Positions 1 to 55,890 of a stretch of DNA of 55,890 bases are shown piece by piece. How positions within the stretch are numbered: position 1 is the first letter of the stretch; each line of letters starts with the position of its first letter. The stretch is taken from contig JAVRLX010000003.1 of NCBI GenBank assembly GCA_031960985.1, forward strand, positions 1 through 55,890, in the 5' to 3' direction. The translations under genes and the position numbers were made by a program. The DNA is from Campylobacterales bacterium (lineage in GTDB: Bacteria > Campylobacterota > Campylobacteria > Campylobacterales > UBA6016). Under the pieces are notes generated by a model. That model ran no database searches. It saw only the letters and a program-made list of their open reading frames with translations, and had not been told where the DNA came from.

Positions 1-820
1 CTGGGACATTCGTTCTCATTTTTAAATCCACTTTTACCTCTCCACTTGCCACCAGTTCACACAGAGCGCTTCCGTCTTCTTGTATTAATGAGCCGTTATT
101 TACCGTTCGCCCGACAAAAACGAATATTCCAGAAACATCAATCTTTCGTTCGCCCTCTTTGGTCTCAAGGATAACTCCATTTACGCCCATCGCATCGCCA
201 ACTACCTCTTTTACTGAAGAGTTTAGTATAAGCTCAACATTTTCGGCATGTTTTACCCTCTCTACTGAGGATGGAGCCGCGCGAAACGTCTCTCTTCTGT
301 GCACAAGATATACTTTTTTGCAGATTTTTGCCAAGTAGTGAGTCTCTTCAAGAGCAGTGTCGCCACCACCGAGCACTACAACTTCCTTGCCTTTATAAAA
401 AAATCCATCGCAAGTAGCGCAAGTGCTCACACCTCGTCCAAAAAACTCGTCTTCTCCCTTAAAGCCAGCTTTTTTTGGGACAGAGCCAGTAGCTACTATT
501 ACACTAATTGCATCCTTTGAACTACCATCTAAAAACAAAATTTTAAAGCTTCCATCCCTGTTTTTTTTAATCTTATCGACGCCATTCATCTCAAACTTAA
601 GTCCAAAACGCTCAGCCTGAGGAAGCCAATCGGCCATAAAATCAAGCCCAGATTTAACCTCTTTGACGCCTGGATAGTTTTCCATTTCGCTACTTTGAGT
701 TATCTGTCCACCCGGCATACCCATATCAAACATCACAACATCTTTGAGTCCGCCTCTGCAGGCATAAAGTCCAGCGCTTAGCCCAGCAGGTCCACCACCT
801 ATAATAGCAAGCTCTAACAC
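1..820 (-). CDS. trxB: thioredoxin-disulfide reductase, C-terminal end cut by the window edge
   Basis: Not in the ORF track because it is open at the edge. Manual minus-strand translation from GTG at 820 gives 'VLELAIIGGGPAGLSAGLYACRGGLKDVVMFDMG...' (FAD GxGxxG). Redox-active 'CATCDG' lies near 400-420. AAGGA sits about 9 nt upstream of the GTG. Confidence 0.85.
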   Translation of the reverse strand, partial: MLELAIIGGGPAGLSAGLYACRGGLKDVVMFDMGMPGGQITQSSEMENYPGVKEVKSGLDFMADWLPQAERFGLKFEMNGVDKIKKNRDGSFKILFLDGSSKDAISVIVATGSVPKKAGFKGEDEFFGRGVSTCATCDGFFYKGKEVVVLGGGDTALEETHYLAKICKKVYLVHRRETFRAAPSSVERVKHAENVELILNSSVKEVVGDAMGVNGVILETKEGERKIDVSGIFVFVGRTVNNGSLIQEDGSALCELVASGEVKVDLKMRTNVP

Positions 821-884
821 AGTGTTATCCTTATTTAATTTTTGGAGATGATAGTATCAAAAAAAGGTTGAATTTAATGAGAGA

Positions 885-908
885 AAAACCGTCTTTTTAG
901 ACGGTTTT
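885..908 (-). terminator. stem-loop downstream of trxA (10-bp stem aaaaccgtct/agacggtttt, 4-nt loop)
   Basis: Perfect inverted repeat 885-894/899-908, read directly. It lies 15 nt after the trxA stop, and the T-run is part of or follows the stem on the minus strand. Confidence 0.5.
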
Positions 909-922
909 GAAGGAGAGAAAGA

Positions 923-1243
923 TTACGCTAAAAGTGCGTCTATTTTTTGTTTAAAAGTTTGTTTTGCAGCGGCGCCAACCATTTGGTCTACTACTTTTCC
1001 ATCTTTAAAAAAGAGGATTGTAGGGATTGATCTGATACCAAATTTTACCGCTAGATCTTGCTCTTCGTCAGTATTTACTTTGCACACTTTCGCTTTACCA
1101 TAATACTCTTCTGCCAACTCCTCTATAACAGGAGCAACCATTCTGCACGGTCCACACCAAGGAGCCCAAAAGTCAACTACGGCAACCCCGCTAGCAACAG
1201 TTGCTTCGAAATTGGCGGCTGTTAAGTCTATATATTTTCCCAT
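923..1243 (-). CDS. trxA: thioredoxin
   Basis: 106 aa with the 'WAPWCGPCR' active site. Typical thioredoxin length, adjacent to trxB. Confidence 0.95.
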
Positions 1244-1276
1244 TTTGCTTTCCCTTTGTTGTTGGTTTGTGTAGTG

Positions 1277-1282
1277 ATTATA
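1277..1282 (-). promoter_or_regulatory. candidate -10 box (TATAAT on the minus strand) for trxA
   Basis: The plus-strand 'attata' is TATAAT on the reverse complement, about 35 nt upstream of the trxA ATG. An AAGGGAAAG Shine-Dalgarno lies between them. No experimental support. Confidence 0.3.
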
Positions 1283-1320
1283 CGACCCATATTCTTTAAC
1301 AATGCTTTATTGGCAAAAAA

Positions 1321-1929
1321 TTATAATTTGGGCATAAAAACTGTCATATCGTTTTCTAAGTATCCATATTCAAAAGAGGCGTTTGGCGAAACCCCAAAAA
1401 CAAAATCCTCTAGCTCTTTTTTGCCTATCTTTAAATACCCATCCCCAGATGCTTCAATTAACACATTAAATCTATACTCTTTGTTTGACAATAAAAAACA
1501 CCTTCGGACAGCTTCAAAAAAGATATCTTTTTTATAAAAAGCATAAACCCCGCTAGAGAGCACATAATCAAAACTCTTAGTAACATCAAAAATTGAAGCG
1601 ACATGGAAGTTACCAGATGGATAGAGCTGTTTTGATTTTTTGACAAACTCAGAGATAAGATCTATCCCTGTGTATTCACATTTGATATTTAAATCTCGCA
1701 AATATCCAAACATCGCCCCAAGCCCACACCCAAAATCTAGAACCGAATCTTTATCGCTTATTCCCGCAGTTAGCTTTTTAAAGCGTAAGTTTTGACGCTC
1801 CTTACTTATCCAACCAACAGATTCATAGTCGTATTTTGCATTTTTGTGGATAGCTTTATATATTTTTTGTTGCCTTTGTTCGTTTAACATTTTTAGTGTG
1901 TTAAATCGTAACATTTTCATAAAGTTCAC
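1321..1929 (-). CDS. class I SAM-dependent methyltransferase (substrate unknown)
   Basis: 202 aa with motif I 'VLDFGCGLGAM'. No DNA-methyltransferase motifs (DPPY/PCQ) seen. The start is uncertain: Met1/4/6/14 are possible, and Met14 would remove the 29-nt overlap with yraN. Confidence 0.7.
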   Translation of the reverse strand: MNFMKMLRFNTLKMLNEQRQQKIYKAIHKNAKYDYESVGWISKERQNLRFKKLTAGISDKDSVLDFGCGLGAMFGYLRDLNIKCEYTGIDLISEFVKKSKQLYPSGNFHVASIFDVTKSFDYVLSSGVYAFYKKDIFFEAVRRCFLLSNKEYRFNVLIEASGDGYLKIGKKELEDFVFGVSPNASFEYGYLENDMTVFMPKL

Positions 1930-2233
1930 ACTCTTTGTTTCTCACAACCACCAAATCGATGCAATACGGAGCATCAATTTTATTTGACGCCATATAAGAG
2001 AGCATCCCTTTTATAATTTTTTTGATTTTTTGAGGGGTGAGGTTGTAGACGGGGTCGAAAGAGTCGCCTGATTTTACCTCTACAAAACGATAAACCCCAT
2101 CTTTTTTGGCAACTATATCTATCTCGCTAAATTTTTTTCGGACATTTCTAGCTATTATTTGATAACGCAGATTTTCTAAAAATTCACAGGCTATCTCTTC
2201 GGCCTCAAACCCTTTTGATGTTGTATTTTGCAT
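1901..2233 (-). CDS. yraN: YraN/UPF0102 family endonuclease-like protein
   Basis: 110 aa. 'GFEAEEIACEFLENLRYQIIARNVR...EIDIVAKKDGVYRFVEVKS' matches the YraN pattern (E...D-x-V...E-V-K). Confidence 0.8.
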   Translation of the reverse strand: MQNTTSKGFEAEEIACEFLENLRYQIIARNVRKKFSEIDIVAKKDGVYRFVEVKSGDSFDPVYNLTPQKIKKIIKGMLSYMASNKIDAPYCIDLVVVRNKECELYENVTI

Positions 2234-2246
2234 ATTTAATCAAGAC

Positions 2247-3515
2247 TCAGCCTTCGATCCTTATCATTGTTGGTTTTTTAGCTATACAAGATAGTTTTGA
2301 GACACCATCTAAGGCTTTTTGGATATTGGACTCTTTTGCTTCGTGTGTGCTAAAAAGTAGGCTTGCAGACTCCCCTTTGTTTTTTTGTTTGAAATTTTCT
2401 ATCGAGATGCCTTGCTCTGAGAGTACGGTTGCTATCTGCCCGAGCACTCCAACCTCATCTTTTGCCTCTATACGAATATAGTATTTGCCTTCTATATCCC
2501 CTTTTGAGGCTAACTTTAGCCCACTCTCAAGCGGTCTATTAAAGCCCATCATTGCGGCAGGGCTCTCAGACCTTGCTATTTCAATCAAATTTGCTATAAC
2601 AGCGCTAGCCGTAGGCTCACCGCCGGCTCCAGCCCCATAAAACATTGTCTCCCCAACTTTATCGCCTGTGATAGCTACCGCATTCATAACGCCATCTACA
2701 TCTGCCAAAATATGCTCTTCGCTTATAAGCGCAGGATGAACTCGAAGCTCTACCGTGCCACCCCTTTTTTTGGCAATGGCAAGGAGTTTTATTACATACC
2801 CAAAATCTTTGGCAAACTCTATATCATCGGACTCTATCTCAGTAATTCCCTCTATTAGTATATCCTCAGGTTTTGCATCGATGCCGTAAGCAATTGAGGC
2901 AAGGATAAGAAGTTTGTGTGCGCTATCTCCCCCACTAACATCCAAAGTTGGTTCAGCCTCTGCATAACCTAATTTTTGTGCGTCATTTAGCACCTCAGCA
3001 AATCCAGCCCCCTCTTTCATCATTCGAGTTAGTATATAGTTGCAAGTACCATTCACTATCCCTTTAATGGAGAGTATATGATTTGCCGCCAAACCATCTC
3101 TTAGGGCATAAATGACCGGAATTCCACCGGCAACACTTGCTTCATATCCAAAGTGTAGGTTTTTTGCTAACTCCTCAAGCTCAGATCTATGGTAGGCAAG
3201 CATCGCTTTATTTGCCGTAACTACCGATTTGCCACTTTTGAGCGCCTCTTTAACGACTGAGTAGGCAAAATCTACCCCACCCATTAGCTCAACTACAACC
3301 TCGATAGAGTCATCTTTTAGCACAAAGTCCACATCTGTGGATACATCTATCCCTAAGTGTGCCGCTTTTTGTGGCTCTCTTGTAACGCCTTTTATAACCT
3401 CAATTTTTTTACCGGCTCTTGCCGTTATAATGCTTTCATTTTCTTTTAATATTTTTACAACAGCACCGCCTACGACACCAAGTCCTAATACTCCAATTCT
3501 TAACTTATCATCCAT
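2247..3515 (-). CDS. hom: homoserine dehydrogenase
   Basis: 422 aa. N-terminal NAD Rossmann 'IGVLGLGVVGGAV', a central homoserine dehydrogenase catalytic region, and a C-terminal ACT-like domain ('YYIRIEAKDEVGVLGQIATVLSEQGISI'). Confidence 0.93.
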   Translation of the reverse strand: MDDKLRIGVLGLGVVGGAVVKILKENESIITARAGKKIEVIKGVTREPQKAAHLGIDVSTDVDFVLKDDSIEVVVELMGGVDFAYSVVKEALKSGKSVVTANKAMLAYHRSELEELAKNLHFGYEASVAGGIPVIYALRDGLAANHILSIKGIVNGTCNYILTRMMKEGAGFAEVLNDAQKLGYAEAEPTLDVSGGDSAHKLLILASIAYGIDAKPEDILIEGITEIESDDIEFAKDFGYVIKLLAIAKKRGGTVELRVHPALISEEHILADVDGVMNAVAITGDKVGETMFYGAGAGGEPTASAVIANLIEIARSESPAAMMGFNRPLESGLKLASKGDIEGKYYIRIEAKDEVGVLGQIATVLSEQGISIENFKQKNKGESASLLFSTHEAKESNIQKALDGVSKLSCIAKKPTMIRIEG

Positions 3516-4695
3516 CTTTTAAAAACTCTTTTATATTTTTTGCCGCTTGTTTTATTCTTTTTTCATTTTCTATAAATGCAATTCTTACATAATCATCGCC
3601 ATATGGACCAAAGCCTATCCCTGGACTTACCGCTACATTTGCCTCCAAAAGAAGTTTTTTTGAAAACTCTAAGCTTTTAAGATGTCTATATTTTTCTGGT
3701 ATTTTTGCCCATGCAAACATTGAAGCTTTTGGTTTATCTATCTTCCAGCCAGCTTCACCAAAGCTATCAACTAGACAATGCATCCTTTTTTCATATGTTT
3801 GCCTAATTCGCTCTACATCTTCAGCGCCGTTATTTAAAGCCTCAATTGCCGCAACCTGAATAGCTGTATGCATACCATAATCAAAATAACTTTTTATTTT
3901 TGCAAGAGCCCCTACAAGTCTTTTGTTGCCGACAACAAAACCGACTCTCCAACCAGCCATATTGTAGCTTTTTGAAAGGGTAAAGGTCTCAACTGCCACA
4001 TCTTTTGCGCCCGGTATTTGCATAATTGAGGGCGTTTTATAGTCGCCAAAAGATATATCTGCATAAGCTATGTCGGAGATAATGTAAAATCTCTCTTTTT
4101 TAGCTAAATTTACGAGTTTTTCGTAAAAATCAAGCTCAACGCAAACAGTGGTTGGATTATTTGGGAAGTTTACAACTACATATTTTGGTTTTGGGGTCGA
4201 TTCTTTAATCGCCTTTTCGAGTTTACCAAAAAAGTCTCCATCCTCTGGGCTTAAAGGGACTCTATTTACATTTCCCCCGCAAAGTACTATGCCATAAGTA
4301 TGTATCGGATAGCTTGGATCTGGTACTATCGCAAGGTCGCCCGGATCGGTTATCGCCATGACAAGATGGACATACCCCTCTTTTGAACCAATAGTTGCTA
4401 TCGCCTCACTCTCAGGGTCTAACACGACGCCATATTTTCTATCATACCATTTGCATATTGCCTCTCTAAGTTTGTAAATCCCTTTTGAGGCGGAGTATCT
4501 ATGCGTTTTTGGTCTTTTTAGCACTTCAATAGCTTTATCTACGATATGCATAGGGGTATCGCCGTCAGGATTTCCCATACTAAAATCTATTACGTCTTCG
4601 CCTGCATATCGTTGTTGCATTTTTAGGTCGTTTACCTGCGCAAACACATACTGCGGCAATCTTTTTATTCTATTAAATTCTATCTCTTCAAACAT
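3508..4695 (-). CDS. class I/II PLP-dependent aminotransferase (AspC/AlaA-like)
   Basis: 395 aa. 'NPNNPTT'-type motif ('FPNNPTT'), PLP-lysine context 'LSKSYNMAGWRVGF', and the N-terminal 'RLPQYVF' that is typical of this family. Confidence 0.85.
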   Translation of the reverse strand: MFEEIEFNRIKRLPQYVFAQVNDLKMQQRYAGEDVIDFSMGNPDGDTPMHIVDKAIEVLKRPKTHRYSASKGIYKLREAICKWYDRKYGVVLDPESEAIATIGSKEGYVHLVMAITDPGDLAIVPDPSYPIHTYGIVLCGGNVNRVPLSPEDGDFFGKLEKAIKESTPKPKYVVVNFPNNPTTVCVELDFYEKLVNLAKKERFYIISDIAYADISFGDYKTPSIMQIPGAKDVAVETFTLSKSYNMAGWRVGFVVGNKRLVGALAKIKSYFDYGMHTAIQVAAIEALNNGAEDVERIRQTYEKRMHCLVDSFGEAGWKIDKPKASMFAWAKIPEKYRHLKSLEFSKKLLLEANVAVSPGIGFGPYGDDYVRIAFIENEKRIKQAAKNIKEFLKDG

Positions 4696-4712
4696 CTTTA
4701 TCTCCGTGAGCG

Positions 4713-5618
4713 TTATTGTTTTGGTTTTGTTTCGTTAGTCTCTTTTTTATTTGTGATGCCAGCAATTTTATTGTATTCTTCTTTGCTAATTTCCGTTAAC
4801 TTCCCTTGTTTGTAGTGATACCATACCTCGCCGCCCCGTTTTGCCTCTATGACAGATGCTCCTGACACAATTTTCACTTGTCTATGCCCAATATCTATCA
4901 GTTGCTCCCTGCTTGCATTAAGATCAAATCTATGATCGACTACCGTTTCAAACCACCTGCTTTTGTTGGTATCCAAATATCTAATACCTATCCATACCTT
5001 TTTGGTAGGCTCTATAAAAAAAGTTCCTTGCGCCGCAACAGGCGCCATAGCTTCTGGAGCCGGCGCTTTTGAAGACACAGCAGTTGTATTAACTTCAGGC
5101 ACGGCAGCGGTTTTGTTAAGCTCTGTTGTGTTTTGCTCTGCCGTCTTGTTTAGTTCTGATTTATTTTCGTCAAATGCAATATTAAATGCGGCGCTTGCGT
5201 TTGTTTCGTTGATTTCACTCTGTAAGGTAGCAGTCGTCATATTAGCTTCTGAGGATATACTGTTTTGTTTAAGATACAAAATAAACCCAACGCCAACAAA
5301 GACAGCAACACCAAGTAGCAATAAAGCTAGTTTGGAAGCTGGTTTTTTCTCTTTTTGTATTGACTCTGCGTGCAACTTGTCCATTGTCTGCAATTCAGGC
5401 TCTTTTATGGAGTGGTAGGCGTCAAACTCTCTTGTCCATTCGGAAAGGTCGAGGTCAAACTCCCGCTCTAAGATTTTGATAAGTCCTTTTGCTTTTACCG
5501 GATTTAGTTTTTCAAATCGTTTATTAACAATATCATCAAACGTAGTTTGGACTATATGAGCTTTTGAAGCTACGAGCTCATAGCTTAAGTTTTTGAGTTC
5601 TTCTAGACCCTTCTTCAT
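4713..5618 (-). CDS. RodZ-like bitopic membrane protein: N-terminal HTH-like domain, one TM helix, sequon-rich linker, C-terminal beta-rich periplasmic domain
   Basis: 301 aa with a single hydrophobic helix 'LALLLLGVAVFVGVGFILYL' (res 97-116). The C-terminal 'VWIGIRYLD...IDIGHRQVKIVSGASVIEAK' resembles the RodZ C-terminal domain. The product call is tentative; the coding call is solid. Confidence 0.6.
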   Translation of the reverse strand: MKKGLEELKNLSYELVASKAHIVQTTFDDIVNKRFEKLNPVKAKGLIKILEREFDLDLSEWTREFDAYHSIKEPELQTMDKLHAESIQKEKKPASKLALLLLGVAVFVGVGFILYLKQNSISSEANMTTATLQSEINETNASAAFNIAFDENKSELNKTAEQNTTELNKTAAVPEVNTTAVSSKAPAPEAMAPVAAQGTFFIEPTKKVWIGIRYLDTNKSRWFETVVDHRFDLNASREQLIDIGHRQVKIVSGASVIEAKRGGEVWYHYKQGKLTEISKEEYNKIAGITNKKETNETKPKQ

Positions 5619-5620
5619 TC

Positions 5621-6298
5621 CTACCTCATTCTATCAATTAAAATTGCCGCCGCCGTTGCTACATTCAGAGAGTTAAAATTATTATGCATCTTTATTGTGA
5701 CTATTTTGTCGGCTTTTTGTAAAACCTTTTTTGGAATCCCTTCACCCTCGCTACCAAGGAGCAAAACTGTCTTTTTGGTTGCTTTTATATCCCTGCTCTC
5801 ATCGCCGTCTAATCCTGCCGCTACTATATGAAACCCTGCTTGTTTTAGTTCGTGCACCATATCAAGCGGGTTTGGGACATGGGCAATCGGCATATCAAAT
5901 ATCGACCCGCTACTTGACTTTGCGGCCCCTTCAAAATTTATATCTTTTACCTGCGAGATAATAATTCCATCTACGCCAAGAGCATAAGCGCTACGGATGA
6001 TTGAACCGACATTCCCCATATCGGTAACTCCGACAAGCGCCACCAAAAAATCCGACTTTTTAATTTTGTCAAATTGGCACAACTCTATGTCTGAGACTTT
6101 TGCCAAAAACCCTTGATGCGAACCCCCTCTCGCCATTGCTTGGGCTTTTTTCTCGTCTAGTTTTACTATTTTTTTGCCGAGTTTTGCTATTTTGCCAAAC
6201 TCTTTTTTGTCCACCTCTTTTGCAAGATAGATCTCTTCAATTAAAGTGGGATGGTTTTCGATTAAATGCCAAAAAACTTGTTTTCCATATATATACAC
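5621..6298 (-). CDS. TrmH/SpoU family RNA 2'-O-methyltransferase (RlmB-like)
   Basis: 225 aa with SpoU motifs 'LVGVTDMGNVGSIIRSA', 'LLLGSEGEGI' and 'SLNVATAAAILI'. Confidence 0.8.
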   Translation of the reverse strand: MYIYGKQVFWHLIENHPTLIEEIYLAKEVDKKEFGKIAKLGKKIVKLDEKKAQAMARGGSHQGFLAKVSDIELCQFDKIKKSDFLVALVGVTDMGNVGSIIRSAYALGVDGIIISQVKDINFEGAAKSSSGSIFDMPIAHVPNPLDMVHELKQAGFHIVAAGLDGDESRDIKATKKTVLLLGSEGEGIPKKVLQKADKIVTIKMHNNFNSLNVATAAAILIDRMR

Positions 6299-6341
6299 GC
6301 GAAAAATTTTATCAGAAATAATCTAAATGAGAGGGCGAAAC

Positions 6342-7169
6342 TTAAGAGTTATTTTTTATTAGCTCTTCGTAGATATTTTTTGGATTTTCGCCTGTTATTT
6401 TTGCAATAAGTTTTGCCGCCTGTTTTTTGGGGAGTTGAAGCTCCAAAATATCGCTTAGAGACAAGGATAAAAAGCCGCTTTGCAACCTTTGGAATTTAAC
6501 GACGACCGCCCACTCACCTTTTGCGGAGAGTTTTTTTAGCTTACCCAAAATTTCGCTTGCCTTGCCTCTAAAATATCTCTGATGAAGTTTTGTTAGCTCT
6601 TTTGCCGCAAAAACATCTGCATTTTCGGCAATACTACTTAGCTCCTCCAAAAATTGGATGATTCTATGCGGGGCTTCGTAGAAAATAACAGGGTATTCAG
6701 AAAGTGATAGTTTCTTTAATTCATCGATTCTTGAGTTCGTTTTGTGCGGTAAAAAACCATAAAAAATAAATTTACTATCCAAAAACCCACTTGCCGCATA
6801 TACGGTAGTTAGTGCGCTTGCTCCTGGGAGTACATCGTACTCGATACCGTGTTTTTGGGCAAACAAAGCCAAAAAAGCGCCAGGGTCGCTAATACACGGC
6901 ATGCCTGCGTCGCTCATGTAGATACAGTTTTTTTCAAAAATAGCTATGTCGATATTTTCCAGTACTTTTTCTTCGTTGTGAGAGTGGAGGGGGTAAAAAG
7001 TTTTTTTGGATATGTCTGTGCCGTACCTTGAAGAAAGAAGGTCAAAAAGTTTTTTTGTAACCCTCGTATCCTCGCAAAACACCACTTCGGCGTCTTGCAT
7101 TGCCTTTACGGTCCTGAAGGTTATATCCTCCAGGTTTCCGATAGGCGTTGGGATAAAAGTAAGAGGCAA
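6342..7169 (-). CDS. rsmI: 16S rRNA (cytidine1402-2'-O)-methyltransferase
   Basis: 275 aa. 'PTPIGNLEDITFRTVKAMQDAEVVFCEDTRVTKKL' is the RsmI/tetrapyrrole-methylase-fold signature. Confidence 0.88.
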   Translation of the reverse strand: MPLTFIPTPIGNLEDITFRTVKAMQDAEVVFCEDTRVTKKLFDLLSSRYGTDISKKTFYPLHSHNEEKVLENIDIAIFEKNCIYMSDAGMPCISDPGAFLALFAQKHGIEYDVLPGASALTTVYAASGFLDSKFIFYGFLPHKTNSRIDELKKLSLSEYPVIFYEAPHRIIQFLEELSSIAENADVFAAKELTKLHQRYFRGKASEILGKLKKLSAKGEWAVVVKFQRLQSGFLSLSLSDILELQLPKKQAAKLIAKITGENPKNIYEELIKNNS

Positions 7170-7173
7170 AGGA

Positions 7174-7374
7174 TTAGTTCATATTGTATTTTTTCTTGAA
7201 TTTCTCAACTTTACCAGCTGCGTCAACTAGTTTTTCTTCACCTGTAAAGAATGGGTGGCATTTATTGCAAATGTCAACTCTTAATTCTGGCTGAAGAGAT
7301 TTAATTGTAAATTTGTTACCGCAAACGCAACTTACCGAACACTCTACATAGTTTGGATGAATATCTTTTCTCAT
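7174..7374 (-). CDS. rpmE: 50S ribosomal protein L31 (Zn-binding type A)
   Basis: 66 aa. 'MRKDIHPNY...CVCGNKF...[10 protein letters not shown]' is the L31 signature with CxC and CxxC. Confidence 0.95.
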
Positions 7375-7456
7375 TGTTTTTCCTTTGATTTATCTAAAAA
7401 CTAAAAAATTTTCAAAAAAATTAAGGTGAAATTCTATCAAAAAGTTTTTTAAAGCT

Positions 7457-8137
7457 TTATATGAGCGCCAAAGTTGCGGCGGCAACAGCTGCGGTTTCAC
7501 TCTTTAACACATTTGGAGCGCCAAAAGATAGAATTTTTTGCGCTCTTTTTTTAATAAGCTCCCGCTCTCTTTTGCTAAAACCCCCTTCAGGTCCTATCAA
7601 AAAAGTTCCACTATGCACATCGCCAATACTTTCTCCCCCAAAATCAAAAGCAAAAAAAGGGATATTCGTATCACAAAATTCATCCAAGCTTTTATGAGTA
7701 ATTATCTCCATCAGTGTTGTTCTACCACATTGGCAACAAGAATTTATAAGTATCCGTTTTAGCCTATCCATATCTATTTTAAAATTTTTCTGACTTCTAT
7801 CTGCATATATAAAATGTATTTTTGACACCCCGAGTTCATTTAGCATAGGAAGTGTTTTTTCTATAGTTTTGGTATCCACAACACACCAAGCTATCTCAGA
7901 GCCAACAAAGTTAGCGCCGACATCGTTATATTGCCCATTTAGCGTTAATATAGCCTCCTTTTTTCCTATAGCTTGAACCTTGTATTCATACAAAACACCG
8001 TCAACTAGATTTCTAAATAAAAAAACCTCATCCTCTTTTGAGCGCCTAGATAAAAACAGGTGCCTAAAGGTATCTCCCTCTATTTTTAAAGTTTGCGCGC
8101 CGCTACGCTCATCGTATGAAAACACCAATTTCAACAC
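7457..8137 (-). CDS. rsmE: 16S rRNA (uracil1498-N3)-methyltransferase
   Basis: C-terminal 'FLIGPEGGFSKRERELI' is the RsmE signature. I trimmed the 281-aa track ORF to the internal GTG at 8137 (or TTG at 8128), preceded by GGAG. That gives about 226 aa, the typical RsmE size, and removes the overlap with the divergent AAA+ gene. Confidence 0.75.
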   Translation of the reverse strand: MLKLVFSYDERSGAQTLKIEGDTFRHLFLSRRSKEDEVFLFRNLVDGVLYEYKVQAIGKKEAILTLNGQYNDVGANFVGSEIAWCVVDTKTIEKTLPMLNELGVSKIHFIYADRSQKNFKIDMDRLKRILINSCCQCGRTTLMEIITHKSLDEFCDTNIPFFAFDFGGESIGDVHSGTFLIGPEGGFSKRERELIKKRAQKILSFGAPNVLKSETAAVAAATLALI

Positions 8138-8198
8138 TCCAAAAGAATTTTCTTGTAAAATCGTACACAAAAAATATAGAAAACTTAGGATATGACAA

Positions 8199-9935
8199 TT
8201 GAAATACCTTGTAGATTTTATCGAAACAGACAATATAGAAAAAACATTTGTGTATTCGCAATTAAAATGCGATATTGAATCTGCGATGTTTTTGAAAAAC
8301 ATGACTCAGAAATTCTTAAAAGGGCAAGAGAGCATTATCTGTTCAGATATATTGACGGAGCTATTTTCTTCAAAAAACTACAAACATATAGAGAAACTAC
8401 CATTAGTCAAAAACTTAATAGAGCTCGGCTGGATAACAAACAACGATAATTTTGGATTACAAAAAATTTCAGACTCGTCGCTTTTGGAGCTTTTGAACTC
8501 ATCTGTATCGCTTAGCTCCTCTTTTCTAAAGCTACTCGAAGAGGGAAGCTTTGAGATGAGCTTACCGGATATTAAGCCTTATACCGATCATCTTGAGTAT
8601 TTGCAAGAGCAATTTTATCGCATAGATCTCTATCAAAAAATAGCCGCTATAAGACATAGTTACTCTAGTGATTCACCAAATATTTCTAGGTTGAAAACAA
8701 AGCTTAGCGAGCTTGAGGGAAGAATAGCCGAGAAAATTAAACAGACAAAAATACATCTTGAGCTTGAACACTTCTTTAAAGAGAAACACTTAAGCGACAA
8801 AGAACAAATTATCTTTTTGGCGCTTTTAAAAGAGGAATATTCGGGAGAGGGCGACAATCTAAGGGAGATGAACACCTTAATCGATATAGTTAGCTCTGAC
8901 GACTATGAGAGGATAAAAAATAGGAGTCTATTAGAAGACGGGGCAAAACTAATAGAGCAAGAGATTATAGATTATGAAGAGGTATTAACCCCTTTTGGAG
9001 GGATAAGTCGCTCATTTTTTATCTCAGAGGAGATATTAAAGCATATCGTTTATCCACAAAAAAAGAAAAAGAAAATAAAAGTCAAGCTAGAGTCTTTAAT
9101 GAAAGAGCAAGAGCTATTTGAGTTAATTGAGCCAAAAAGCTCGTTAGATGATGTGGTGCTAAATCCAAAGACTAGAGAGATGCTAGATACAGTACTAAGA
9201 CAGCTTGATAAAAATGTTTCAAATTTACTCAAAGATTGGGGCATAAAAGATAAAAAGAGCGGCGTTGAAGCTAGAATAATTTTCCACGGCCCACCTGGAA
9301 CCGGTAAAACAATGACGGCGCTAAGCCTTTCAAAATCGCTCAAAAAACAAGTTCTTAGCTTTGATTGTAGCAAGATATTATCTATGTATATAGGTGAGAG
9401 CGAAAAAAATGTTAGAAAAATATTTGATACATATAAAGAGCTAAGAGAAAAATCAAAGACAGAGCCAGTACTGCTACTAAATGAAGCAGATCAGTTCCTC
9501 TCCTCCCGTAGCTCATCCGCTTTTTCAAGCGCAGATAAGATGCATAACCAAATGCAAAATATCTTTTTGGAGCAAATCGAGAAATTTGATGGGGTGTTGA
9601 TTGCCACAACAAATCTCCTTGAAAATATAGATCAAGCGTTCTCTAGAAGATTTAATTATAAGGTTAAATTTGAAAAGCCAGACTTTAAGCAAAGGGTCTC
9701 AATATGGGAAAAAAGCTTACCAAAGAATGCCCCATATTCAGATGACTTTAATATTGAAGAACTTGCCAAATATACTCTAACTGGTGGGCAAATAGCTTTG
9801 GTGGTTAAAAATGCGGCGTTTAGCGCTGCCACAAAAGAGATGCCAGTCCTAACAATGGAAGATTTTGTAAACGAAATCAAAAAAGAGCTAAGCGGAAGCT
9901 TTGATAACGAGAAATCGATGGGATTTTTATCATAA
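8199..9935 (+). CDS. AAA+ ATPase: classic AAA domain at the C-terminus, ~330-aa N-terminal region of unknown function
   Basis: 578 aa. Walker A 'GPPGTGKT', Walker B-like 'VLLLNEADQF', and second region of homology 'ATTNLLENIDQAFSRRF'. TTG start with AGGA 8 nt upstream. Confidence 0.8.
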   Translation: MKYLVDFIETDNIEKTFVYSQLKCDIESAMFLKNMTQKFLKGQESIICSDILTELFSSKNYKHIEKLPLVKNLIELGWITNNDNFGLQKISDSSLLELLNSSVSLSSSFLKLLEEGSFEMSLPDIKPYTDHLEYLQEQFYRIDLYQKIAAIRHSYSSDSPNISRLKTKLSELEGRIAEKIKQTKIHLELEHFFKEKHLSDKEQIIFLALLKEEYSGEGDNLREMNTLIDIVSSDDYERIKNRSLLEDGAKLIEQEIIDYEEVLTPFGGISRSFFISEEILKHIVYPQKKKKKIKVKLESLMKEQELFELIEPKSSLDDVVLNPKTREMLDTVLRQLDKNVSNLLKDWGIKDKKSGVEARIIFHGPPGTGKTMTALSLSKSLKKQVLSFDCSKILSMYIGESEKNVRKIFDTYKELREKSKTEPVLLLNEADQFLSSRSSSAFSSADKMHNQMQNIFLEQIEKFDGVLIATTNLLENIDQAFSRRFNYKVKFEKPDFKQRVSIWEKSLPKNAPYSDDFNIEELAKYTLTGGQIALVVKNAAFSAATKEMPVLTMEDFVNEIKKELSGSFDNEKSMGFLS

Positions 9936-10086
9936 GAAAAAGTTACAAAATAAGTGTTACCAAAGTAAACAATTATAAATGACAACCCAAAAATATATGT
10001 AACCTTAAGTTACTTTTACCCCCTTTTTTGGGTAAAGTAAATTTAATTATTATGACGGTATATTTACGACCACTCTAAATAATGGG

Positions 10087-10114
10087 TTTGCTAAGTTTTT
10101 TAGCGCCCTAAAAT
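10087..10114 (+). promoter_or_regulatory. candidate sigma70-type promoter of the nuo operon (TTTGCT-16 nt-TAAAAT)
   Basis: Hexamers read directly at 10087-10092 and 10109-10114, about 25 nt upstream of the nuoA start. No experimental support. Confidence 0.35.
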
Positions 10115-10138
10115 TTAATATCAAAAAAGGGCTTTGTG

Positions 10139-10528
10139 ATGACTCATTCGGATTTTGCGCATCCATATTTTGGCGCCTTCATATTGATGGTTTTTACCTT
10201 TGTCGCTTTTTTTGCAACTACAAATGTTGCGAGATTTGTAAGCCGCTTATTGGCAAAAAAAGATACGGAAAAACTAAAACTATCCATATATGAGTGCGGT
10301 CCGGAAGCAAACCTACAGCCAAACAAACTTTCGGCTCAGTTTTATCTATTCGGACTTCTTTTTATTTTGTTTGATATAGAGATTATTTTTATGTTTCCAT
10401 GGGCGCTTGATTTTAAGATGCTTGGATGGTTTGGGATGGTTGAGATGACAATATTTCTTATACTGCTTACAATTGGTTTTGTATATGCATGGAAAAAAGG
10501 AGCGCTTCAATGGCACAGCATAAAGTAA
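10139..10528 (+). CDS. nuoA: NADH-quinone oxidoreductase subunit A
   Basis: About 129 aa with three hydrophobic helices and 'YECGPE...[12 protein letters not shown]' (NuoA/ND3 signature). ATG at 10139 preferred over GTG at 10136 on Shine-Dalgarno spacing. Confidence 0.92.
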
Positions 10529-11019
10529 ACTACGCGGCAAGCGGCGGACTTCCGGTTGCATTAACTACGGTTGACAAGCTTGTAAACTGGGGGCGCTCAA
10601 ACAGCCTTTGGGCGTTTACATTTGGTCTTGCATGTTGCGCAATAGAGATGATGGCATCGGGCGCTGGAAGGTATGACTTTGACCGTTTCGGTACTATCTT
10701 TAGAGCCTCCCCTAGACAATCTGACGTAATGGTGGTAGCAGGTACGGTAACCAAAAAATACGCCCCTTTTATTAGGAGGCTATATGACCAAATGGCAGAG
10801 CCTAGATGGGTAATCTCTATGGGTTCATGCGCAAATACAGGTGGTATGTTTAACACATATAGCACCGTTCAAGGGGTAGATAGGATAATCCCTGTGGATA
10901 TTTATTTGCCAGGGTGTGCGCCAAGACCTGAGACTCTCCAATACGCAGTTATGATGCTCCAGCAACACATTAGAAAAAATAAAGCCTCTAGAGCCCAGAT
11001 ACAAAAAAGGTTTGTATAA
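10510..11019 (+). CDS. nuoB: NADH-quinone oxidoreductase subunit B (N2 cluster)
   Basis: '[17 protein letters not shown]', '[10 protein letters not shown]' and 'PGCAPRPE' are the N2 cluster ligand motifs. Start set at 'MAQHKVNY' (ATG 10510), overlapping the end of nuoA. Confidence 0.93.
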
Positions 11020-11816
11020 TGAGAAGATATACGCCAAAAGATAATGTCCAAAAGAAATCTTACTATACAGATAGGTTTAGAGCCCCTGATGTATTGCCAA
11101 AAGAGGATGTTGAAAATGATCCGATATTTGCAAAAGATACGGAGGAGCTAAAAAAGGTTTTTGATATTAAAGAGGCCTACATCCAAAGGGGTCAGCTTGT
11201 CGTAATCATAGACGCCACAAAAAATGTCGAAGTGATAAAGTTTTTTAAAGAGAAGTTGGCATACAACCAACTAAGTGAGATGAGCGCCGTAGACTTCGTA
11301 GCAAAGTGCGGAGGATTTGAGGTGTTTTATCAGCTTTTATCTATGAGTAAGAAAAAAAGAGCAAGGGTTAAGTGCTTTATTAAAGATGGCGAAAACATAG
11401 AGAGTGTATCTAATATCTACTCCTCTGCAAACTGGGCTGAAAGGGAGATGTATGATATGTTTGGTATTAGAGTCAACAATCACCCAATGCTAAAAAGAAT
11501 CCTACTTCCAGACGATTGGGTGGGGCATCCACTTCGCAAAACATATCCTTTGCAAGGGGATGAGTTTGCAAGCTGGTATGAAGTTGATAAAATCTATGGC
11601 AAAGAGGCAAGGGAGATTATTGGGCCAGAGCTTAGAGACGCCGCATTTATCGACAGACACGATACAACAAGATTTGCAAGGCTTGGCAAAGAGGTCGGAT
11701 ATGGCGAAGAGTACAAAGAGACAACTACTGAAATAGCGTATCAAGAGGAGGATAGACCACTCCTTATTGACAAATTTGACCCAAGCAAAACAACGCTTGC
11801 AGATAGAGAAAGATAG
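11019..11816 (+). CDS. nuoC: NADH-quinone oxidoreductase subunit C
   Basis: 265 aa. '[20 protein letters not shown]' is the NuoC/30-kDa subunit signature. Confidence 0.92.
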
Positions 11817-11830
11817 GAGGGGGCGATAAT

Positions 11831-13057
11831 ATGCAACAACCAAATAAACTACGCCCATTTTTTGAAAATATAACATTTGACCGTGAAGATAATAGAATGA
11901 TTGTTAACTTTGGTCCAAACCACCCGTCTGCACACGGTCTTTTGAACCTTATATTGGAACTAGAGGGCGAGCAGGTCGCAAAAGCGTATCCAAACATCGG
12001 TTTTCTCCACAGAGGGATGGAGAAAATGGCGGAAAACATGATATACAACGAGTTTTTGCCAACTACAGATAGGATGGATTATATCGCTGCTTCCTCAAAC
12101 AACTACGGTTTTGCCCTTGCGGTAGAGAAATTAATTGGTCTTGAAGTACCAAGAAGAGCAAAAGCCATCAGAACAATGCTAATTGAACTAAACAGAATTT
12201 GCTCACATCTATTTTTTATCGCTACGCACGCCCTTGATATTGGAGCAATGAGCGTATTTCTTTATGCTTTTAGAGAAAGAGAGCACGCAATGGACCTTAT
12301 TGAGGACTACTGCGGCGCAAGGCTAACGCACTCCTCCATTAGAATAGGTGGTGTGCCGCTCGATGTTACCCCCGCTTGGCTTGAAAAACTTAAAAATTAT
12401 ATAGACACTTTGGAAGAGAATATCCAAATATACGAAGGGCTTCTTGATTCAAACAGAATTTGGAGGATGAGGCTCGAAAATGTGGGTATATTACCTCCTG
12501 AGATGGCTATTGATTGGGGTTGCTCTGGCATTATGCTAAGAGGAAGCGGCATTAAATGGGATATTAGAAAAGAGGAGCCGTATGAGCTTTATGATGAGTT
12601 AGATTTTGATGTGCCAGTAGCCGAAACATGTGATAGTTATGGGAGATATAAATGTTATATGTTAGAGATGAGAGAGTCGGCCAAAATAATCGATCAGTGC
12701 ATCAAAATATACCATACAACCGAGCCAAAAATTATGGCGGAGGCTCCACAGTATATATCAGCGCCAAAAGAGCAGATAATGACTCAAAACTACTCTTTAA
12801 TGCAACACTTTGTACTTGTAACACAAGGGATGAGACCACCTAAAGGGGAGGTGTATGTAGCCACAGAGTCGCCTAAAGGGGAGCTTGGATACTACATCTA
12901 TAGCGACGGCGAGCCTTATCCTTATAGGCTAAAAATTAGAGCCCCAAGTTTCTGGCACACCGGAATTCTCCAAGCTTGGCTTCCAGGTGTTCAACTAGCC
13001 GATGTTGTAACGATGATAGGCAGCTCAAATACCGTATTTGGCGAGGTAGATAGATGA
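11831..13057 (+). CDS. nuoD: NADH-quinone oxidoreductase subunit D
   Basis: 408 aa. '[15 protein letters not shown]', 'HRGMEKMAE' and C-terminal 'VFGEVDR' are NuoD/49-kDa signatures. Confidence 0.95.
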
Positions 13058-13145
13058 TGAAGAATTCATCTCTGCTCAATAGAGCAAGCTTTAGTGAGAG
13101 GAATTTTGCTGCGGCTTTGCCGACTGCAAAAGGAGATATGAAAAT

Positions 13146-13370
13146 ATGAAACGATTTGACCTTAGACATTTGAAAAATGATTTTTATAGCCGTATGGTGG
13201 AGCTTATGAATGAAAGTGTCGCAAAAGATGAGGTTGCAATATTTTTGTTTGAAGTAGGCGATTTTAGCCCTGTGCAAAAAAGCGCTGATTTGGTCAAAGA
13301 GAATGGTTGGATACTTATGAACAGTCTTAAATATAATGAAGTTGACTGGACAATTGTGGTAAAGAAATAA
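13146..13370 (+). CDS. small cysteine-free protein at the nuoE position (function unknown)
   Basis: 74 aa, AAGGAG 10 nt upstream, and a 1-nt gap to the next gene. No Cys, so it cannot carry the NuoE [2Fe-2S] cluster. 'FDLRHL...' with alternating beta/alpha propensity is weakly reminiscent of TusA/DUF2249-like small domains. Confidence 0.6.
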   Translation: MKRFDLRHLKNDFYSRMVELMNESVAKDEVAIFLFEVGDFSPVQKSADLVKENGWILMNSLKYNEVDWTIVVKK

Positions 13371-13371
13371 A

Positions 13372-15369
13372 ATGGCAAATATCTTTTTTAGCCTCTGGCA
13401 AGACGAGCTTATAGACAACCGCAACAAAAGCGAAGGGGAGCTAGCAAAAAGCAAGTTTCACTTCCCATACGAATTTGAAGCAGGGCAAAATACAAAGGCT
13501 TTTATAGGTTGGGCTGGAGTTGCAATCTTTGATAAAAAGGTTGATGTAATTAAACTCGCCGTCGAATATGCAAAGACATACCAAGAATACTCTGAAGCTT
13601 GCGGTAGATGTGCGCCGGGTAGATGGGGTGGTAGGATAATCTATGATGTGTTGCATAAAATTGGCAGAGGCGAGGGGAGCGAAAATGATATTACCCACTT
13701 AAAAGAGATTTGTGCTTCGATGAAAGAGACCTCAAAGTGTGAAATAGGAAAGAGTGTTCCAAATCCAATTCTAGCGCTTTTGGAGCATTTTGAAGAAGAA
13801 TTTACAACACTTATCAAAGAGAAAAAAGCATCGCCTGATTTTTACAAAAATGATGTTTCATACATCGCCAAAATCACCGCCCCTTGCATGGACGCCTGTC
13901 CAGCGCATGTCGATATTCCAGCGTATATCGAAGGGGTTAGAGACCTTAGGTTTGACGATAGCCTAAAAGCAACTCGTCAAACTATGCCGCTAGCGCACAC
14001 TTGCGGTAGAGTATGTCCTCACCCTTGTGAGAGCGCTTGCAGAAGAACAAACCTTGATGAGCCTATAGCCATTATGGAATTAAAAAGAATAGGCGCTGAC
14101 TACGAGACAGATAGAGAACTTGGCTGGTTTCATCCTATAGAGCCAAAACCAAAAACCGATAAAAAAGTAGCCATAATAGGCGCAGGTCCTGCAGGTTTAA
14201 CAGCCGCATACTATTTAGGGGCTGAGGGAATACATTGCGATGTATACGAAGAGCTTCCGGTTTTGGGCGGCGAGGTGGCAGTTGGGGTCCCTGAGTACAG
14301 GATGCCAATTAGCAAATACAATAAAGATATAGAGCTTGTAAAAAGCGTCGGCACAAACTTTATTGTGAACACAAGAGTTACCGCCGATATGATGAGAGAG
14401 TTTGAAAAGTCGTATGATGCAATTTTGATAGCGACAGGGGCTAGACTCTCCAAAAAAATAAGGGCTAAAAACGAAAATCCAAAAGATAAGGGGTATTGGC
14501 CAGCCATCCCTTTCCTTGATGAGATAAATTTATATACAAAATATGGGATAGGTAGCCCTGTGGATTTGACTGGCAAAACCGTCGTATGTGTGGGCGGAGG
14601 CTTTACCTCTATGGACGTTGTCCGCTGCTCCATCCGCGCAAACGCAAAAAGGGTTGTAATGCTCTATAGGAGGGATGAGAAAACCATTATTAACAATACA
14701 TCCTATGAAGAGTACCACGAAGCGGTCGAGGAGGGTGTAGAGTTTATATTCTATAGCGCTATCGATGAGATAGTATCTGAAAACGGGCAAATTAAAAAAT
14801 TAATTGTAGATATGTATGAATTGGTGCCAGATCCTGCGGGCGGCAAACCACAACTTCTAAAGGCGGAGGGTAAAAGTTTTGAATTGGAGTGTGACATCCT
14901 AGTTCCTGCCGTTAGTCAAGATGCCGATTTGTCACTACTACCTGAAGAGTGGGAGATAGCAAAAACTAGCTGGAATACAATACTTACAGATGGCAAAACA
15001 TATCAGACAAATAAAGAAAAAGTGTTTGCCGCTGGCGACTGCGAATATGGTCCAATGACAATAGTTAACGCTGTAGGTCAAGCCAAAAGGGCTGCTAGCG
15101 TAATGGCTAGATATATTTTTGAAGGCAAGGTGTATAGAACTGATGAGGAGATAATGGAAGATCACCTCAAAGCGCTCAAAGTATATGATAAAAAAGAGGT
15201 TGTAAAAGGGTGGCTTAAAGGGCTCCATAGAGAGCATAGTGAAAAACTTGGGGTTGATGAGAGAAAAACAAATAACCTTGAAGTTAACTACGGCCTTACA
15301 ATCAAGCAGGCGATAGATGAAGCCAATCGGTGCATGAGATGTTATTATATAGCTATGGTGGCGGTGTAG
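13372..15369 (+). CDS. fusion flavoprotein at the nuoF position: NuoF C-terminal (N3 cluster-like) segment plus a GltD/NfnB-type NAD(P)H-dependent FAD oxidoreductase
   Basis: 665 aa. Res 70-145 'EYSEACGRCAPGRWGG...SKCEIGKSVPNPILALLEHFEEEF' aligns by eye to the NuoF 'ESCGxCxPCReG...C.lG...P..s.l..F..Ef' tail. Res 170-225 'APCMDACPAHVDIP...CGRVCPHPCESAC' is the GltD/DPD-type Fe-S domain. 'KKVAIIGAGPAGLTAAYYL' and 'KTVVCVGGGFTSMDV' are two Rossmann motifs, followed by 'VFAAGDC'. Confidence 0.85.
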   Translation: MANIFFSLWQDELIDNRNKSEGELAKSKFHFPYEFEAGQNTKAFIGWAGVAIFDKKVDVIKLAVEYAKTYQEYSEACGRCAPGRWGGRIIYDVLHKIGRGEGSENDITHLKEICASMKETSKCEIGKSVPNPILALLEHFEEEFTTLIKEKKASPDFYKNDVSYIAKITAPCMDACPAHVDIPAYIEGVRDLRFDDSLKATRQTMPLAHTCGRVCPHPCESACRRTNLDEPIAIMELKRIGADYETDRELGWFHPIEPKPKTDKKVAIIGAGPAGLTAAYYLGAEGIHCDVYEELPVLGGEVAVGVPEYRMPISKYNKDIELVKSVGTNFIVNTRVTADMMREFEKSYDAILIATGARLSKKIRAKNENPKDKGYWPAIPFLDEINLYTKYGIGSPVDLTGKTVVCVGGGFTSMDVVRCSIRANAKRVVMLYRRDEKTIINNTSYEEYHEAVEEGVEFIFYSAIDEIVSENGQIKKLIVDMYELVPDPAGGKPQLLKAEGKSFELECDILVPAVSQDADLSLLPEEWEIAKTSWNTILTDGKTYQTNKEKVFAAGDCEYGPMTIVNAVGQAKRAASVMARYIFEGKVYRTDEEIMEDHLKALKVYDKKEVVKGWLKGLHREHSEKLGVDERKTNNLEVNYGLTIKQAIDEANRCMRCYYIAMVAV

Positions 15370-15370
15370 A

Positions 15371-17602
15371 ATGGAAGTTAAAATTACTATAAACGGCATG
15401 GAAATTACCGCCGATAAAAACGATACGATACTAAAAGCGGCAAGAAAAGCTGGCATATACATCCCTACCCTTTGCTATCTATCAAAATGTGAACCCATAG
15501 CCTCATGCAGACTCTGCGTTGTGGAGGCCGAAAATCAAGATGGGCTTATCCTTGCTTGCCAAACAAAAGTAGTTGACGGACTTGTTATAAATACAAACTC
15601 TGAGAAGTTAGCAAGAGAGCGACAAAAAATTATGGAGCTCTATTGCGTCAATCACCCGTTAGAGTGTGGTGTATGCGATAAATCTGGGGAGTGTGAGCTA
15701 CAAAATAAAACACTTGAATTTGGGGTAACCACCCAAGAGTTTATGGCAGTTGATCAAAAAAGAGAGATAAAAGATTGGAATCTTATACAGTACGACCCAT
15801 CTCTTTGTATCTTGTGCGAAAAATGTGTCCACACCTGCAATGAAATCATCGGGGACGATGCAATAGAGATAAAAGTTGGGGGCTATAAATCAATTATAGG
15901 GCCAAAAAACTCTGAGATGCTAAATTGCACATTTTGCGGGGAGTGCATTGCTGTTTGCCCAGTTGGTGCACTAATTTCAAAAGAGTTTAAATACAAATCA
16001 AACGCTTGGGAGCTTAAAAAAGTTCCATCCTCTTGCGCACACTGCTCATCGGCGTGTCATCTATATTACGAAGTAAAACATGAAAAAACAGAGTCGTTAG
16101 AGCAAAAAATTTATAGAGTCTCAAATGAGTTTGAGTTTAGCACCCTTTGCAAAGCTGGAAGATTTGGATTTGATTTTGATAATAAAGCCACAAAAGATGA
16201 AAAAGCATTTGAAAAGGCTGTAGGCGCTCTAAAATCAGCTAGAACTATCAAATTTAACTCATTTATTACGAATGAAGAAGCCAAAATACTTCAAACGATA
16301 AAAGAAAAATTGGGAGTAAAACTTGTAAACCCTGATGCTTATAATTTTAAAAAGTTTATGGATGCATACGCTAGCGTTAGTGGTAAGAGTTTGTACTCAG
16401 CAAGCCTAAGTGATATTAAAAACAGCGATGGGATTATTGTTATTGGCGCAATGATAAGCGTTGATAATCCAATGGTAAGATATGCCCTAAATGAAGCCTC
16501 AAAAAAACAAAATGCAAAAGTTGTATATTTACACCCGATAGAAGATCCTTTGCTTAGCGCAAATGTCAATAAATTTGTCAAATATGAGCCAAAAAGCGAA
16601 GAGGGGGTGATAGCACTACTTGCATCTATTTTTGTGGATAAAAATGCCCTAAATGATGAGCAAAAAAGATTTTTTGATGAGCTCGATGTGGGATATGTAA
16701 GCTCAGAAGCAAGCTTTGATGAAGCAGAGCAGGAGATAGTAGCCAAAATGTTTAAAAGGGCGAAAAACAAAACTCTCATCCTCGGCGCCGACCTTTATTC
16801 ACACCCAAGAGCAGAAAATATAGCAAGACTTGCTGGTTTGTTTGAAAGGGCATCTGGTTTTAAAGTCTTAATTATCCCTTCACAAACAAATACACTAGGC
16901 GTATCTATGATTTGTGATTTGGATGAAAAAGGGGAAGGATTTACAGTTGGGTATAACGAAGAGGGGGATTTTGTTCTTACTTCTTTGGGAAGTGAGGGAA
17001 GAGATAACGCCCTTGATATGCCAGCTCTTAATCAACAAGAGGGGACATTTGTAAATATAGATAAAAGGGTAGTTCCTCTAAATGCGGCTATAGAGTTTAA
17101 AGGGTATGAACTAAATGACCTTGCAAACGCTTTAGGAATTAAAAAAGAGTTTACTATCGACTATACAAAAGAGCTATTTGATGGTGTAGCATTTGATGAT
17201 TTACCTAATAGATTTTTAAATGATGGCACAGAAGATAGAGGGTATGTTTTAAAACCAAAAGATGTTGAAATAAATGGCAAAATAGAAGATGTTGCAGAGC
17301 TTGAAGAGATGAATGGGACACTTGTTTATGTCTCTAATCCGGTGGGGCAGTTTAATGAGTGGACAAAAAAAAGCCAAAATCTAAACTACAAAAAGGGACA
17401 AATCTTGGGCTCTAAGGCCTTTATGGTAGCCGCTAAAGTTAGAGATTCTGAACAAATCTGTGTAACAAGCGAAAAAGGTGAGATGGTAGGTAATTATAAG
17501 TTATGTGAAAACCTAAAAGGAACTGTTGCTATAGTTTCAACGCTTGATTTTAAAGCAGACGGATATAGATTTCAAAGAGCAAAAATAAGTGTTCAAGGGT
17601 AG
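15371..17602 (+). CDS. nuoG: NADH-quinone oxidoreductase subunit G, paralogue 1 (743 aa)
   Basis: [2Fe-2S] region 'CYLSKCEPIASCRLCVVE', 'NHPLECGVCDKSGECELQ', 'CILCEKCVHTC', 'CTFCGECIAVCPVGAL', plus an N7-like 'SSCAHCSSACHLYYE...LCKAGRFGFDF'. Confidence 0.9.
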   Translation: MEVKITINGMEITADKNDTILKAARKAGIYIPTLCYLSKCEPIASCRLCVVEAENQDGLILACQTKVVDGLVINTNSEKLARERQKIMELYCVNHPLECGVCDKSGECELQNKTLEFGVTTQEFMAVDQKREIKDWNLIQYDPSLCILCEKCVHTCNEIIGDDAIEIKVGGYKSIIGPKNSEMLNCTFCGECIAVCPVGALISKEFKYKSNAWELKKVPSSCAHCSSACHLYYEVKHEKTESLEQKIYRVSNEFEFSTLCKAGRFGFDFDNKATKDEKAFEKAVGALKSARTIKFNSFITNEEAKILQTIKEKLGVKLVNPDAYNFKKFMDAYASVSGKSLYSASLSDIKNSDGIIVIGAMISVDNPMVRYALNEASKKQNAKVVYLHPIEDPLLSANVNKFVKYEPKSEEGVIALLASIFVDKNALNDEQKRFFDELDVGYVSSEASFDEAEQEIVAKMFKRAKNKTLILGADLYSHPRAENIARLAGLFERASGFKVLIIPSQTNTLGVSMICDLDEKGEGFTVGYNEEGDFVLTSLGSEGRDNALDMPALNQQEGTFVNIDKRVVPLNAAIEFKGYELNDLANALGIKKEFTIDYTKELFDGVAFDDLPNRFLNDGTEDRGYVLKPKDVEINGKIEDVAELEEMNGTLVYVSNPVGQFNEWTKKSQNLNYKKGQILGSKAFMVAAKVRDSEQICVTSEKGEMVGNYKLCENLKGTVAIVSTLDFKADGYRFQRAKISVQG
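16025..16399. repeat. mosaic high-identity block, copy A (56 bp identical, ~63 bp diverged, ~255 bp at roughly 90 %)
   Basis: Aligned by eye to 18337-18711 at a constant offset of 2312. 16025-16080 is identical. In 16144-16399 I counted about 24 mismatches. Confidence 0.8.
16774..17364. repeat. 591-bp perfect direct repeat, copy A (inside nuoG paralogue 1)
   Basis: Base-by-base comparison with 19242-19832 (offset 2468) showed no mismatch. Identity stops abruptly at both ends. Confidence 0.95.
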
Positions 17603-17610
17603 CAAAATAA

Positions 17611-20076
17611 ATGGCAAATGTTAAATTTTTTATAGACGGGCGAGAAGTAAAGGGGAGCGACTCTGAGACGATACTAAATATCGCAAGGGCAAATAATATT
17701 TTTATCCCCGCAATATGCTATCTCAATAGATGCTCTCCTACTTTAGCGTGCAGGCTTTGTTTGGTTGAGGCGGATGGGAAGCAGGTATTTGCATGTAACG
17801 CAAAACCTAAAGAGGGGATGCAGGTAGTCACCAACTCCGAAGAGGTAAAAGCGGAGCGAAAAGCTATTATGCAAGCTTACGATATTAACCACCCTTTGGA
17901 GTGTGGCGTGTGCGACAAATCTGGAGAGTGCGAGCTACAAAACTATACGATGGAAGTTAGCGTTGACACCCAAGAGTATAGTGTGGCCGACTGCCCAAGA
18001 CCTATTAGAAAATGGGGGCTAGTTAAATACGACTCATCGCTTTGTATCGTGTGTGAAAGATGTATAACAGTATGTAAAGATATGGTAGGAGATAACGCAC
18101 TTACTACTACCCCAAGAGGTGGCGCCGAGATAGACAAAAAATACAAAGAGGTTATGCCAAAAAACGCATTTACGATTTGGACAAGGATGCAAAAAAACAT
18201 TATCGGCACAAAAAGCGGCAATCCAGATGTGCTTGATTGTACGCTATGCGGTGAGTGCATAGCTGTTTGCCCAGTTGGCGCTCTAACAAGCTCCGATTTT
18301 ACCTACAAATCAAACGCTTGGGAACTTCGCCAAATACCATCCTCTTGCGCACACTGCTCATCGGCGTGTCATCTATATTACGAAGTAAAACACACATCCA
18401 TAGACAACGCCGAAGAAAGAATATATAGAGTTAGGAATGAATGGAATTTTCAAAGCCTTTGCAAAGCTGGCAGATTTGGATTTGATTTTGACAATAAAGC
18501 TACAAAAGATGAAAAAGCCTTTGAAAAAGCGATAGGGGCTCTAAAATCAGCTAGAACTATCAAATTTAACTCATTTATCACCAATGAAGAAGCCAAAATA
18601 CTTCAAACAATAAAAGAGAAAAACGGCGTAAAACTAGTAAACTCTGATGCTTATAACTTTAAAAAGTTTATTGGCGCCTACTCTAGCGTTAGTGGTAAGA
18701 GTTTGTACTCATCCGATCTAAAGGATGTTCGCGCAAGTAATTTTGTAATCACGCTTGGCTCCATGATAAAAACGGACAATCCAATACTCAGATTTGGGGT
18801 AAATAACGCCGTTACGATGAACAAGGGCGCCGCTGTGTATATGCACCCAATTAATGACGCTGTAATCTCTGGGCTATCCAAAAATCTATTACAGCTAAAT
18901 TATAAACCTTTAAGTGAAGAAAAAACGCTACTTGCGCTAATAGACACATTCTGCGAAAAAGACAAATTACCGTCAGATATAACCGAAAAACTAAAATCTT
19001 TAGAGGTTAAATACACAAAAACTGTTACCGAAAAGGTAAAAGAGAGGGTTAAAGAGCTAATTAAAGAAAAAGTGGTGGCTGAGGATGGCACAGAGTCTGA
19101 AGTTGAAAAAGAGGTAGAAAAAGAGGTTGAAAAATCGGTAAGCAAAGAAGTAGAGATGACATCCTCTAAACTCTTTGAACAAATCGGCCTTGAGTTAGAA
19201 GATATGGAGAAAATGAAGGCTCTTAAAAAAGATAAAGCCGTTCTCATCCTCGGCGCCGACCTTTATTCACACCCAAGAGCAGAAAATATAGCAAGACTTG
19301 CTGGTTTGTTTGAAAGGGCATCTGGTTTTAAAGTCTTAATTATCCCTTCACAAACAAATACACTAGGCGTATCTATGATTTGTGATTTGGATGAAAAAGG
19401 GGAAGGATTTACAGTTGGGTATAACGAAGAGGGGGATTTTGTTCTTACTTCTTTGGGAAGTGAGGGAAGAGATAACGCCCTTGATATGCCAGCTCTTAAT
19501 CAACAAGAGGGGACATTTGTAAATATAGATAAAAGGGTAGTTCCTCTAAATGCGGCTATAGAGTTTAAAGGGTATGAACTAAATGACCTTGCAAACGCTT
19601 TAGGAATTAAAAAAGAGTTTACTATCGACTATACAAAAGAGCTATTTGATGGTGTAGCATTTGATGATTTACCTAATAGATTTTTAAATGATGGCACAGA
19701 AGATAGAGGGTATGTTTTAAAACCAAAAGATGTTGAAATAAATGGCAAAATAGAAGATGTTGCAGAGCTTGAAGAGATGAATGGGACACTTGTTTATGTC
19801 TCTAATCCGGTGGGGCAGTTTAATGAGTGGACCGCCAAATGCTCTCAACTAAAAGAGGGGGCAAATATAGTGTATGTTGGTAAAAAAGCGGCTGAAATAC
19901 ATAACCTAAAAGATGATGATGAAATAAGACTTACAATTGGCGCTTACAAAGTCAAAATTGACCAAAAAGTCTCATCAAATATCCTTTTGGTACCAGCGTA
20001 TGAGCCAAATAATCCGGGATTTGAGACCCTGCGAGAAGGGTACAAATTTAGGACAACTGAGATCATCAAGGGGTAA
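17611..20076 (+). CDS. nuoG: NADH-quinone oxidoreductase subunit G, paralogue 2 (821 aa)
   Basis: Same full set of Fe-S motifs: 'CYLNRCSPTLACRLCLVE', 'NHPLECGVCDKSGECELQ', 'CIVCERCITVC', 'CTLCGECIAVCPVGAL', 'SSCAHCSSACHLYYE'. Its length matches what I recall for Campylobacter/Helicobacter NuoG (~820-840 aa). Confidence 0.9.
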   Translation: MANVKFFIDGREVKGSDSETILNIARANNIFIPAICYLNRCSPTLACRLCLVEADGKQVFACNAKPKEGMQVVTNSEEVKAERKAIMQAYDINHPLECGVCDKSGECELQNYTMEVSVDTQEYSVADCPRPIRKWGLVKYDSSLCIVCERCITVCKDMVGDNALTTTPRGGAEIDKKYKEVMPKNAFTIWTRMQKNIIGTKSGNPDVLDCTLCGECIAVCPVGALTSSDFTYKSNAWELRQIPSSCAHCSSACHLYYEVKHTSIDNAEERIYRVRNEWNFQSLCKAGRFGFDFDNKATKDEKAFEKAIGALKSARTIKFNSFITNEEAKILQTIKEKNGVKLVNSDAYNFKKFIGAYSSVSGKSLYSSDLKDVRASNFVITLGSMIKTDNPILRFGVNNAVTMNKGAAVYMHPINDAVISGLSKNLLQLNYKPLSEEKTLLALIDTFCEKDKLPSDITEKLKSLEVKYTKTVTEKVKERVKELIKEKVVAEDGTESEVEKEVEKEVEKSVSKEVEMTSSKLFEQIGLELEDMEKMKALKKDKAVLILGADLYSHPRAENIARLAGLFERASGFKVLIIPSQTNTLGVSMICDLDEKGEGFTVGYNEEGDFVLTSLGSEGRDNALDMPALNQQEGTFVNIDKRVVPLNAAIEFKGYELNDLANALGIKKEFTIDYTKELFDGVAFDDLPNRFLNDGTEDRGYVLKPKDVEINGKIEDVAELEEMNGTLVYVSNPVGQFNEWTAKCSQLKEGANIVYVGKKAAEIHNLKDDDEIRLTIGAYKVKIDQKVSSNILLVPAYEPNNPGFETLREGYKFRTTEIIKG
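18337..18711. repeat. mosaic high-identity block, copy B
   Basis: Partner of 16025-16399 (see that entry). Confidence 0.8.
19099..19134 (+). repeat. 3 x 12-bp imperfect tandem repeat encoding (EVEK)3
   Basis: 'gaagttgaaaaa gaggtagaaaaa gaggttgaaaaa', read directly. It lies in the K/E-rich insertion specific to nuoG paralogue 2. Confidence 0.85.
19242..19832. repeat. 591-bp perfect direct repeat, copy B (inside nuoG paralogue 2)
   Basis: Identical to 16774-17364. It encodes the same 197 aa ('ILGADLYSHPRAENIARLAG...VSNPVGQFNEWT') in both genes. Confidence 0.95.
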
Positions 20077-20078
20077 TA

Positions 20079-21068
20079 ATGGAAGCTTACATCATAGAGA
20101 CGATAGTCAAAATAATTGTCGTTGTAGCGGTTTTTTCCGCGCTAGCGGGATTTGCTACATATGTAGAGAGGAAGGTGTTGGCCTTTATGCAACGAAGGCT
20201 TGGGCCTATGCATGTTGGACCGTATGGAGTACTACAAATTTTAGCTGATGGTATCAAGCTATTTACCAAAGAGGATATTGTTCCTCAAAATGCCATCAAG
20301 CCTATATTTAAAATAGCTCCAGTGATTACTGCGGCTACCGCTTTTATAGCTATGGCCGCAATACCGTTTTTGCCTGAATTTGAGCTATTTGGACACACGG
20401 TAAGACCTATTATTTCAGATGTAAATGTTGGCATTCTTTTTGTCCTATCGGTAATGGCTACGGGGATGTACGGCCCTCTTTTAGCTGGTATATCTTCAAG
20501 GAGCAAATGGGCGCTACTAGGTGGCGCTAGAACTGTTATTCAAATGCTAAGCTTTGAGGTTGTATCTGGCTTTGCTTTGCTTGCTCCGCTTATGATGGTA
20601 GGCTCTTTATCGCTAATAGAGATTAACAATTACCAATCTGGCGGTATATCTCATTGGCTTATCTGGTATCAACCAGTCGCTTTTGTATTATTTATTATCG
20701 CTGGATATGCAGAGACCAATAGAACCCCTTTTGACCTTCTTGAGCATGAAGCGGAAGTTGTATCTGGTTATGCTACCGAGTATTCGGGTATGAGATGGGG
20801 TATGTTCTTTATTGGCGAATATGCAAATATGTTTACGATAGCATTCCTTGTCTCTATCGTATTCTTCGGCGGTTTCAACCCAATCGGCTTTATTCCAGGC
20901 GGTGTTGCCATTATCCTAAAAGCGTTCTTTTTTATATTCTTGTTTTTGTGGGCAAGAGCTGCGTGGCCACATGTTAGACCTGACCAACTTATGTGGCTAT
21001 GCTGGAAGGTGCTTATGCCGCTTGCGGTTGTAAACATACTAGTTACCGGTTTATTTATTCTGATTTAG
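20079..21068 (+). CDS. nuoH: NADH-quinone oxidoreductase subunit H
   Basis: 329 aa, polytopic. 'VERKVLAFMQRRLGP', 'NRTPFDLLEHEAEVVSGYATEYSGM' and 'RPDQLM' are NuoH/ND1 signatures. Confidence 0.95.
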   Translation: MEAYIIETIVKIIVVVAVFSALAGFATYVERKVLAFMQRRLGPMHVGPYGVLQILADGIKLFTKEDIVPQNAIKPIFKIAPVITAATAFIAMAAIPFLPEFELFGHTVRPIISDVNVGILFVLSVMATGMYGPLLAGISSRSKWALLGGARTVIQMLSFEVVSGFALLAPLMMVGSLSLIEINNYQSGGISHWLIWYQPVAFVLFIIAGYAETNRTPFDLLEHEAEVVSGYATEYSGMRWGMFFIGEYANMFTIAFLVSIVFFGGFNPIGFIPGGVAIILKAFFFIFLFLWARAAWPHVRPDQLMWLCWKVLMPLAVVNILVTGLFILI

Positions 21069-21077
21069 GGGTTTGGG

Positions 21078-21656
21078 ATGGGATATAAGATTGTAGAGAT
21101 AGAAAAATACCCTGTTAGCCCTCTCGCTAAATTTGCAAGGGTGGTTAAACGCTCTTTAAGGCTAGAGTTATTTGTTGGACTTTGGATAGTTCTAAAAGAG
21201 ATGATCAAGTTTGACATCCATACTGTCCAGTATCCAAAAGAGAAATTGCCGATAGGCCCGAGATACAGAGCTGTTCACGAGCTTTTGAGACTACTTGAAA
21301 GTGGAAATGAAAGATGTATCGGCTGTGGACTTTGCGAAAAGATATGCATATCAAAATGCATTAGAATGGATACCTTCCAAGACGAAAACGGCAGAAAAGC
21401 AGTCAGTGAATACACAATAAATTTGGGCAGATGTATATTTTGTGGCTACTGTGCCGAGGTGTGCCCTGAGCTTGCAATCGTACATGGCCCAAGATACGAA
21501 AATGCATCTGAGCAAAGAGCCCACTTTGTTTTAAAAGACGATATGCTAACCCCTATCGACTTTTTAAAAGCTGGCAAACAAAAAGAGTTTGAAGGTTTCG
21601 GCGCCATTAGCGCAGACGCCGACAAAAATATCAAACAAACGCCTCTAGCGTATTAA
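21078..21656 (+). CDS. nuoI: NADH-quinone oxidoreductase subunit I (2 x [4Fe-4S])
   Basis: 192 aa with '[11 protein letters not shown]' and '[12 protein letters not shown]'. Confidence 0.93.
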
Positions 21657-21666
21657 AGGGATAAAA

Positions 21667-22251
21667 ATGTTTGAACAAATAGCTTTTTATACGTTTGCAG
21701 GCCTCACGGCGGCAATGTTTCTAATCACCGTTACAAGCAAAAACATACTCTATGCGATGAGCGCCCTTGCCGCTGGGATGATATTTATCTCTGGATTTTT
21801 CTTTATCCTAAACGCAGATTTTCTCGGAGTTGTGCAAATAGTTGTATATGCGGGGGCGGTAATGGCTTTGTATGCGTTTGGAATGATGTTTTTTGACAGC
21901 GCAAAAGAGAGTGAAGAAAAAATCAAAAATCCAAAAAAGACACTTGTAATGTCGGTAGCCACTGCGGTTTTGATAGTGCTTATGCTAAGCGCTCCTATAG
22001 CGGCAAGCAAGCCCGATGTGTTGATGGAGAGCGTAACTGGGATGCAAAATCCTCAAGCGATAGGCGCTATTTTATTTACAAAATATCTAATCCCTTTTGA
22101 GCTAGCCTCTTTAATGCTTCTTATAGCAATGATTGCTGGGATTGTACTCGCAGGTAAGAAAATGGATGAGAGTTTAACCACAAATAGCGACGAAGAGATG
22201 CAAATTCTTGAAGAGTTTAGACTTGACGGCGATACAAAGGAGCATAAATGA
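21667..22251 (+). CDS. nuoJ: NADH-quinone oxidoreductase subunit J
   Basis: 194 aa hydrophobic. 'GVVQIVVYAGAVMALYAF' is typical of NuoJ/ND6. Operon position fits. Confidence 0.88.
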   Translation: MFEQIAFYTFAGLTAAMFLITVTSKNILYAMSALAAGMIFISGFFFILNADFLGVVQIVVYAGAVMALYAFGMMFFDSAKESEEKIKNPKKTLVMSVATAVLIVLMLSAPIAASKPDVLMESVTGMQNPQAIGAILFTKYLIPFELASLMLLIAMIAGIVLAGKKMDESLTTNSDEEMQILEEFRLDGDTKEHK

Positions 22252-22550
22252 TAACTTTAAATCAATATCTTATTTTGGCGACCCTCCTCTTTTGTATAGG
22301 GCTTTTTGGCGTCATTAGAAGAAAAAATCTTTTAATGCTATTTTTTGCAACAGAGATTATGCTAAATGCGGTCAATATAGCGCTTGCGGCTATTAGTTAT
22401 TTTATGCACGACCTTACGGGACAGATTTTTGCGTTTTTTATTATAGCGATTGCGGCTAGCGAAGTAGCGGTTGGGCTAGGCTTTTTGATACTTATGTACA
22501 AAAGAATGGGCTCACTCGATCTTGACAATCTACAGATTATGAAAGGGTAG
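22248..22550 (+). CDS. nuoK: NADH-quinone oxidoreductase subunit K
   Basis: 100 aa with three TM helices. 'MLFFATEIMLNAVNIAL' and 'AIAASEVAVGLGFLI' are NuoK/ND4L signatures. Confidence 0.92.
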   Translation: MITLNQYLILATLLFCIGLFGVIRRKNLLMLFFATEIMLNAVNIALAAISYFMHDLTGQIFAFFIIAIAASEVAVGLGFLILMYKRMGSLDLDNLQIMKG

Positions 22551-22555
22551 CCAAT

Positions 22556-24418
22556 ATGGAAAATTTGCTTTATATAACGCTTTTTGCTCCGCTTGTAGGC
22601 TCTATATTTGCCGCGCTATTCGGTGGATGCAAGAAAAACATATTAGCCGGTATCGTACCTAGCGCGCTTCTTTTTATCGCCACCATTACGGCCATTATAC
22701 AGCTTGGCGCAGTTATTGAGGGGAAAGTTATTAACGCAACGCTATTTGAGTGGATAGCCTCAGGCAACTTTAGAGTTGATTTTGGCTTTACAGCAGATCA
22801 AATATCTGTTGTAATGATGTGCGTCGTAACAATTGTTTCTACCCTTGTGCACATCTACTCTATCGGATACATGAGCCACGATGAGGGTTTTAATAGATTT
22901 TTTAGCTACCTATCGTTGTTTGTATTCTCAATGCTAGTACTTGTAATGAGCGATAATTTCCTCGGTCTTTTTATCGGCTGGGAAGGGGTTGGTCTATGTT
23001 CATGGCTACTTATCGGCTTTTGGTATAAAAAACCGTTTGCCACTTGGGCTGCAAATGAAGCATTTATAATGAACCGTGTGGCCGACCTTGGAATGCTTGT
23101 GGGTCTGTTTATTATATTTTGGCATACAGGAAGCCTAAAATACACTGAAGTTTTTACCGCAATAAAAGGTATCGACTCTACAGTTTTATCTTTAGCGGCG
23201 GTATTTTTGTTTATCGGCGCAATGGGAAAATCGGCTCAGTTTCCGTTTCATACTTGGCTTGCAGATGCAATGGAGGGTCCAACTCCTGTTTCAGCCCTTA
23301 TCCACGCCGCTACGATGGTTACAGCAGGGGTTTATTTGATGGTTAGAGGGCACGAACTATTTGCTCTTACGCCTGAAGTTAGCTTATTTGTGGCCTCTCT
23401 TGGTGCTTTCGTTGCGGCATTTGCCGCTACAATGGGTCTTGTCAATCGTGATCTCAAAAGAATTATAGCCTACTCCACCCTCTCGCAATTAGGGTATATG
23501 TTTGTTGCGGCAGGGCTTGGAGCGTATTGGGTCGCCTTGTTTCACCTTATGACGCACGCATTCTTTAAAGCCCTCTTGTTCCTTGGCGCAGGCAATGTAA
23601 TGCATGCAATGCACGACGAGCTTGACATCAAAAAAATGGGTGGACTATACAAACCAATGAAAGCGACAGCTATTATGATGATACTAGCCTCCGTCGCCCT
23701 TGCAGGTATCTATCCGTTTGCCGGCTTTTTCTCAAAAGATAAAATCTTAGAGGTAGCGTTTGGGACACACCATTACATCCTATGGGCAACACTTTTGATA
23801 ACTGCGGTACTTACAGCGTTTTATAGCTTTAGACTTATTATGCTTGTATTTTTTGGAAAAGAGAACTACAAAGAGCATTTCCCAACCCTTCATCCACACG
23901 AAGCCTATTGGTATATGCTTGCCGCGATGGCTCCACTTGCCGTTCTTGCCGCAATAGCCGGTTTCTTTGAACACTCTTTAATTGAGCTTTTACACAAAAT
24001 AATGCCTATTTTGCATCCGCATATGGAAGAAGGGACAATTATGGCGCTTATAGCCGTTACGACGGTGGCTGTCGTATCCTCTATAGCATTTACGGTCTAC
24101 AAATATAACAAAGGGGGATTTAGTAAAGAGCTTGAAAATAGCTTTTTGTATAAACTGCTTTACAATCAATACTATATCCCTGAGCTTTACAACAGATTTT
24201 TGGTTGCCCCATACATCAAACTCTCAGAGTTTGCATGGAAAAAGATAGACTTAAAAATTATCGACTTTATCGTTGATGCTATCGCCCTTATTATTTACAA
24301 AAGTGGTGAAAAATCGAGATACATTCAAAGCGGTAATCTATCTTCGATGCTTAGATGGATGGTCGCCGGTATTTTAATACTAATAATTTTTGCGGCTCTT
24401 TATAGCCCGATTAAGTAA
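22556..24418 (+). CDS. nuoL: NADH-quinone oxidoreductase subunit L
   Basis: 620 aa antiporter-like subunit. 'GWEGVGLCSWLLIGFW', 'GKSAQFPFHTWLADAMEGPTPVSALIHAATMVTAG'. Confidence 0.95.
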   Translation: MENLLYITLFAPLVGSIFAALFGGCKKNILAGIVPSALLFIATITAIIQLGAVIEGKVINATLFEWIASGNFRVDFGFTADQISVVMMCVVTIVSTLVHIYSIGYMSHDEGFNRFFSYLSLFVFSMLVLVMSDNFLGLFIGWEGVGLCSWLLIGFWYKKPFATWAANEAFIMNRVADLGMLVGLFIIFWHTGSLKYTEVFTAIKGIDSTVLSLAAVFLFIGAMGKSAQFPFHTWLADAMEGPTPVSALIHAATMVTAGVYLMVRGHELFALTPEVSLFVASLGAFVAAFAATMGLVNRDLKRIIAYSTLSQLGYMFVAAGLGAYWVALFHLMTHAFFKALLFLGAGNVMHAMHDELDIKKMGGLYKPMKATAIMMILASVALAGIYPFAGFFSKDKILEVAFGTHHYILWATLLITAVLTAFYSFRLIMLVFFGKENYKEHFPTLHPHEAYWYMLAAMAPLAVLAAIAGFFEHSLIELLHKIMPILHPHMEEGTIMALIAVTTVAVVSSIAFTVYKYNKGGFSKELENSFLYKLLYNQYYIPELYNRFLVAPYIKLSEFAWKKIDLKIIDFIVDAIALIIYKSGEKSRYIQSGNLSSMLRWMVAGILILIIFAALYSPIK

Positions 24419-24427
24419 GGAGAGCAG

Positions 24428-25957
24428 ATGGAAAATATCTTATCGCTTTTACTATTGTTTCCGGCTCTCGCCGCAGTAGTCGGGGCATTTGTACCAAAGC
24501 AGAATATAAAAACATTTGGCGCGGTAGCAACGGGATTAGAGTTTTTGCTTACAATTCCTGTACTGCTTGGCTTTGATCCAAAAAATCCCGGGTTTCAGTT
24601 TACGGAGAAGTTTCCGCTAATACCAGATTATGGGATATTTTACTATGTTGGAGTAGATGGTTTTTCTGTTTATCTCCTCGCGCTATCGACATTTATATCT
24701 TTTATAGCGATAGTTGCGTTAGAAGATCTAAAAAATATGAAAAACCTCATTATTACCCTCCTTTTTATGGAAGTAACAATGGTGGGCTTTTTTATCGCCC
24801 TTGACGCCATAGTGTTTTATATATTCTTTGAGCTCTCTTTGGTCCCTATGATGTATATTATTGGCTCATGGGGTTCATACAAAAGGGTGTATGCGGCGGT
24901 AAAATTTTTCCTATATACATTTGCTGGCTCACTTATTATGCTTTTAGGTGTTATCTATCTTGGATATGCATTTCACGAAGCAACAGGCGTTTGGAGTTTT
25001 GCTATTCCAAACTGGCATCTACTATTGCTGCCGTTTGATGTCCAGATATTGGTATTCCTTGCGTTTTTTGCCGGTCTTGCAGTCAAAGTCCCAATGTTTC
25101 CTTTCCACACATGGCTTCCGTATGCGCACGGTCAAGCTCCAACAGTTGGCTCGGTAATACTTGCGGCGGTACTCCTTAAAATGGGTACATACGGCTTCTT
25201 GCGGCTCTCATTTCCAATCATGCCAGATGCAACGCTATATTTTGTAACCCCAATTGCAATACTCTCCCTTATCATGGTAGTCTATACCGCCATGATAGCT
25301 TTCGCTCAAAGCGATATGAAGCAAGTTGTGGCATATAGCTCGGTTTCTCACATGGGCATTATTATGCTTGGTATGTTTGCGCTAAATGTGGAGGGTATCG
25401 CAGGTTCTGTATTTTTGATGATTAGCCACGGTATCGTCTCAGGCGCGCTGTTTATGCTTGTTGGAGTCATATATGAGAGGCTTCACACCAAAGAGATGAG
25501 CGAGTTTGGCGGTATTACTAGTGTGATGCCAAAATATGGGACAATATTTGGTATCGTCCTTATGGGCTCTGTCGGTCTGCCGCTTACTATCGGCTTTGTG
25601 GGTGAATTTTTATCACTTTTAGGCTTTTTTAAAGTATCCCCTATAATGACGCTAATTGCTGGAACTACAATAATCTTAGGCGCTATATACATGCTAAATC
25701 TCTTTAGAAAATCGTTCTTTGGACAAGTTACAAATCAAAAAATATTTGAGCTCAAGGATTTGACAAAAAGGGAGCTTGCAGGGCTTATTCCACTAACAAT
25801 TCTCGTGATAGTGTTAGGTGTATATCCAAAGCCAGTACTACAACCTGCAGAGTCTAGCGCAAAGCATCTAGTGGAACTAATGTTCAAAAAATCTCAAAGC
25901 TTTAACGCAAAACTAAGCATTTTAGATTACAACTCACTTTCAGGAGGCGCGAAGTGA
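24428..25957 (+). CDS. nuoM: NADH-quinone oxidoreductase subunit M
   Basis: 509 aa. 'VKVPMFPFHTWLPYAHGQAPTVGSVILAAVLLKMGTYGF'. Operon position fits. Confidence 0.93.
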   Translation: MENILSLLLLFPALAAVVGAFVPKQNIKTFGAVATGLEFLLTIPVLLGFDPKNPGFQFTEKFPLIPDYGIFYYVGVDGFSVYLLALSTFISFIAIVALEDLKNMKNLIITLLFMEVTMVGFFIALDAIVFYIFFELSLVPMMYIIGSWGSYKRVYAAVKFFLYTFAGSLIMLLGVIYLGYAFHEATGVWSFAIPNWHLLLLPFDVQILVFLAFFAGLAVKVPMFPFHTWLPYAHGQAPTVGSVILAAVLLKMGTYGFLRLSFPIMPDATLYFVTPIAILSLIMVVYTAMIAFAQSDMKQVVAYSSVSHMGIIMLGMFALNVEGIAGSVFLMISHGIVSGALFMLVGVIYERLHTKEMSEFGGITSVMPKYGTIFGIVLMGSVGLPLTIGFVGEFLSLLGFFKVSPIMTLIAGTTIILGAIYMLNLFRKSFFGQVTNQKIFELKDLTKRELAGLIPLTILVIVLGVYPKPVLQPAESSAKHLVELMFKKSQSFNAKLSILDYNSLSGGAK

Positions 25958-27435
25958 CACCTATTTCTATAAATTTCGCAGACCTCAATCTGCCTACGCT
26001 TTATCCGGTATTTATTACCACGATAGGCGCTCTTTTACTGCTTGTCATTGACCTTATTAAGACGCCTACAAAAGCATTCAATACGATGTTTTCCGTTGCA
26101 GTTGTTTTACTCTCACTTTTTGCGCTTTTAAACACTGGCGCAAATCAGGTTGGCTTTTTCGGGCTTATTACGATAGATGGCGTCGCCATACTAGCCCAAG
26201 GTATAATCCTTGTTGCCTCCGCTCTATTTTTACCGCTTTCGCTCACTTCGCAGAGATTTCATGAGTTTGAATATACGGAATTTTTTGCGCTATTTCTATT
26301 TTTAGTGAGTGGTTTTCAGGTTATGGTGTCGACCGACAATCTTATCCTTATGTTTATAGCTCTTGAGGCGGCATCGCTTGCACTTTATACAATTATCGCT
26401 ATGCACAATAGAGATAGATCAATAGAGGCCGCGGTAAAATACTTTACTATGGGCGCATTGGCTGCTGGTTTTTTTGCGTTTGGTGGAGCGCTGTTTTATC
26501 TTGCGACTGGAAGCGTCGAGCTTGAAAAATCTTTTTTTGCGCTTCAAAACTCGGGCGCGCATAATTTTGAGATACTGCTTGTCTCTTTGGCGTTTTTGGT
26601 GGGCGCTATTGGCTTTAAGCTTTCAGTGGTTCCTTTCCACACTTGGACGCCAGATGTATACGAGGGCGCTAGCGCTCCTCTTGCCGGATATATGTCAATT
26701 GTTCCAAAAATCGCAGCTTTTGTTATTGCGATAAGAGTGTTTGAATTCCTTGTCGCCTCCGATCTTGAGTGGATCAAAACGATGCTTTGGATAGCTGCCG
26801 TTGCGACAATGACGATAGGAAATATCTTGGCTCTTGTACAAGAGTCGGTAAAAAGAATGCTTGCGTTTAGCTCAATTAGTCACGCCGGCTTTGGTCTTGT
26901 GGCAATACTCATCGCCACAAATGAAGCAAATAGCGCTTTATTTATGTACTGGACTTTATTTATGTTTGCCAACCTTGGCGCATTTACAATGCTGTGGATA
27001 TCTAGACACAAAAGCAAGATATTCCACAATAGATTTGACCACCCGTACACAAAATTTAGCGGTATGATATACATAGCCCCTATCCCTGCGATAATTATGG
27101 CAATTTTTATGCTAAGCCTTGCAGGGATACCTCCATTTGCCTTATTTTGGGGCAAGTTTTATCTAATTGGTGCAACAATGACTGCAGGATATATAGGGCT
27201 TGCACTTATTATGGCGCTTAATAGTGCAATAGCAGTATATTATTATCTCAAACTTATCGTTTATATGTTCCTTAGAGAGCCATCATACAACGATGGAACA
27301 ATATATATGCGAAATGCAACTGCGCCATTTAAATTTATACTAGCAATTGCCGCATTCTTCTCGGTATTTTCTATTTTTATTATAAATGATATCCTAAACG
27401 GCTACGGCGCTATCTTAAAAAGCTCAGGTTTTTAA
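25954..27435 (+). CDS. nuoN: NADH-quinone oxidoreductase subunit N
   Basis: 493 aa. 'FKLSVVPFHTWTPDVYEGASAPLAGYMSIVPK'. GTG start overlaps the nuoM stop (GTGA). Confidence 0.92.
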   Translation: MTPISINFADLNLPTLYPVFITTIGALLLLVIDLIKTPTKAFNTMFSVAVVLLSLFALLNTGANQVGFFGLITIDGVAILAQGIILVASALFLPLSLTSQRFHEFEYTEFFALFLFLVSGFQVMVSTDNLILMFIALEAASLALYTIIAMHNRDRSIEAAVKYFTMGALAAGFFAFGGALFYLATGSVELEKSFFALQNSGAHNFEILLVSLAFLVGAIGFKLSVVPFHTWTPDVYEGASAPLAGYMSIVPKIAAFVIAIRVFEFLVASDLEWIKTMLWIAAVATMTIGNILALVQESVKRMLAFSSISHAGFGLVAILIATNEANSALFMYWTLFMFANLGAFTMLWISRHKSKIFHNRFDHPYTKFSGMIYIAPIPAIIMAIFMLSLAGIPPFALFWGKFYLIGATMTAGYIGLALIMALNSAIAVYYYLKLIVYMFLREPSYNDGTIYMRNATAPFKFILAIAAFFSVFSIFIINDILNGYGAILKSSGF

Positions 27436-27441
27436 ATTTTC

Positions 27442-27470
27442 TTTGCCCCCTGACTTTTTTTGGGGGCAAA
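27442..27470 (+). terminator. stem-loop after nuoN (9-bp stem tttgccccc/gggggcaaa, 11-nt T-rich loop)
   Basis: Perfect inverted repeat 7 nt after the nuoN stop. No U-tract follows the stem, so terminator activity is uncertain. Confidence 0.4.
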
Positions 27471-27551
27471 CCACGAGGACTTTTCAAATTTTAAACATTT
27501 TTTAATACACACCAGCTACAATACCAATATTTTCACATTTAGGAGATTGTA

Positions 27552-28076
27552 ATGAATTTAAGTATAGTTGCAAAACAAATAGAAATGACAGATGCAATCA
27601 AAAAATATATCGAAGAGAAAGTATCTTCATTTGAAAAATTCCATTTAGATGTTATTGCAGTTAAAGCTATTGTTTCGAGCGCCGACAAAAACGGCAAAAA
27701 AGGATTTAGTATAGAATTTATCATCCAGCTTGCCGGCAAAGACACGGTTGTTATCAAACAAACAGATAAAGATTTGTATGCCGCCATAGACCTTGCAGAA
27801 GAGAGAGCCAAAAAAGTCTTAAGACGACATCACGACAAAGTCTCTAGCCACAAAGCGCACGCCAAAATGTCAGTTCCGCTTGTAGCTATTGAGAGCGACG
27901 AGGAACAAGAGGATGAGATAATCCCTGCAGAGCTTGATATAGACAAACCAGTTGATATAGATGAAGCCCTTGAAATATTCAAAATGAAGGGTTGTATGTT
28001 TATGATTTTTGAAGACAAAGCCAAAAAAACAAGGGTTATGTATAGAAGAAAAGATGGAAAAATAGGTCTTTATTAA
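27552..28076 (+). CDS. hpf: ribosome hibernation promoting factor, long form
   Basis: 174 aa. N-terminal RaiA/sigma54-modulation fold ('ITDAIKKYIEEKV...KFH') plus a C-terminal dimerisation domain ('PVDIDEALEIFKMKGCMFMIFEDKAKKTRVMYRRKDGKIGL'). AGGAG Shine-Dalgarno. Confidence 0.88.
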   Translation: MNLSIVAKQIEMTDAIKKYIEEKVSSFEKFHLDVIAVKAIVSSADKNGKKGFSIEFIIQLAGKDTVVIKQTDKDLYAAIDLAEERAKKVLRRHHDKVSSHKAHAKMSVPLVAIESDEEQEDEIIPAELDIDKPVDIDEALEIFKMKGCMFMIFEDKAKKTRVMYRRKDGKIGLY

Positions 28077-28081
28077 AAAAT

Positions 28082-28104
28082 ACGGAGAGGTTAAAGCTCT
28101 CCGT
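28082..28104. terminator. shared stem-loop between convergent hpf and hisD (8-bp stem acggagag/ctctccgt)
   Basis: Inverted repeat read directly. The hisD stop codon (28091-28093) lies in the loop. The minus-strand reading is followed by a T-run (the A-run at 28074-28079 on the plus strand), and the plus-strand reading by 'tttactctt'. Confidence 0.5.
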
Positions 28105-29392
28105 TTACTCTTGCTAACACACTCTCTTTGTGGGCAAAAAGCCCCTCCACATCTGCGATAGTTGCGCATTTATCCCCAAGTTCTCTTATCGCCTCTTTTG
28201 AAAACGATATAATTGAGGATTTTTTCATAAAGTGCTCTGTTGAAAGTGGAGAGAAAAATCGAGCGCTCGCCCCTGTTGGCAAGGTATGATTTGGTCCTGC
28301 CACATAATCCCCTATCGCCTCTGGGGTGTAATGCCCCAAAAATATCGCTCCCGCATGCTTGATAAAAGGTAGTAGCTCAAGCGCATTTGCAGTGCAAACT
28401 TCCAAGTGCTCAGGGGCTATATCGTTCATAATCTCTATTGCCTCTTTTATATCTTTGCACACCACAATAATGCCGTTATTTGCGATAGAGACCGAGCTTA
28501 TTTCACTGCGGGGTAGCTTATGCAGATACCTCTCTATCTCTTTTGCAGTCTCGTTTGCAATTTTTTCGCTTGTTGTTACAAGATAGGAGCCGGCAAGCTC
28601 GTCGTGTTCAGCTTGAGATAGCATATCAAGCGCAAGCCACGATGGATTTGCGCTCTCATCTGAGAGTATCCCTATTTCACTTGGTCCTGCTATCATATCG
28701 ATATTTACATCGCCAAACACAAGCTTTTTGGCGGTTGCCACAAAGATGTTACCAGGCCCTGTAATAACATCCACTTTTTCTATCGTTTCAGTGCCATATG
28801 CAAGAGCCGCCACTGCGCTAGCGCCACCTACTTTGTACATTTTTTTGATGCCGCATAGGTGTGCTGCTGCCATAAGGAGTGGATTTGGCTCGCCACCCGG
28901 GGTTGGGGTGCAAACTACTATCTCATTTACCCCCGCAACTATCGCAGGAATTGCATTCATCAAAAGGGAGCTTGGATAGACCGCTTTGCCGCCGGGGATA
29001 TATAGGCCAGCTCTATCTACAGGGGTTACTTTTTGTCCAAGTATGGCGCCATTTGCCTCAGTCGTTATCCAGCTTTTTGGCTTTAGCTCTTTGTGATATG
29101 CCGCTATCCTATCGTATGCTATATGGAGCGCCTCTTTTAGTTTAGAATCAAGGGTATCATAGGCCACTTTCATATCGGCTTTATCTACTACAAGCTCTGC
29201 GCCATTTGCTGGACTCCAACCATCAAACTTTGCCACCGCTTCGATAAGGGCTTTGTCTTTATCTTTTTTGACGCTAGAGATGATAGATTTGACTATCATC
29301 TCCACTTTTTCGCTTTGCGTCTCACCCCTATGCAAGGTGGCCTGCAGTTCACTTTTAAAGTTTTTGTCTGTAGTTTTTATGATTTTAATCAT
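28091..29392 (-). CDS. hisD: histidinol dehydrogenase
   Basis: 433 aa. 'AGPSEIGILSDESANPSWLALDMLSQAEHD' and 'APEHLEV' are HisD signatures. Confidence 0.95.
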   Translation of the reverse strand: MIKIIKTTDKNFKSELQATLHRGETQSEKVEMIVKSIISSVKKDKDKALIEAVAKFDGWSPANGAELVVDKADMKVAYDTLDSKLKEALHIAYDRIAAYHKELKPKSWITTEANGAILGQKVTPVDRAGLYIPGGKAVYPSSLLMNAIPAIVAGVNEIVVCTPTPGGEPNPLLMAAAHLCGIKKMYKVGGASAVAALAYGTETIEKVDVITGPGNIFVATAKKLVFGDVNIDMIAGPSEIGILSDESANPSWLALDMLSQAEHDELAGSYLVTTSEKIANETAKEIERYLHKLPRSEISSVSIANNGIIVVCKDIKEAIEIMNDIAPEHLEVCTANALELLPFIKHAGAIFLGHYTPEAIGDYVAGPNHTLPTGASARFFSPLSTEHFMKKSSIISFSKEAIRELGDKCATIADVEGLFAHKESVLARVNGEL

Positions 29393-29399
29393 CTTCTTT

Positions 29400-30476
29400 T
29401 TAGTTTCGCCCTACGCAATTTAAATCGGCAAACGCTTGTTTGAGCCTTTCTATCATACTTTTTTGCCCCTCTCTTATTATTACGCGAGGATCATAATATT
29501 TTTTGTTAGGTTTCTCTGCCCCTTCAGGATTGCCTATTTGCCCTTGCAAGTAATCGTGATATTTGGCTTCATAACCCCTTATTCCATCCCAGAACGCCCA
29601 CTGCGTATCGGTGTCAATATTCATTTTAACAACGCCATACGAGATAGCATCTTTAATATCTTTTGGATCTGAGCCGCTACCACCGTGAAATACGAAACTT
29701 ACAGGTTTGGGACCTAAGTTTCTTTTTTGACTAATATACTTTTGAGAGTTATCCAAAATAATAGGGCTTAATTTGACATTACCAGGGGCATAAACACCAT
29801 GCACATTTCCAAACGATGCCGCAATAGTAAAATTAGGGCTTATTTTAGATAATCTCTCATACGCATAATCTACATCTTCAGGTTGCGTGTATAGCCTTGC
29901 ATTATCTATTCCAGTATTATCCACCCCATCCTCTTCGCCGCCTGTGCAACCAAGCTCAATTTCAAGCGTTAGCCCAATCTTTGACATTCTTGTTAGGTAT
30001 TTTTCGCATATTGCAATATTTTCTTCCAACGGCTCTTCAGACAAATCGAGCATATGTGATGAAAAGAGTGGTTTGCCATGCTCTTTAAAATATTTTTCGC
30101 TAGCGTCTAGCAATCCGTCTATCCAAGGGAGAAGTTTTTTTGCCGCATGGTCTGTATGTATAATTACAGGCACCCCATATGCCTCGGCAACATTGTGGAT
30201 ATGAAGCGCGCCCGATATTGAGCCTAGTATTGCCGCTTTTTCGTTTTCGTTTTTTAACCCCTTACCAGCAATAAAGCTACCGCCGCCATTACTAAACTGA
30301 ATTATCACAGGGGAGTTAACTAGCGCCGCCGCCTCCAAAACTGCGTTTATACTATCGGTTCCAACGCAATTTACAGCAGGGATAGCAAAAGAGTTCTCTT
30401 TTGCAAAATTGAATAGTTTTGTTACATCATTACCGCTTACCACACCCGGTTTTACCACATCAAATACCTTTGACAT
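29400..30476 (-). CDS. fba: class II fructose-bisphosphate aldolase
   Basis: 358 aa. 'FAIPAVNCVG', 'HTDHAAKK', 'LEIELGCTGGEEDGVDN', 'FGNVHGVY', 'VFHGGSGS' follow the FbaA class II pattern. Confidence 0.95.
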   Translation of the reverse strand: MSKVFDVVKPGVVSGNDVTKLFNFAKENSFAIPAVNCVGTDSINAVLEAAALVNSPVIIQFSNGGGSFIAGKGLKNENEKAAILGSISGALHIHNVAEAYGVPVIIHTDHAAKKLLPWIDGLLDASEKYFKEHGKPLFSSHMLDLSEEPLEENIAICEKYLTRMSKIGLTLEIELGCTGGEEDGVDNTGIDNARLYTQPEDVDYAYERLSKISPNFTIAASFGNVHGVYAPGNVKLSPIILDNSQKYISQKRNLGPKPVSFVFHGGSGSDPKDIKDAISYGVVKMNIDTDTQWAFWDGIRGYEAKYHDYLQGQIGNPEGAEKPNKKYYDPRVIIREGQKSMIERLKQAFADLNCVGRN

Positions 30477-30488
30477 ATGAACTACTCC

Positions 30489-31313
30489 TTATTTTTTGAT
30501 TTCTACTTTTGCTTTTTCTCTTAGGGCTTTACCTTTTGCGGCTATGCTCTCCTTGAATTTATCTACTTTTAGTACTTGCTTGATTTGTTCTTTTGCGTTT
30601 TCAAACGATACTTTTCCGGCAGGTTTTTGGTCTACTAGGTATATTAGGTGATAGCCAAACTGTGTTTTTACTGGAGCTTTGCTCATCTCCCCTTTTTTAA
30701 GCGCTTTTGCGGCTACAAAAAACTCTTTTACCATTCTACCCTCGGCAAACCAACCTAGTTTTCCGCCATTATCTTTTGTGCCGTCAATAGAGTATTTTGC
30801 CGCCGCCGCTGCAAAAGCGTCTTCTAGCTTATCTTTTGGAACAGTTTTTAACTCGGCAAGAATTTTTTTAGCCTCAGCTTCTGTCTTTACGATAATGTGT
30901 CTAGCATTAAAAAGCTCCGGTTGCTTGAATTTTTCTCCGTTTGCATCGTAAAATTTTTTTGCCTCTTCGTCGGATACGTTTACTTTATCAAACTGTTTTT
31001 TCATCCAGACTTCAAATGCAAGCTCTTTTGCTATTCTCTCTAGCTCTTTTTTGTACTCTTCCGTGTTTTGAATACCCTCTTTGGTGGCTTCTTCAAGCAA
31101 AAGCTGCTTCTCTATTATTTGATTAAGCACCTTTTCTTTTACATCTTTTGCCAGTGAGTTATAGTCTACATTTGCCTCAGGAATCGTTCTTAAAAACGCA
31201 TTTACATCATCCATTGTTATATTTTTATCGTTGACGGTAGCCACTACATCAGCCGCAAAAACACTCCCGCCAAGAACCGCAGCCGCACAAACAGAGAAAA
31301 AAAACTTTTTCAT
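30489..31313 (-). CDS. peb4: periplasmic SurA-like chaperone / parvulin PPIase (PEB4/cell-binding factor 2-like)
   Basis: 274 aa with a signal peptide ('MKKFFFSVCAAAVLGGSVFA') and a parvulin domain ('ARHIIV...GGKLGWF...FGYHLIY'). As I recall, peb4 precedes fba in C. jejuni too. Confidence 0.7.
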   Translation of the reverse strand: MKKFFFSVCAAAVLGGSVFAADVVATVNDKNITMDDVNAFLRTIPEANVDYNSLAKDVKEKVLNQIIEKQLLLEEATKEGIQNTEEYKKELERIAKELAFEVWMKKQFDKVNVSDEEAKKFYDANGEKFKQPELFNARHIIVKTEAEAKKILAELKTVPKDKLEDAFAAAAAKYSIDGTKDNGGKLGWFAEGRMVKEFFVAAKALKKGEMSKAPVKTQFGYHLIYLVDQKPAGKVSFENAKEQIKQVLKVDKFKESIAAKGKALREKAKVEIKK

Positions 31314-31492
31314 AAATAGAAATCCTTTATTTTGTTGTTTGAGTATATAGACATAAAAAGACAGTTTTGTTGCATGCTATGCCATATACTACAAATTGCA
31401 AAAATTATACAGAATAGTTGTTTAGTTAATTTAAATGGGTTTCAATATAATTCCGGTTTTTGAAAACTGAAAATTTATGGAGCTAGTCGTTT

Positions 31493-32458
31493 ATGTTGAA
31501 AAAAGGGCTATTGATACTATGCGCGGCATCTTTTGCCTTTGCATCATCTGATATTATTGAGGTGTATAGAAAAAAGGGGGTCGATGCGGCGATTGCCGAA
31601 ATAGAAAAAGAGCTTGCCACAAAAGAGTATTGGCAGAGTTATCTAAAAAATCACGATACAACACTTGGATTTTACGAAACCGACAAATATATCATCGTAA
31701 CAGACAAATCAAAACCAGAAGTTACCCTTTATACTTACAAAGACCACAAGCTAGTTCAAGTAAACAAATCAGCCGCTAGAGTCGGTGGACAAAAAGGGGA
31801 CAAAGAAAAGAGAGGCGATTATAAAACTCCAACTGGCTCTTATGACTTTGTAAACAAATTAGGAAAACTACCGCCATTTTATGGCCCAATAGCATTTGCC
31901 ACCGACTATCCAAACCTATATGATATAGTAAACAAAAAAGATGGATACGGCATTTGGTTGCACGGTATGCCGCTTGATGGCAATAGAACGCCCTCAACGA
32001 AGGGGTGCGTTGTCGTAAATAACGATTATCTATTAAACCTAGATAAAAAAATAACATACCAAAAAACTGTCCTTATTATAGATGACAAACCGCTTCCAAA
32101 AACATCAAAAGATGATATAGCAACAATACTTGCCTCTATGTTTCAATGGAAAAAAGCATGGGAGAGTAATGATCTAAAAGGGTATCTTGGTTTTTATGAT
32201 GATAATTTTAGAAGATTTGACGGGATGGATAAAAAAGCGTTTAGCGTTTACAAAGAGAGGATTTTTGCAAAAAAAGAGCCAAAAAAAATAGTCTTTAGAG
32301 AGTTTGAGGTAACACCAAATCCAACAAGTAAAAATGAGAAGATTTTTAAAGTTAAATTTTATGAAGAGTACTGGGCTCCTTCATATAAATTTAGCGGAGT
32401 AAAAGATCTATTTGTAAAAGTTGATAATGGCAAAATGACAATAATGGCCGAAAGATAG
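31493..32458 (+). CDS. pgp2: YkuD-fold L,D-carboxypeptidase/transpeptidase with a C-terminal NTF2-like domain (Csd6/Pgp2-like cell-shape determinant)
   Basis: 321 aa with a signal peptide. Catalytic 'WLHGMPLDGNRTPSTKGCVVV' (His...S/T-x-G-Cys). C-terminal 'MFQWKKAWESNDLKGYLGFYDDNF' resembles an NTF2-like fold, which is the Csd6/Pgp2 architecture. Confidence 0.65.
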   Translation: MLKKGLLILCAASFAFASSDIIEVYRKKGVDAAIAEIEKELATKEYWQSYLKNHDTTLGFYETDKYIIVTDKSKPEVTLYTYKDHKLVQVNKSAARVGGQKGDKEKRGDYKTPTGSYDFVNKLGKLPPFYGPIAFATDYPNLYDIVNKKDGYGIWLHGMPLDGNRTPSTKGCVVVNNDYLLNLDKKITYQKTVLIIDDKPLPKTSKDDIATILASMFQWKKAWESNDLKGYLGFYDDNFRRFDGMDKKAFSVYKERIFAKKEPKKIVFREFEVTPNPTSKNEKIFKVKFYEEYWAPSYKFSGVKDLFVKVDNGKMTIMAER

Positions 32459-32459
32459 T

Positions 32460-33749
32460 ATGTTAAGAAAGTTTTTTGCATTTATTTTAATAGCGCTCTC
32501 GCTAAACGCCGCTAACTTGCACTTTAGTTTACATAAAATGGAGAGTGGCAAAGGGGATACGCTCTTCATTATTGGTGGAATTCACGGAAATGAGCCGGGT
32601 GGCTATTTTGCCCCTGCCCTTTTTATAAATCATTACAAAATTATAAGCGGCAATGTCTGGGTTGTCCCAAATCTAAATTTTGACAGTATTATCCAAAATG
32701 AGCGGGGTGTTTATGGCGATATGAACCGCAAGTTTGCTGTAATCAAAGATGACGACAAAGATAAGCAAATAGTGGCAGATATTAAAAAATTGATGTTAGA
32801 GCCAAAAGTAGATTTGATACTAAACCTACACGACGGGCACGGATTTTATAGACCTCAACCAAAAAATGACCTTTTCAACCCAAAAGCTTGGGGGCAGGCA
32901 TTTATCATAGATCAAGAGGCTCTTGCTGGTACAAAATACGGAAATCTAGGCGAGATAGCCTCCAAAATATCCAAAAAAAACAATGTTGTTTTACAAGAAG
33001 ATGTGCATGAGTTTAATGTCAAAAATACCGAAACAAAGGACAAAGACGAGGCGATGAGACAAAGCCTCACATACTTTGCAATTAAAAACAAAAAGCCAGC
33101 GCTTGCCCTAGAGACTAGTAAAAACATAGCCGATTTGCCCACAAAAGTTTTGTATCAACTTAAAAGCTTTGAAGAGTTTATGCAGATAATGGGGATAAAA
33201 TACCAAAGGGATTTTGAGTTAAATCAAAAAGAGGTTGCAAGGCTTTTGCAAGATTATGGCGAGATAGAGATACCACCTCTCAAAATAAAACTTCCGCTAA
33301 GCGATTTGAAGCCGCAAATCAAATATTTTCCGATAGATGCAAAAGGTGTTGTCTATAAAAGTCAAAACCCATTGGTTGCAGTGATAAAAAGCCAAAATGG
33401 ATACGACATCCACTGCGGCAACATCAAAGTAGCCACACTTGTTACGCAGACATATACATTTGACGATTCCCTTAAAGAGGTAGAGGCTGAGGCGGACGGC
33501 AAAACCTGTAAAACGGCGATAGGTTCGTATCTAAAGGCAAAAAATAGCTTCAAAATCAAAGCGCCTGCAGGATATAGGCTCAATATTATCGGTTTTAGCA
33601 AAAAAGAGGTAGAAAACGAAAGCGGCATAGAGGTTGCAAAAACCGCTTTTGACAAAAACTATTCTCTTGATAAGTCTGGCAAGCTATACAGAGCCGAGAT
33701 ATACAAAGGTAAAAATTTTTGCGGTATGATAGTCATAAAATTTGAATAA
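32460..33749 (+). CDS. pgp1: M14-family zinc carboxypeptidase (Csd4/Pgp1-like D,L-carboxypeptidase)
   Basis: 429 aa with a signal peptide. 'GGIHGNEPGG' (H42, E45) plus 'NLHDGHG' (H124) gives the 82-residue ligand spacing I recall for Csd4 (46/49/128). 'MNRKF' is the substrate-binding N-R. There are about 300 further residues, as in the three-domain Csd4. Confidence 0.65.
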   Translation: MLRKFFAFILIALSLNAANLHFSLHKMESGKGDTLFIIGGIHGNEPGGYFAPALFINHYKIISGNVWVVPNLNFDSIIQNERGVYGDMNRKFAVIKDDDKDKQIVADIKKLMLEPKVDLILNLHDGHGFYRPQPKNDLFNPKAWGQAFIIDQEALAGTKYGNLGEIASKISKKNNVVLQEDVHEFNVKNTETKDKDEAMRQSLTYFAIKNKKPALALETSKNIADLPTKVLYQLKSFEEFMQIMGIKYQRDFELNQKEVARLLQDYGEIEIPPLKIKLPLSDLKPQIKYFPIDAKGVVYKSQNPLVAVIKSQNGYDIHCGNIKVATLVTQTYTFDDSLKEVEAEADGKTCKTAIGSYLKAKNSFKIKAPAGYRLNIIGFSKKEVENESGIEVAKTAFDKNYSLDKSGKLYRAEIYKGKNFCGMIVIKFE

Positions 33750-33758
33750 GGAAAAGAG

Positions 33759-34223
33759 ATGCAGATAGGTACAAAAGCTCCAGAATTTTGTCTCAAAAAC
33801 CAAGACGGCAACGAGGTATGCTTAAGAGATTTTAAAGGTAAATGGGTAGTTATATATTTTTACCCAAAAGACGATACCCCTGGATGCACGACTGAAGCGT
33901 GCGAATTTACGGTAGAGTTTCCGAATTTTTTGGAGATGGATGCGGTAGTGCTAGGTGTTAGCGCAGATAGTGTCGAAAAGCATAAAAAATTTGCTAGTAA
34001 ACACAATTTGGGTATCACGCTTCTATCTGACCCTGATCATAAAGTGATAGAGGCTTATGGCGCATGGAGAGAAAAAAATATGTGCGGCAAAAAATATATG
34101 GGGATAGTTCGCTCAACCGTGTTGATAAATCCGCAAGGCGAGGTAGCGTATTATTGGGATAATGTAAAAGCCAAAGGACACGCCGAGAAAGTAAAAGAGC
34201 AGGTGGCCAAACTAAAAGGCTAA
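33759..34223 (+). CDS. bcp: peroxiredoxin Bcp (thiol peroxidase)
   Basis: 154 aa. 'FYPKDDTPGCTTEAC' is the Bcp/PrxQ active site. Confidence 0.92.
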   Translation: MQIGTKAPEFCLKNQDGNEVCLRDFKGKWVVIYFYPKDDTPGCTTEACEFTVEFPNFLEMDAVVLGVSADSVEKHKKFASKHNLGITLLSDPDHKVIEAYGAWREKNMCGKKYMGIVRSTVLINPQGEVAYYWDNVKAKGHAEKVKEQVAKLKG

Positions 34224-34317
34224 AGCGCCGCCTTTTGTATTTATAAAATATCACCCCTAGAAGACTAGGTTGTCGTAAAATCTTTATCTACTCGTAATGC
34301 GTCCACATTCTTATCAC

Positions 34318-34350
34318 CTAACCTTATGCACTTTTAGTGCGTAAGGTTAG
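34318..34350 (+). terminator. rho-independent terminator candidate downstream of bcp
   Basis: 14-bp stem (ctaaccttatgcac/gtgcgtaaggttag, one G-U pair) with a 5-nt loop, followed by 'ttatttaatt'. It lies about 95 nt after the bcp stop. Confidence 0.55.
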
Positions 34351-34466
34351 TTATTTAATTGGGCGAAAAAACTCGCAGATGTCACACTCTAACACGGCGG
34401 CGATTTTATAGAGGTGTTCGAGGTTGAAGTGTTTTGGGGTTAAAATAAGCCAAACTATTGTTTTGA

Positions 34467-34868
34467 GTGAGATTGGGGATGCTAAAAATAGTTATTTTTG
34501 CTTTTGTATTGTTGTTTGCTGGGTGTGGCGGCAAGCCAAAATGCGATAGCGTTGAGAGCAAGAAACTTGTCATGGAGTCGGTAGAAAAAACCGTCAAAAG
34601 ACAGCTTGCAATAAGGATAAATCCTTCGATAGTCGGAGATGAGTGGCAAAATGCGCTCTCATCGGACGATAAAGCAATGGTGGAGTTTAACTATAGCGAG
34701 TATGGCCCGATTTTGGAAAATATTACCACAATAAAACAAAGTGAAAAAACTGATACACTGGAGTGTACAGCCGAACTTCGCTTTCGCAACGCTCAAAAGT
34801 TCAATCTCTACTACAGGCTTCAAAAAGATACAAACGGCAAGCTTCATGCTACCGTTGAGTGGCGTTAA
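34467..34868 (+). CDS. small lipoprotein, function unknown
   Basis: Signal peptide plus lipobox 'VLLFAGC|GG'. 133 aa from GTG 34467, or 129 aa from ATG 34479. No recognisable domain. Confidence 0.65.
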   Translation: MRLGMLKIVIFAFVLLFAGCGGKPKCDSVESKKLVMESVEKTVKRQLAIRINPSIVGDEWQNALSSDDKAMVEFNYSEYGPILENITTIKQSEKTDTLECTAELRFRNAQKFNLYYRLQKDTNGKLHATVEWR

Positions 34869-35413
34869 AATAGTGAGGTTTGGAGTTTTTTTGGCTTAAA
34901 GCTTTTTCTGTGTATCTCGCAAAGTCCGTTTAGCCGTATTGCCTCTATATGCTCCGCCGTTCCGTAGCCTTTGTGCTTTGCAAAGCCGTATTGCGGATAT
35001 TTGGCGTCAAGCTCTATCATCAGTCTATCCCTGCTTACTTTGGCTATGATACTAGCCGCCATTACCTCTTGTACCTCTGCATCTGCTTTAACCATTGCCT
35101 CTATACCACTAACCCCAAAGTTACTATTTCCATCAAACAAATATTTATCCGCATTGAGTTTACTTTTTATCTCCAAAAGCGAACGCTTGATACAAGCAGG
35201 TATCCCCATCTCGTCTATCTCTTTTGCCGAGCGCCACACGATATGATGTATCGAGTTTGCAACAACCTCACTAAAAAGCGCCTCCCTTTGTTTTGCCGTT
35301 AATTTTTTAGAATCATTTAGCCCTTTTACCTCGCTCGTTAACATACACCCCGCAAAGCACAGCGGCCCAGCTAATGGCCCCCGTCCAGCCTCATCTATCC
35401 CGCAAAGTATCAT
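34865..35413 (-). CDS. rnhB: ribonuclease HII
   Basis: 182 aa. 'GIDEAGRGPLAGPL' and 'DSKKLT' are RNase HII motifs. Confidence 0.93.
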   Translation of the reverse strand: MILCGIDEAGRGPLAGPLCFAGCMLTSEVKGLNDSKKLTAKQREALFSEVVANSIHHIVWRSAKEIDEMGIPACIKRSLLEIKSKLNADKYLFDGNSNFGVSGIEAMVKADAEVQEVMAASIIAKVSRDRLMIELDAKYPQYGFAKHKGYGTAEHIEAIRLNGLCEIHRKSFKPKKLQTSLF

Positions 35414-36510
35414 AGACTAAGCGCCCACTGCCAAAATGGCAAACTTTGTATCCGCACCCCATCAACTACCCTCTCATCTTCTTTACTAACTGTCACTATC
35501 TCCACCTCTCTAATCCCTAGCTCCCACGCTTTTTTGGATAGTTTGTTCAGTTTTTTTTCGTCATCTGTTATTGCAAATGGTTTTGGCACAACGATTTTTT
35601 CTATCTCCGGCACAAAAAGTCCCGCCTCATCTGTATAATATACCTCGTACCCCCTTGAATTTAGCTCCAAAAACACCATATTTTCAAAAACAGCGGGAAA
35701 ATCTTTTTTAAAATCAACAGCCATTTTAAGGGCAAAGTCGTAAGAGTATATTTTTTTGGGGGCATTTTTTTGGTGGAGTTTTTCTACAAAAAATAGCGCC
35801 CCCTCGTTTTGAAGCTTTGTTGTGTAAGAGTAGAAAAAATCTTTGGATATTTTGGTTTTTGATTTTACAAGGGTAAACACTTGAAGTAACGATAGTTTTG
35901 TCGCCGTTTTACGCAAAAACTCGACTGCTATAGCCTCTTCGGTTTTTGTAGTCGCTATTTTTTTGATAATATCGCAAAGAGCGCCTCTTTTTTCTAACTC
36001 GCTAAATCCTCCAAGTTTTGGATTTGACCCCTCTTTTAAAAACGAGGCAAATATATGAGGTATCCTCTCCTCCTCAAATTCGCTCTCCTTTTTGCCGTGA
36101 TGAACCCTTTCGTAAAAAGAGAGATACTCCTCAAAATCAAGTCCGACGAGAGGAATTTGTTCATATCCATTTAATTCCAAAGGGGTCGCCGAAATAGCGA
36201 TAAGTTGGATATCGACCATGCTTTCAATTGCTTCATCGTTTGCATTATCAATAATGATGGTAGCTAGTTTTTTCTCTCTCGCAAAAGATGTAAGCCCCTC
36301 TTTATCAAACTTTTCCAACCTATAATCGTGCAAATCTATATATAAAAAAGGCTCTTTTTTTGTAGAGGCGTGCAAAAGGGCAAGTGACGTCTTGCCGCAA
36401 CTGGGAGGGCCATATAGATTGATATTTTTATCTGTTGGCAAAAAAACTTTCCTCTCAAAAAAGGAGATTTTTTTTGGCGTCTCAGACAAAAGCTGTTCAA
36501 ATATTTCCAA
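35410..36510 (-). CDS. P-loop ATPase (AAA_14/DUF4143-like architecture), function unknown
   Basis: 366 aa. Walker A 'LYGPPSCGKTSLA' and Walker B-like 'ATIIIDNAND'. Its stop overlaps the rnhB start (ATGA). Confidence 0.6.
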   Translation of the reverse strand: MEIFEQLLSETPKKISFFERKVFLPTDKNINLYGPPSCGKTSLALLHASTKKEPFLYIDLHDYRLEKFDKEGLTSFAREKKLATIIIDNANDEAIESMVDIQLIAISATPLELNGYEQIPLVGLDFEEYLSFYERVHHGKKESEFEEERIPHIFASFLKEGSNPKLGGFSELEKRGALCDIIKKIATTKTEEAIAVEFLRKTATKLSLLQVFTLVKSKTKISKDFFYSYTTKLQNEGALFFVEKLHQKNAPKKIYSYDFALKMAVDFKKDFPAVFENMVFLELNSRGYEVYYTDEAGLFVPEIEKIVVPKPFAITDDEKKLNKLSKKAWELGIREVEIVTVSKEDERVVDGVRIQSLPFWQWALSL

Positions 36511-36605
36511 AATTTTACCCCTAATGTTTTTCGGTTATTGTAGCTTTTTTCCTTTTAAAAAGGATAAGTTTTTATATGCTCATAGCCAAGAACCCCTTTT
36601 TTTAC

Positions 36606-36634
36606 TTGACTCTTTGTATTAAATTTAGTAAAAT
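36606..36634 (+). promoter_or_regulatory. candidate sigma70 promoter of the S10 operon (TTGACT-17 nt-TAAAAT)
   Basis: Near-consensus hexamers with a 17-nt spacer, read directly. The -10 lies about 60 nt upstream of the rpsJ ATG. Confidence 0.5.
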
Positions 36635-36693
36635 TGCGCTCTCAAAATTTAAGTTCACAAGACTTAAAAGTTCTTTATTAAGGTATACCGCGA

Positions 36694-37005
36694 ATGGAAA
36701 AATTGAGACTAAAGCTTAGAGCTTATGACAACAGAGTTCTTGACAAATCTGTATCGGCAATAATCGATGCAGTAAAAAGAACTGGTTCGGAACTAATCGG
36801 ACCAATCCCGCTTCCAACAAAAATCAGAAAATATACTGTTCTTAGATCTCCGCATGTCAATAAAGACTCAAGAGAGCAATTCGAAATCAGAATTCATGCA
36901 AGACTTATAGATATTATAGCGGCTTCTCCCGATACGGTTGATGCTCTTATGAAGCTTGACCTTGCTCCTGAAGTGGATGTCGAAGTAAGATCAATGGCTA
37001 ACTAA
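36694..37005 (+). CDS. rpsJ: 30S ribosomal protein S10
   Basis: 103 aa. '[13 protein letters not shown]...[28 protein letters not shown]'. Confidence 0.97.
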
Positions 37006-37017
37006 GGAAAAGTGAAG

Positions 37018-37596
37018 ATGGAATTTTTGGTTGAAAAAATCGGCATGAGCAGAACGCTCGGCGAAGTATCGAACGCAGTAACTCTTCTAAAGGTGCTTCC
37101 TGCAAAAGTTGTAAAAGTAAATGCAGAAGGTAAATCTTTGGTTGCTTACTCAAGAGGTAAAGCGATAAACAAAGCGATAGAGGGTCAGCAAAAAGCTTAC
37201 GGTCTATCTAAAGAGTTCAACAAGTTTGCTTCTCTAGTAGTGGACAATAAAGAGGTAGGAGAGCAAGAGACTGCATCTTTGGAGGCGGCAGTAGAGGTAA
37301 AAGCTACTTTTAAAACTAAAGGTAGAGGGTTTACAGGCGCTATGAAACGATGGAATTTTGCCGGCGGCCCTGGCGCGCACGGTTCAAGATTTCATAGAAG
37401 AACAGGTTCTATCGGTAACAGAGAGTGGCCGGGTCGTGTTCAAAAAGGCAAAAAAATGGCTGGACAATACGGAAACGAAACAGTTACCGTAAAGTGCGAA
37501 GTTTTGAGCTTTGATAAAAATGCCGGAGTATTGGTGGTAAAAGGAAGTGTTCCTGGCGCCAACGGCGGATTCGGAAAAGTGAAGGTCGTAAAATGA
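37018..37596 (+). CDS. rplC: 50S ribosomal protein L3
   Basis: '[13 protein letters not shown]...[28 protein letters not shown]'. ATG 37018 chosen over the track's GTG 37012, because 'MEF/[11 protein letters not shown]' is the start I remember for Campylobacter L3. Confidence 0.95.
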
Positions 37597-38207
37597 GTTT
37601 TGCAATAGTACTAGATAAAAATTGTAAAGAGAGCGGGAGAATAGAGCTTCCTGCAAGTTATGAAGGTATCAATCCGCACAACCTATATTTGTATGTAAAA
37701 GCGTATCTATCCAATCTGAGAGCTGGTAACGCACATACAAAAACTAGAGGCGCAGTCTCTGGTGGCGGTAAAAAGCCGTGGAGTCAAAAAGGGGGCGGTA
37801 GAGCTAGAGCTGGTTCTATTACATCTCCAGTATTTGTCGGTGGTGGTGTTGCGTGGGGTCCAAAAAACTACACAAACTACTTCCAAAAAATAAATGTCAA
37901 ACAAAAAAGACTTGCTCTTAAATATGCGCTTGCTAAGCAAGCTGAAGCAGGCAAACTTTTCGTTGTTGACACCCTTGCTGTTCCTAGCGGAAAAACTAAA
38001 GATGCTGCGAGTTTTCTAAAAGCTCTAGGGCAAAGAGACGCGCTTCTTATCGCAAACAATTTTGACGAAAAGACATATTTAGCGTATAGAAATATTCAAA
38101 ATTGCTACCTAATAGACTTTACGGAAGTAAACGCATATTTTGTAAGCACTTATAGATCGGTCGTAATCGAAAAAGACGCTTATGACAAAATCGTAAAAGA
38201 GGGCTAA
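37593..38207 (+). CDS. rplD: 50S ribosomal protein L4
   Basis: 204 aa. '[27 protein letters not shown]'. Confidence 0.96.
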
Positions 38208-38208
38208 G

Positions 38209-38490
38209 ATGGCTGATATTACAGATATAAAAACAATACTTTACACAGAAAAATCACTTGGTCTTCAAGAAGCGGGCGTTATTGTTGTTCAGACTTCTCC
38301 AAAGATGACCAAAAACGGCCTAAAAAAAGTTTTCCAAGAGTACTTCGGTTTGGTTCCTGAAAAAGTGAACTCCCTTAGAATGGAAGGTAAAACAAAAAGA
38401 TTTAGAGGCGTAATCGGCCAAAGAGACTCTTTCAAGAAGTTTTACGTAAAGCTTCCTGAGGGCGCAAGAATAGAAAGCTTAGCGGTATAA
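38209..38490 (+). CDS. rplW: 50S ribosomal protein L23
   Basis: 93 aa. Position between rplD and rplB, with an L23-like N-terminus 'ILYTEKS'. Confidence 0.93.
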
Positions 38491-38499
38491 GGATAAGAG

Positions 38500-39339
38500 A
38501 TGGCAATAAAAACCTATAAACCATATACCCCTAGCCGAAGGACGATGTCAAACCTAGACAGCTCTGATATTACGGCAAAACCGAAAGTTAGAAGCCTTCT
38601 AGTTAAACTTCCGGCAAAAGCGGGTAGAAATAACCAAGGTAGAATCACTTCTAGACATAAAGAAGCTGGCGCTAAAAAGTTGTACAGAATCATAGATTTC
38701 AAAAGAAATAAATTCAATATTCCAGGTGTAGTAGCCGCAATTGAATACGATCCGTATAGAAATTGTAGAATTGCACTTATTAATTATGTAGACGGTGAAA
38801 AAAGATACATCATCCAGCCAAATGGATTAAAAGTAGGCGATAAAGTTATGGCGGCAGAAGGCGGTCTTGACGTCGTAGCCGGAAACGCAATGAAACTTAA
38901 AAATATCCCTGTGGGTACTGTTATTCACTGCATTGAGCTAAAACCTGGTAAAGGCGCTCAAATGGCAAGATCGGCAGGCAACTATGCTCAGCTAATGGGT
39001 AGAGAGGGTAAATATACCATTCTTAGACTTCCAAGTTCTGAGGTTAGATATGTACTTTCTGAATGCATGGCCACTATTGGCGCAGTAGGAAATGAAGATT
39101 TTGCAAACATCAGTATAGGTAAAGCTGGTCGCGCAAGACACATGGGTATTAGACCACAAACTAGAGGTTCTGCGATGAACCCTATCGATCACCCACACGG
39201 TGGTGGTGAGGGTAAATCGAACGGACACAGACATCCTGTATCTCCGTGGGGCCAAAAATGTAAAGGTCTAAAAACTAGAAAACCTAATAAACAATCGAAT
39301 AGATACATTATCTCAAGAAGAAAAAAAGGTGTGAGGTAA
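38500..39339 (+). CDS. rplB: 50S ribosomal protein L2
   Basis: 279 aa. '[16 protein letters not shown]', '[17 protein letters not shown]'. Confidence 0.97.
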
Positions 39340-39343
39340 GATA

Positions 39344-39625
39344 ATGGCAAGATCAATAAAAAAAGGCCCATTTATCGATGACCATCTTCAAAAGAAGGTT
39401 ACGAAAGCTAAGGCTGAAAATTCAAACAAACCAATTAAAACTTGGTCAAGAAGAAGTATGGTGTCTCCAGAAATGATAGGCCTTACTTTTAATGTACATA
39501 ACGGCAGACAATTTGTCCCTGTGTATATCACTGAGGCGCATGTTGGTTACAAACTAGGTGAATTTGCCCCTACTAGAACCTTCAAAGGTCACAAGGGTTC
39601 AGTTCAAAAGAAAATAGGTAAGTAA
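39344..39625 (+). CDS. rpsS: 30S ribosomal protein S19
   Basis: 93 aa. '[11 protein letters not shown]...[32 protein letters not shown]'. Confidence 0.97.
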
Positions 39626-39635
39626 GGAGGGGGAT

Positions 39636-39962
39636 GTGAGTAAAACAACACTTAAATTTGTCAGACTTTCCCCTACGAAAGCGAGGCTTATTGCAAGAGA
39701 AGTTCAAGGTATGAATGCAGAAGCGGCTATCGCTGCCCTTGACTTTATGCCAAACAAAGGCGCTACATTTATCTCTAAAGCTATAGCTACCGCAGTTGCA
39801 AACGGCGGTTTTGAGGCGGATGAAGTTATCGTATCTTCATGCAGGGTTGATGCAGGCCCGGTTCTAAAGAGATTTACTCCTAGAGCTAGAGGTAGAGCAA
39901 CGCCTATCAGAAAACCGACATCGCATATTTTTGTCGAAGTAACACAAGCGAAGGGTAAGTAA
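39636..39962 (+). CDS. rplV: 50S ribosomal protein L22
   Basis: 108 aa, GTG start after GGAGGGGG. '[20 protein letters not shown]'. Confidence 0.95.
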
Positions 39963-39963
39963 T

Positions 39964-40671
39964 ATGGGTCAAAAAGTAAATCCTATCGGGCTTAGACTTG
40001 GCATTAACACAGGCTGGAGATCTAGATGGTTTCCTTCTATAAAAGAGATGCCAAATAATATTGCCGAAGACTATAAAATTAGAAAGTATCTAAAACAAAA
40101 ACTTTACTTCTCTGGCGTGTCAGATATTATTATCGAGAGAACTGCCAAAAAAGTAAAAGTTACGGTTGTCTCTGCAAGACCTGGTATTATCATCGGTAAA
40201 AAAGGCGCAGAGATTGAAAAGCTAAAAGCTGACATCTCTAAGATGACCAACAAAGAGGTTCTTATCAATATTAAAGAAGAGAAAAAACCTCAAATATCTG
40301 CAGTTCTTTGCGCTGAGAATGTAGCTACTCAACTAGAAAAAAGGGTTGCATTTAGAAGGGCAATGAAAAAAGTTATGCAGGCGGCTCTTAAATCAGGCGC
40401 TAAGGGGATTAAAGTAATGGTTGCCGGCAGACTTGGCGGAGCTGAAATGGCTAGAACAGAGTGGTATCTTGAGGGAAGAGTTCCTCTTCACACAATTAGA
40501 GCGAACATCGATTATGGTACTGCAGAAGCACATACTACCTACGGTATTATCGGGGTGAAAGTATGGATATTCAAAGGTGAAGTACTCTCAAAAGGTAGAG
40601 GGCAGGCGGAGTCCACTGAGTCTGCGCAAGAGACAAAACCTAGAAGAAGACAAGCAAGAAGAGGGCAATAA
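39964..40671 (+). CDS. rpsC: 30S ribosomal protein S3
   Basis: 235 aa. '[14 protein letters not shown]...', KH domain, '[14 protein letters not shown]'. Confidence 0.97.
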
Positions 40672-40673
40672 TC

Positions 40674-41099
40674 ATGTTGATGCCAAAGAGAACTAAATAC
40701 AGAAAACAAATGAAAGGTAGAAACAGAGGTAAAACTTATGTTGGTTGCAACCTTTCATTCGGAACTATTGGTTTAAAAGCAATAGAGGCTGGAAGAATCA
40801 ACTCTAGACAAATAGAAGCCGGAAGGATTGCTATTACTAGAAACGTAAAAAGAACAGGTAAACTCTGGATAAGAGTTTTTCCTGACAAACCTCTTACTAA
40901 AAAACCATTAGAAACTAGGATGGGTAAAGGTAAAGGTGGCGTTGAAGAGTGGGTTATGAATATCCAACCGGGAAGAATCATTTATGAGATGACCGGTGTT
41001 GAGGAAGCTCTTGCAAAAGAATCTCTAACAAGAGCTATGCACAAACTCCCTTTTAAGACGAAAATCGTGACAATAGAGGGTGAAAATGAAATATACTGA
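40674..41099 (+). CDS. rplP: 50S ribosomal protein L16
   Basis: 141 aa. '[16 protein letters not shown]...ETRMGKGKG'. Confidence 0.97.
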
Positions 41100-41277
41100 T
41101 ATAAGCTCAAAATCGCTTGAAGAGCTAAAAGCGCTTTTGAAAGAGAAAAAAGTTTATCTGTTTGAGCTCAAAATGAAACTAAAAACTATGCAGCTAACTA
41201 ATCCAAATGAGATTAGAATGGCAAAAAAAGATATCGCTAGGATTCAAACAGCGATAACTGCACAAGCTGCAAAGTAA
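41086..41277 (+). CDS. rpmC: 50S ribosomal protein L29
   Basis: 63 aa from ATG 41086 ('MKYTDI...'), preferred over the track's GTG 41080. '[22 protein letters not shown]'. Confidence 0.93.
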
Positions 41278-41287
41278 GGAATAAGTT

Positions 41288-41545
41288 ATGAACAGCCATA
41301 AAAGAGAAATTCAAGGTACGGTAATTAAACAATCTGGGGATAAAACTTATTCTATTCTTGTTGAAAGAAGGATGATGCACCCTAGATACCACAAATTTGT
41401 GAAAAGACACAAAAAATATCTTATTCACGATGAGAACAATAGCCTAAAAGTAGGTGATTTTGTATCTGCTCTTGAGTGCAGGCCACTTTCTAAAACAAAA
41501 TCATTCAGACTTAATGCAGTTCTAAAAGCAGGAGCTGAAGTATGA
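41288..41545 (+). CDS. rpsQ: 30S ribosomal protein S17
   Basis: 85 aa. '[40 protein letters not shown]'. Confidence 0.96.
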
Positions 41546-41910
41546 TCCAAAGTTTTACAAGAATGAATGTTGCTGATAACAGCGGCGCAAAAGAACTGAT
41601 GTGTATCAAAGTTTTGGGTGGCTCCAAAAGAAGGTATGCAACTGTCGGTGATGTTGTTGTAGCATCTGTTAAAAAAGCTATTCCAAACGGTAAAGTAAAA
41701 AAAGGTCAAGTAGTTAAAGCGGTTATCGTTAGAACAAAAAAAGAGCTTCAAAGAGAAAACGGCTCTTTAATTAGATTTGACGACAATGCCGCCGTAATCT
41801 TAGACAACAAAAGAGAGCCAGTCGGAACAAGGATTTTTGGGCCGGTCGGTAGAGAAATTAGATATGCGAACTTTATGAAAATAGTTTCGCTTGCGCCGGA
41901 GGTTCTGTAA
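41542..41910 (+). CDS. rplN: 50S ribosomal protein L14
   Basis: 122 aa. '[28 protein letters not shown]'. Confidence 0.97.
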
Positions 41911-42143
41911 TGACTAAGCTAAAAATCAAAAAAGGCGACATGGTAGAAATAATCGCCGGTGACGACAAAGGCAAAAAGGCAAAAGTTTTGGCGGTTTATC
42001 CAAAAACTTCACAAGTTATAGTTGAGGGTTGCAAACTCGCTAAAAAAGCTGTTAAGCCAAGTGAACAAAATGAAAATGGTGGCTTTAAACTTGTTGAGAT
42101 GCCAATTCACATCTCCAATGTTCGTATAGCAGAAGGGGCGTAA
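41910..42143 (+). CDS. rplX: 50S ribosomal protein L24
   Basis: 77 aa. '[22 protein letters not shown]' (KOW motif). Confidence 0.95.
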
Positions 42144-42146
42144 TAG

Positions 42147-42701
42147 ATGGCAACACTAAAAGAGCATTATTTAAAAAATGTAAGAGAGAAGCTTCTTAGC
42201 GAATTTGGAATTAAAAATGTAATGCTTGTTCCAAAATTAGAGAAGATTACTATCTCTGTAGGTTGTGGCGAAGGTTCAAAAGATGCAAAGCTCCTTCAAA
42301 ATATAGCCGATACCATCTCCATTATAGCTGGACAAAAAGCGGTTATTACAGTCGCTAAAAAATCTGTCTCTGGTTTTAAAATAAGAGAGGGGATGAATGT
42401 AGGTGTAAAAGTGACCCTTAGGGGCGCTAATATGTACAATTTCCTTGAAAAACTTATAACTCTTGCACTCCCTAAAGTTAAAGACTTTAAAGGTCTTTCA
42501 AGAACTGGTTTTGATGGTAGAGGAAACTATAGCTTTGGTCTATCCGAGCAGCTTATATTTCCTGAAGTTAAATATGACAACATCGTAAAAATTCACGGAA
42601 TGAACATTAGCATCACTACAAGCACAGATAGCGATAAAATGGCTTTCAGACTTCTAGAGCTTATGGGAGTTCCATTTGCAAAAGGGAGAGTAAATGGCTA
42701 A
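42147..42701 (+). CDS. rplE: 50S ribosomal protein L5
   Basis: 184 aa. '[12 protein letters not shown]...[20 protein letters not shown]'. Confidence 0.97.
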
Positions 42702-42879
42702 AAAGTCAATGATTGCAAAATGTGCAAGAGAGCCTAAATTTAAAGTTAGAGCATACACAAGATGCTCTATTTGCGGCAGACCACACTCTGTTTATAGAGA
42801 TTTTGGCATATGCAGGGTGTGTCTTAGAAAAATGGCTAACGAGGGACTAATCCCTGGCCTTAAAAAATCAAGCTGGTAA
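42694..42879 (+). CDS. rpsN: 30S ribosomal protein S14, type Z (zinc-ribbon form)
   Basis: 61 aa. '[22 protein letters not shown]' (CxxC...CxxC). Confidence 0.96.
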
Positions 42880-42890
42880 GGAGGTAAAAG

Positions 42891-43283
42891 ATGAATGATG
42901 TGATAGCTGATACGCTGACTAGAATCAGAAATGCCTCTATGAGAAGAATAGAAGTAACGCACGTAATGTACTCTAAAATTGTGGAGTCTATACTAAAAAT
43001 CTTTCAAGAAAAAGGCTACATCGAAAGCTACAAGGTAGTGGAAGAGGGAGCTAAGAAAAAAATTAATGTTGTTTTGAAATATACTCAAAGCGGGAAGCCG
43101 GTTATAAGTGAAATAAAAAGAATTTCTAAGCCGGGTAGAAGAATCTATAAACCTTGCGCTGAGATTAAAAAATTTAAAAATGGCTACGGAACAATCGTCG
43201 TGTCAACGTCAAAAGGTGTTCTTGACAACGACAGCGCACACAAAATGGGTGTCGGCGGCGAAGTTCTTTGTAGCATTTGGTGA
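42891..43283 (+). CDS. rpsH: 30S ribosomal protein S8
   Basis: 130 aa. '[13 protein letters not shown]...GGEVLCSIW'. Confidence 0.97.
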
Positions 43284-43291
43284 GGTGATAT

Positions 43292-43828
43292 ATGTCAAGA
43301 GTTGGAAAAGAGCCAATCGTACTTCCAAAAGGTATTGAGGCTAGCGTTGCAGGCGGTGTTTTAACCGTAAAAGGCGCAAAAGAGACAAAAGTACTCGACA
43401 CAATGGATAGAGTAAATATTGAAATCTCTGAAGGCAAGATAGTTTTTGGATTAAAAGGCGAAACAAAACAAGACAGAGCTTTTTGGGGAACTTATAGAGC
43501 GCTTGCAAACAATATCGTTATAGGTCTTTCTCAAGGTTTTGAGAAAAAACTTGAAATTAACGGTGTTGGTTATAGAGCTGCCGTAAACGGTAACAAACTT
43601 GAAATGGCGCTTGGTTACTCGCACCCAGTAATATTTGATATTCCAAAAGGAATTGAGATAACTGTCGATAAAAATGTTATTAGTGTTAAGGGCGCAGACA
43701 AACAACAAGTTGGTCAAGTTGCGGCCGTAATTAGAGAGTTTAGACCACCGGAGCCATACAAAGGCAAAGGCGTTAAATACGTAGATGAAACTATCCGCAG
43801 AAAAGCGGGCAAGACATCTAAGAAATAA
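43292..43828 (+). CDS. rplF: 50S ribosomal protein L6
   Basis: 178 aa. '[16 protein letters not shown]...[11 protein letters not shown]'. Confidence 0.97.
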
Positions 43829-43837
43829 GGGTAGTCT

Positions 43838-44191
43838 ATGAGCAAAGCATTAAAACTCAAAACAAGAAGAAGAGAGAAAGCGAAACTAAGAATTAGAGCT
43901 AGGCTTTTTGGGACGGAACTTAGACCAAGAGTAACCGTATTTAAATCAAATAAATATTTTTATGCACAAGCGATAGACGATGTAAAAGGTGTTACATTGG
44001 CTTATGCAGATGGTTCAAAACTTGGTGTTAAGCCAAATAAGGAGGGCGTTAAAGTTGTTGCAAAAACACTTGCTGACGCTTTGAGGGCCGCTAAAAAAGA
44101 GAGTATAGTATTTGATAGAAACGGCTACCTTTACCATGGCGTTGTAGCGGCTTTTGCCGATGCGCTAAGAGAAAACGGAATTAGTTTTTAA
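43838..44191 (+). CDS. rplR: 50S ribosomal protein L18
   Basis: 117 aa. 'RPRVTVFKSNKYFYAQAIDD...FDRNGYLYHGVVAAFADALRENG'. Confidence 0.96.
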   Translation: MSKALKLKTRRREKAKLRIRARLFGTELRPRVTVFKSNKYFYAQAIDDVKGVTLAYADGSKLGVKPNKEGVKVVAKTLADALRAAKKESIVFDRNGYLYHGVVAAFADALRENGISF

Positions 44192-44197
44192 GGGCCT

Positions 44198-44641
44198 ATG
44201 ATGGAAATTAATAGAGAAGAATTTGAAGAAGTCGTCGTAAATATCGGCAGGGTAACTAAAGTTGTAAAGGGCGGTAGAAGATTTAGATTTAACGCTCTAA
44301 TGGTTGTAGGAAATAAAAAAGGTACTGTTGGTTATGGATTTGGTAAAGCCAAAGAAGTTCCAGACGCTATTAAAAAAGCGGTAGAAGATGCGTTTAAAAA
44401 CCTTGTTCATATAGAACTAAAAGGTACTACTATAGCTCACGATGTCGAAGTAAAATACAATGCGAGCAAAATTATATTGAAACCTGCAAAAGAGGGTACC
44501 GGTGTTAAAGCTGGTGGGGCCGCTAGACCGGTTTTGGAGCTTGCGGGAATAAGAGACATTCTATCTAAGCAGCTTGGCTCAACTAACTCTTCAAATGTGG
44601 TTAGAGCTACTATAAAAGCGCTTACATCCGTAAAGGAATAA
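44198..44641 (+). CDS. rpsE: 30S ribosomal protein S5
   Basis: 147 aa. '[39 protein letters not shown]'. Confidence 0.97.
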
Positions 44642-44644
44642 AAA

Positions 44645-45052
44645 ATGGCATTAGAAAATCTAACACCTGCTGTGGGTAGTACTCACAGTAAAAAGAGAGT
44701 GGGCAGAGGACAAGGAAGCGGAATGGGCAAAACTGCCACAAGAGGCGGAAAAGGTCAAACTGCAAGAAGCGGTTATACTGCTAAAAGAGGCTTTGAGGGT
44801 GGACAACAACCTCTTCAAAGAAGACTTCCTAAAATTGGCTTTAACAGCAAAGTTGTTAAGCCTTATGTAATTAATGCGGATAGAATCGAAGCCATATCAA
44901 CTCTAAACGAAATAACTTTAGAGAGCATTAAGGGCGTTATGAGACTCCCAAATTATGTAGTAAAAGTTAAGCTGATAGGCTCAAAAGCCAAAGAACTTGC
45001 CTCAAAAATAAAAGACGAAGCAGTACTAACCAGCGGCAAAGTCAATGGATAA
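44645..45052 (+). CDS. rplO: 50S ribosomal protein L15
   Basis: 135 aa. '[21 protein letters not shown]'. It follows rpsE after 3 nt, so no rpmD lies between them. Confidence 0.96.
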
Positions 45053-46307
45053 AAGTTTAGTCAATAAAATTTTTATTACGCTCGGCTTTTTGCTGGCATA
45101 TAGGATATTAGCCTATGTGCCCGTGCCGGGTGTTAATATAGAGGTTGTTAAAGAGTTTTTTGACGCCAATTCGGCGAATGCTCTGGGTCTTTTCAATATG
45201 TTTAGCGGTAAAGCTCTTGAAAGACTAAGTATTATCTCTTTAGGTATTATGCCTTACATCACAGCCTCAATTATCATGGAACTCCTTGCGGCAACATTCC
45301 CCGAACTCGGAAAAATGAAAAAAGAACGAGACGGTATGGTTAAATATATGCAGATAATTAGGTATGCGACTATAGCTATTACGCTTATACAGGCTATAGG
45401 TGTTTCTGCAGGACTACAAAGTCTTACAGGTAGAGCCGGAGAGAGCGCAGTATCTATAGATCATTCGCTTTTTGTAGCCATATCCGCAATCTCTATGCTT
45501 GCGGGAACCATGATGCTTATGTGGATTGGTGAGCAGATAACCCAAAGGGGTATCGGTAACGGTATAAGCCTTATTATCTTTGCTGGTATCGTATCGGCAA
45601 TTCCTAGCGCTATTGGACATACTGTTTCACTTGTAAATACAGGTGAGATGCACTTTTTAACTTTAATAGCTATAGTGGTTATTATAGTTGCTACAGTGGG
45701 GGCTGTTATTTATGTTGAACTTGCGGAGAGAAGAATCCCTGTCTCATACCAGAGAAAAACACTTATTGCCAACCAAAATAAAAGGATAATGAACTATATT
45801 CCGATTAAGTTAAATCTTAGCGGCGTTATTCCACCGATATTTGCCTCAGCGATATTGATGTTCCCTTCTACTGTTATGCAGGCAAGCTCTAACCCTTGGG
45901 TTATAGCCGTTAGGGATTTTATCCATCCGCAAGGGTATGCTTTCAATTTTATTACCTTTATTTTCGTTATATTTTTTGCATATTTTTATGCCTCAATCGC
46001 ATTTAACGCAAAAGATATTTCAGAAAATCTAAAAAGACAAGGGGGCTTTATCCCAGGTGTTAGACCGGGTGAGCATTCGGCAGAATTTCTAAATGAAATA
46101 GCTAGCCGTCTAACACTTTTCGGCGCGCTGTATTTGGGTCTTATAACGACTCTGCCTTGGCTTCTTGTAAAAGCGATGGGCGTTCCGTTTTACTTTGGTG
46201 GTACAGCCGTTCTTATCGTTGTTCAGGTTGCGCTTGATACGATGAGAAAAATAGAGGCTCAGGTATATACCGGTAAATATCAAACTCTTAGCGCCGTCGG
46301 TCTTTAA
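45045..46307 (+). CDS. secY: preprotein translocase subunit SecY
   Basis: 420 aa with 10 hydrophobic segments. '[16 protein letters not shown]', '[23 protein letters not shown]'. Confidence 0.97.
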
Positions 46308-46312
46308 TATTT

Positions 46313-47068
46313 ATGGCTATCCGTATAAGAAATAAGAACGAAATAGCCGCTTTAAGGGAGGCAAACAAGATAGCGGCAGAAGCTATTTTGTTTGCAAAAG
46401 ATTTGGTCAAGCCAGGCGTAAGTACAAAATTTATTTCCGACGAGACCGAGAAGTTTATAGTCTCCAAGGGGGCGAGAGCTTCTTTTAAAGGTCTGTATGG
46501 CTTTCCAGAGGCTATATGCATCTCGGTCAATGAGGTGATAATTCATGGTATTCCGGATAATACCGTATTAAAAGATGGTGATATAGTCGGAATAGATATT
46601 GGAACGGAATTAAACGGTTGGTATGGCGATACTGCCGTTACGGTGCCGGTATCCAGTGTATCGAAAGAGGATGAAAAGCTTATAGCTTGCGCCAAAGATA
46701 CACTGGATTTTGCAATATCTTCTATTAAAGAGGGGATGAGATTTAAAGAGCTTAGCCGATTGATAGAAGATTTTATAGAAAAAAAAGGGTACAAGCCTTT
46801 AAGGAACTTTTGTGGACACGGCATAGGCAGAAGTCCGCATGAAGAGCCTTCTATTCTTAATTATTTAGAAGGCAGCGCTTCGCAAGGCCCAAAAATAAAA
46901 AATGGAATGGTTTTTTGTATAGAGCCGATGATCTGTCAAAAAGATGGTAATTCTAAGGTGCTTGAGGACAAATGGAGCGTAGTATCACAGGATGGACTTC
47001 GGGGTAGTCATTATGAGCATACCGTTGCGATAATTAACGGCAAAGCCGAAGTTTTGTCAAGAATTTAG
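46313..47068 (+). CDS. map: type I methionine aminopeptidase
   Basis: 251 aa. 'VIIHGIP', 'GDIVGIDIG...NGWYGDTA', 'FCGHGIG', 'FCIEPM', 'HYEHTV' are the metal-ligand motifs. Confidence 0.96.
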   Translation: MAIRIRNKNEIAALREANKIAAEAILFAKDLVKPGVSTKFISDETEKFIVSKGARASFKGLYGFPEAICISVNEVIIHGIPDNTVLKDGDIVGIDIGTELNGWYGDTAVTVPVSSVSKEDEKLIACAKDTLDFAISSIKEGMRFKELSRLIEDFIEKKGYKPLRNFCGHGIGRSPHEEPSILNYLEGSASQGPKIKNGMVFCIEPMICQKDGNSKVLEDKWSVVSQDGLRGSHYEHTVAIINGKAEVLSRI

Positions 47069-47080
47069 GGAGAAAATTAT

Positions 47081-47299
47081 ATGGCAAAAGACGATGTCAT
47101 TGAGATTGACGGAGTAGTTGTTGAGGCGTTGCCGAATGCAACATTTAGAGTAGAGCTTGAAAATGGGCATATAATACTCGGTCATATAGCCGGTAAAATG
47201 AGAATGCACTATATCAAAATTTTGCCGGGCGACAAGGTTAAGGTGGAGCTTACTCCTTATAGTCTTGATAAAGGGAGGATTACTTTTAGGTATAAGTAA
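47081..47299 (+). CDS. infA: translation initiation factor IF-1
   Basis: 72 aa. '[30 protein letters not shown]...[16 protein letters not shown]'. Confidence 0.97.
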
Positions 47300-47315
47300 G
47301 TTTTTACTTTAAAAG

Positions 47316-47324
47316 TGATAAAAT
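47316..47324 (+). promoter_or_regulatory. candidate extended -10 promoter (TGaTAAAAT) ahead of rpmJ and the alpha operon
   Basis: Motif read directly in the 101-nt infA-rpmJ spacer, about 77 nt upstream of the rpmJ ATG. No experimental support. Confidence 0.35.
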
Positions 47325-47400
47325 TCGATTTTTTTTCCGTTTATAAGCTTTAACAGGCCAAGTAACATAATAGGTTTTAATACAATTAAGGAGCGTTTTT

Positions 47401-47514
47401 ATGAAAGTAGCACCGTCGGTTAAGAAGATGTGCGATAAATGTAAAGTCATTAAAAGAAAAAGCATCGTTCGCGTAATCTGCGAAAACCCAAAACACAAAC
47501 AAAGACAAGGATAA
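47401..47514 (+). CDS. rpmJ: 50S ribosomal protein L36 (Zn-binding form)
   Basis: Below the ORF-track length cutoff. Manual translation gives '[37 protein letters not shown]' (37 aa, CxxC...C...H), with AAGGAG upstream. Confidence 0.95.
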
Positions 47515-47518
47515 TTAG

Positions 47519-47887
47519 ATGGCAAGGATTGCAGGTGTTGACCTTCCTAAGAAAAAAAGACTTGAGTTTGCTCTAACTTATATCTACGGTATAGGGCATG
47601 CTAAATCGCTAGAGATACTGAAAGCTACAGGTATATCTATCGATAAAAGAGTTTATGAGCTTACAGAAGATGAAGCTGCGGCTCTAAGAAAAGAGATCCA
47701 AGAGAACTATATGGTTGAAGGTGATCTTAGAAAAAAAGTATCTATGGATATAAAAGCTCTTATGGATCTTGGTAGCTACAGAGGTCTTAGACATAGAAAA
47801 GGACTTCCAGTTAGAGGTCAGAGAACAAAAACTAACGCTAGAACCAGAAAAGGTAAGAGAAAAACCGTAGGTTCTAAGTCTAAATAA
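47519..47887 (+). CDS. rpsM: 30S ribosomal protein S13
   Basis: 122 aa. '[14 protein letters not shown]...[23 protein letters not shown]'. Confidence 0.97.
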
Positions 47888-47910
47888 GGCGAAATTAAAG
47901 GAAAACAAAG

Positions 47911-48303
47911 ATGGCAGCAAAAAGAAAAGTTAAGAAAAAAGTAATCAAAAAAAATATTGCTAGAGGCATAATACATATAGTAGCCTCTTTCAACAACACA
48001 CTTGTAACTGTAACAGATGAAATGGGTAATGCCATCTGTTGGTCAAGTGCGGGAAGCCTAGGTTTTAAAGGTAGTAAAAAAGCTACCCCTTTCGCCGCTC
48101 AACAAGCAGTTGAGGATGCGATAACAAAAGCGAAAGAACACGGACTTAAAGAGCTTGGTATAAAAATACAAGGTCCTGGTAATGGTAGAGAGATGGCGAT
48201 AAAAGCTGTAGGCGCTAGAGCGGATATTAGAGTGGTTTATCTTAAAGATGTTACGCCACTTCCACATAACGGATGCAGACCTCCAAAAAGAAGAAGGGTG
48301 TAA
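47911..48303 (+). CDS. rpsK: 30S ribosomal protein S11
   Basis: 130 aa. '[22 protein letters not shown]...[18 protein letters not shown]'. Confidence 0.97.
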
Positions 48304-48313
48304 GGAATAGAAT

Positions 48314-48940
48314 ATGGCAAGATATACTGGACCAGTTGAAAAAATTGAGAGAAGACTAGGCGTTAGCCTTGATATGAAAGGCGAAAGAAGACTTGCGGGC
48401 AAATCTGCGCTCGATAAGAGACCTTACGCTCCAGGTCAGCACGGGCAAAGAAAAGCAAAAGTAAGCGAGTTTGGAACTCAACTTAAAGAAAAACAAAAAA
48501 TAAAGTTTATGTATGGGCTATCTGAAAAGCAAACAAGAAGACTATATGATGAAGCTTCAAGAGCCAGCGGTAATGCGGGTGAGAACTTTGTAAAACTTCT
48601 TGAGAGAAGACTTGATAATGTAGTATATAGAATGGGTATGGCTACAACAAGAAGATTTGCAAGACAACTTGTAAACCACGGTCATATACTTGTTGATGGT
48701 AAAAAAGTAGGGATTCCTTCTTACAGAGTAAAACCGGGTCAAAAAATTGAGGTTTGTGAAAAGTCAAGAAACAATCCGCAAATTCTTAGAAGCATGGAGC
48801 TTACAAACCAAACTGGTATAGTTCCTTGGGTTGATGTAGATAAAGAAAAACTTTTCGGTATATTTACTAGAATTCCAGAGAGAAGCGAAGTAACGATTCC
48901 AGTGGATGAAAGACTTATCATCGAATTCTACTCAAAATAA
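48314..48940 (+). CDS. rpsD: 30S ribosomal protein S4
   Basis: 208 aa. '[16 protein letters not shown]...[37 protein letters not shown]'. Confidence 0.97.
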
Positions 48941-48955
48941 TAGGTGGCTTACAAC

Positions 48956-49969
48956 ATGAAAAAAATAAAAGTATCACCTTTGATTCCAACCAATATAGAA
49001 ATAGAGAGCAAAGATAAAAACTCTGCAAAGATTTCTATATTTCCTTTTGAGGCTGGGTACGCTATTACGATAGCGCATCCGCTTAAAAGACTTCTTCTAA
49101 GCTCGAGCGTAGGCTCAGCTCCGACGGCTATTAAAATAGAGGGTGTTACACACGAGTTTGACTATGTTAGAGGTATGCTAGAAGATGTAACCGAGTTTAT
49201 TTTAAACCTAAAAAATATTAGATTTAAAATTAAAACTGACGCAAAAAAAGTAGTAGCAAATTACTCTTTTTCGGGACATAGAGAGATAAAAGGCTCAGAT
49301 CTTGATAACGATGAAGTTGAAGTAGTTACTAAAGATTTACATCTTGCAACTATTAATGACGATGCTGTTTTAAATTTCAGCATTATTATTGAAAAAGGGA
49401 TGGGTTATGTTGCGAGCGAAGAGATAAGAGATTTGACGGAGCCAAATTATATTCCGCTTGACGCATATTTTATGCCTGTTACCAAGGCTGTTTACGATAT
49501 AGAGAATATGCTTGTAGAAGACAACCCTAACTATGAAAAACTAATCTTTACGGTTGAGACAGATGGTCAAATGGAAGCTGAGGCTGTTTTTAAAGAAGCA
49601 GTTAAGACTCTTTACGAACAGCTGAGTATTTTTAATAGAGAGTTGGCAATTTCTACTGGAGTTCCAATGTCTGCAGCCGTTGCTAAAAATGAAAACGACG
49701 GTGAGCTTAAAAAACTTCTTATTAGCGTAGATGATTTGAATCTATCCGCAAGAAGTCACAACTGTCTTACTAGAGCATCGGTAAAATATTTAGGCGATTT
49801 GGTTCTTATGAATGAAAAAGAGCTTGCAGAAGTAAGAAATCTAGGTAAAAAATCTCTTGACGAGATAAAAGAAAAAATGGAAGAGATGGGGTATCCAGTT
49901 GGTACCGAACTCCCAGAGGAGCTTTTAGGCGCCCTAAAAGCCAAGTTAGCACAACTAAAGGATAGATAA
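48956..49969 (+). CDS. rpoA: DNA-directed RNA polymerase subunit alpha
   Basis: 337 aa from ATG 48956 (AGGTGG 8 nt upstream). The track's GTG 48944 lies inside that Shine-Dalgarno. '[22 protein letters not shown]...[11 protein letters not shown]' is the alpha-CTD. Confidence 0.95.
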
Positions 49970-50325
49970 TGAGACATAGAGTAGCACATAGAAAACTCGG
50001 TAGAACATCGTCTCACAGACTTGCTCTACTAAAAAACCTTGCAATATCGCTTATACAATATGAGAAAATAGAAACGACTCTGCCGAAAGCAAAAGAGTTA
50101 AAAGCTTATTTTGACAAACTTGTAACAAAAGCAAAAAAAGGCGACCTAAACGCCCATAGGGCTGTTTTTGCGCTTTTACAAGACAAAGAAAGCACAAAAA
50201 AACTTATAAACGAACTTGTTCCTGCTCTTAGCGGCAGAACAAGTGGTTATACTAGCATCGTAAAAACAAGACAAAGAAGAGGCGATGCCGCAGAAATGGC
50301 AACCCTTGAGATAATTAGAGACTAA
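49969..50325 (+). CDS. rplQ: 50S ribosomal protein L17
   Basis: 118 aa. '[24 protein letters not shown]'. Confidence 0.97.
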
Positions 50326-50340
50326 AAAATATTTGTAACA

Positions 50341-50358
50341 GACCGCCAAAGGGCGGTC
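50341..50358 (+). terminator. GC-rich stem-loop after rplQ (gaccgcc-aaag-ggcggtc)
   Basis: 7-bp perfect stem 16 nt after the rplQ stop. No clear U-tract follows. Confidence 0.4.
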
Positions 50359-50431
50359 AACTCCAACTTCGTTAAACGACTTTTAAGCGCTAAATAAATA
50401 CATTACATCAAAAACTTACAAGGTTTTCGAA

Positions 50432-50728
50432 ATGCCTATTCCTTTTACAGATGAAGAGTTGCTACCTGCCGTAAAGAGATGTATATCAAAAATTGAGCCC
50501 ATGCTTGCGCTAGATGGCGGAAGTATTAAGCTTATAGCGGTAAAAAATCATATAGTTTATGTGCAGCTACAAGGCACTTGTATCGGATGTCCTAGCAGCG
50601 GGAATACGCTTAAATATGGCGTAGAAAAGAAAATCAAAGAAGATATTCATCAAGAACTTTCAGTTGTAAATGTGCCACTTGGCGCAGAGATGAATTTGGA
50701 AGAATTTATAAAAGGTTTACAGAGCTAA
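50432..50728 (+). CDS. NifU C-terminal domain (Nfu-type) Fe-S scaffold/carrier protein
   Basis: 98 aa. 'MLALDGGSIKLIAV...VYVQLQGTCIGCPSSGNTLKYGVE' is the Nfu CxxC signature. Confidence 0.85.
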   Translation: MPIPFTDEELLPAVKRCISKIEPMLALDGGSIKLIAVKNHIVYVQLQGTCIGCPSSGNTLKYGVEKKIKEDIHQELSVVNVPLGAEMNLEEFIKGLQS

Positions 50729-50730
50729 AT

Positions 50731-51342
50731 ATGAGAAAAAGAGTTTTTAAAAAACATTTAGACGCAGCAGAGAAGTATTTTGTATCCAAAAATTACGATA
50801 AAGCGCTTTTTGAGTATTCATTAGCAAGGGCGGAAGACCCGAGTAGTCAAGATGTAAAAGTTGGTATTTTATTGTGTGATATGGCTTACGAGATGGAGAA
50901 TGAGGCGCATTCGCTTTTTGATTATTATGTGATTGCTAAAAAAGAGAATGCTGAAAGCGCGGCGGAGCTACTTGAAAAAATAATATTCTCTATTGACGGA
51001 GCGTTAAGCGCTACGGCTGAGATATTGATGCCGGCGATTAAAGATAGGGTTAACTACGAAAACGCTATCTCTTATGAGGATTTTCAAAGTATAGTCAAAG
51101 AGAGAGGCGAGTTTAAAAGAGCTTTTGAGGATATTATGTTTTCAACTAGAGTTATAATTTCCGATAAAAAAGATTTTATAAATTTTTTGGATAGCTTGGT
51201 TACAAATGGCTTTAGCGATATAGCGCTAAATTATTTGGAGAGCGCCAGCGCCATTTTTCCATCCAATAAAAAAATTAGAGATTTGTTTGATAAATTAAGC
51301 CAGAAAGAGTCAATTGAAACTAAAACTCCCAAAAAACTCTAG
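50731..51342 (+). CDS. conserved hypothetical protein (TPR-like N-terminal helices)
   Basis: 203 aa with no catalytic motif recognised. It sits between nfu-like and murE, as a hypothetical gene does in C. jejuni and H. pylori by my recollection. Confidence 0.55.
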   Translation: MRKRVFKKHLDAAEKYFVSKNYDKALFEYSLARAEDPSSQDVKVGILLCDMAYEMENEAHSLFDYYVIAKKENAESAAELLEKIIFSIDGALSATAEILMPAIKDRVNYENAISYEDFQSIVKERGEFKRAFEDIMFSTRVIISDKKDFINFLDSLVTNGFSDIALNYLESASAIFPSNKKIRDLFDKLSQKESIETKTPKKL

Positions 51343-52630
51343 CCTACAAGCCTCGCATATAAGCGATAACTCTCTTGAGTGCGACGGCGATACGGCGTTT
51401 TTAATCACCCCTTTATCGGTTAAGTATATAGATGATGCAAAAGATAGGGGTGTCAGTGTTTTTGTGGCCGCAAATGAGCTAAAAGATATTTTTGACTTAT
51501 CCCCAATTAAAATCATAGGAATCACTGGAACTAACGGCAAAACAACTACCGCCGCCGCGGTGTACTCTTTGCTTCTTGATAGTGGCAAAAAAGTAGCCCT
51601 GCAGGGGACAAGGGGCTTTTTTATAAACGAAGAGAGAGTTGAGGAAAAATCGCTTACCACCCCCATGCAACTAAATATTTTTGCAAATGCACTTAGGGCA
51701 ATAGAGATGGGGTGCGAGTATTTTGTAATGGAGGTAAGCTCCCACGCAATAGCGCAAAAGCGAATTGAAGGTCTTAATTTTGCGCTCAAAATTATCACCA
51801 ATATCACCCAAGATCACCTCGATTTTCATAAAACATTTGAAAACTATCGAGATACAAAAAATGAGTTTTTAGCTGATGAAACTCCAAAACTTATCAATAT
51901 TGACGATGAAAATATAGTTTTTAACAAAAAAAACGCAAAAACATATGCTCTTGAAAAACACGCAGACTACAAAGTGGGGGCGTATTCCCTTAAAGAGGGG
52001 ATTTTTGCGGTTTTAGAAAATGAGGGTAAGCCGTACTCGTTTTGCGCCTCTATGGCGGGTGTGTTTAATATCTACAACCTTACGGCGGCGATAGCGGCGG
52101 TGCATATATTAACAGGCGATGACCTTGCAAATATATGCCAAAATATTGAACGCTTTGGCGGTGTGGGCGGCAGGATGGAAGTGGTAAGCGCAAATCCACT
52201 TGTTGTAGTCGATTTTGCCCACACACCAGATGGTATAGCAAAGGCGCTTGAGGCGTTAGGCGGCTCAAAAATTACCGTAGTATTTGGCGCAGGCGGCGAT
52301 AGAGATGCTAGCAAAAGAGCGCTTATGGGCAAAGAAGCTGCTCTTAGAGCGGCTAAGCTAATTATTACAAGCGACAACCCTCGAAGCGAAAATCCAACTG
52401 CAATTATTGAAGATATTTTAAGCGGCATAGAAGATAGATCAAAAGTTTGTGTAGTTGAAGATAGATACGAAGCTATCAAAAAGGCGATAATGGAGCAAAA
52501 AGAGGGCGAGATAGTGGCAATACTTGGCAAAGGGGATGAGACGAGTCAAATATTTAAAGACCGTACTATACACTTTGACGATAGAGAGGTTGCTAGAGAG
52601 ATTTTGAAACAAAAATTGCAAAATTTTTAG
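51314..52630 (+). CDS. murE: UDP-N-acetylmuramoyl-L-alanyl-D-glutamate--2,6-diaminopimelate ligase
   Basis: 438 aa. 'GITGTNGKTTT' P-loop, 'EVSSHA', and 'TSDNPRSENP' (the DNPR motif specifying meso-DAP). TTG start with an AAAGAG Shine-Dalgarno; no in-frame ATG before the P-loop. Confidence 0.9.
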   Translation: MKLKLPKNSSLQASHISDNSLECDGDTAFLITPLSVKYIDDAKDRGVSVFVAANELKDIFDLSPIKIIGITGTNGKTTTAAAVYSLLLDSGKKVALQGTRGFFINEERVEEKSLTTPMQLNIFANALRAIEMGCEYFVMEVSSHAIAQKRIEGLNFALKIITNITQDHLDFHKTFENYRDTKNEFLADETPKLINIDDENIVFNKKNAKTYALEKHADYKVGAYSLKEGIFAVLENEGKPYSFCASMAGVFNIYNLTAAIAAVHILTGDDLANICQNIERFGGVGGRMEVVSANPLVVVDFAHTPDGIAKALEALGGSKITVVFGAGGDRDASKRALMGKEAALRAAKLIITSDNPRSENPTAIIEDILSGIEDRSKVCVVEDRYEAIKKAIMEQKEGEIVAILGKGDETSQIFKDRTIHFDDREVAREILKQKLQNF

Positions 52631-52705
52631 TATTTAAGACTTTTTTTATCCTATTTAAATGATTTATTGTGTAGAATACCTAAAAATTATTTTTAGGAGT
52701 TAAAT

Positions 52706-53086
52706 ATGGCAGGGATACCACAGCCAGCGTTTTATTTGTTTATGTGTCAAGTTGAAAGACCAGAAGGTTTTCCAAAGGGATCATGTATCAAGCCTCACAA
52801 TAGAGATCTTTTTCAATATTTGAGTGAAGCGTTGATGAAAAATGGTGTAATGGGTACCGTAGTTCCTGTTCAAACTGGTTGCCAAAATAGATGCAATCTC
52901 GGTCCTGTTATGATGGTGGAGCCTGCACACACGATGTATGTTGGACTCACTAAAGAAAAAATTGATAGAATTATAAAAGAACATATTATTGGCGGAAGCG
53001 TTGTTGAAGAGTATGTTATCCCAAAAGAGATGTGGGCAGACGCTATCAGCCCTGAGCAGATGAGAAAAATGGCCGGAGTTAGTTAA
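52706..53086 (+). CDS. thioredoxin-like [2Fe-2S] ferredoxin
   Basis: 126 aa. Cys14/27/59/63 give C-x12-C-x31-C-x3-C, the spacing I recall for Clostridium pasteurianum/Aquifex-type thioredoxin-like ferredoxins (the NuoE fold family). Confidence 0.75.
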
Positions 53087-53091
53087 AAATT

Positions 53092-53457
53092 ATGCGAATC
53101 GATATGCTTTACTCAAAAATCCATAGGGCGACAGTTACGGATGCGAACCTAAATTATGTAGGCTCCATAACTATCGATAGAGAGCTTATGGATGCCGCAA
53201 AAATGAGAGTGGGGCAAAAAGTAGAGATTTTAAACATCAATAACGGCGAAAGATTTTCTACTTATGTTATAGAGGGCGAAAGGGGTAAAAGAGATATATG
53301 CCTCAATGGCGCCGCAGCCAGAAAAGTGCATGTGGGGGATAAAATTATTATAGTTGCTTATGCCTCTTTTGAGGAAGAGGAGCTAAAAAACTATGCTCCA
53401 GCAATAGTTATTGTGGACGATAAAAACGATATAGTAGAGATAGGAAGCGGTCTATAA
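53092..53457 (+). CDS. panD: aspartate 1-decarboxylase (pyruvoyl-dependent)
   Basis: 121 aa. '[25 protein letters not shown]' contains the Gly-Ser self-cleavage site. Confidence 0.95.
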
Positions 53458-53775
53458 ATGTTTGAAGGTTTTGATATCTCAAAGCTTGGCGGTCTAATAG
53501 AGGAGGCTCAAAAAAAAGCAAAAGAGCTTGAAGAAAAAAGCTCCTCTCTCACTTTTAGCGCAAAAAGTGGTGGTGGCCTCGTATCTGTAACGATTAATGG
53601 GAAGTTTGAAATTATTGATATAACTATTGATGACTCCCTTTTGGAAGATAAAGAGTCGCTCCAAATACTTCTAATGAGCGCTTGTAACGATGCTATAAAA
53701 TCTGCTATCGAAAACCAAAAGAATAACGCCATGTCAATGCTTGGCGGCTTCAATCCATTCGCAAAAAACGGTTAA
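53458..53775 (+). CDS. ybaB: YbaB/EbfC family nucleoid-associated protein
   Basis: 105 aa. 'GGGLVSVTINGKFEIIDITIDDSLLEDKESLQILLMSACNDA' follows the YbaB pattern. Confidence 0.88.
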   Translation: MFEGFDISKLGGLIEEAQKKAKELEEKSSSLTFSAKSGGGLVSVTINGKFEIIDITIDDSLLEDKESLQILLMSACNDAIKSAIENQKNNAMSMLGGFNPFAKNG

Positions 53776-53783
53776 TAGCCGTT

Positions 53784-54644
53784 ATGTTATTAGCTAAATT
53801 TGAAGAGTATTTAAAAAATAATCCAATAAAAGCTCCCTCATTTCACCCCTCCTTTGAAGATACGCTAAACAAAATGCTGGATGTGGGCGGCAAAAGATTT
53901 CGCCCGCTCCTTATGCTCTCCGTTGTAGATGCGATTGATGATAGAATGATTCCAAATGCTTATGCCCCTGCCCTTGCAGTGGAGTGCTTGCACACATATT
54001 CACTGATACACGATGATTTGCCTTGTATGGATAACTCCCCACTTAGACGAGGTCATCCAACCCTTCATACCATCTATGGCGAGGCGGCGGCGGTCCTTGC
54101 TGGAGATGCCCTTAACACTCACGCTTTTTATCTCATTGCAAATGCAAGGCTATCTAATGATACCAAAGTAGAGTTAATTAAGCTTCTTAGTCGCGATGGT
54201 GGCGCTTATGGGATGGTGTTAGGGCAAGCGATTGATCTATTTTTTGAGAAAAAAAAGCTTGCTTTGGATGAGCTAAAATTTTTGCATATTCACAAAACAG
54301 CAAAGCTAATAGCGGCCTCTCTTGCGATGGGCGCTGTAATTGCCTCTGCCAAAGAGGAACTTGTAGAGAAGTTATATAATTTTGGAATTAAGCTTGGCCT
54401 TTTTTTTCAAATAAGAGATGACCTTTTGGACGTGCTTTCAAGCGAAGAAAAAGAGGGGAAAAAGGTGCAAAATGACGGGTTTAAAAATAGTTTTGTCAAT
54501 TTACTCGGCGTTGATGGGGCAAAAGATGAATTTGAGAGTTTAAAAAATGAGTTAATAGATGAAATAGGTTTATTTGAGCCTAAACTTTCAAATGCGCTTT
54601 TAGCAGTATGCGATAGATATTTTAAAGAGGATTTTGGAGGATAA
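53784..54644 (+). CDS. ispA: (2E,6E)-farnesyl diphosphate synthase / short-chain polyprenyl synthase
   Basis: 286 aa. First 'LIHDDLPCMDN' and second 'QIRDDLLD' aspartate-rich motifs. Confidence 0.8.
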   Translation: MLLAKFEEYLKNNPIKAPSFHPSFEDTLNKMLDVGGKRFRPLLMLSVVDAIDDRMIPNAYAPALAVECLHTYSLIHDDLPCMDNSPLRRGHPTLHTIYGEAAAVLAGDALNTHAFYLIANARLSNDTKVELIKLLSRDGGAYGMVLGQAIDLFFEKKKLALDELKFLHIHKTAKLIAASLAMGAVIASAKEELVEKLYNFGIKLGLFFQIRDDLLDVLSSEEKEGKKVQNDGFKNSFVNLLGVDGAKDEFESLKNELIDEIGLFEPKLSNALLAVCDRYFKEDFGG

Positions 54645-54651
54645 TTATACG

Positions 54652-55890
54652 ATGCCTGGAACTACGATGTTAAAAAAGATGTCAGATACGATTAAGTTTT
54701 TGGCTTGCGATATGGTGCAAGCGGCAAATTCTGGTCATCCTGGGATGCCGATGGGGCTTAGCGATATTATGAGCGTGTTTAACTCTTTTTACAAACACAA
54801 CCCATCAAATCCAAAGTGGCTAAATAGAGATAGGTTGGTATTTTCTGGAGGGCATGGGAGCGCACTTATTTATGCCCTTTTGCACCTTTGGGGATACGAT
54901 GTATCTTTAGATGATCTCAAAAACTTTAGACAACTTGGCTCAAAAACTCCAGGCCATCCAGAGTATGGGCACACTCCAGGCGTTGAGGTAACTACAGGGC
55001 CTCTTGGGCAAGGCTTTGCTAATGCCGTTGGTTTTGCCCTTGCTTCTGCTTATGCGGCGCACTTGCTTAATACCCCAACCGCAAAAGTTATCGACCACAA
55101 AGTTTATTGTTTTTGCGGCGATGGCGACCTTGAAGAGGGGATTAGTTATGAGGCGGCAAGCCTTGCTGGACACCACGCCCTTTCAAATTTGATAGTTGTG
55201 TATGATAGCAACAATATTACGATAGAGGGTGAGGCCACTATTGCGCTATCAGAAAATATTAGAGGTAGGTTTGAGGCACAAGGGTGGAGTGTGCTGGAGA
55301 TAGATGGGCACGATTATACGCAGATAGAGAGCGCGTTTAGTGAAGCGGTAAGCGCTAAAAGCGGTAAGCCAACACTAATAATAGCAAAAACAAAAATTGC
55401 AAAAGGCGCTGTTACAATGGAGGGCTCACACCATACGCACGGAGCGCCTCTTGGTGAAGAGGAGATAAAAAAATCCAAAATTGCGGCTGGATTTGATGGG
55501 GATTTGAAATTCTTTATCCCAGAGGATGTGCTTATTAGATTTAGATGCGCAAAAGAAAAAGGGGAGTTAGAGGAGAGGCTTTGGAATAAAATGCTTTTAG
55601 AGCTTCCAGAGAGGGAAAAAAATGATTATTTGGCGGCTCTTTTAAACCCAGATTTTGAAAAAGTAGTCTATCCTGAGTTTGAAACTGGCTCAAAAGTGGC
55701 GACAAGAGATTCAAATGGCAAAATTCTAAACGCAATAGCCAAAGCATACCCTGGTTTTATCGGTGGAAGCGCAGATTTGTCTCCATCTAATAAAACTGAG
55801 CTAAACGGGCTTGGCGATTTTCCAAAGGGGCGAAATATTCGATTTGGTATTCGTGAGCATTCGATGGGGGCTATCACAAATGCTATTTCG
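54652..55890 (+). CDS. tkt: transketolase, N-terminal 413 codons (runs off the window)
   Basis: Not in the ORF track because it is open-ended. Manual translation from ATG 54652 gives 'MPGTTMLKKMSDTIKFLACDMVQAANSGHPGMPMGLSDI...'. It includes 'GDGDLEEG' (the ThDP GDG motif) near 55120. Confidence 0.92.
   Translation, partial: MPGTTMLKKMSDTIKFLACDMVQAANSGHPGMPMGLSDIMSVFNSFYKHNPSNPKWLNRDRLVFSGGHGSALIYALLHLWGYDVSLDDLKNFRQLGSKTPGHPEYGHTPGVEVTTGPLGQGFANAVGFALASAYAAHLLNTPTAKVIDHKVYCFCGDGDLEEGISYEAASLAGHHALSNLIVVYDSNNITIEGEATIALSENIRGRFEAQGWSVLEIDGHDYTQIESAFSEAVSAKSGKPTLIIAKTKIAKGAVTMEGSHHTHGAPLGEEEIKKSKIAAGFDGDLKFFIPEDVLIRFRCAKEKGELEERLWNKMLLELPEREKNDYLAALLNPDFEKVVYPEFETGSKVATRDSNGKILNAIAKAYPGFIGGSADLSPSNKTELNGLGDFPKGRNIRFGIREHSMGAITNAIS

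Follow-up and report, generated by a model that had tools for sequence, protein, structure and literature searches.

A conserved, putative NADP(H)-linked flavoprotein module in place of NuoE and NuoF in a Campylobacterota complex I operon

Through which subunits does complex I exchange electrons when its operon has no genes for the NADH-binding subunits? The question is raised by the stretch of DNA analyzed here (the window), a 55.9-kb MAG fragment from an uncultured, sulfur-bacterium-like organism. It carries a complete nuoA-N operon with two nuoG paralogues, in which the NADH-binding subunits are swapped for a 74-amino acid HP1264-type protein and a 665-amino acid NADPH-type flavoprotein. 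Sulfurimonas, Sulfurovum, and their relatives dominate sulfidic and vent habitats. A question raised for Campylobacterota with an rTCA cycle is how they derive NADPH and reductant of low potential from sulfur compounds (10.1101/717884).

The nuo operon and its 74-amino acid subunit

The operon lies on the forward strand. Pfam identified nuoA (10136-10528, Oxidored_q4), nuoB (10489-11019, Oxidored_q6), nuoC (11019-11816, Complex1_30kDa), and nuoD (11831-13057, Complex1_49kDa), a block spanning 10136-13057. These are followed by the genes of the 74-amino acid subunit (13146-13370) and the 665-amino acid flavoprotein (13372-15369), by a short and a long nuoG paralogue (nuoG-short, 15371-17602, 743 amino acids; nuoG-long, 17611-20076, 821 amino acids), and by nuoH, I, J, K, L, M, and N (20079-27435; NADHdh, Fer4_7, Oxidored_q3, Oxidored_q2, and Proton_antipo_M/N). 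The original prediction placed a cysteine-free 74-amino acid protein and a 665-amino acid protein between nuoD and nuoG in lieu of NuoE and NuoF, and Pfam confirmed this, both open reading frames occurring at exactly these positions. NuoE and NuoF domains were absent from all genes tested in the fragment, including 20 non-nuo open reading frames, up to position 38207, where the scan ended; as the fragment is only a part of a MAG, canonical nuoE and nuoF may still occur elsewhere in the genome. Tight packing of the genes, also claimed, holds from the 74-amino acid gene to nuoH, with gaps of 1 nt on either side of the flavoprotein gene, 8 nt between the nuoG paralogues, and 2 nt before nuoH; it does not hold after nuoD, which is separated from the 74-amino acid gene by 88 nt. 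Promoter and terminator signals in the operon were as numerous as expected from shuffling, and no internal terminator signal rose above chance; the scan is therefore informative only in that there is no obvious internal terminator.

The 74-amino acid protein matches PF16514 (NADH-UOR_E) over all 74 model positions (131.1 bits, cut-off 25, E 1.8e-38) and has 31 invariant columns among 25 homologues. The best PDB match to its AF2 model (pLDDT 87.6) in Foldseek is H. pylori HP1264 (2lxr; 55% identity, TM 0.72, E 8e-7). The protein is an orthologue of HP1264 and belongs to the known HP1264/Cj1575c ("NuoX") family, and is no orphan. It has no cysteine and no match to the Pfam 2Fe-2S_thioredx domain of NuoE. 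A degenerate NuoE was considered and rejected, since after HP1264 the fold search returned TusA-like proteins and no thioredoxin-like, NuoE, or NDUFV2 match. Weerakoon and Olson reportedly found in 2008 that complex I of C. jejuni and H. pylori (Cj1575c/Cj1574c and HP1264/HP1265) is flavodoxin-dependent, and that the NuoF-position protein is essential in C. jejuni.

Domains and cofactor ligands of the 665-amino acid flavoprotein

Three Pfam domains were found in the 665-amino acid protein, all above gathering scores and in the order predicted: NADH_4Fe-4S (amino acids 65-145, E 3e-21), Fer4_20 (amino acids 169-248, E 4.5e-21; 75.2 bits, cut-off 25.8), and Pyr_redox_2 (amino acids 264-571, E 4.4e-25; 89.1 bits, cut-off 26.1). 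The FMN domain (Complex1_51K) had no match in it, and the NCBIfam NuoF models matched over their last ~115 positions only (TIGR01959: 68 bits, cut-off 558.65, model positions 294-408). The protein thus departs from NuoF both in lacking the FMN/NADH domain and whole-protein score and in lacking a four-cysteine N3 motif. Along with PDB sequence and fold searches, these matches bear out its assignment as a NuoF tail joined to a GltD-type unit. The motifs originally quoted are all present, namely EACGRCAPG and SKCEIG (a degenerate N3 motif with its distal cysteine retained), CMDACP, CGRVCPHPCESAC, and the Rossmann motifs VAIIGAGPAG and VVCVGGGFTSMD.

The NuoF/HydB C-terminal domain (amino acids 20-155; 13429-13836), delimited by alignment to N3 domains, is closest to those of HydB and StnB in the PDB comparison, scoring 69-74 bits against the C-terminal N3 domains of HydB, StnB, and NfnB(ABC) and 47 bits against Nqo1 309-432. 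Its N3 motif has three cysteines rather than four: C77-x2-C80-x2-G83 (nt 13600-13620) and C123 (nt 13738-13740). All 121 sequences compared have C77, C80, and C123, and G83 is invariant in a 34-sequence alignment of the Campylobacterota family, while CxxCxxC is kept in most distant relatives of the fusion protein. Lacking the third cysteine, this N3' site may hold a [3Fe-4S] cluster or a cluster with three cysteines and another ligand, or may be empty. E124 was considered as a lineage-specific replacement ligand, but occurs also in relatives with the full cysteine motif and is therefore no specific compensation.

The GltD-type Fe-S domain (13876-14115) contains C172, C176, C211, C215, C219, and C223, all invariant in the 121 sequences, and K238, which is invariant in the 34-sequence alignment and aligned to K170 of StnC, one of the ligands of cluster C7. 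Also invariant in the latter alignment are GAGPAG, GGGFTSMD, and Y432-R433-R434 (nt 14665-14673) of the FAD and NADPH Rossmann domains (14161-15084), the last aligned to Y310-R311-R312 of T. maritima NfnB. A C-terminal segment ending in RCMRCYY (amino acids 627-659; 15250-15348) was located with a permuted query, which aligned unbroken to NfnB (4ylf_B) residues 13-459 (254.6 bits), as against residues 44-459 (236 bits) in native order. The segment appears to be the permuted equivalent of the canonical GltD/NfnB N-terminal segment and would give the distal [4Fe-4S] cluster its CxxC. C654 is invariant and C657 occurs in 120 of the 121 sequences, so that 11 Fe-S cysteines are conserved, 10 of them without exception. 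The predicted ligand set for two [4Fe-4S] clusters, eight cysteines including C654 and C657 plus K238, is complete. C654 and C657 were assigned to the GltD cluster rather than the N3' site by the permuted-sequence alignment and not by the AF2 model, which has low confidence (pLDDT below 50) in the Fe-S segments 76-82, 170-254, and 595-665. The protein ends eight amino acids past RCMRC and has no ferredoxin-binding 2x[4Fe-4S] C-terminal domain as in HydB and StnB.

With its domains, ligand set, Y-R-R motif, and two GxGxxG-type motifs, the protein falls within the GltD/NfnB/StnC type. Among solved structures, the GltD part is closest to NfnA of Nfn-ABC (9bov_A, E 2e-82) and StnC (8oh5_C, E 1e-74), with T. 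sibiricus NfnA and NfnB/NfnL as further close relatives (PDB E-values 2e-82 to 3e-48). Experiments have shown the GltD module of StnC to be an NADPH site, to pass electrons into a NuoG-like chain of clusters, and not to bifurcate (PMC10482914). Sequence and alignment suggest that the GltD part is likewise a non-bifurcating, StnC/NfnA(ABC)-like NADPH module, circularly permuted. The invariant Y432-R433-R434 fits the predicted link to NADPH, from which we infer NADPH specificity. Bifurcation at the GltD flavin, which the original prediction had entertained, is unlikely, because the module shares with the non-bifurcating StnC/NfnA(ABC) type both its permutation and a lysine, Lys238, at the proximal-cluster Glu position of bifurcating NfnAB, and because no NfnA/PyrK-like partner (FAD and [2Fe-2S]) occurs among the operon genes or the neighbors scanned up to 38207.

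Conservation in Campylobacterota and in a wider family

Homologues of the flavoprotein number 7322, of which the best 120 are 69-91% identical to it across genera. In a gene-order comparison of 80 Campylobacterota loci, the fusion gene directly follows the 74-amino acid gene in 50 (type A), always in an intact reading frame. All 33 type-A loci that reach nuoH have two NuoG genes, and in each the fusion and NuoG genes, spaced 1-8 nt apart, are enclosed by nuoD and nuoH. In 21 of the 80 loci (type B; Arcobacter, Sulfurospirillum) the fusion gene is entirely lost, and the NuoF position is taken by a protein of 245-297 amino acids. Two stretches of NuoG-short, residues ~345-512 and ~634-740, are homologous to this protein (E down to 8e-41), which is a truncated paralogue of NuoG-short; that it might be left over from the NuoF tail or GltD unit was considered, but tblastn and blastp found no similarity to these. 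The matches listed in a homology search with it were Sulfurospirillum-like only, one being named "Epsilonproteobacterial nuoF-like protein". It is probably equivalent to Cj1574c, and type-B operons are probably variants of the flavodoxin-dependent Campylobacter type. Some Sulfurovum loci (L017) have an unrelated TrxR/YpdA-like FAD/NAD(P) flavoprotein in the fusion slot, on the opposite strand.

Canonical complex I has one NuoG position only. Both NuoG proteins of the window match NCBIfam PRK08493 (904 bits for NuoG-short, 1079 bits for NuoG-long). NuoG-short contains the Pfam domains Fer2_4, NADH-G_4Fe-4S_3, Fer4_Nqo3, and Molybdopterin, gives no evidence of a catalytic Mo/W site, and in Campylobacterota loci is always accompanied by the fusion gene. 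NuoG-long is the orthologue of the single NuoG in Campylobacter-type operons; the one NuoG in type-B loci matches NuoG-long (G2) at 899 bits and NuoG-short (G1) at 574 bits.

The operon had been viewed as a third solution, independent of that in C. jejuni and H. pylori. It instead elaborates theirs, because the 74-amino acid protein belongs to the HP1264/Cj1575c family; the kinship of the type-B NuoF-position protein, a truncated paralogue of NuoG-short, likewise argues against independence. Both layouts have the PF16514 subunit and the long type of NuoG, but operons of the C. jejuni/H. pylori type lack the fusion protein and the Fe-S half of NuoG-short. With this common 74-amino acid subunit and a type-B NuoF-position protein that is a truncated NuoG paralogue, the comparison may provide a framework, both evolutionary and structural, in which to view the flavodoxin-dependent enzyme of these two species.

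The architecture, which the original prediction took as possibly uncharacterized, had already been described with a mechanistic hypothesis for Sulfurimonas denitrificans in a 2019 preprint by McNichol and Sievert (10.1101/717884). There, Suden_1825-1822 comprise a non-canonical NuoE, an NfnB/GltD-like protein replacing NuoF (Suden_1824, the orthologue of the 665-amino acid protein), and two NuoG proteins; reverse electron transport was proposed, the same NADPH-phosphate residues and Fe-S cysteines as here were pointed out, and the orthologue and both NuoGs were reported to be expressed. The window comes from a different, uncultured organism with the same operon layout, and its NuoG copies are 57% identical, as compared with the 36% reported for S. 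denitrificans. The NuoF tail, circular permutation, lysine ligand, and wider family are new relative to the preprint.

Fusions of this kind are widespread. The full architecture is also found in distant fusions, with tails of 28-37% identity, and NADH_4Fe-4S, permuted GltD, and C-terminal RCxRC(Y) are common to P0371, P0372, P0376, P0382, P0418, P0426, P0456, P0495, and L123. In 15 of 23 metagenome loci of distant relatives the next downstream gene has a NuoG-type N-terminal Fe-S domain, the partners belonging to formate dehydrogenase (FDH)-like, [FeFe]-hydrogenase, and [NiFe]-hydrogenase systems; in the window, too, a NuoG-type gene adjoins the fusion. This comparative genomic pattern lends support to the predicted docking of a GltD-type NADPH flavoprotein, through its tail, onto a subunit of the NuoG type. 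L123 is a second complex I operon, of a different lineage, in which a fusion closest to that of a Deltaproteobacteria MAG lies between nuoD and nuoG and is paired with the only NuoG of the operon. JGI names close and distant homologues alike "formate dehydrogenase (NADP+) beta subunit". M. thermoacetica FdhB has 4Fe-4S, ferredoxin-type (Fd-binding), and NADP-binding domains and a NuoG-like partner, FdhA (PMC5736913); the likeness of FdhB (KEGG K15022; Moth_2314) to the 665-amino acid protein is drawn from JGI/KEGG-style names and this description only. Distant relatives of ~650 amino acids share the full architecture, including C-terminal RCxRCY. Unlike FdhB, the protein in the window has a NuoG partner with no sign of a catalytic Mo/W site, and the Campylobacterota N3 motif is one cysteine short.

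A proposed electron path and its alternatives

What the analysis shows directly is which domains the protein has, how its residues are conserved, where its gene lies in the operon, that it co-occurs with NuoG-short, and that across the family such genes adjoin those of the NuoG type. These findings indicate a real and conserved module that is putatively NADP(H)-linked; its physical docking on complex I and the occupancy of its clusters we infer from them. With moderate confidence, we favor the reading that the 74- and 665-amino acid proteins form the tip of the peripheral arm in a Campylobacterota-type complex I linked to NADP(H) rather than NADH. The NuoF/HydB C-terminal domain with its three-cysteine N3 site would be the adaptor to the [2Fe-2S] N-terminal domain of the NuoG-type subunit, the GltD-type domain would hold two [4Fe-4S] clusters with ligands completed by the permuted C-terminal RCxxC, and the third part would be the FAD and NADPH Rossmann domains. 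Electrons would pass between NADPH, FAD, the two [4Fe-4S] clusters, N3', and the clusters of NuoG-short, and between these, NuoG-long, NuoI/NuoB, and menaquinone. The GltD flavin would simply convert two-electron to one-electron transfer, as does that of StnC/NfnA in Bfu-type transhydrogenases, and would not bifurcate. The 74-amino acid protein would be a cofactor-less structural subunit common to the flavodoxin-dependent Campylobacter/Helicobacter enzyme. The module was originally cast as an entry point for electrons; in chemolithoautotroph-like lineages, however, complex I probably runs in reverse, reducing NADP+. In sulfur- and hydrogen-oxidizing autotrophs the module would mainly use the proton-motive force (pmf) for menaquinol-dependent NADP+ reduction, supplying the rTCA cycle.

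The proposed module resembles the canonical NuoE/NuoF module in operon position and in its NuoF C-terminal N3 domain, but lacks both the FMN/NADH domain and the [2Fe-2S] N1a protein and has only three N3 cysteines. With StnC (8oh5) and NfnA of Nfn-ABC (9bov, 9n5u) it shares a GltD-like NADPH/FAD module, two [4Fe-4S] clusters, a proximal lysine ligand, a CxxC segment after the Rossmann domains, and, as proposed here, electron transfer into a NuoG-type chain and on to an N3-type cluster. In StnC/NfnA, however, the module is inserted in a NuoG-like polypeptide and N3 is carried by a full NuoF-like, FMN-bearing subunit of its own, whereas in the window the module follows an isolated N3 domain in one fused polypeptide, lacks an FMN subunit, and has membrane complex I as its predicted partner. 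If true, a complex I with an NADP(H)-specific flavoprotein tip would offer a direct, pmf-coupled route from quinol to NADPH, and would add an N-module type to the NADH/FMN, F420 (FpoF), and ferredoxin/flavodoxin types.

McNichol and Sievert proposed a dual output for Suden_1822-1825 (10.1101/717884), with pmf-driven reduction both of NADP+ at the GltD-like subunit and of ferredoxin or flavodoxin, and a branch or bifurcation in one NuoG. Autotrophs with an rTCA cycle require both reductants. The operon, moreover, keeps the 74-amino acid subunit and the C-terminal half of NuoG-short, the parts that persist in the presumably flavodoxin-dependent type-B operons, so that a ferredoxin/flavodoxin site could exist alongside the one for NADPH. 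Yet the GltD module, by its lysine ligand and permutation, is of the StnC type shown to be non-bifurcating, no bifurcating center is identifiable in the sequence, and the operon encodes neither an FMN "flavobicluster" subunit (NuoF FMN domain/NuoE) nor a HydB/StnB-like ferredoxin-binding domain, making this reading rather unlikely. We consider it quite unlikely that the 665-amino acid protein and NuoG-short form a separate, soluble FdhAB-like heterodimer (e.g., an NADPH:ferredoxin/flavodoxin oxidoreductase) that is merely co-transcribed with nuo and supplies or drains the diffusible carrier of a Campylobacter-type complex I. Relatives of the fusion do combine with NuoG-like partners in soluble enzymes (FDH-like, hydrogenases), and the flavoprotein in L017 hints that selection keeps some NADP-flavoprotein near complex I. 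Against this stand the embedding between nuoD and nuoH in every complete type-A locus, the membership of NuoG-short in the Campylobacterota NuoG family, the persistence of its C-terminal half as the type-B NuoF-position protein, reportedly essential in C. jejuni, and the pairing of the L123 fusion with the sole NuoG. Loss of an N3 cysteine and the absence of the gene from type-B operons would suit a non-functional remnant decaying toward the reduced Campylobacter-type operon, but this can hardly be right and is already contradicted by conservation, the cofactor motifs being invariant, the frames intact in 50 loci, and identity high among the best 120 homologues.

A further reading, which we regard as unlikely, makes the two-NuoG Campylobacterota complex I a membrane-bound, pmf-driven counterpart of the soluble Nfn/Stn transhydrogenases, with a branched cluster wire. 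Its NADP(H) site would be the fusion on NuoG-short and its ferredoxin/flavodoxin site the 74-amino acid protein with the C-terminal half of NuoG-short; the flavodoxin-dependent Campylobacter/Helicobacter enzyme would be a truncated descendant, arisen by deletions that removed the fusion gene together with the Fe-S half of NuoG-short. If so, quinol and pmf could yield both reductants of the rTCA cycle.

The two nuoG genes of the window share a 591-nt exact repeat. An assembly artefact was considered, but an independent related MAG (L004) has 97% identity in the same segment, and another locus (L018) 77%, so gene conversion appears more likely.

The nuo operon and its 74-amino acid protein

The window carries a complete nuo operon on the + strand: nuoA–D (10136–13057), an ORF for the 74-amino acid protein (13146–13370), an ORF for the 665-amino acid protein (13372–15369), two nuoG paralogues encoding 743 amino acids (NuoG-short, 15371–17602) and 821 amino acids (NuoG-long, 17611–20076), and nuoH–N (20079–27435). 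The original prediction, that nuoE and nuoF are replaced by the 74- and 665-amino acid genes, was borne out, with all its ORFs, domains and motifs recovered. Housekeeping genes neighbor the operon (ORFs scanned up to 38207), and among the ORFs of this MAG contig tested up to 38207, none has a NuoE or NuoF domain. The whole window, 55,890 nt in length, is one NCBI MAG contig; its 74-amino acid protein matches P0121 exactly. The gene for this protein is separated from nuoD by an 88-nt gap (13058–13145), as compared with 2 nt in the closest relatives (L001, L002, and L004), and a good AGGAG ribosome-binding site lies upstream of the ATG at 13146.

The 74-amino acid protein has no cysteines and is covered over its full length by PF16514 (131 bits). 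In the PDB, its AF2 model (pLDDT 87.6) is matched significantly only by H. pylori HP1264, solved by NMR (2lxr; 55% identity, E 8e-7). TusA-like folds rank next, and thioredoxin-like NuoE is absent from the fold matches to this model. Conservation is extreme, with 31 invariant columns across 25 homologs. Because of its PF16514 membership and its match to HP1264, the NuoE replacement of this operon is one common to Helicobacter and Campylobacter, and the proposal that the operon constitutes an independent third solution does not hold. In a Sulfurovum locus (L017), the homolog carries a Lys/Glu/Ala-rich tail (126 amino acids).

Architecture of the 665-amino acid flavoprotein

The 665-amino acid protein matches the Pfam families NADH_4Fe-4S (amino acids 65–145), Fer4_20 (169–248), and Pyr_redox_2 (264–571), all above gathering thresholds and in the order predicted; Pfam detects no FMN domain. 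The motifs quoted for this protein were all found in its sequence. Matches of NCBIfam NuoF models to it are restricted to the last ~115 model positions and fall far short of cut-off. Amino acids 20–155 (the tail) align, in NuoF-type proteins, to the end of the ubiquitin-like domain and to the N3 domain with its four helices; they are nearer to Bfu-type HydB/StnB/NfnB(ABC) (69–74 bits) than to Nqo1/NuoF of the respiratory type, which score about 47 bits. Three N3 ligands align with C77, C80, and C123, none of which varies among 121 family members, and Gly83, invariant in an alignment of 34 sequences, stands at the third cysteine of CxxCxxC. This three-cysteine site, termed N3’, may accommodate a [3Fe-4S] cluster, or else one in which a ligand is non-cysteine or inter-subunit. 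The third cysteine is also glycine in some tail::GltD proteins from outside Campylobacterota (P0376, P0382, P0390, and L082 in alignment A2). Several of these contain one more cysteine close by, either as a CC doublet ahead of the motif or as CxxC at the position of the distal cysteine; this extra residue is missing from the Campylobacterota proteins.

The GltD part is closest to NfnA of Nfn-ABC (9bov_A), StnC (8oh5_C), and T. sibiricus NfnA, followed by NfnB/NfnL, GltD, and DPD. The ranking is the same by sequence and by fold, in agreement with the GltD-type assignment made originally. In native order, alignment to T. maritima NfnB starts no earlier than residue 44, and Fer4_20 is matched from profile position 29 onward, so that the CxxC normally found at the N terminus is missing. 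The invariant C-terminal '...EVNYGLTIKQAIDEANRCMRCYY' of the fusion resembles the N-terminal segment of canonical GltD/NfnB. A permuted query, in which amino acids 618–660 were set ahead of 169–585, aligned with NfnB without a break (13–459) at 254.6 bits, versus 236 bits in native order, and in StnC and NfnA the equivalent segment is also placed after the Rossmann domains. By these alignments, the GltD module is circularly permuted, with C654 and C657 most likely completing the distal [4Fe-4S] cluster. K238 aligns to StnC K170, an experimentally important lysine ligand of the FAD-proximal cluster (PMC10482914); NfnB has Glu at this position. Y432, R433, and R434 are the counterparts of the NfnB residues for the NADPH 2’-phosphate and are invariant. 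In the AF2 model of the whole protein, the tail and Rossmann domains are confident and the Fe-S segments fall below pLDDT 50.

Campylobacterota loci and the proposed electron path

Scanning species-representative genomes with the alignment of the 74-amino acid protein yielded at least 343 relatives, and 80 loci were kept. In 50 of the 80 (type A), the fusion gene lies directly 3’ of the 74-amino acid gene. Type A is found in Sulfurimonas, Sulfurovum, Nitratifractor, Sulfuricurvum, and in MAGs labeled Helicobacteraceae or Campylobacteraceae, and each of the 33 type-A loci extending as far as nuoH contains two genes of NuoG size. Several Sulfurovum type-A operons have an additional ORF of 80–124 amino acids between the 74-amino acid and fusion genes (L006:9275–9538, L019:1056–1298, L040:9224–9598, L042:619–861, and L056:9398–9757); the two tested, from L006 and L040, have no NCBIfam match.

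Type B (21 of 80 loci; Arcobacter/Aliarcobacter and Sulfurospirillum, e.g., L012, L013, L021, and L047) has a protein of 245–297 amino acids in the NuoF position (9237–10088 in L021) and a single long NuoG. The former shows no similarity to the fusion and belongs to no Pfam family; its homology is to residues ~345–512 and ~634–740 of NuoG-short, in the C-terminal molybdopterin-like half (blastp E 1e-22 to 8e-41), and each member scores higher against NuoG-short than NuoG-long (mean 105 versus 36 bits). The NCBIfam NuoG model PRK08493 matches these proteins (E down to 4e-33), and one Sulfurospirillum member bears the UniRef name 'Epsilonproteobacterial nuoF-like protein'. The lone NuoG of type B is the ortholog of NuoG-long (899 versus 574 bits). 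These matches suggest that what replaces NuoF in Campylobacter-type operons is a NuoG in truncated form, and we infer that Cj1574c/HP1265 belong to this family. On the simplest reading, one block separates types A and B, consisting of the fusion gene and the Fe-S half of NuoG-short, and these would therefore form a functional pair. Some Sulfurovum loci show a third layout. In L017 (9001–13396), the 74-amino acid homolog precedes a TrxR/YpdA-like FAD/NAD(P) flavoprotein of 332 amino acids, encoded on the other strand, after which comes a lone long NuoG; in L080 (2975–6788), a 446-amino acid paralog of the NuoG C-terminal half lies upstream of a long NuoG.

The two nuoG paralogs of the window have in common an exact direct repeat of 591 nt (16774–17364 and 19242–19832) and a second alike stretch (15911–16400 and 18223–18712; 86–93% identity). 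The encoded proteins are 57% identical overall, versus 39–49% in most other type-A loci. The same segment shows 97% identity in the related MAG L004 and 77% in L018, which makes gene conversion specific to this lineage more likely than an assembly artifact; a collapsed assembly is a less likely explanation.

In the best-supported path, electrons would be exchanged between NADPH, FAD, two [4Fe-4S] clusters (the proximal liganded by three cysteines and Lys238, the distal by four cysteines), and N3’ in the tail, and from there with the [2Fe-2S]/[4Fe-4S] clusters of NuoG-short, NuoG-long, NuoI/NuoB, and menaquinone. Menaquinol is ~250 mV more positive than NADPH, and the relatives that have this operon are sulfur- and hydrogen-oxidizing rTCA autotrophs; the physiological direction is therefore probably NADP+ reduction driven by the pmf. 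The same direction has been argued elsewhere (10.1101/717884). Among characterized enzymes, StnABC is the nearest precedent: experiments established that its GltD module, of the same type, is an NADPH site that does not bifurcate and that feeds a NuoG-like chain with a terminal N3-type cluster (PMC10482914). McNichol & Sievert proposed instead a dual output of NADPH and ferredoxin. Another alternative is a soluble FdhAB-like enzyme only co-transcribed with the nuo genes. That the fusion is a decaying relic is contradicted by its conservation.

Suden_1824, the S. denitrificans ortholog of the fusion, has been described bioinformatically as an NfnB-like NuoF replacement accompanied by two NuoGs (10.1101/717884). 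A '12-subunit' complex I was assigned by Moparthi & Hägerhäll to a group comprising C. jejuni, H. pylori, Sulfurovum, and Nitratiruptor, and van der Stel et al. described nuoEF of Campylobacterota as replaced by nuoXY. The literature searched contained no experimental work on the two-NuoG tail::GltD enzyme. The operon is thus a further member of a kind already noticed but biochemically uncharacterized. New here are the assignment of the NuoF tail to the N3 domains of Bfu type, the circular permutation and StnC-type lysine ligand of the GltD part, the link between the type-B protein and NuoG-short, the pairing with NuoG-type subunits across the tail::GltD family, and a second complex I lineage encoding this module.

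The wider tail::GltD family

Searching 1.84 billion cluster representatives with the tail only returned many proteins of ~650–685 amino acids with the tail at residues 1–160 (28–37% identity), together with the permuted GltD part and, at the C terminus, RCxRCY. Most of the distant ones retain the full CxxCxxC. They come from Deltaproteobacteria/Thermodesulfobacteriota MAGs and carry the JGI name 'formate dehydrogenase (NADP+) beta subunit'; M. thermoacetica FdhB has, by description (PMC5736913), the same three parts. In 15 of 23 metagenome loci, the gene directly downstream encodes an N-terminal Fe-S domain of the NuoG type. Partners include FdhA/NuoG-like proteins with a Molybdopterin domain as well as hydrogenases, of the [FeFe] type in L099 and in a [NiFe]-hydrogenase cluster in L095. 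A nuo operon on a metagenome contig (L123:4697–11388) consists of nuoB-C-D, a 663-amino acid tail::GltD gene, a single NuoG of 832 amino acids, and nuoH, and lacks a 74-amino acid gene. Its tail::GltD protein has an intact CxxCxxC N3 motif and 57% identity to a 'Deltaproteobacteria bacterium' MAG protein. L123 represents a second complex I lineage that encodes the module. Together, the NuoG-type neighbors, the hydrogenase and formate dehydrogenase-like partners, and L123 argue that tail::GltD may serve as a module that adapts NuoG-type electron wires to NADP(H), whose use in complex I would have arisen, or been transferred, at least twice.

Full fusions of NuoF, with its FMN domain, to GltD occur in L083 (62–3151) and L095 (4705–7830), at about 1030–1040 amino acids. 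Such chains of ~1010–1116 amino acids join a complete NuoF/HydB (FMN domain, SLBB, and N3) to the permuted GltD part, as confirmed by Pfam for these two only; further candidates are in L084–L088, L093, L096, L107, and L113. With both parts in one polypeptide, each chain would have an NADH-type and an NADPH-type site. These fusions adjoin NuoG/FdhA-like genes, and that in L095 also a [NiFe]-hydrogenase. L130 (4789–8673) is another arrangement bringing a GltD module near complex I genes: a 596-amino acid NuoF-like protein is followed by a 687-amino acid StnC-like protein (Fer2_4, Fer4_20, Pyr_redox_2, and Fer4_Nqo3) in a nuo-like context, with nuoH upstream and antiporter-size genes downstream.

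Follow-up and report, generated by a model that had tools for sequence, protein, structure and literature searches.

Evidence for recurrent gene conversion between ancient tandem nuoG paralogues in a non-canonical complex I operon of Campylobacterales

In a 55,890-nt stretch of DNA from a Campylobacterales bacterium (GCA_031960985.1 JAVRLX010000003.1:1-55890, hereafter the window), two complete nuoG genes follow each other on the plus strand within one nuo operon. The proteins that they encode, G1 and G2, are diverged at both ends and share an internal block of 591 nts that is identical at the DNA level. The identity of this block points to concerted evolution, in which the tandem copies have repeatedly undergone gene conversion over limited tracts. 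The overall best explanation, to which a probability of about 75% is assigned, is that an ancient pair of paralogues has been homogenised by conversion and that both NuoGs are co-expressed in one non-canonical complex I. The double-NuoG operon itself has already been described, in sulfur- and hydrogen-oxidising Campylobacterota, since 2008. What is new here is that the identical stretch arises from repeated gene conversion, which marks interchangeable parts of both proteins.

All genes of the operon lie on the plus strand and were assigned by Pfam or family models: nuoA (10136-10528; Oxidored_q4), nuoB (10489-11019; Oxidored_q6), nuoC (11019-11816; Complex1_30kDa) and nuoD (11831-13057; Complex1_49kDa) are followed by a 74-aa NuoX-like gene (13146-13370), a Campylobacterota-specific NuoE replacement matching PF16514 (NADH-UOR_E) over its full length with 131 bits. 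The position of NuoF is held by a 665-aa flavoprotein (13372-15369; NADH_4Fe-4S, Fer4_20 and Pyr_redox_2), related to NfnB and GltD, and canonical nuoE and nuoF are absent from the operon. Next come nuoG1, the short paralogue (15371-17602, 743 aa), and nuoG2, the long, epsilon-type paralogue (17611-20076, 821 aa), separated by 8 nts (17603-17610), as the original prediction had described. The operon continues with nuoH (20079-21068; NADHdh), nuoI (21078-21656; Fer4 dicluster), nuoJ (21667-22251; Oxidored_q3), nuoK (22248-22550; Oxidored_q2) and nuoL (22556-24418), nuoM (24428-25957) and nuoN (25954-27435), the last three matching Proton_antipo_M/N. The intergenic gaps around the mid-operon nuoG pair measure 1-8 nts. 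In a scan of 9.8-28.2 kb, the counts of promoter and terminator signals matched the shuffled expectation, with none between G1 and G2, and an Rfam scan of the window gave zero matches.

The same gene order was found in 10 out of 10 genome loci compared, including the complete genomes of Nitratiruptor SB155-2, Sulfurimonas HSL-1716 and Hydrogenimonas SS33, as well as in Nitrosophilus and in ~54 metagenome loci that extend far enough downstream, in which the NuoG genes were classified by tblastn. The NuoX-like gene keeps its position in all the relatives' loci compared, and the G1 gene adjoins the flavoprotein gene in every locus examined. The flavoprotein and G1 genes lie between nuoD/nuoX and nuoG2/nuoH in all ~65 loci examined; two loci (L059 and L088) have a single NuoG. 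The locus is the kind of non-canonical complex I operon that characterises chemolithoautotrophic Campylobacterota.

G1 and G2 are identical at 472 of 823 aligned positions (57%, BLASTP). Both carry the ligands for N1b, N5, N4, the additional 4Fe-4S cluster and N7, as had been predicted. In G1 numbering, these are C35/46/49/63 (N1b), H95/C99/102/108 (N5), C146/149/152/156 and C186/189/192/196 (two ferredoxin-type 4Fe-4S motifs) and C222/225/229/260 (N7), and the ligands are kept in 10/10 G1 and 9-10/10 G2 orthologues. Both proteins clear the 591-bit cut-off of NF006305/PRK08493, G1 with 904 bits in two stretches and G2 with 1079 bits in a single stretch (positions 2-799 of 819). This end-to-end match agrees with the predicted membership of G2 in the long NuoG class of Campylobacter and Helicobacter size, and G2 is presumably the NuoG type that stands alone in these two genera, an orthology based on the NF006305 match and on protein sizes.

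Both paralogues show the full NuoG fold in predicted structures; for the AlphaFold model of G1, Foldseek returned a full-length NuoG/FdsA fold, these matches being at the fold level only. G1 was also considered as the alpha subunit of a Mo/W-bis-PGD formate dehydrogenase and rejected, with 31 bits against the cut-off of 666 for TIGR01591, its likeness to FdsA being one of overall fold. Sequence and profile searches of the PDB aligned only the N-terminal ~275 aa to solved NuoG, FdhA and HydA chains. An alignment of G1 was also obtained with the NuoG-like part of 8oh5_C. No structure of a two-NuoG complex was found in the PDB searches.

The divergence between the paralogues is distributed very unevenly. 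The paralogue-specific N-terminal Fe-S domains (G1 aa 1-214, 15371-16012; G2 aa 1-238, 17611-18324) are 53% identical in the window, and the within-genome identity of G1 and G2 in this domain is 0.50-0.54 in all 10 genomes. The indel noticed in the original prediction is an insertion of ~24-25 codons in G2 (aa 172-194 plus 2 more, at about 18124-18192), which separates the two CxxCxxCxxxC motifs. The following N7/mid segment (G1 aa 215-335, 16013-16375; G2 aa 239-359, 18325-18687) is 82% identical at the protein level and 83% at the DNA level. It is followed by a variable segment, in which G1 aa 336-467 are only ~35% identical to G2 and in which sequence comparison and predicted structure place a second, K/E-rich insertion of ~50-75 aa in G2 (aa ~465-540; segment 18688-19241), predicted as a long beta-hairpin with a pLDDT of 55-63. 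The earlier description of a middle part with ~90% identity thus holds only for G1 aa ~275-335 and had overlooked this second insertion. The predicted identity of 197 C-terminal residues was borne out and extends to the DNA, the 591 nts at 16774-17364 (G1 aa 468-665) and 19242-19832 (G2 aa 544-741) being 100% identical. Finally, the C-terminal tails, about 78 aa in G1 (17365-17602) and about 80 aa in G2 (19833-20076), are only 16% identical in the window and are paralogue-specific in every genome compared (13-35% identity over the last ~75-80 aa).

A NuoG phylogeny had been suggested as a means to date the duplication. In segment trees, the N-terminal, variable and tail segments each split into clean, separate G1 and G2 clades; hence the duplication is ancient, older than the split between Nitratiruptor, Sulfurimonas, Hydrogenimonas and the Campylobacterales lineage of the window. 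The trees rule out G1 as a recent lineage-specific duplicate. Orthologue dN/dS ratios of 0.03-0.13 (0.1-0.4 in the tails) point to strong purifying selection on both copies, which, together with the conserved Fe-S ligands, supports the view that the duplication is real and that both copies look functional.

The block behaves differently. Over its 197 codons there is no synonymous difference in the window, and the paralogue dS is 0.008 in the block compared to 2.2 (2.24) in the N-terminal domain, 2.5 in the variable segment and 1.8 in the tail. A run of 591 identical bases between flanks of ~40-60% identity cannot have originated by chance. In the unnamed lineage of the window, the paralogous blocks are 93-99.5% identical at the nucleotide level within a genome but 74-83% between species, the block having been homogenised separately in five species. 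Similarly, in the finished genomes of four isolates, Nitratiruptor SB155-2 and three Nitrosophilus species, the protein identity of the block is 96.6-100% within a genome and 77-84% between species. Exact intragenic repeats of 591 (the window), 580, 361, 1133, 622, 1350 and 1292 nts were found in different genomes. The likeness is thus greater within than between genomes, includes synonymous sites and ends at sharp boundaries, while the flanks keep the orthologous phylogeny. These observations argue for separate gene conversions in the individual species, both of this lineage and of the Nitratiruptoraceae.

The conversion covers a block of ~200 codons in the C-terminal molybdoenzyme-like domain and, less extensively and at an earlier time, the N7/mid segment, where the paralogue dS is 0.46 and the paralogues cluster by lineage, suggesting partial homogenisation by older conversion. 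Conversion was bidirectional, a G1-type variable region having been copied into G2 in locus L009 and a G2-type region into G1 in locus L014; the long tracts of L009, L014 and L017 come from metagenome assemblies only. The N-terminal Fe-S domain and the last ~75-80 residues stay free of tracts in all genomes examined. No homogenisation of the block is seen in Sulfurimonas, Hydrogenimonas and several MAG lineages, where the paralogous blocks share 47-53% identity, on par with the N-terminus. Because long repeats were found in just 2 of the 47 metagenome loci with complete G1 and G2, a count that is biased downwards by repeat-broken assemblies, conversion appears to be lineage-restricted.

Among bacterial paralogues, tufA and tufB of enterobacteria are known to evolve in concert through gene conversion. 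The nuoG pair resembles them in the near-identity within a genome, the divergence between species and the identity at synonymous sites. Unlike tufA/tufB, only an internal block is affected between diverged ends, which results in a stable mosaic rather than in whole-gene homogenisation, and similar tract boundaries recur in two separate lineages. A literature search for nuoG and gene conversion retrieved nothing relevant, and concerted evolution of the NuoG pair is mentioned neither in the study of Sulfurimonas denitrificans cited below nor in the other literature found.

The closest known system is the operon of S. denitrificans, in which Suden_1824, an NfnB-like NuoF replacement, is followed by a short (Suden_1823) and a long (Suden_1822) NuoG (Götz et al. 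2019, bioRxiv 10.1101/717884). The same work calls the double-NuoG arrangement universal in Sulfurimonas and Sulfurovum and credits its first noting to Weerakoon & Olson 2008, so that the pair, treated as unusual in the original prediction, has been in the literature since then. The window shares with S. denitrificans the gene order, the short/long pair and the NfnB-like flavoprotein, a homologue of Suden_1824. In addition, the extra regions of G2 at aa 172-194, between the ferredoxin Cys motifs, and ~465-540 correspond to those of Suden_1822 (aa 175-204 and aa 466-532; 10.1101/717884). However, the S. denitrificans paralogues are uniformly diverged, with a reported identity of about 36% (10.1101/717884), and the value of 57% in the window is higher because of the identical 591-nt block and the ~83% (nt) identity of the N7/mid segment.

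Campylobacter jejuni and Helicobacter pylori have one NuoG and a NuoY gene. In their complex I, NuoX and NuoY replace NuoE and NuoF, and flavodoxin is the donor (Weerakoon & Olson 2008, as cited in PMC6682613). The window resembles them in the NuoX-like PF16514 gene, the NF006305-type NuoG (G2) and the lack of canonical nuoE/F in the operon, but differs in the NfnB/GltD-like flavoprotein at the NuoY position and in the extra NuoG (G1).

The flavoprotein consists of a NuoF C-terminal domain with an N3-type 4Fe-4S cluster (aa ~20-166), followed by an NfnB/GltD-like part that would bind two 4Fe-4S clusters and contains an FAD/NAD(P)H domain. In complex I, the NuoF C-terminal N3 domain docks on NuoG. 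The flavoprotein is 70-92% identical in ten aligned loci and 66-90% in the metagenome loci, and its best PDB matches are the StnC/NfnA-type chains 9bov_A, 8oh5_C and 9n5u_A and the NfnB chain 4ylf_B. Modules combining a GltD-like protein with one that resembles NuoG are known from SfrBA, StnC and NsoC (PMC7483475). With this precedent and the constant adjacency of the two genes, the pairing of G1 with the flavoprotein put forward in the original prediction remains plausible. The likeness to Geobacter SfrBA, Sporomusa StnC (8oh5), NfnABC (9n5u, 9bov) and Thermococcus NsoC is that a NuoG-like Fe-S protein is accompanied by a GltD/NfnB-like FAD/NADPH domain that carries two 4Fe-4S clusters. These enzymes are soluble, with the parts fused in StnC and NsoC, whereas here, as far as the genes tell, the parts are encoded separately inside a membrane complex I operon and the flavoprotein also bears the NuoF-type N3 domain.

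Under the preferred reading, G1 and G2 would be co-expressed subunits of one enzyme. G2 would take the canonical NuoG position above NuoI, while G1, the flavoprotein (with its N3-type cluster and FAD/NADP(H) site) and NuoX would form an input/output module through which the quinone pool is connected with NADP(H) and ferredoxin. This module probably runs in reverse, feeding the reductive TCA cycle, a direction and purpose already proposed for S. denitrificans by Götz et al. (10.1101/717884). Conversion tracts would be purged by selection where they replace the N-terminal domain or the tail; these parts would therefore carry paralogue-specific function while the block would be functionally interchangeable. 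The conversion map may hence be regarded as a natural domain-swap experiment, suggesting that G1 and G2 can swap the ~200-residue block and, in some genomes, the entire region that reaches from N7 to the block. A more specific arrangement, in which both NuoGs sit pseudo-symmetrically in one complex I via their equivalent C-terminal domains, G2 feeding NuoI and G1 bridging to the flavoprotein, in a pmf-driven, quinol-oxidising, NADP+- and ferredoxin-reducing (bifurcating-type) enzyme that powers the reductive TCA cycle, is a speculative elaboration and, as it stands, rather unlikely.

The original prediction had favoured interchangeable isoforms: G1 and G2 would compete for one site on NuoB/C/D/I, giving two versions of complex I with different donors, and the homogenised block would be their shared docking surface. 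The full NuoG fold of both paralogues, their differing N-terminal domains and the interchangeability of the block in several lineages are consistent with such isoforms. However, a common docking surface is not a conserved feature, since in the non-converting lineages the divergence of the block equals that of the N-terminus, and its identity at synonymous sites together with its separate homogenisation in each species indicates gene conversion rather than selection for one interface. The always paralogue-specific tails also argue against isoforms. Nor does anything point to alternative expression: translational coupling joins the two genes in mid-operon with no regulatory signal in between, similar transcript levels were reported for both S. 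denitrificans copies in a transcriptome (10.1101/717884), and both G1-type and G2-type genes follow the flavoprotein in every locus with enough downstream DNA, bar L059 and L088. Isoforms are accordingly considered improbable.

A low probability is also given to a soluble side module, in which G1 and the flavoprotein would form an SfrAB/Stn-like NADPH:ferredoxin oxidoreductase that is merely co-transcribed, only G2 belonging to complex I. The best structural relatives of the flavoprotein are indeed soluble StnC/NfnA/NfnB enzymes, GltD-like and NuoG-like pairs do occur as soluble enzymes (PMC7483475), and a NADPH-FAD subunit does lie beside a NuoG-like partner in the window. However, the pair does not stand alone outside a membrane-complex operon but is embedded between nuoD/nuoX and nuoG2/nuoH in all ~65 loci, the flavoprotein retains the NuoF C-terminal N3 domain, and the operon offers no canonical NuoE/F to serve G2.

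An assembly artefact, in which the two blocks truly differ and one consensus was placed in both copies, is very improbable. Metagenome assemblers do mishandle the repeat: the contigs of other assemblies end at the start of the block, and L059 and L088 each show a single chimeric NuoG, with a G1 N-terminus and a G2 tail, which may be a recombination product or, just as well, an assembly collapse. As a general explanation, however, an artefact is rejected, since the block is identical or near-identical in four finished isolate genomes; it is also so in independent MAGs from different studies, and the partly decayed tracts of L007 and L008 (93% identity) demonstrate that assemblers can keep differing copies apart. 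For the window's own assembly, the exact 591-nt identity is accepted by analogy with these independent assemblies and finished genomes. The well-folded state of the block (for aa 470-660, pLDDT values are mostly higher than 80-90 and drop to about 70 in places) would fit purifying selection on a domain under extreme constraint. As the sole cause of the identity, however, such selection is refuted by the synonymous sites; the block also differs between species by 17-26% (DNA) or 16-23% (protein, Nitratiruptoraceae), and in non-converting lineages the paralogues share only ~50% identity in it.

The window brings no new kind of system, and the comparative analysis adds an ancient duplication with both copies under strong selection. 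It also provides a residue-level map, in which the N-terminal Fe-S domain and the C-terminal tail define each paralogue while the block and, in some cases, the K/E-rich hairpin region are interchangeable, and which can inform the design of constructs for cryo-EM, for the modelling of multimers and for genetic work in Nitratiruptor or Sulfurimonas. Furthermore, the exact repeat of 0.4-1.3 kb breaks or collapses short-read assemblies at the operon; single-NuoG or chimeric calls in MAGs should therefore be distrusted. Campylobacterota with a reductive TCA cycle dominate sulfidic vents, redoxclines and groundwater, and their complex I with two NuoGs and an NfnB-like flavoprotein is the leading candidate for the source of their low-potential ferredoxin and NADPH.

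Two complete NuoG-type genes, nuoG1 (743 aa, 15371-17602; product G1) and nuoG2 (821 aa, 17611-20076; product G2), lie in tandem on the forward strand of the window, 8 nts apart, within a complete nuo operon. The order on this strand is nuoA-D (10136-13057), a gene for a 74-aa NuoX-like protein (13146-13370; PF16514, NADH-UOR_E), a 665-aa flavoprotein gene (13372-15369), nuoG1, nuoG2 and nuoH-N (20079-27435), with gaps of 1-8 nts between genes. Promoter- and terminator-like signals showed no excess over chance in a scan of the operon, and none was found between nuoG1 and nuoG2. The flavoprotein, which stands in the place of NuoF, joins the C-terminal N3-cluster domain of NuoF to an NfnB/GltD-like part (Fer4_20, Pyr_redox_2), and its closest solved structures are StnC/NfnA-type chains and NfnB. 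It retains 66-92% aa identity across genera, versus ~52-60% for either NuoG in the same genomes. Upstream, nuoA adjoins a gene on the same strand for a winged-helix AAA+ ATPase of 578 aa (8199-9935; TTG as the called start codon). Elsewhere the window consists of core chromosome; secY, rpoA, hisD, a ribosomal-protein operon and a gene for a Csd4/Pgp1-type M99 peptidase are part of it. This Peptidase_M99 carboxypeptidase follows a YkuD L,D-transpeptidase whose C-terminal domain is Cds6, the two together spanning 31493-33749 (forward strand); such helical-cell-shape genes are typical of Helicobacter and Campylobacter relatives, and the pair fits the taxonomic placement of the window.

This two-NuoG operon is a real, further case of an arrangement already described. 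The order is the same in Sulfurimonas denitrificans, where Suden_1824 is an NfnB-like protein in place of NuoF, Suden_1823 a short NuoG and Suden_1822 a long one; these NuoGs share 36% identity and have similar expression levels, and the long one carries the same two extra regions as G2 of the window (Götz et al., 10.1101/717884). These authors, who name Weerakoon & Olson (2008) as the first to note the arrangement, describe the composition as "universally conserved" across Sulfurimonas and Sulfurovum (10.1101/717884). Ten loci were found to share this gene order, three of them in complete genomes (Nitratiruptor sp. SB155-2, Sulfurimonas sp. HSL-1716 and Hydrogenimonas sp. SS33). When metagenomes were scanned with a flavoprotein alignment, 54 loci with sufficient downstream DNA had the flavoprotein gene followed directly by a G1-type N-terminus and, ~2.25 kb on, by one of G2 type. 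The closest NuoG relatives of the window belong to Campylobacterales MAGs (83-89% identity; ~52-58% for named genera). In two related loci (L007:1442-1537 and L014:264-359), a called ORF of 31 aa separates nuoD from the NuoX-like gene, and nuoH of L014, a low-coverage MAG contig, is called as two ORFs (159 and 174 aa; L014:7487-8484), probably through a frameshift or sequencing error.

G1 and G2 are 57% identical over their full length (BLASTP), share the Pfam domains Fer2_4, NADH-G_4Fe-4S_3 and Fer4_Nqo3/dicluster, and both exceed the curated cut-off of the epsilon-type NuoG model NF006305 (904 and 1079 bits), which G2 matches in a single stretch (model positions 2-799 of 819). The original prediction that both keep every Fe-S ligand was borne out, the ligands being conserved in 10/10 G1 and 9-10/10 G2 orthologues. 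The identity profile is a mosaic. The N-terminal Fe-S domain (G1 aa 1-214) is 53% identical (paralogue dS 2.24), the N7/mid segment (aa 215-335) 82% in aa and 83% in nts (dS 0.46), the variable segment (aa 336-467) 35% (dS 2.46) and the tail (last ~78-80 aa) 16% (dS 1.77), while a C-terminal block (aa 468-665, corresponding to G2 aa 544-741) is identical over 591 nts (16774-17364 and 19242-19832; dS 0.008). Two insertions set G2 apart: one of ~24-25 codons in its N-terminal domain and, in its variable segment, a second, K/E-rich one of ~50-75 aa. The profile predicted earlier was right in general, except that its ~90% identity of the middle holds for part of the middle only and the second insertion was missed.

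Segment-wise trees of ten G1/G2 pairs resolve the N-terminal domain, variable segment and tail each into clean G1 and G2 clades; the duplication is therefore older than the divergence of these genera. Orthologue dN/dS is 0.03-0.13 in every segment of both paralogues (0.1-0.4 in the tails), hence both have been maintained. In the block tree, paralogues instead group by genome in the window lineage (the window and related loci L001, L007, L008 and L009) and in Nitratiruptor. Block nt identity in the window lineage is 93-99.5% within a genome versus 74-83% between species, the latter being alike for G1/G1, G2/G2 and G1/G2 comparisons; in four complete Nitratiruptoraceae genomes (Nitratiruptor SB155-2, Nitrosophilus kaiyonis, N. 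alvini and N. labii), block aa identity is 96.6-100% versus 77-84%. Exact G1/G2 repeats measure 591 nts in the window, 580 in L001, 361 in L007 and 622 in SB155-2, and the longest reach 1133 (L009), 1350 (L014) and 1292 nts (L017) in metagenome assemblies. In L009, G1 donated a tract that extends through the variable segment, leaving a 778-aa G2 without the K/E-rich insertion; the tract of L014 runs in the opposite direction, its G1 having acquired the insertion (801 aa). The block is unhomogenised, with 47-53% identity as in the N-terminus, in Sulfurimonas HSL-1716, Hydrogenimonas SS33 and several MAG lineages. Block identity is concerted evolution via recurrent, tract-limited gene conversion. 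An assembly artefact is excluded as its general cause by the same pattern in four complete genomes, and selection for an identical interface is ruled out, since the block is homogenised within genomes and diverged between species. No description of concerted evolution of an internal nuoG block was found in the searchable literature, and the phenomenon, recurring in two lineages, appears to be undescribed.

Long repeats were seen in only 2/47 metagenome loci with complete G1 and G2, which is an underestimate, since contigs assembled from short reads break off there. Seven independent contigs of this kind (L018, L038, L057, L045, L029, L003 and L005) stop at G1 aa ~469-506, about one k-mer past the block start, and another stops 127 nts into the G2 copy (L002:9880-10006). 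The MAG that yielded L003 also has a 1994-nt contig (L006), which may be the segment between two block copies. These contig ends suggest that the exact repeat is present in many more genomes than complete contigs reveal. Two metagenome contigs have one NuoG between the flavoprotein gene and nuoH (L059:3425-5689, 754 aa; L088:2736-4979, 747 aa). Both have a G1-type N-terminus and variable region; in L059, a clear chimera, the block is followed by a G2-type tail, while tail assignment in L088 is ambiguous. A single chimeric NuoG is the expected outcome of unequal recombination across the block, and a repeat collapsed in assembly fits equally.

AlphaFold models the C-terminal domain of G1 (aa ~270-660) with confidence (pLDDT mostly >80-90, dips ~70), and the cofactor-dependent N-terminal domain with low confidence. 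Foldseek gave full-length matches to FdsA/FdhA and Nqo3/NuoG; a family-model search found no FdhA family signature. The K/E-rich insertion of G2 (aa 465-519, ~19000-19230) is predicted, with no more than moderate confidence (pLDDT 55-63), to protrude as a beta-hairpin whose two strands have ~25 residues each. PDB sequence and profile searches and Foldseek found no solved structure with two NuoGs.

The duplication is ancient, the copies are tightly coupled in the operon and both constrained, and conversion between them is recurrent. We infer that G1 and G2 would be subunits of a single enzyme, in which G2, whose type is presumably the only NuoG in Campylobacter and Helicobacter, would take the canonical NuoG site, and G1, the flavoprotein and NuoX would form a peripheral module linked to NADP(H) and ferredoxin. 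Götz et al. (10.1101/717884) put forward the reverse-electron-transport hypothesis on which this role of G1 is modelled, and SfrBA, StnC and NsoC are known GltD-like plus NuoG-like modules that parallel the proposed pairing of flavoprotein and G1 (PMC7483475). It is possible that G1 and the flavoprotein form a soluble side module. Alternative NuoGs that interchange on one docking surface, as proposed earlier for G1 and G2, are likewise possible but find no support in the evidence.

The block would be interchangeable between G1 and G2, as would the variable segment in some genomes; the K/E-rich insertion, lost from G2 of L009 and gained by G1 of L014, does not belong strictly to either paralogue. 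Among the genomes examined, no conversion tract reaches the N-terminal Fe-S domain or the tail, suggesting that both carry paralogue-specific functions. Between Nitratiruptoraceae species, the block (77-84% aa identity) is less conserved than the never-converted N-terminal domain (82-95%; protein pairs P0134/P0023, P0135/P0021, P0139/P0022 and P0144/P0018), which is consistent with a scaffold-like role. The repeat calls for caution with assemblies of this locus, and the conversion pattern provides a map of the interchangeable and paralogue-specific parts of the two NuoGs.
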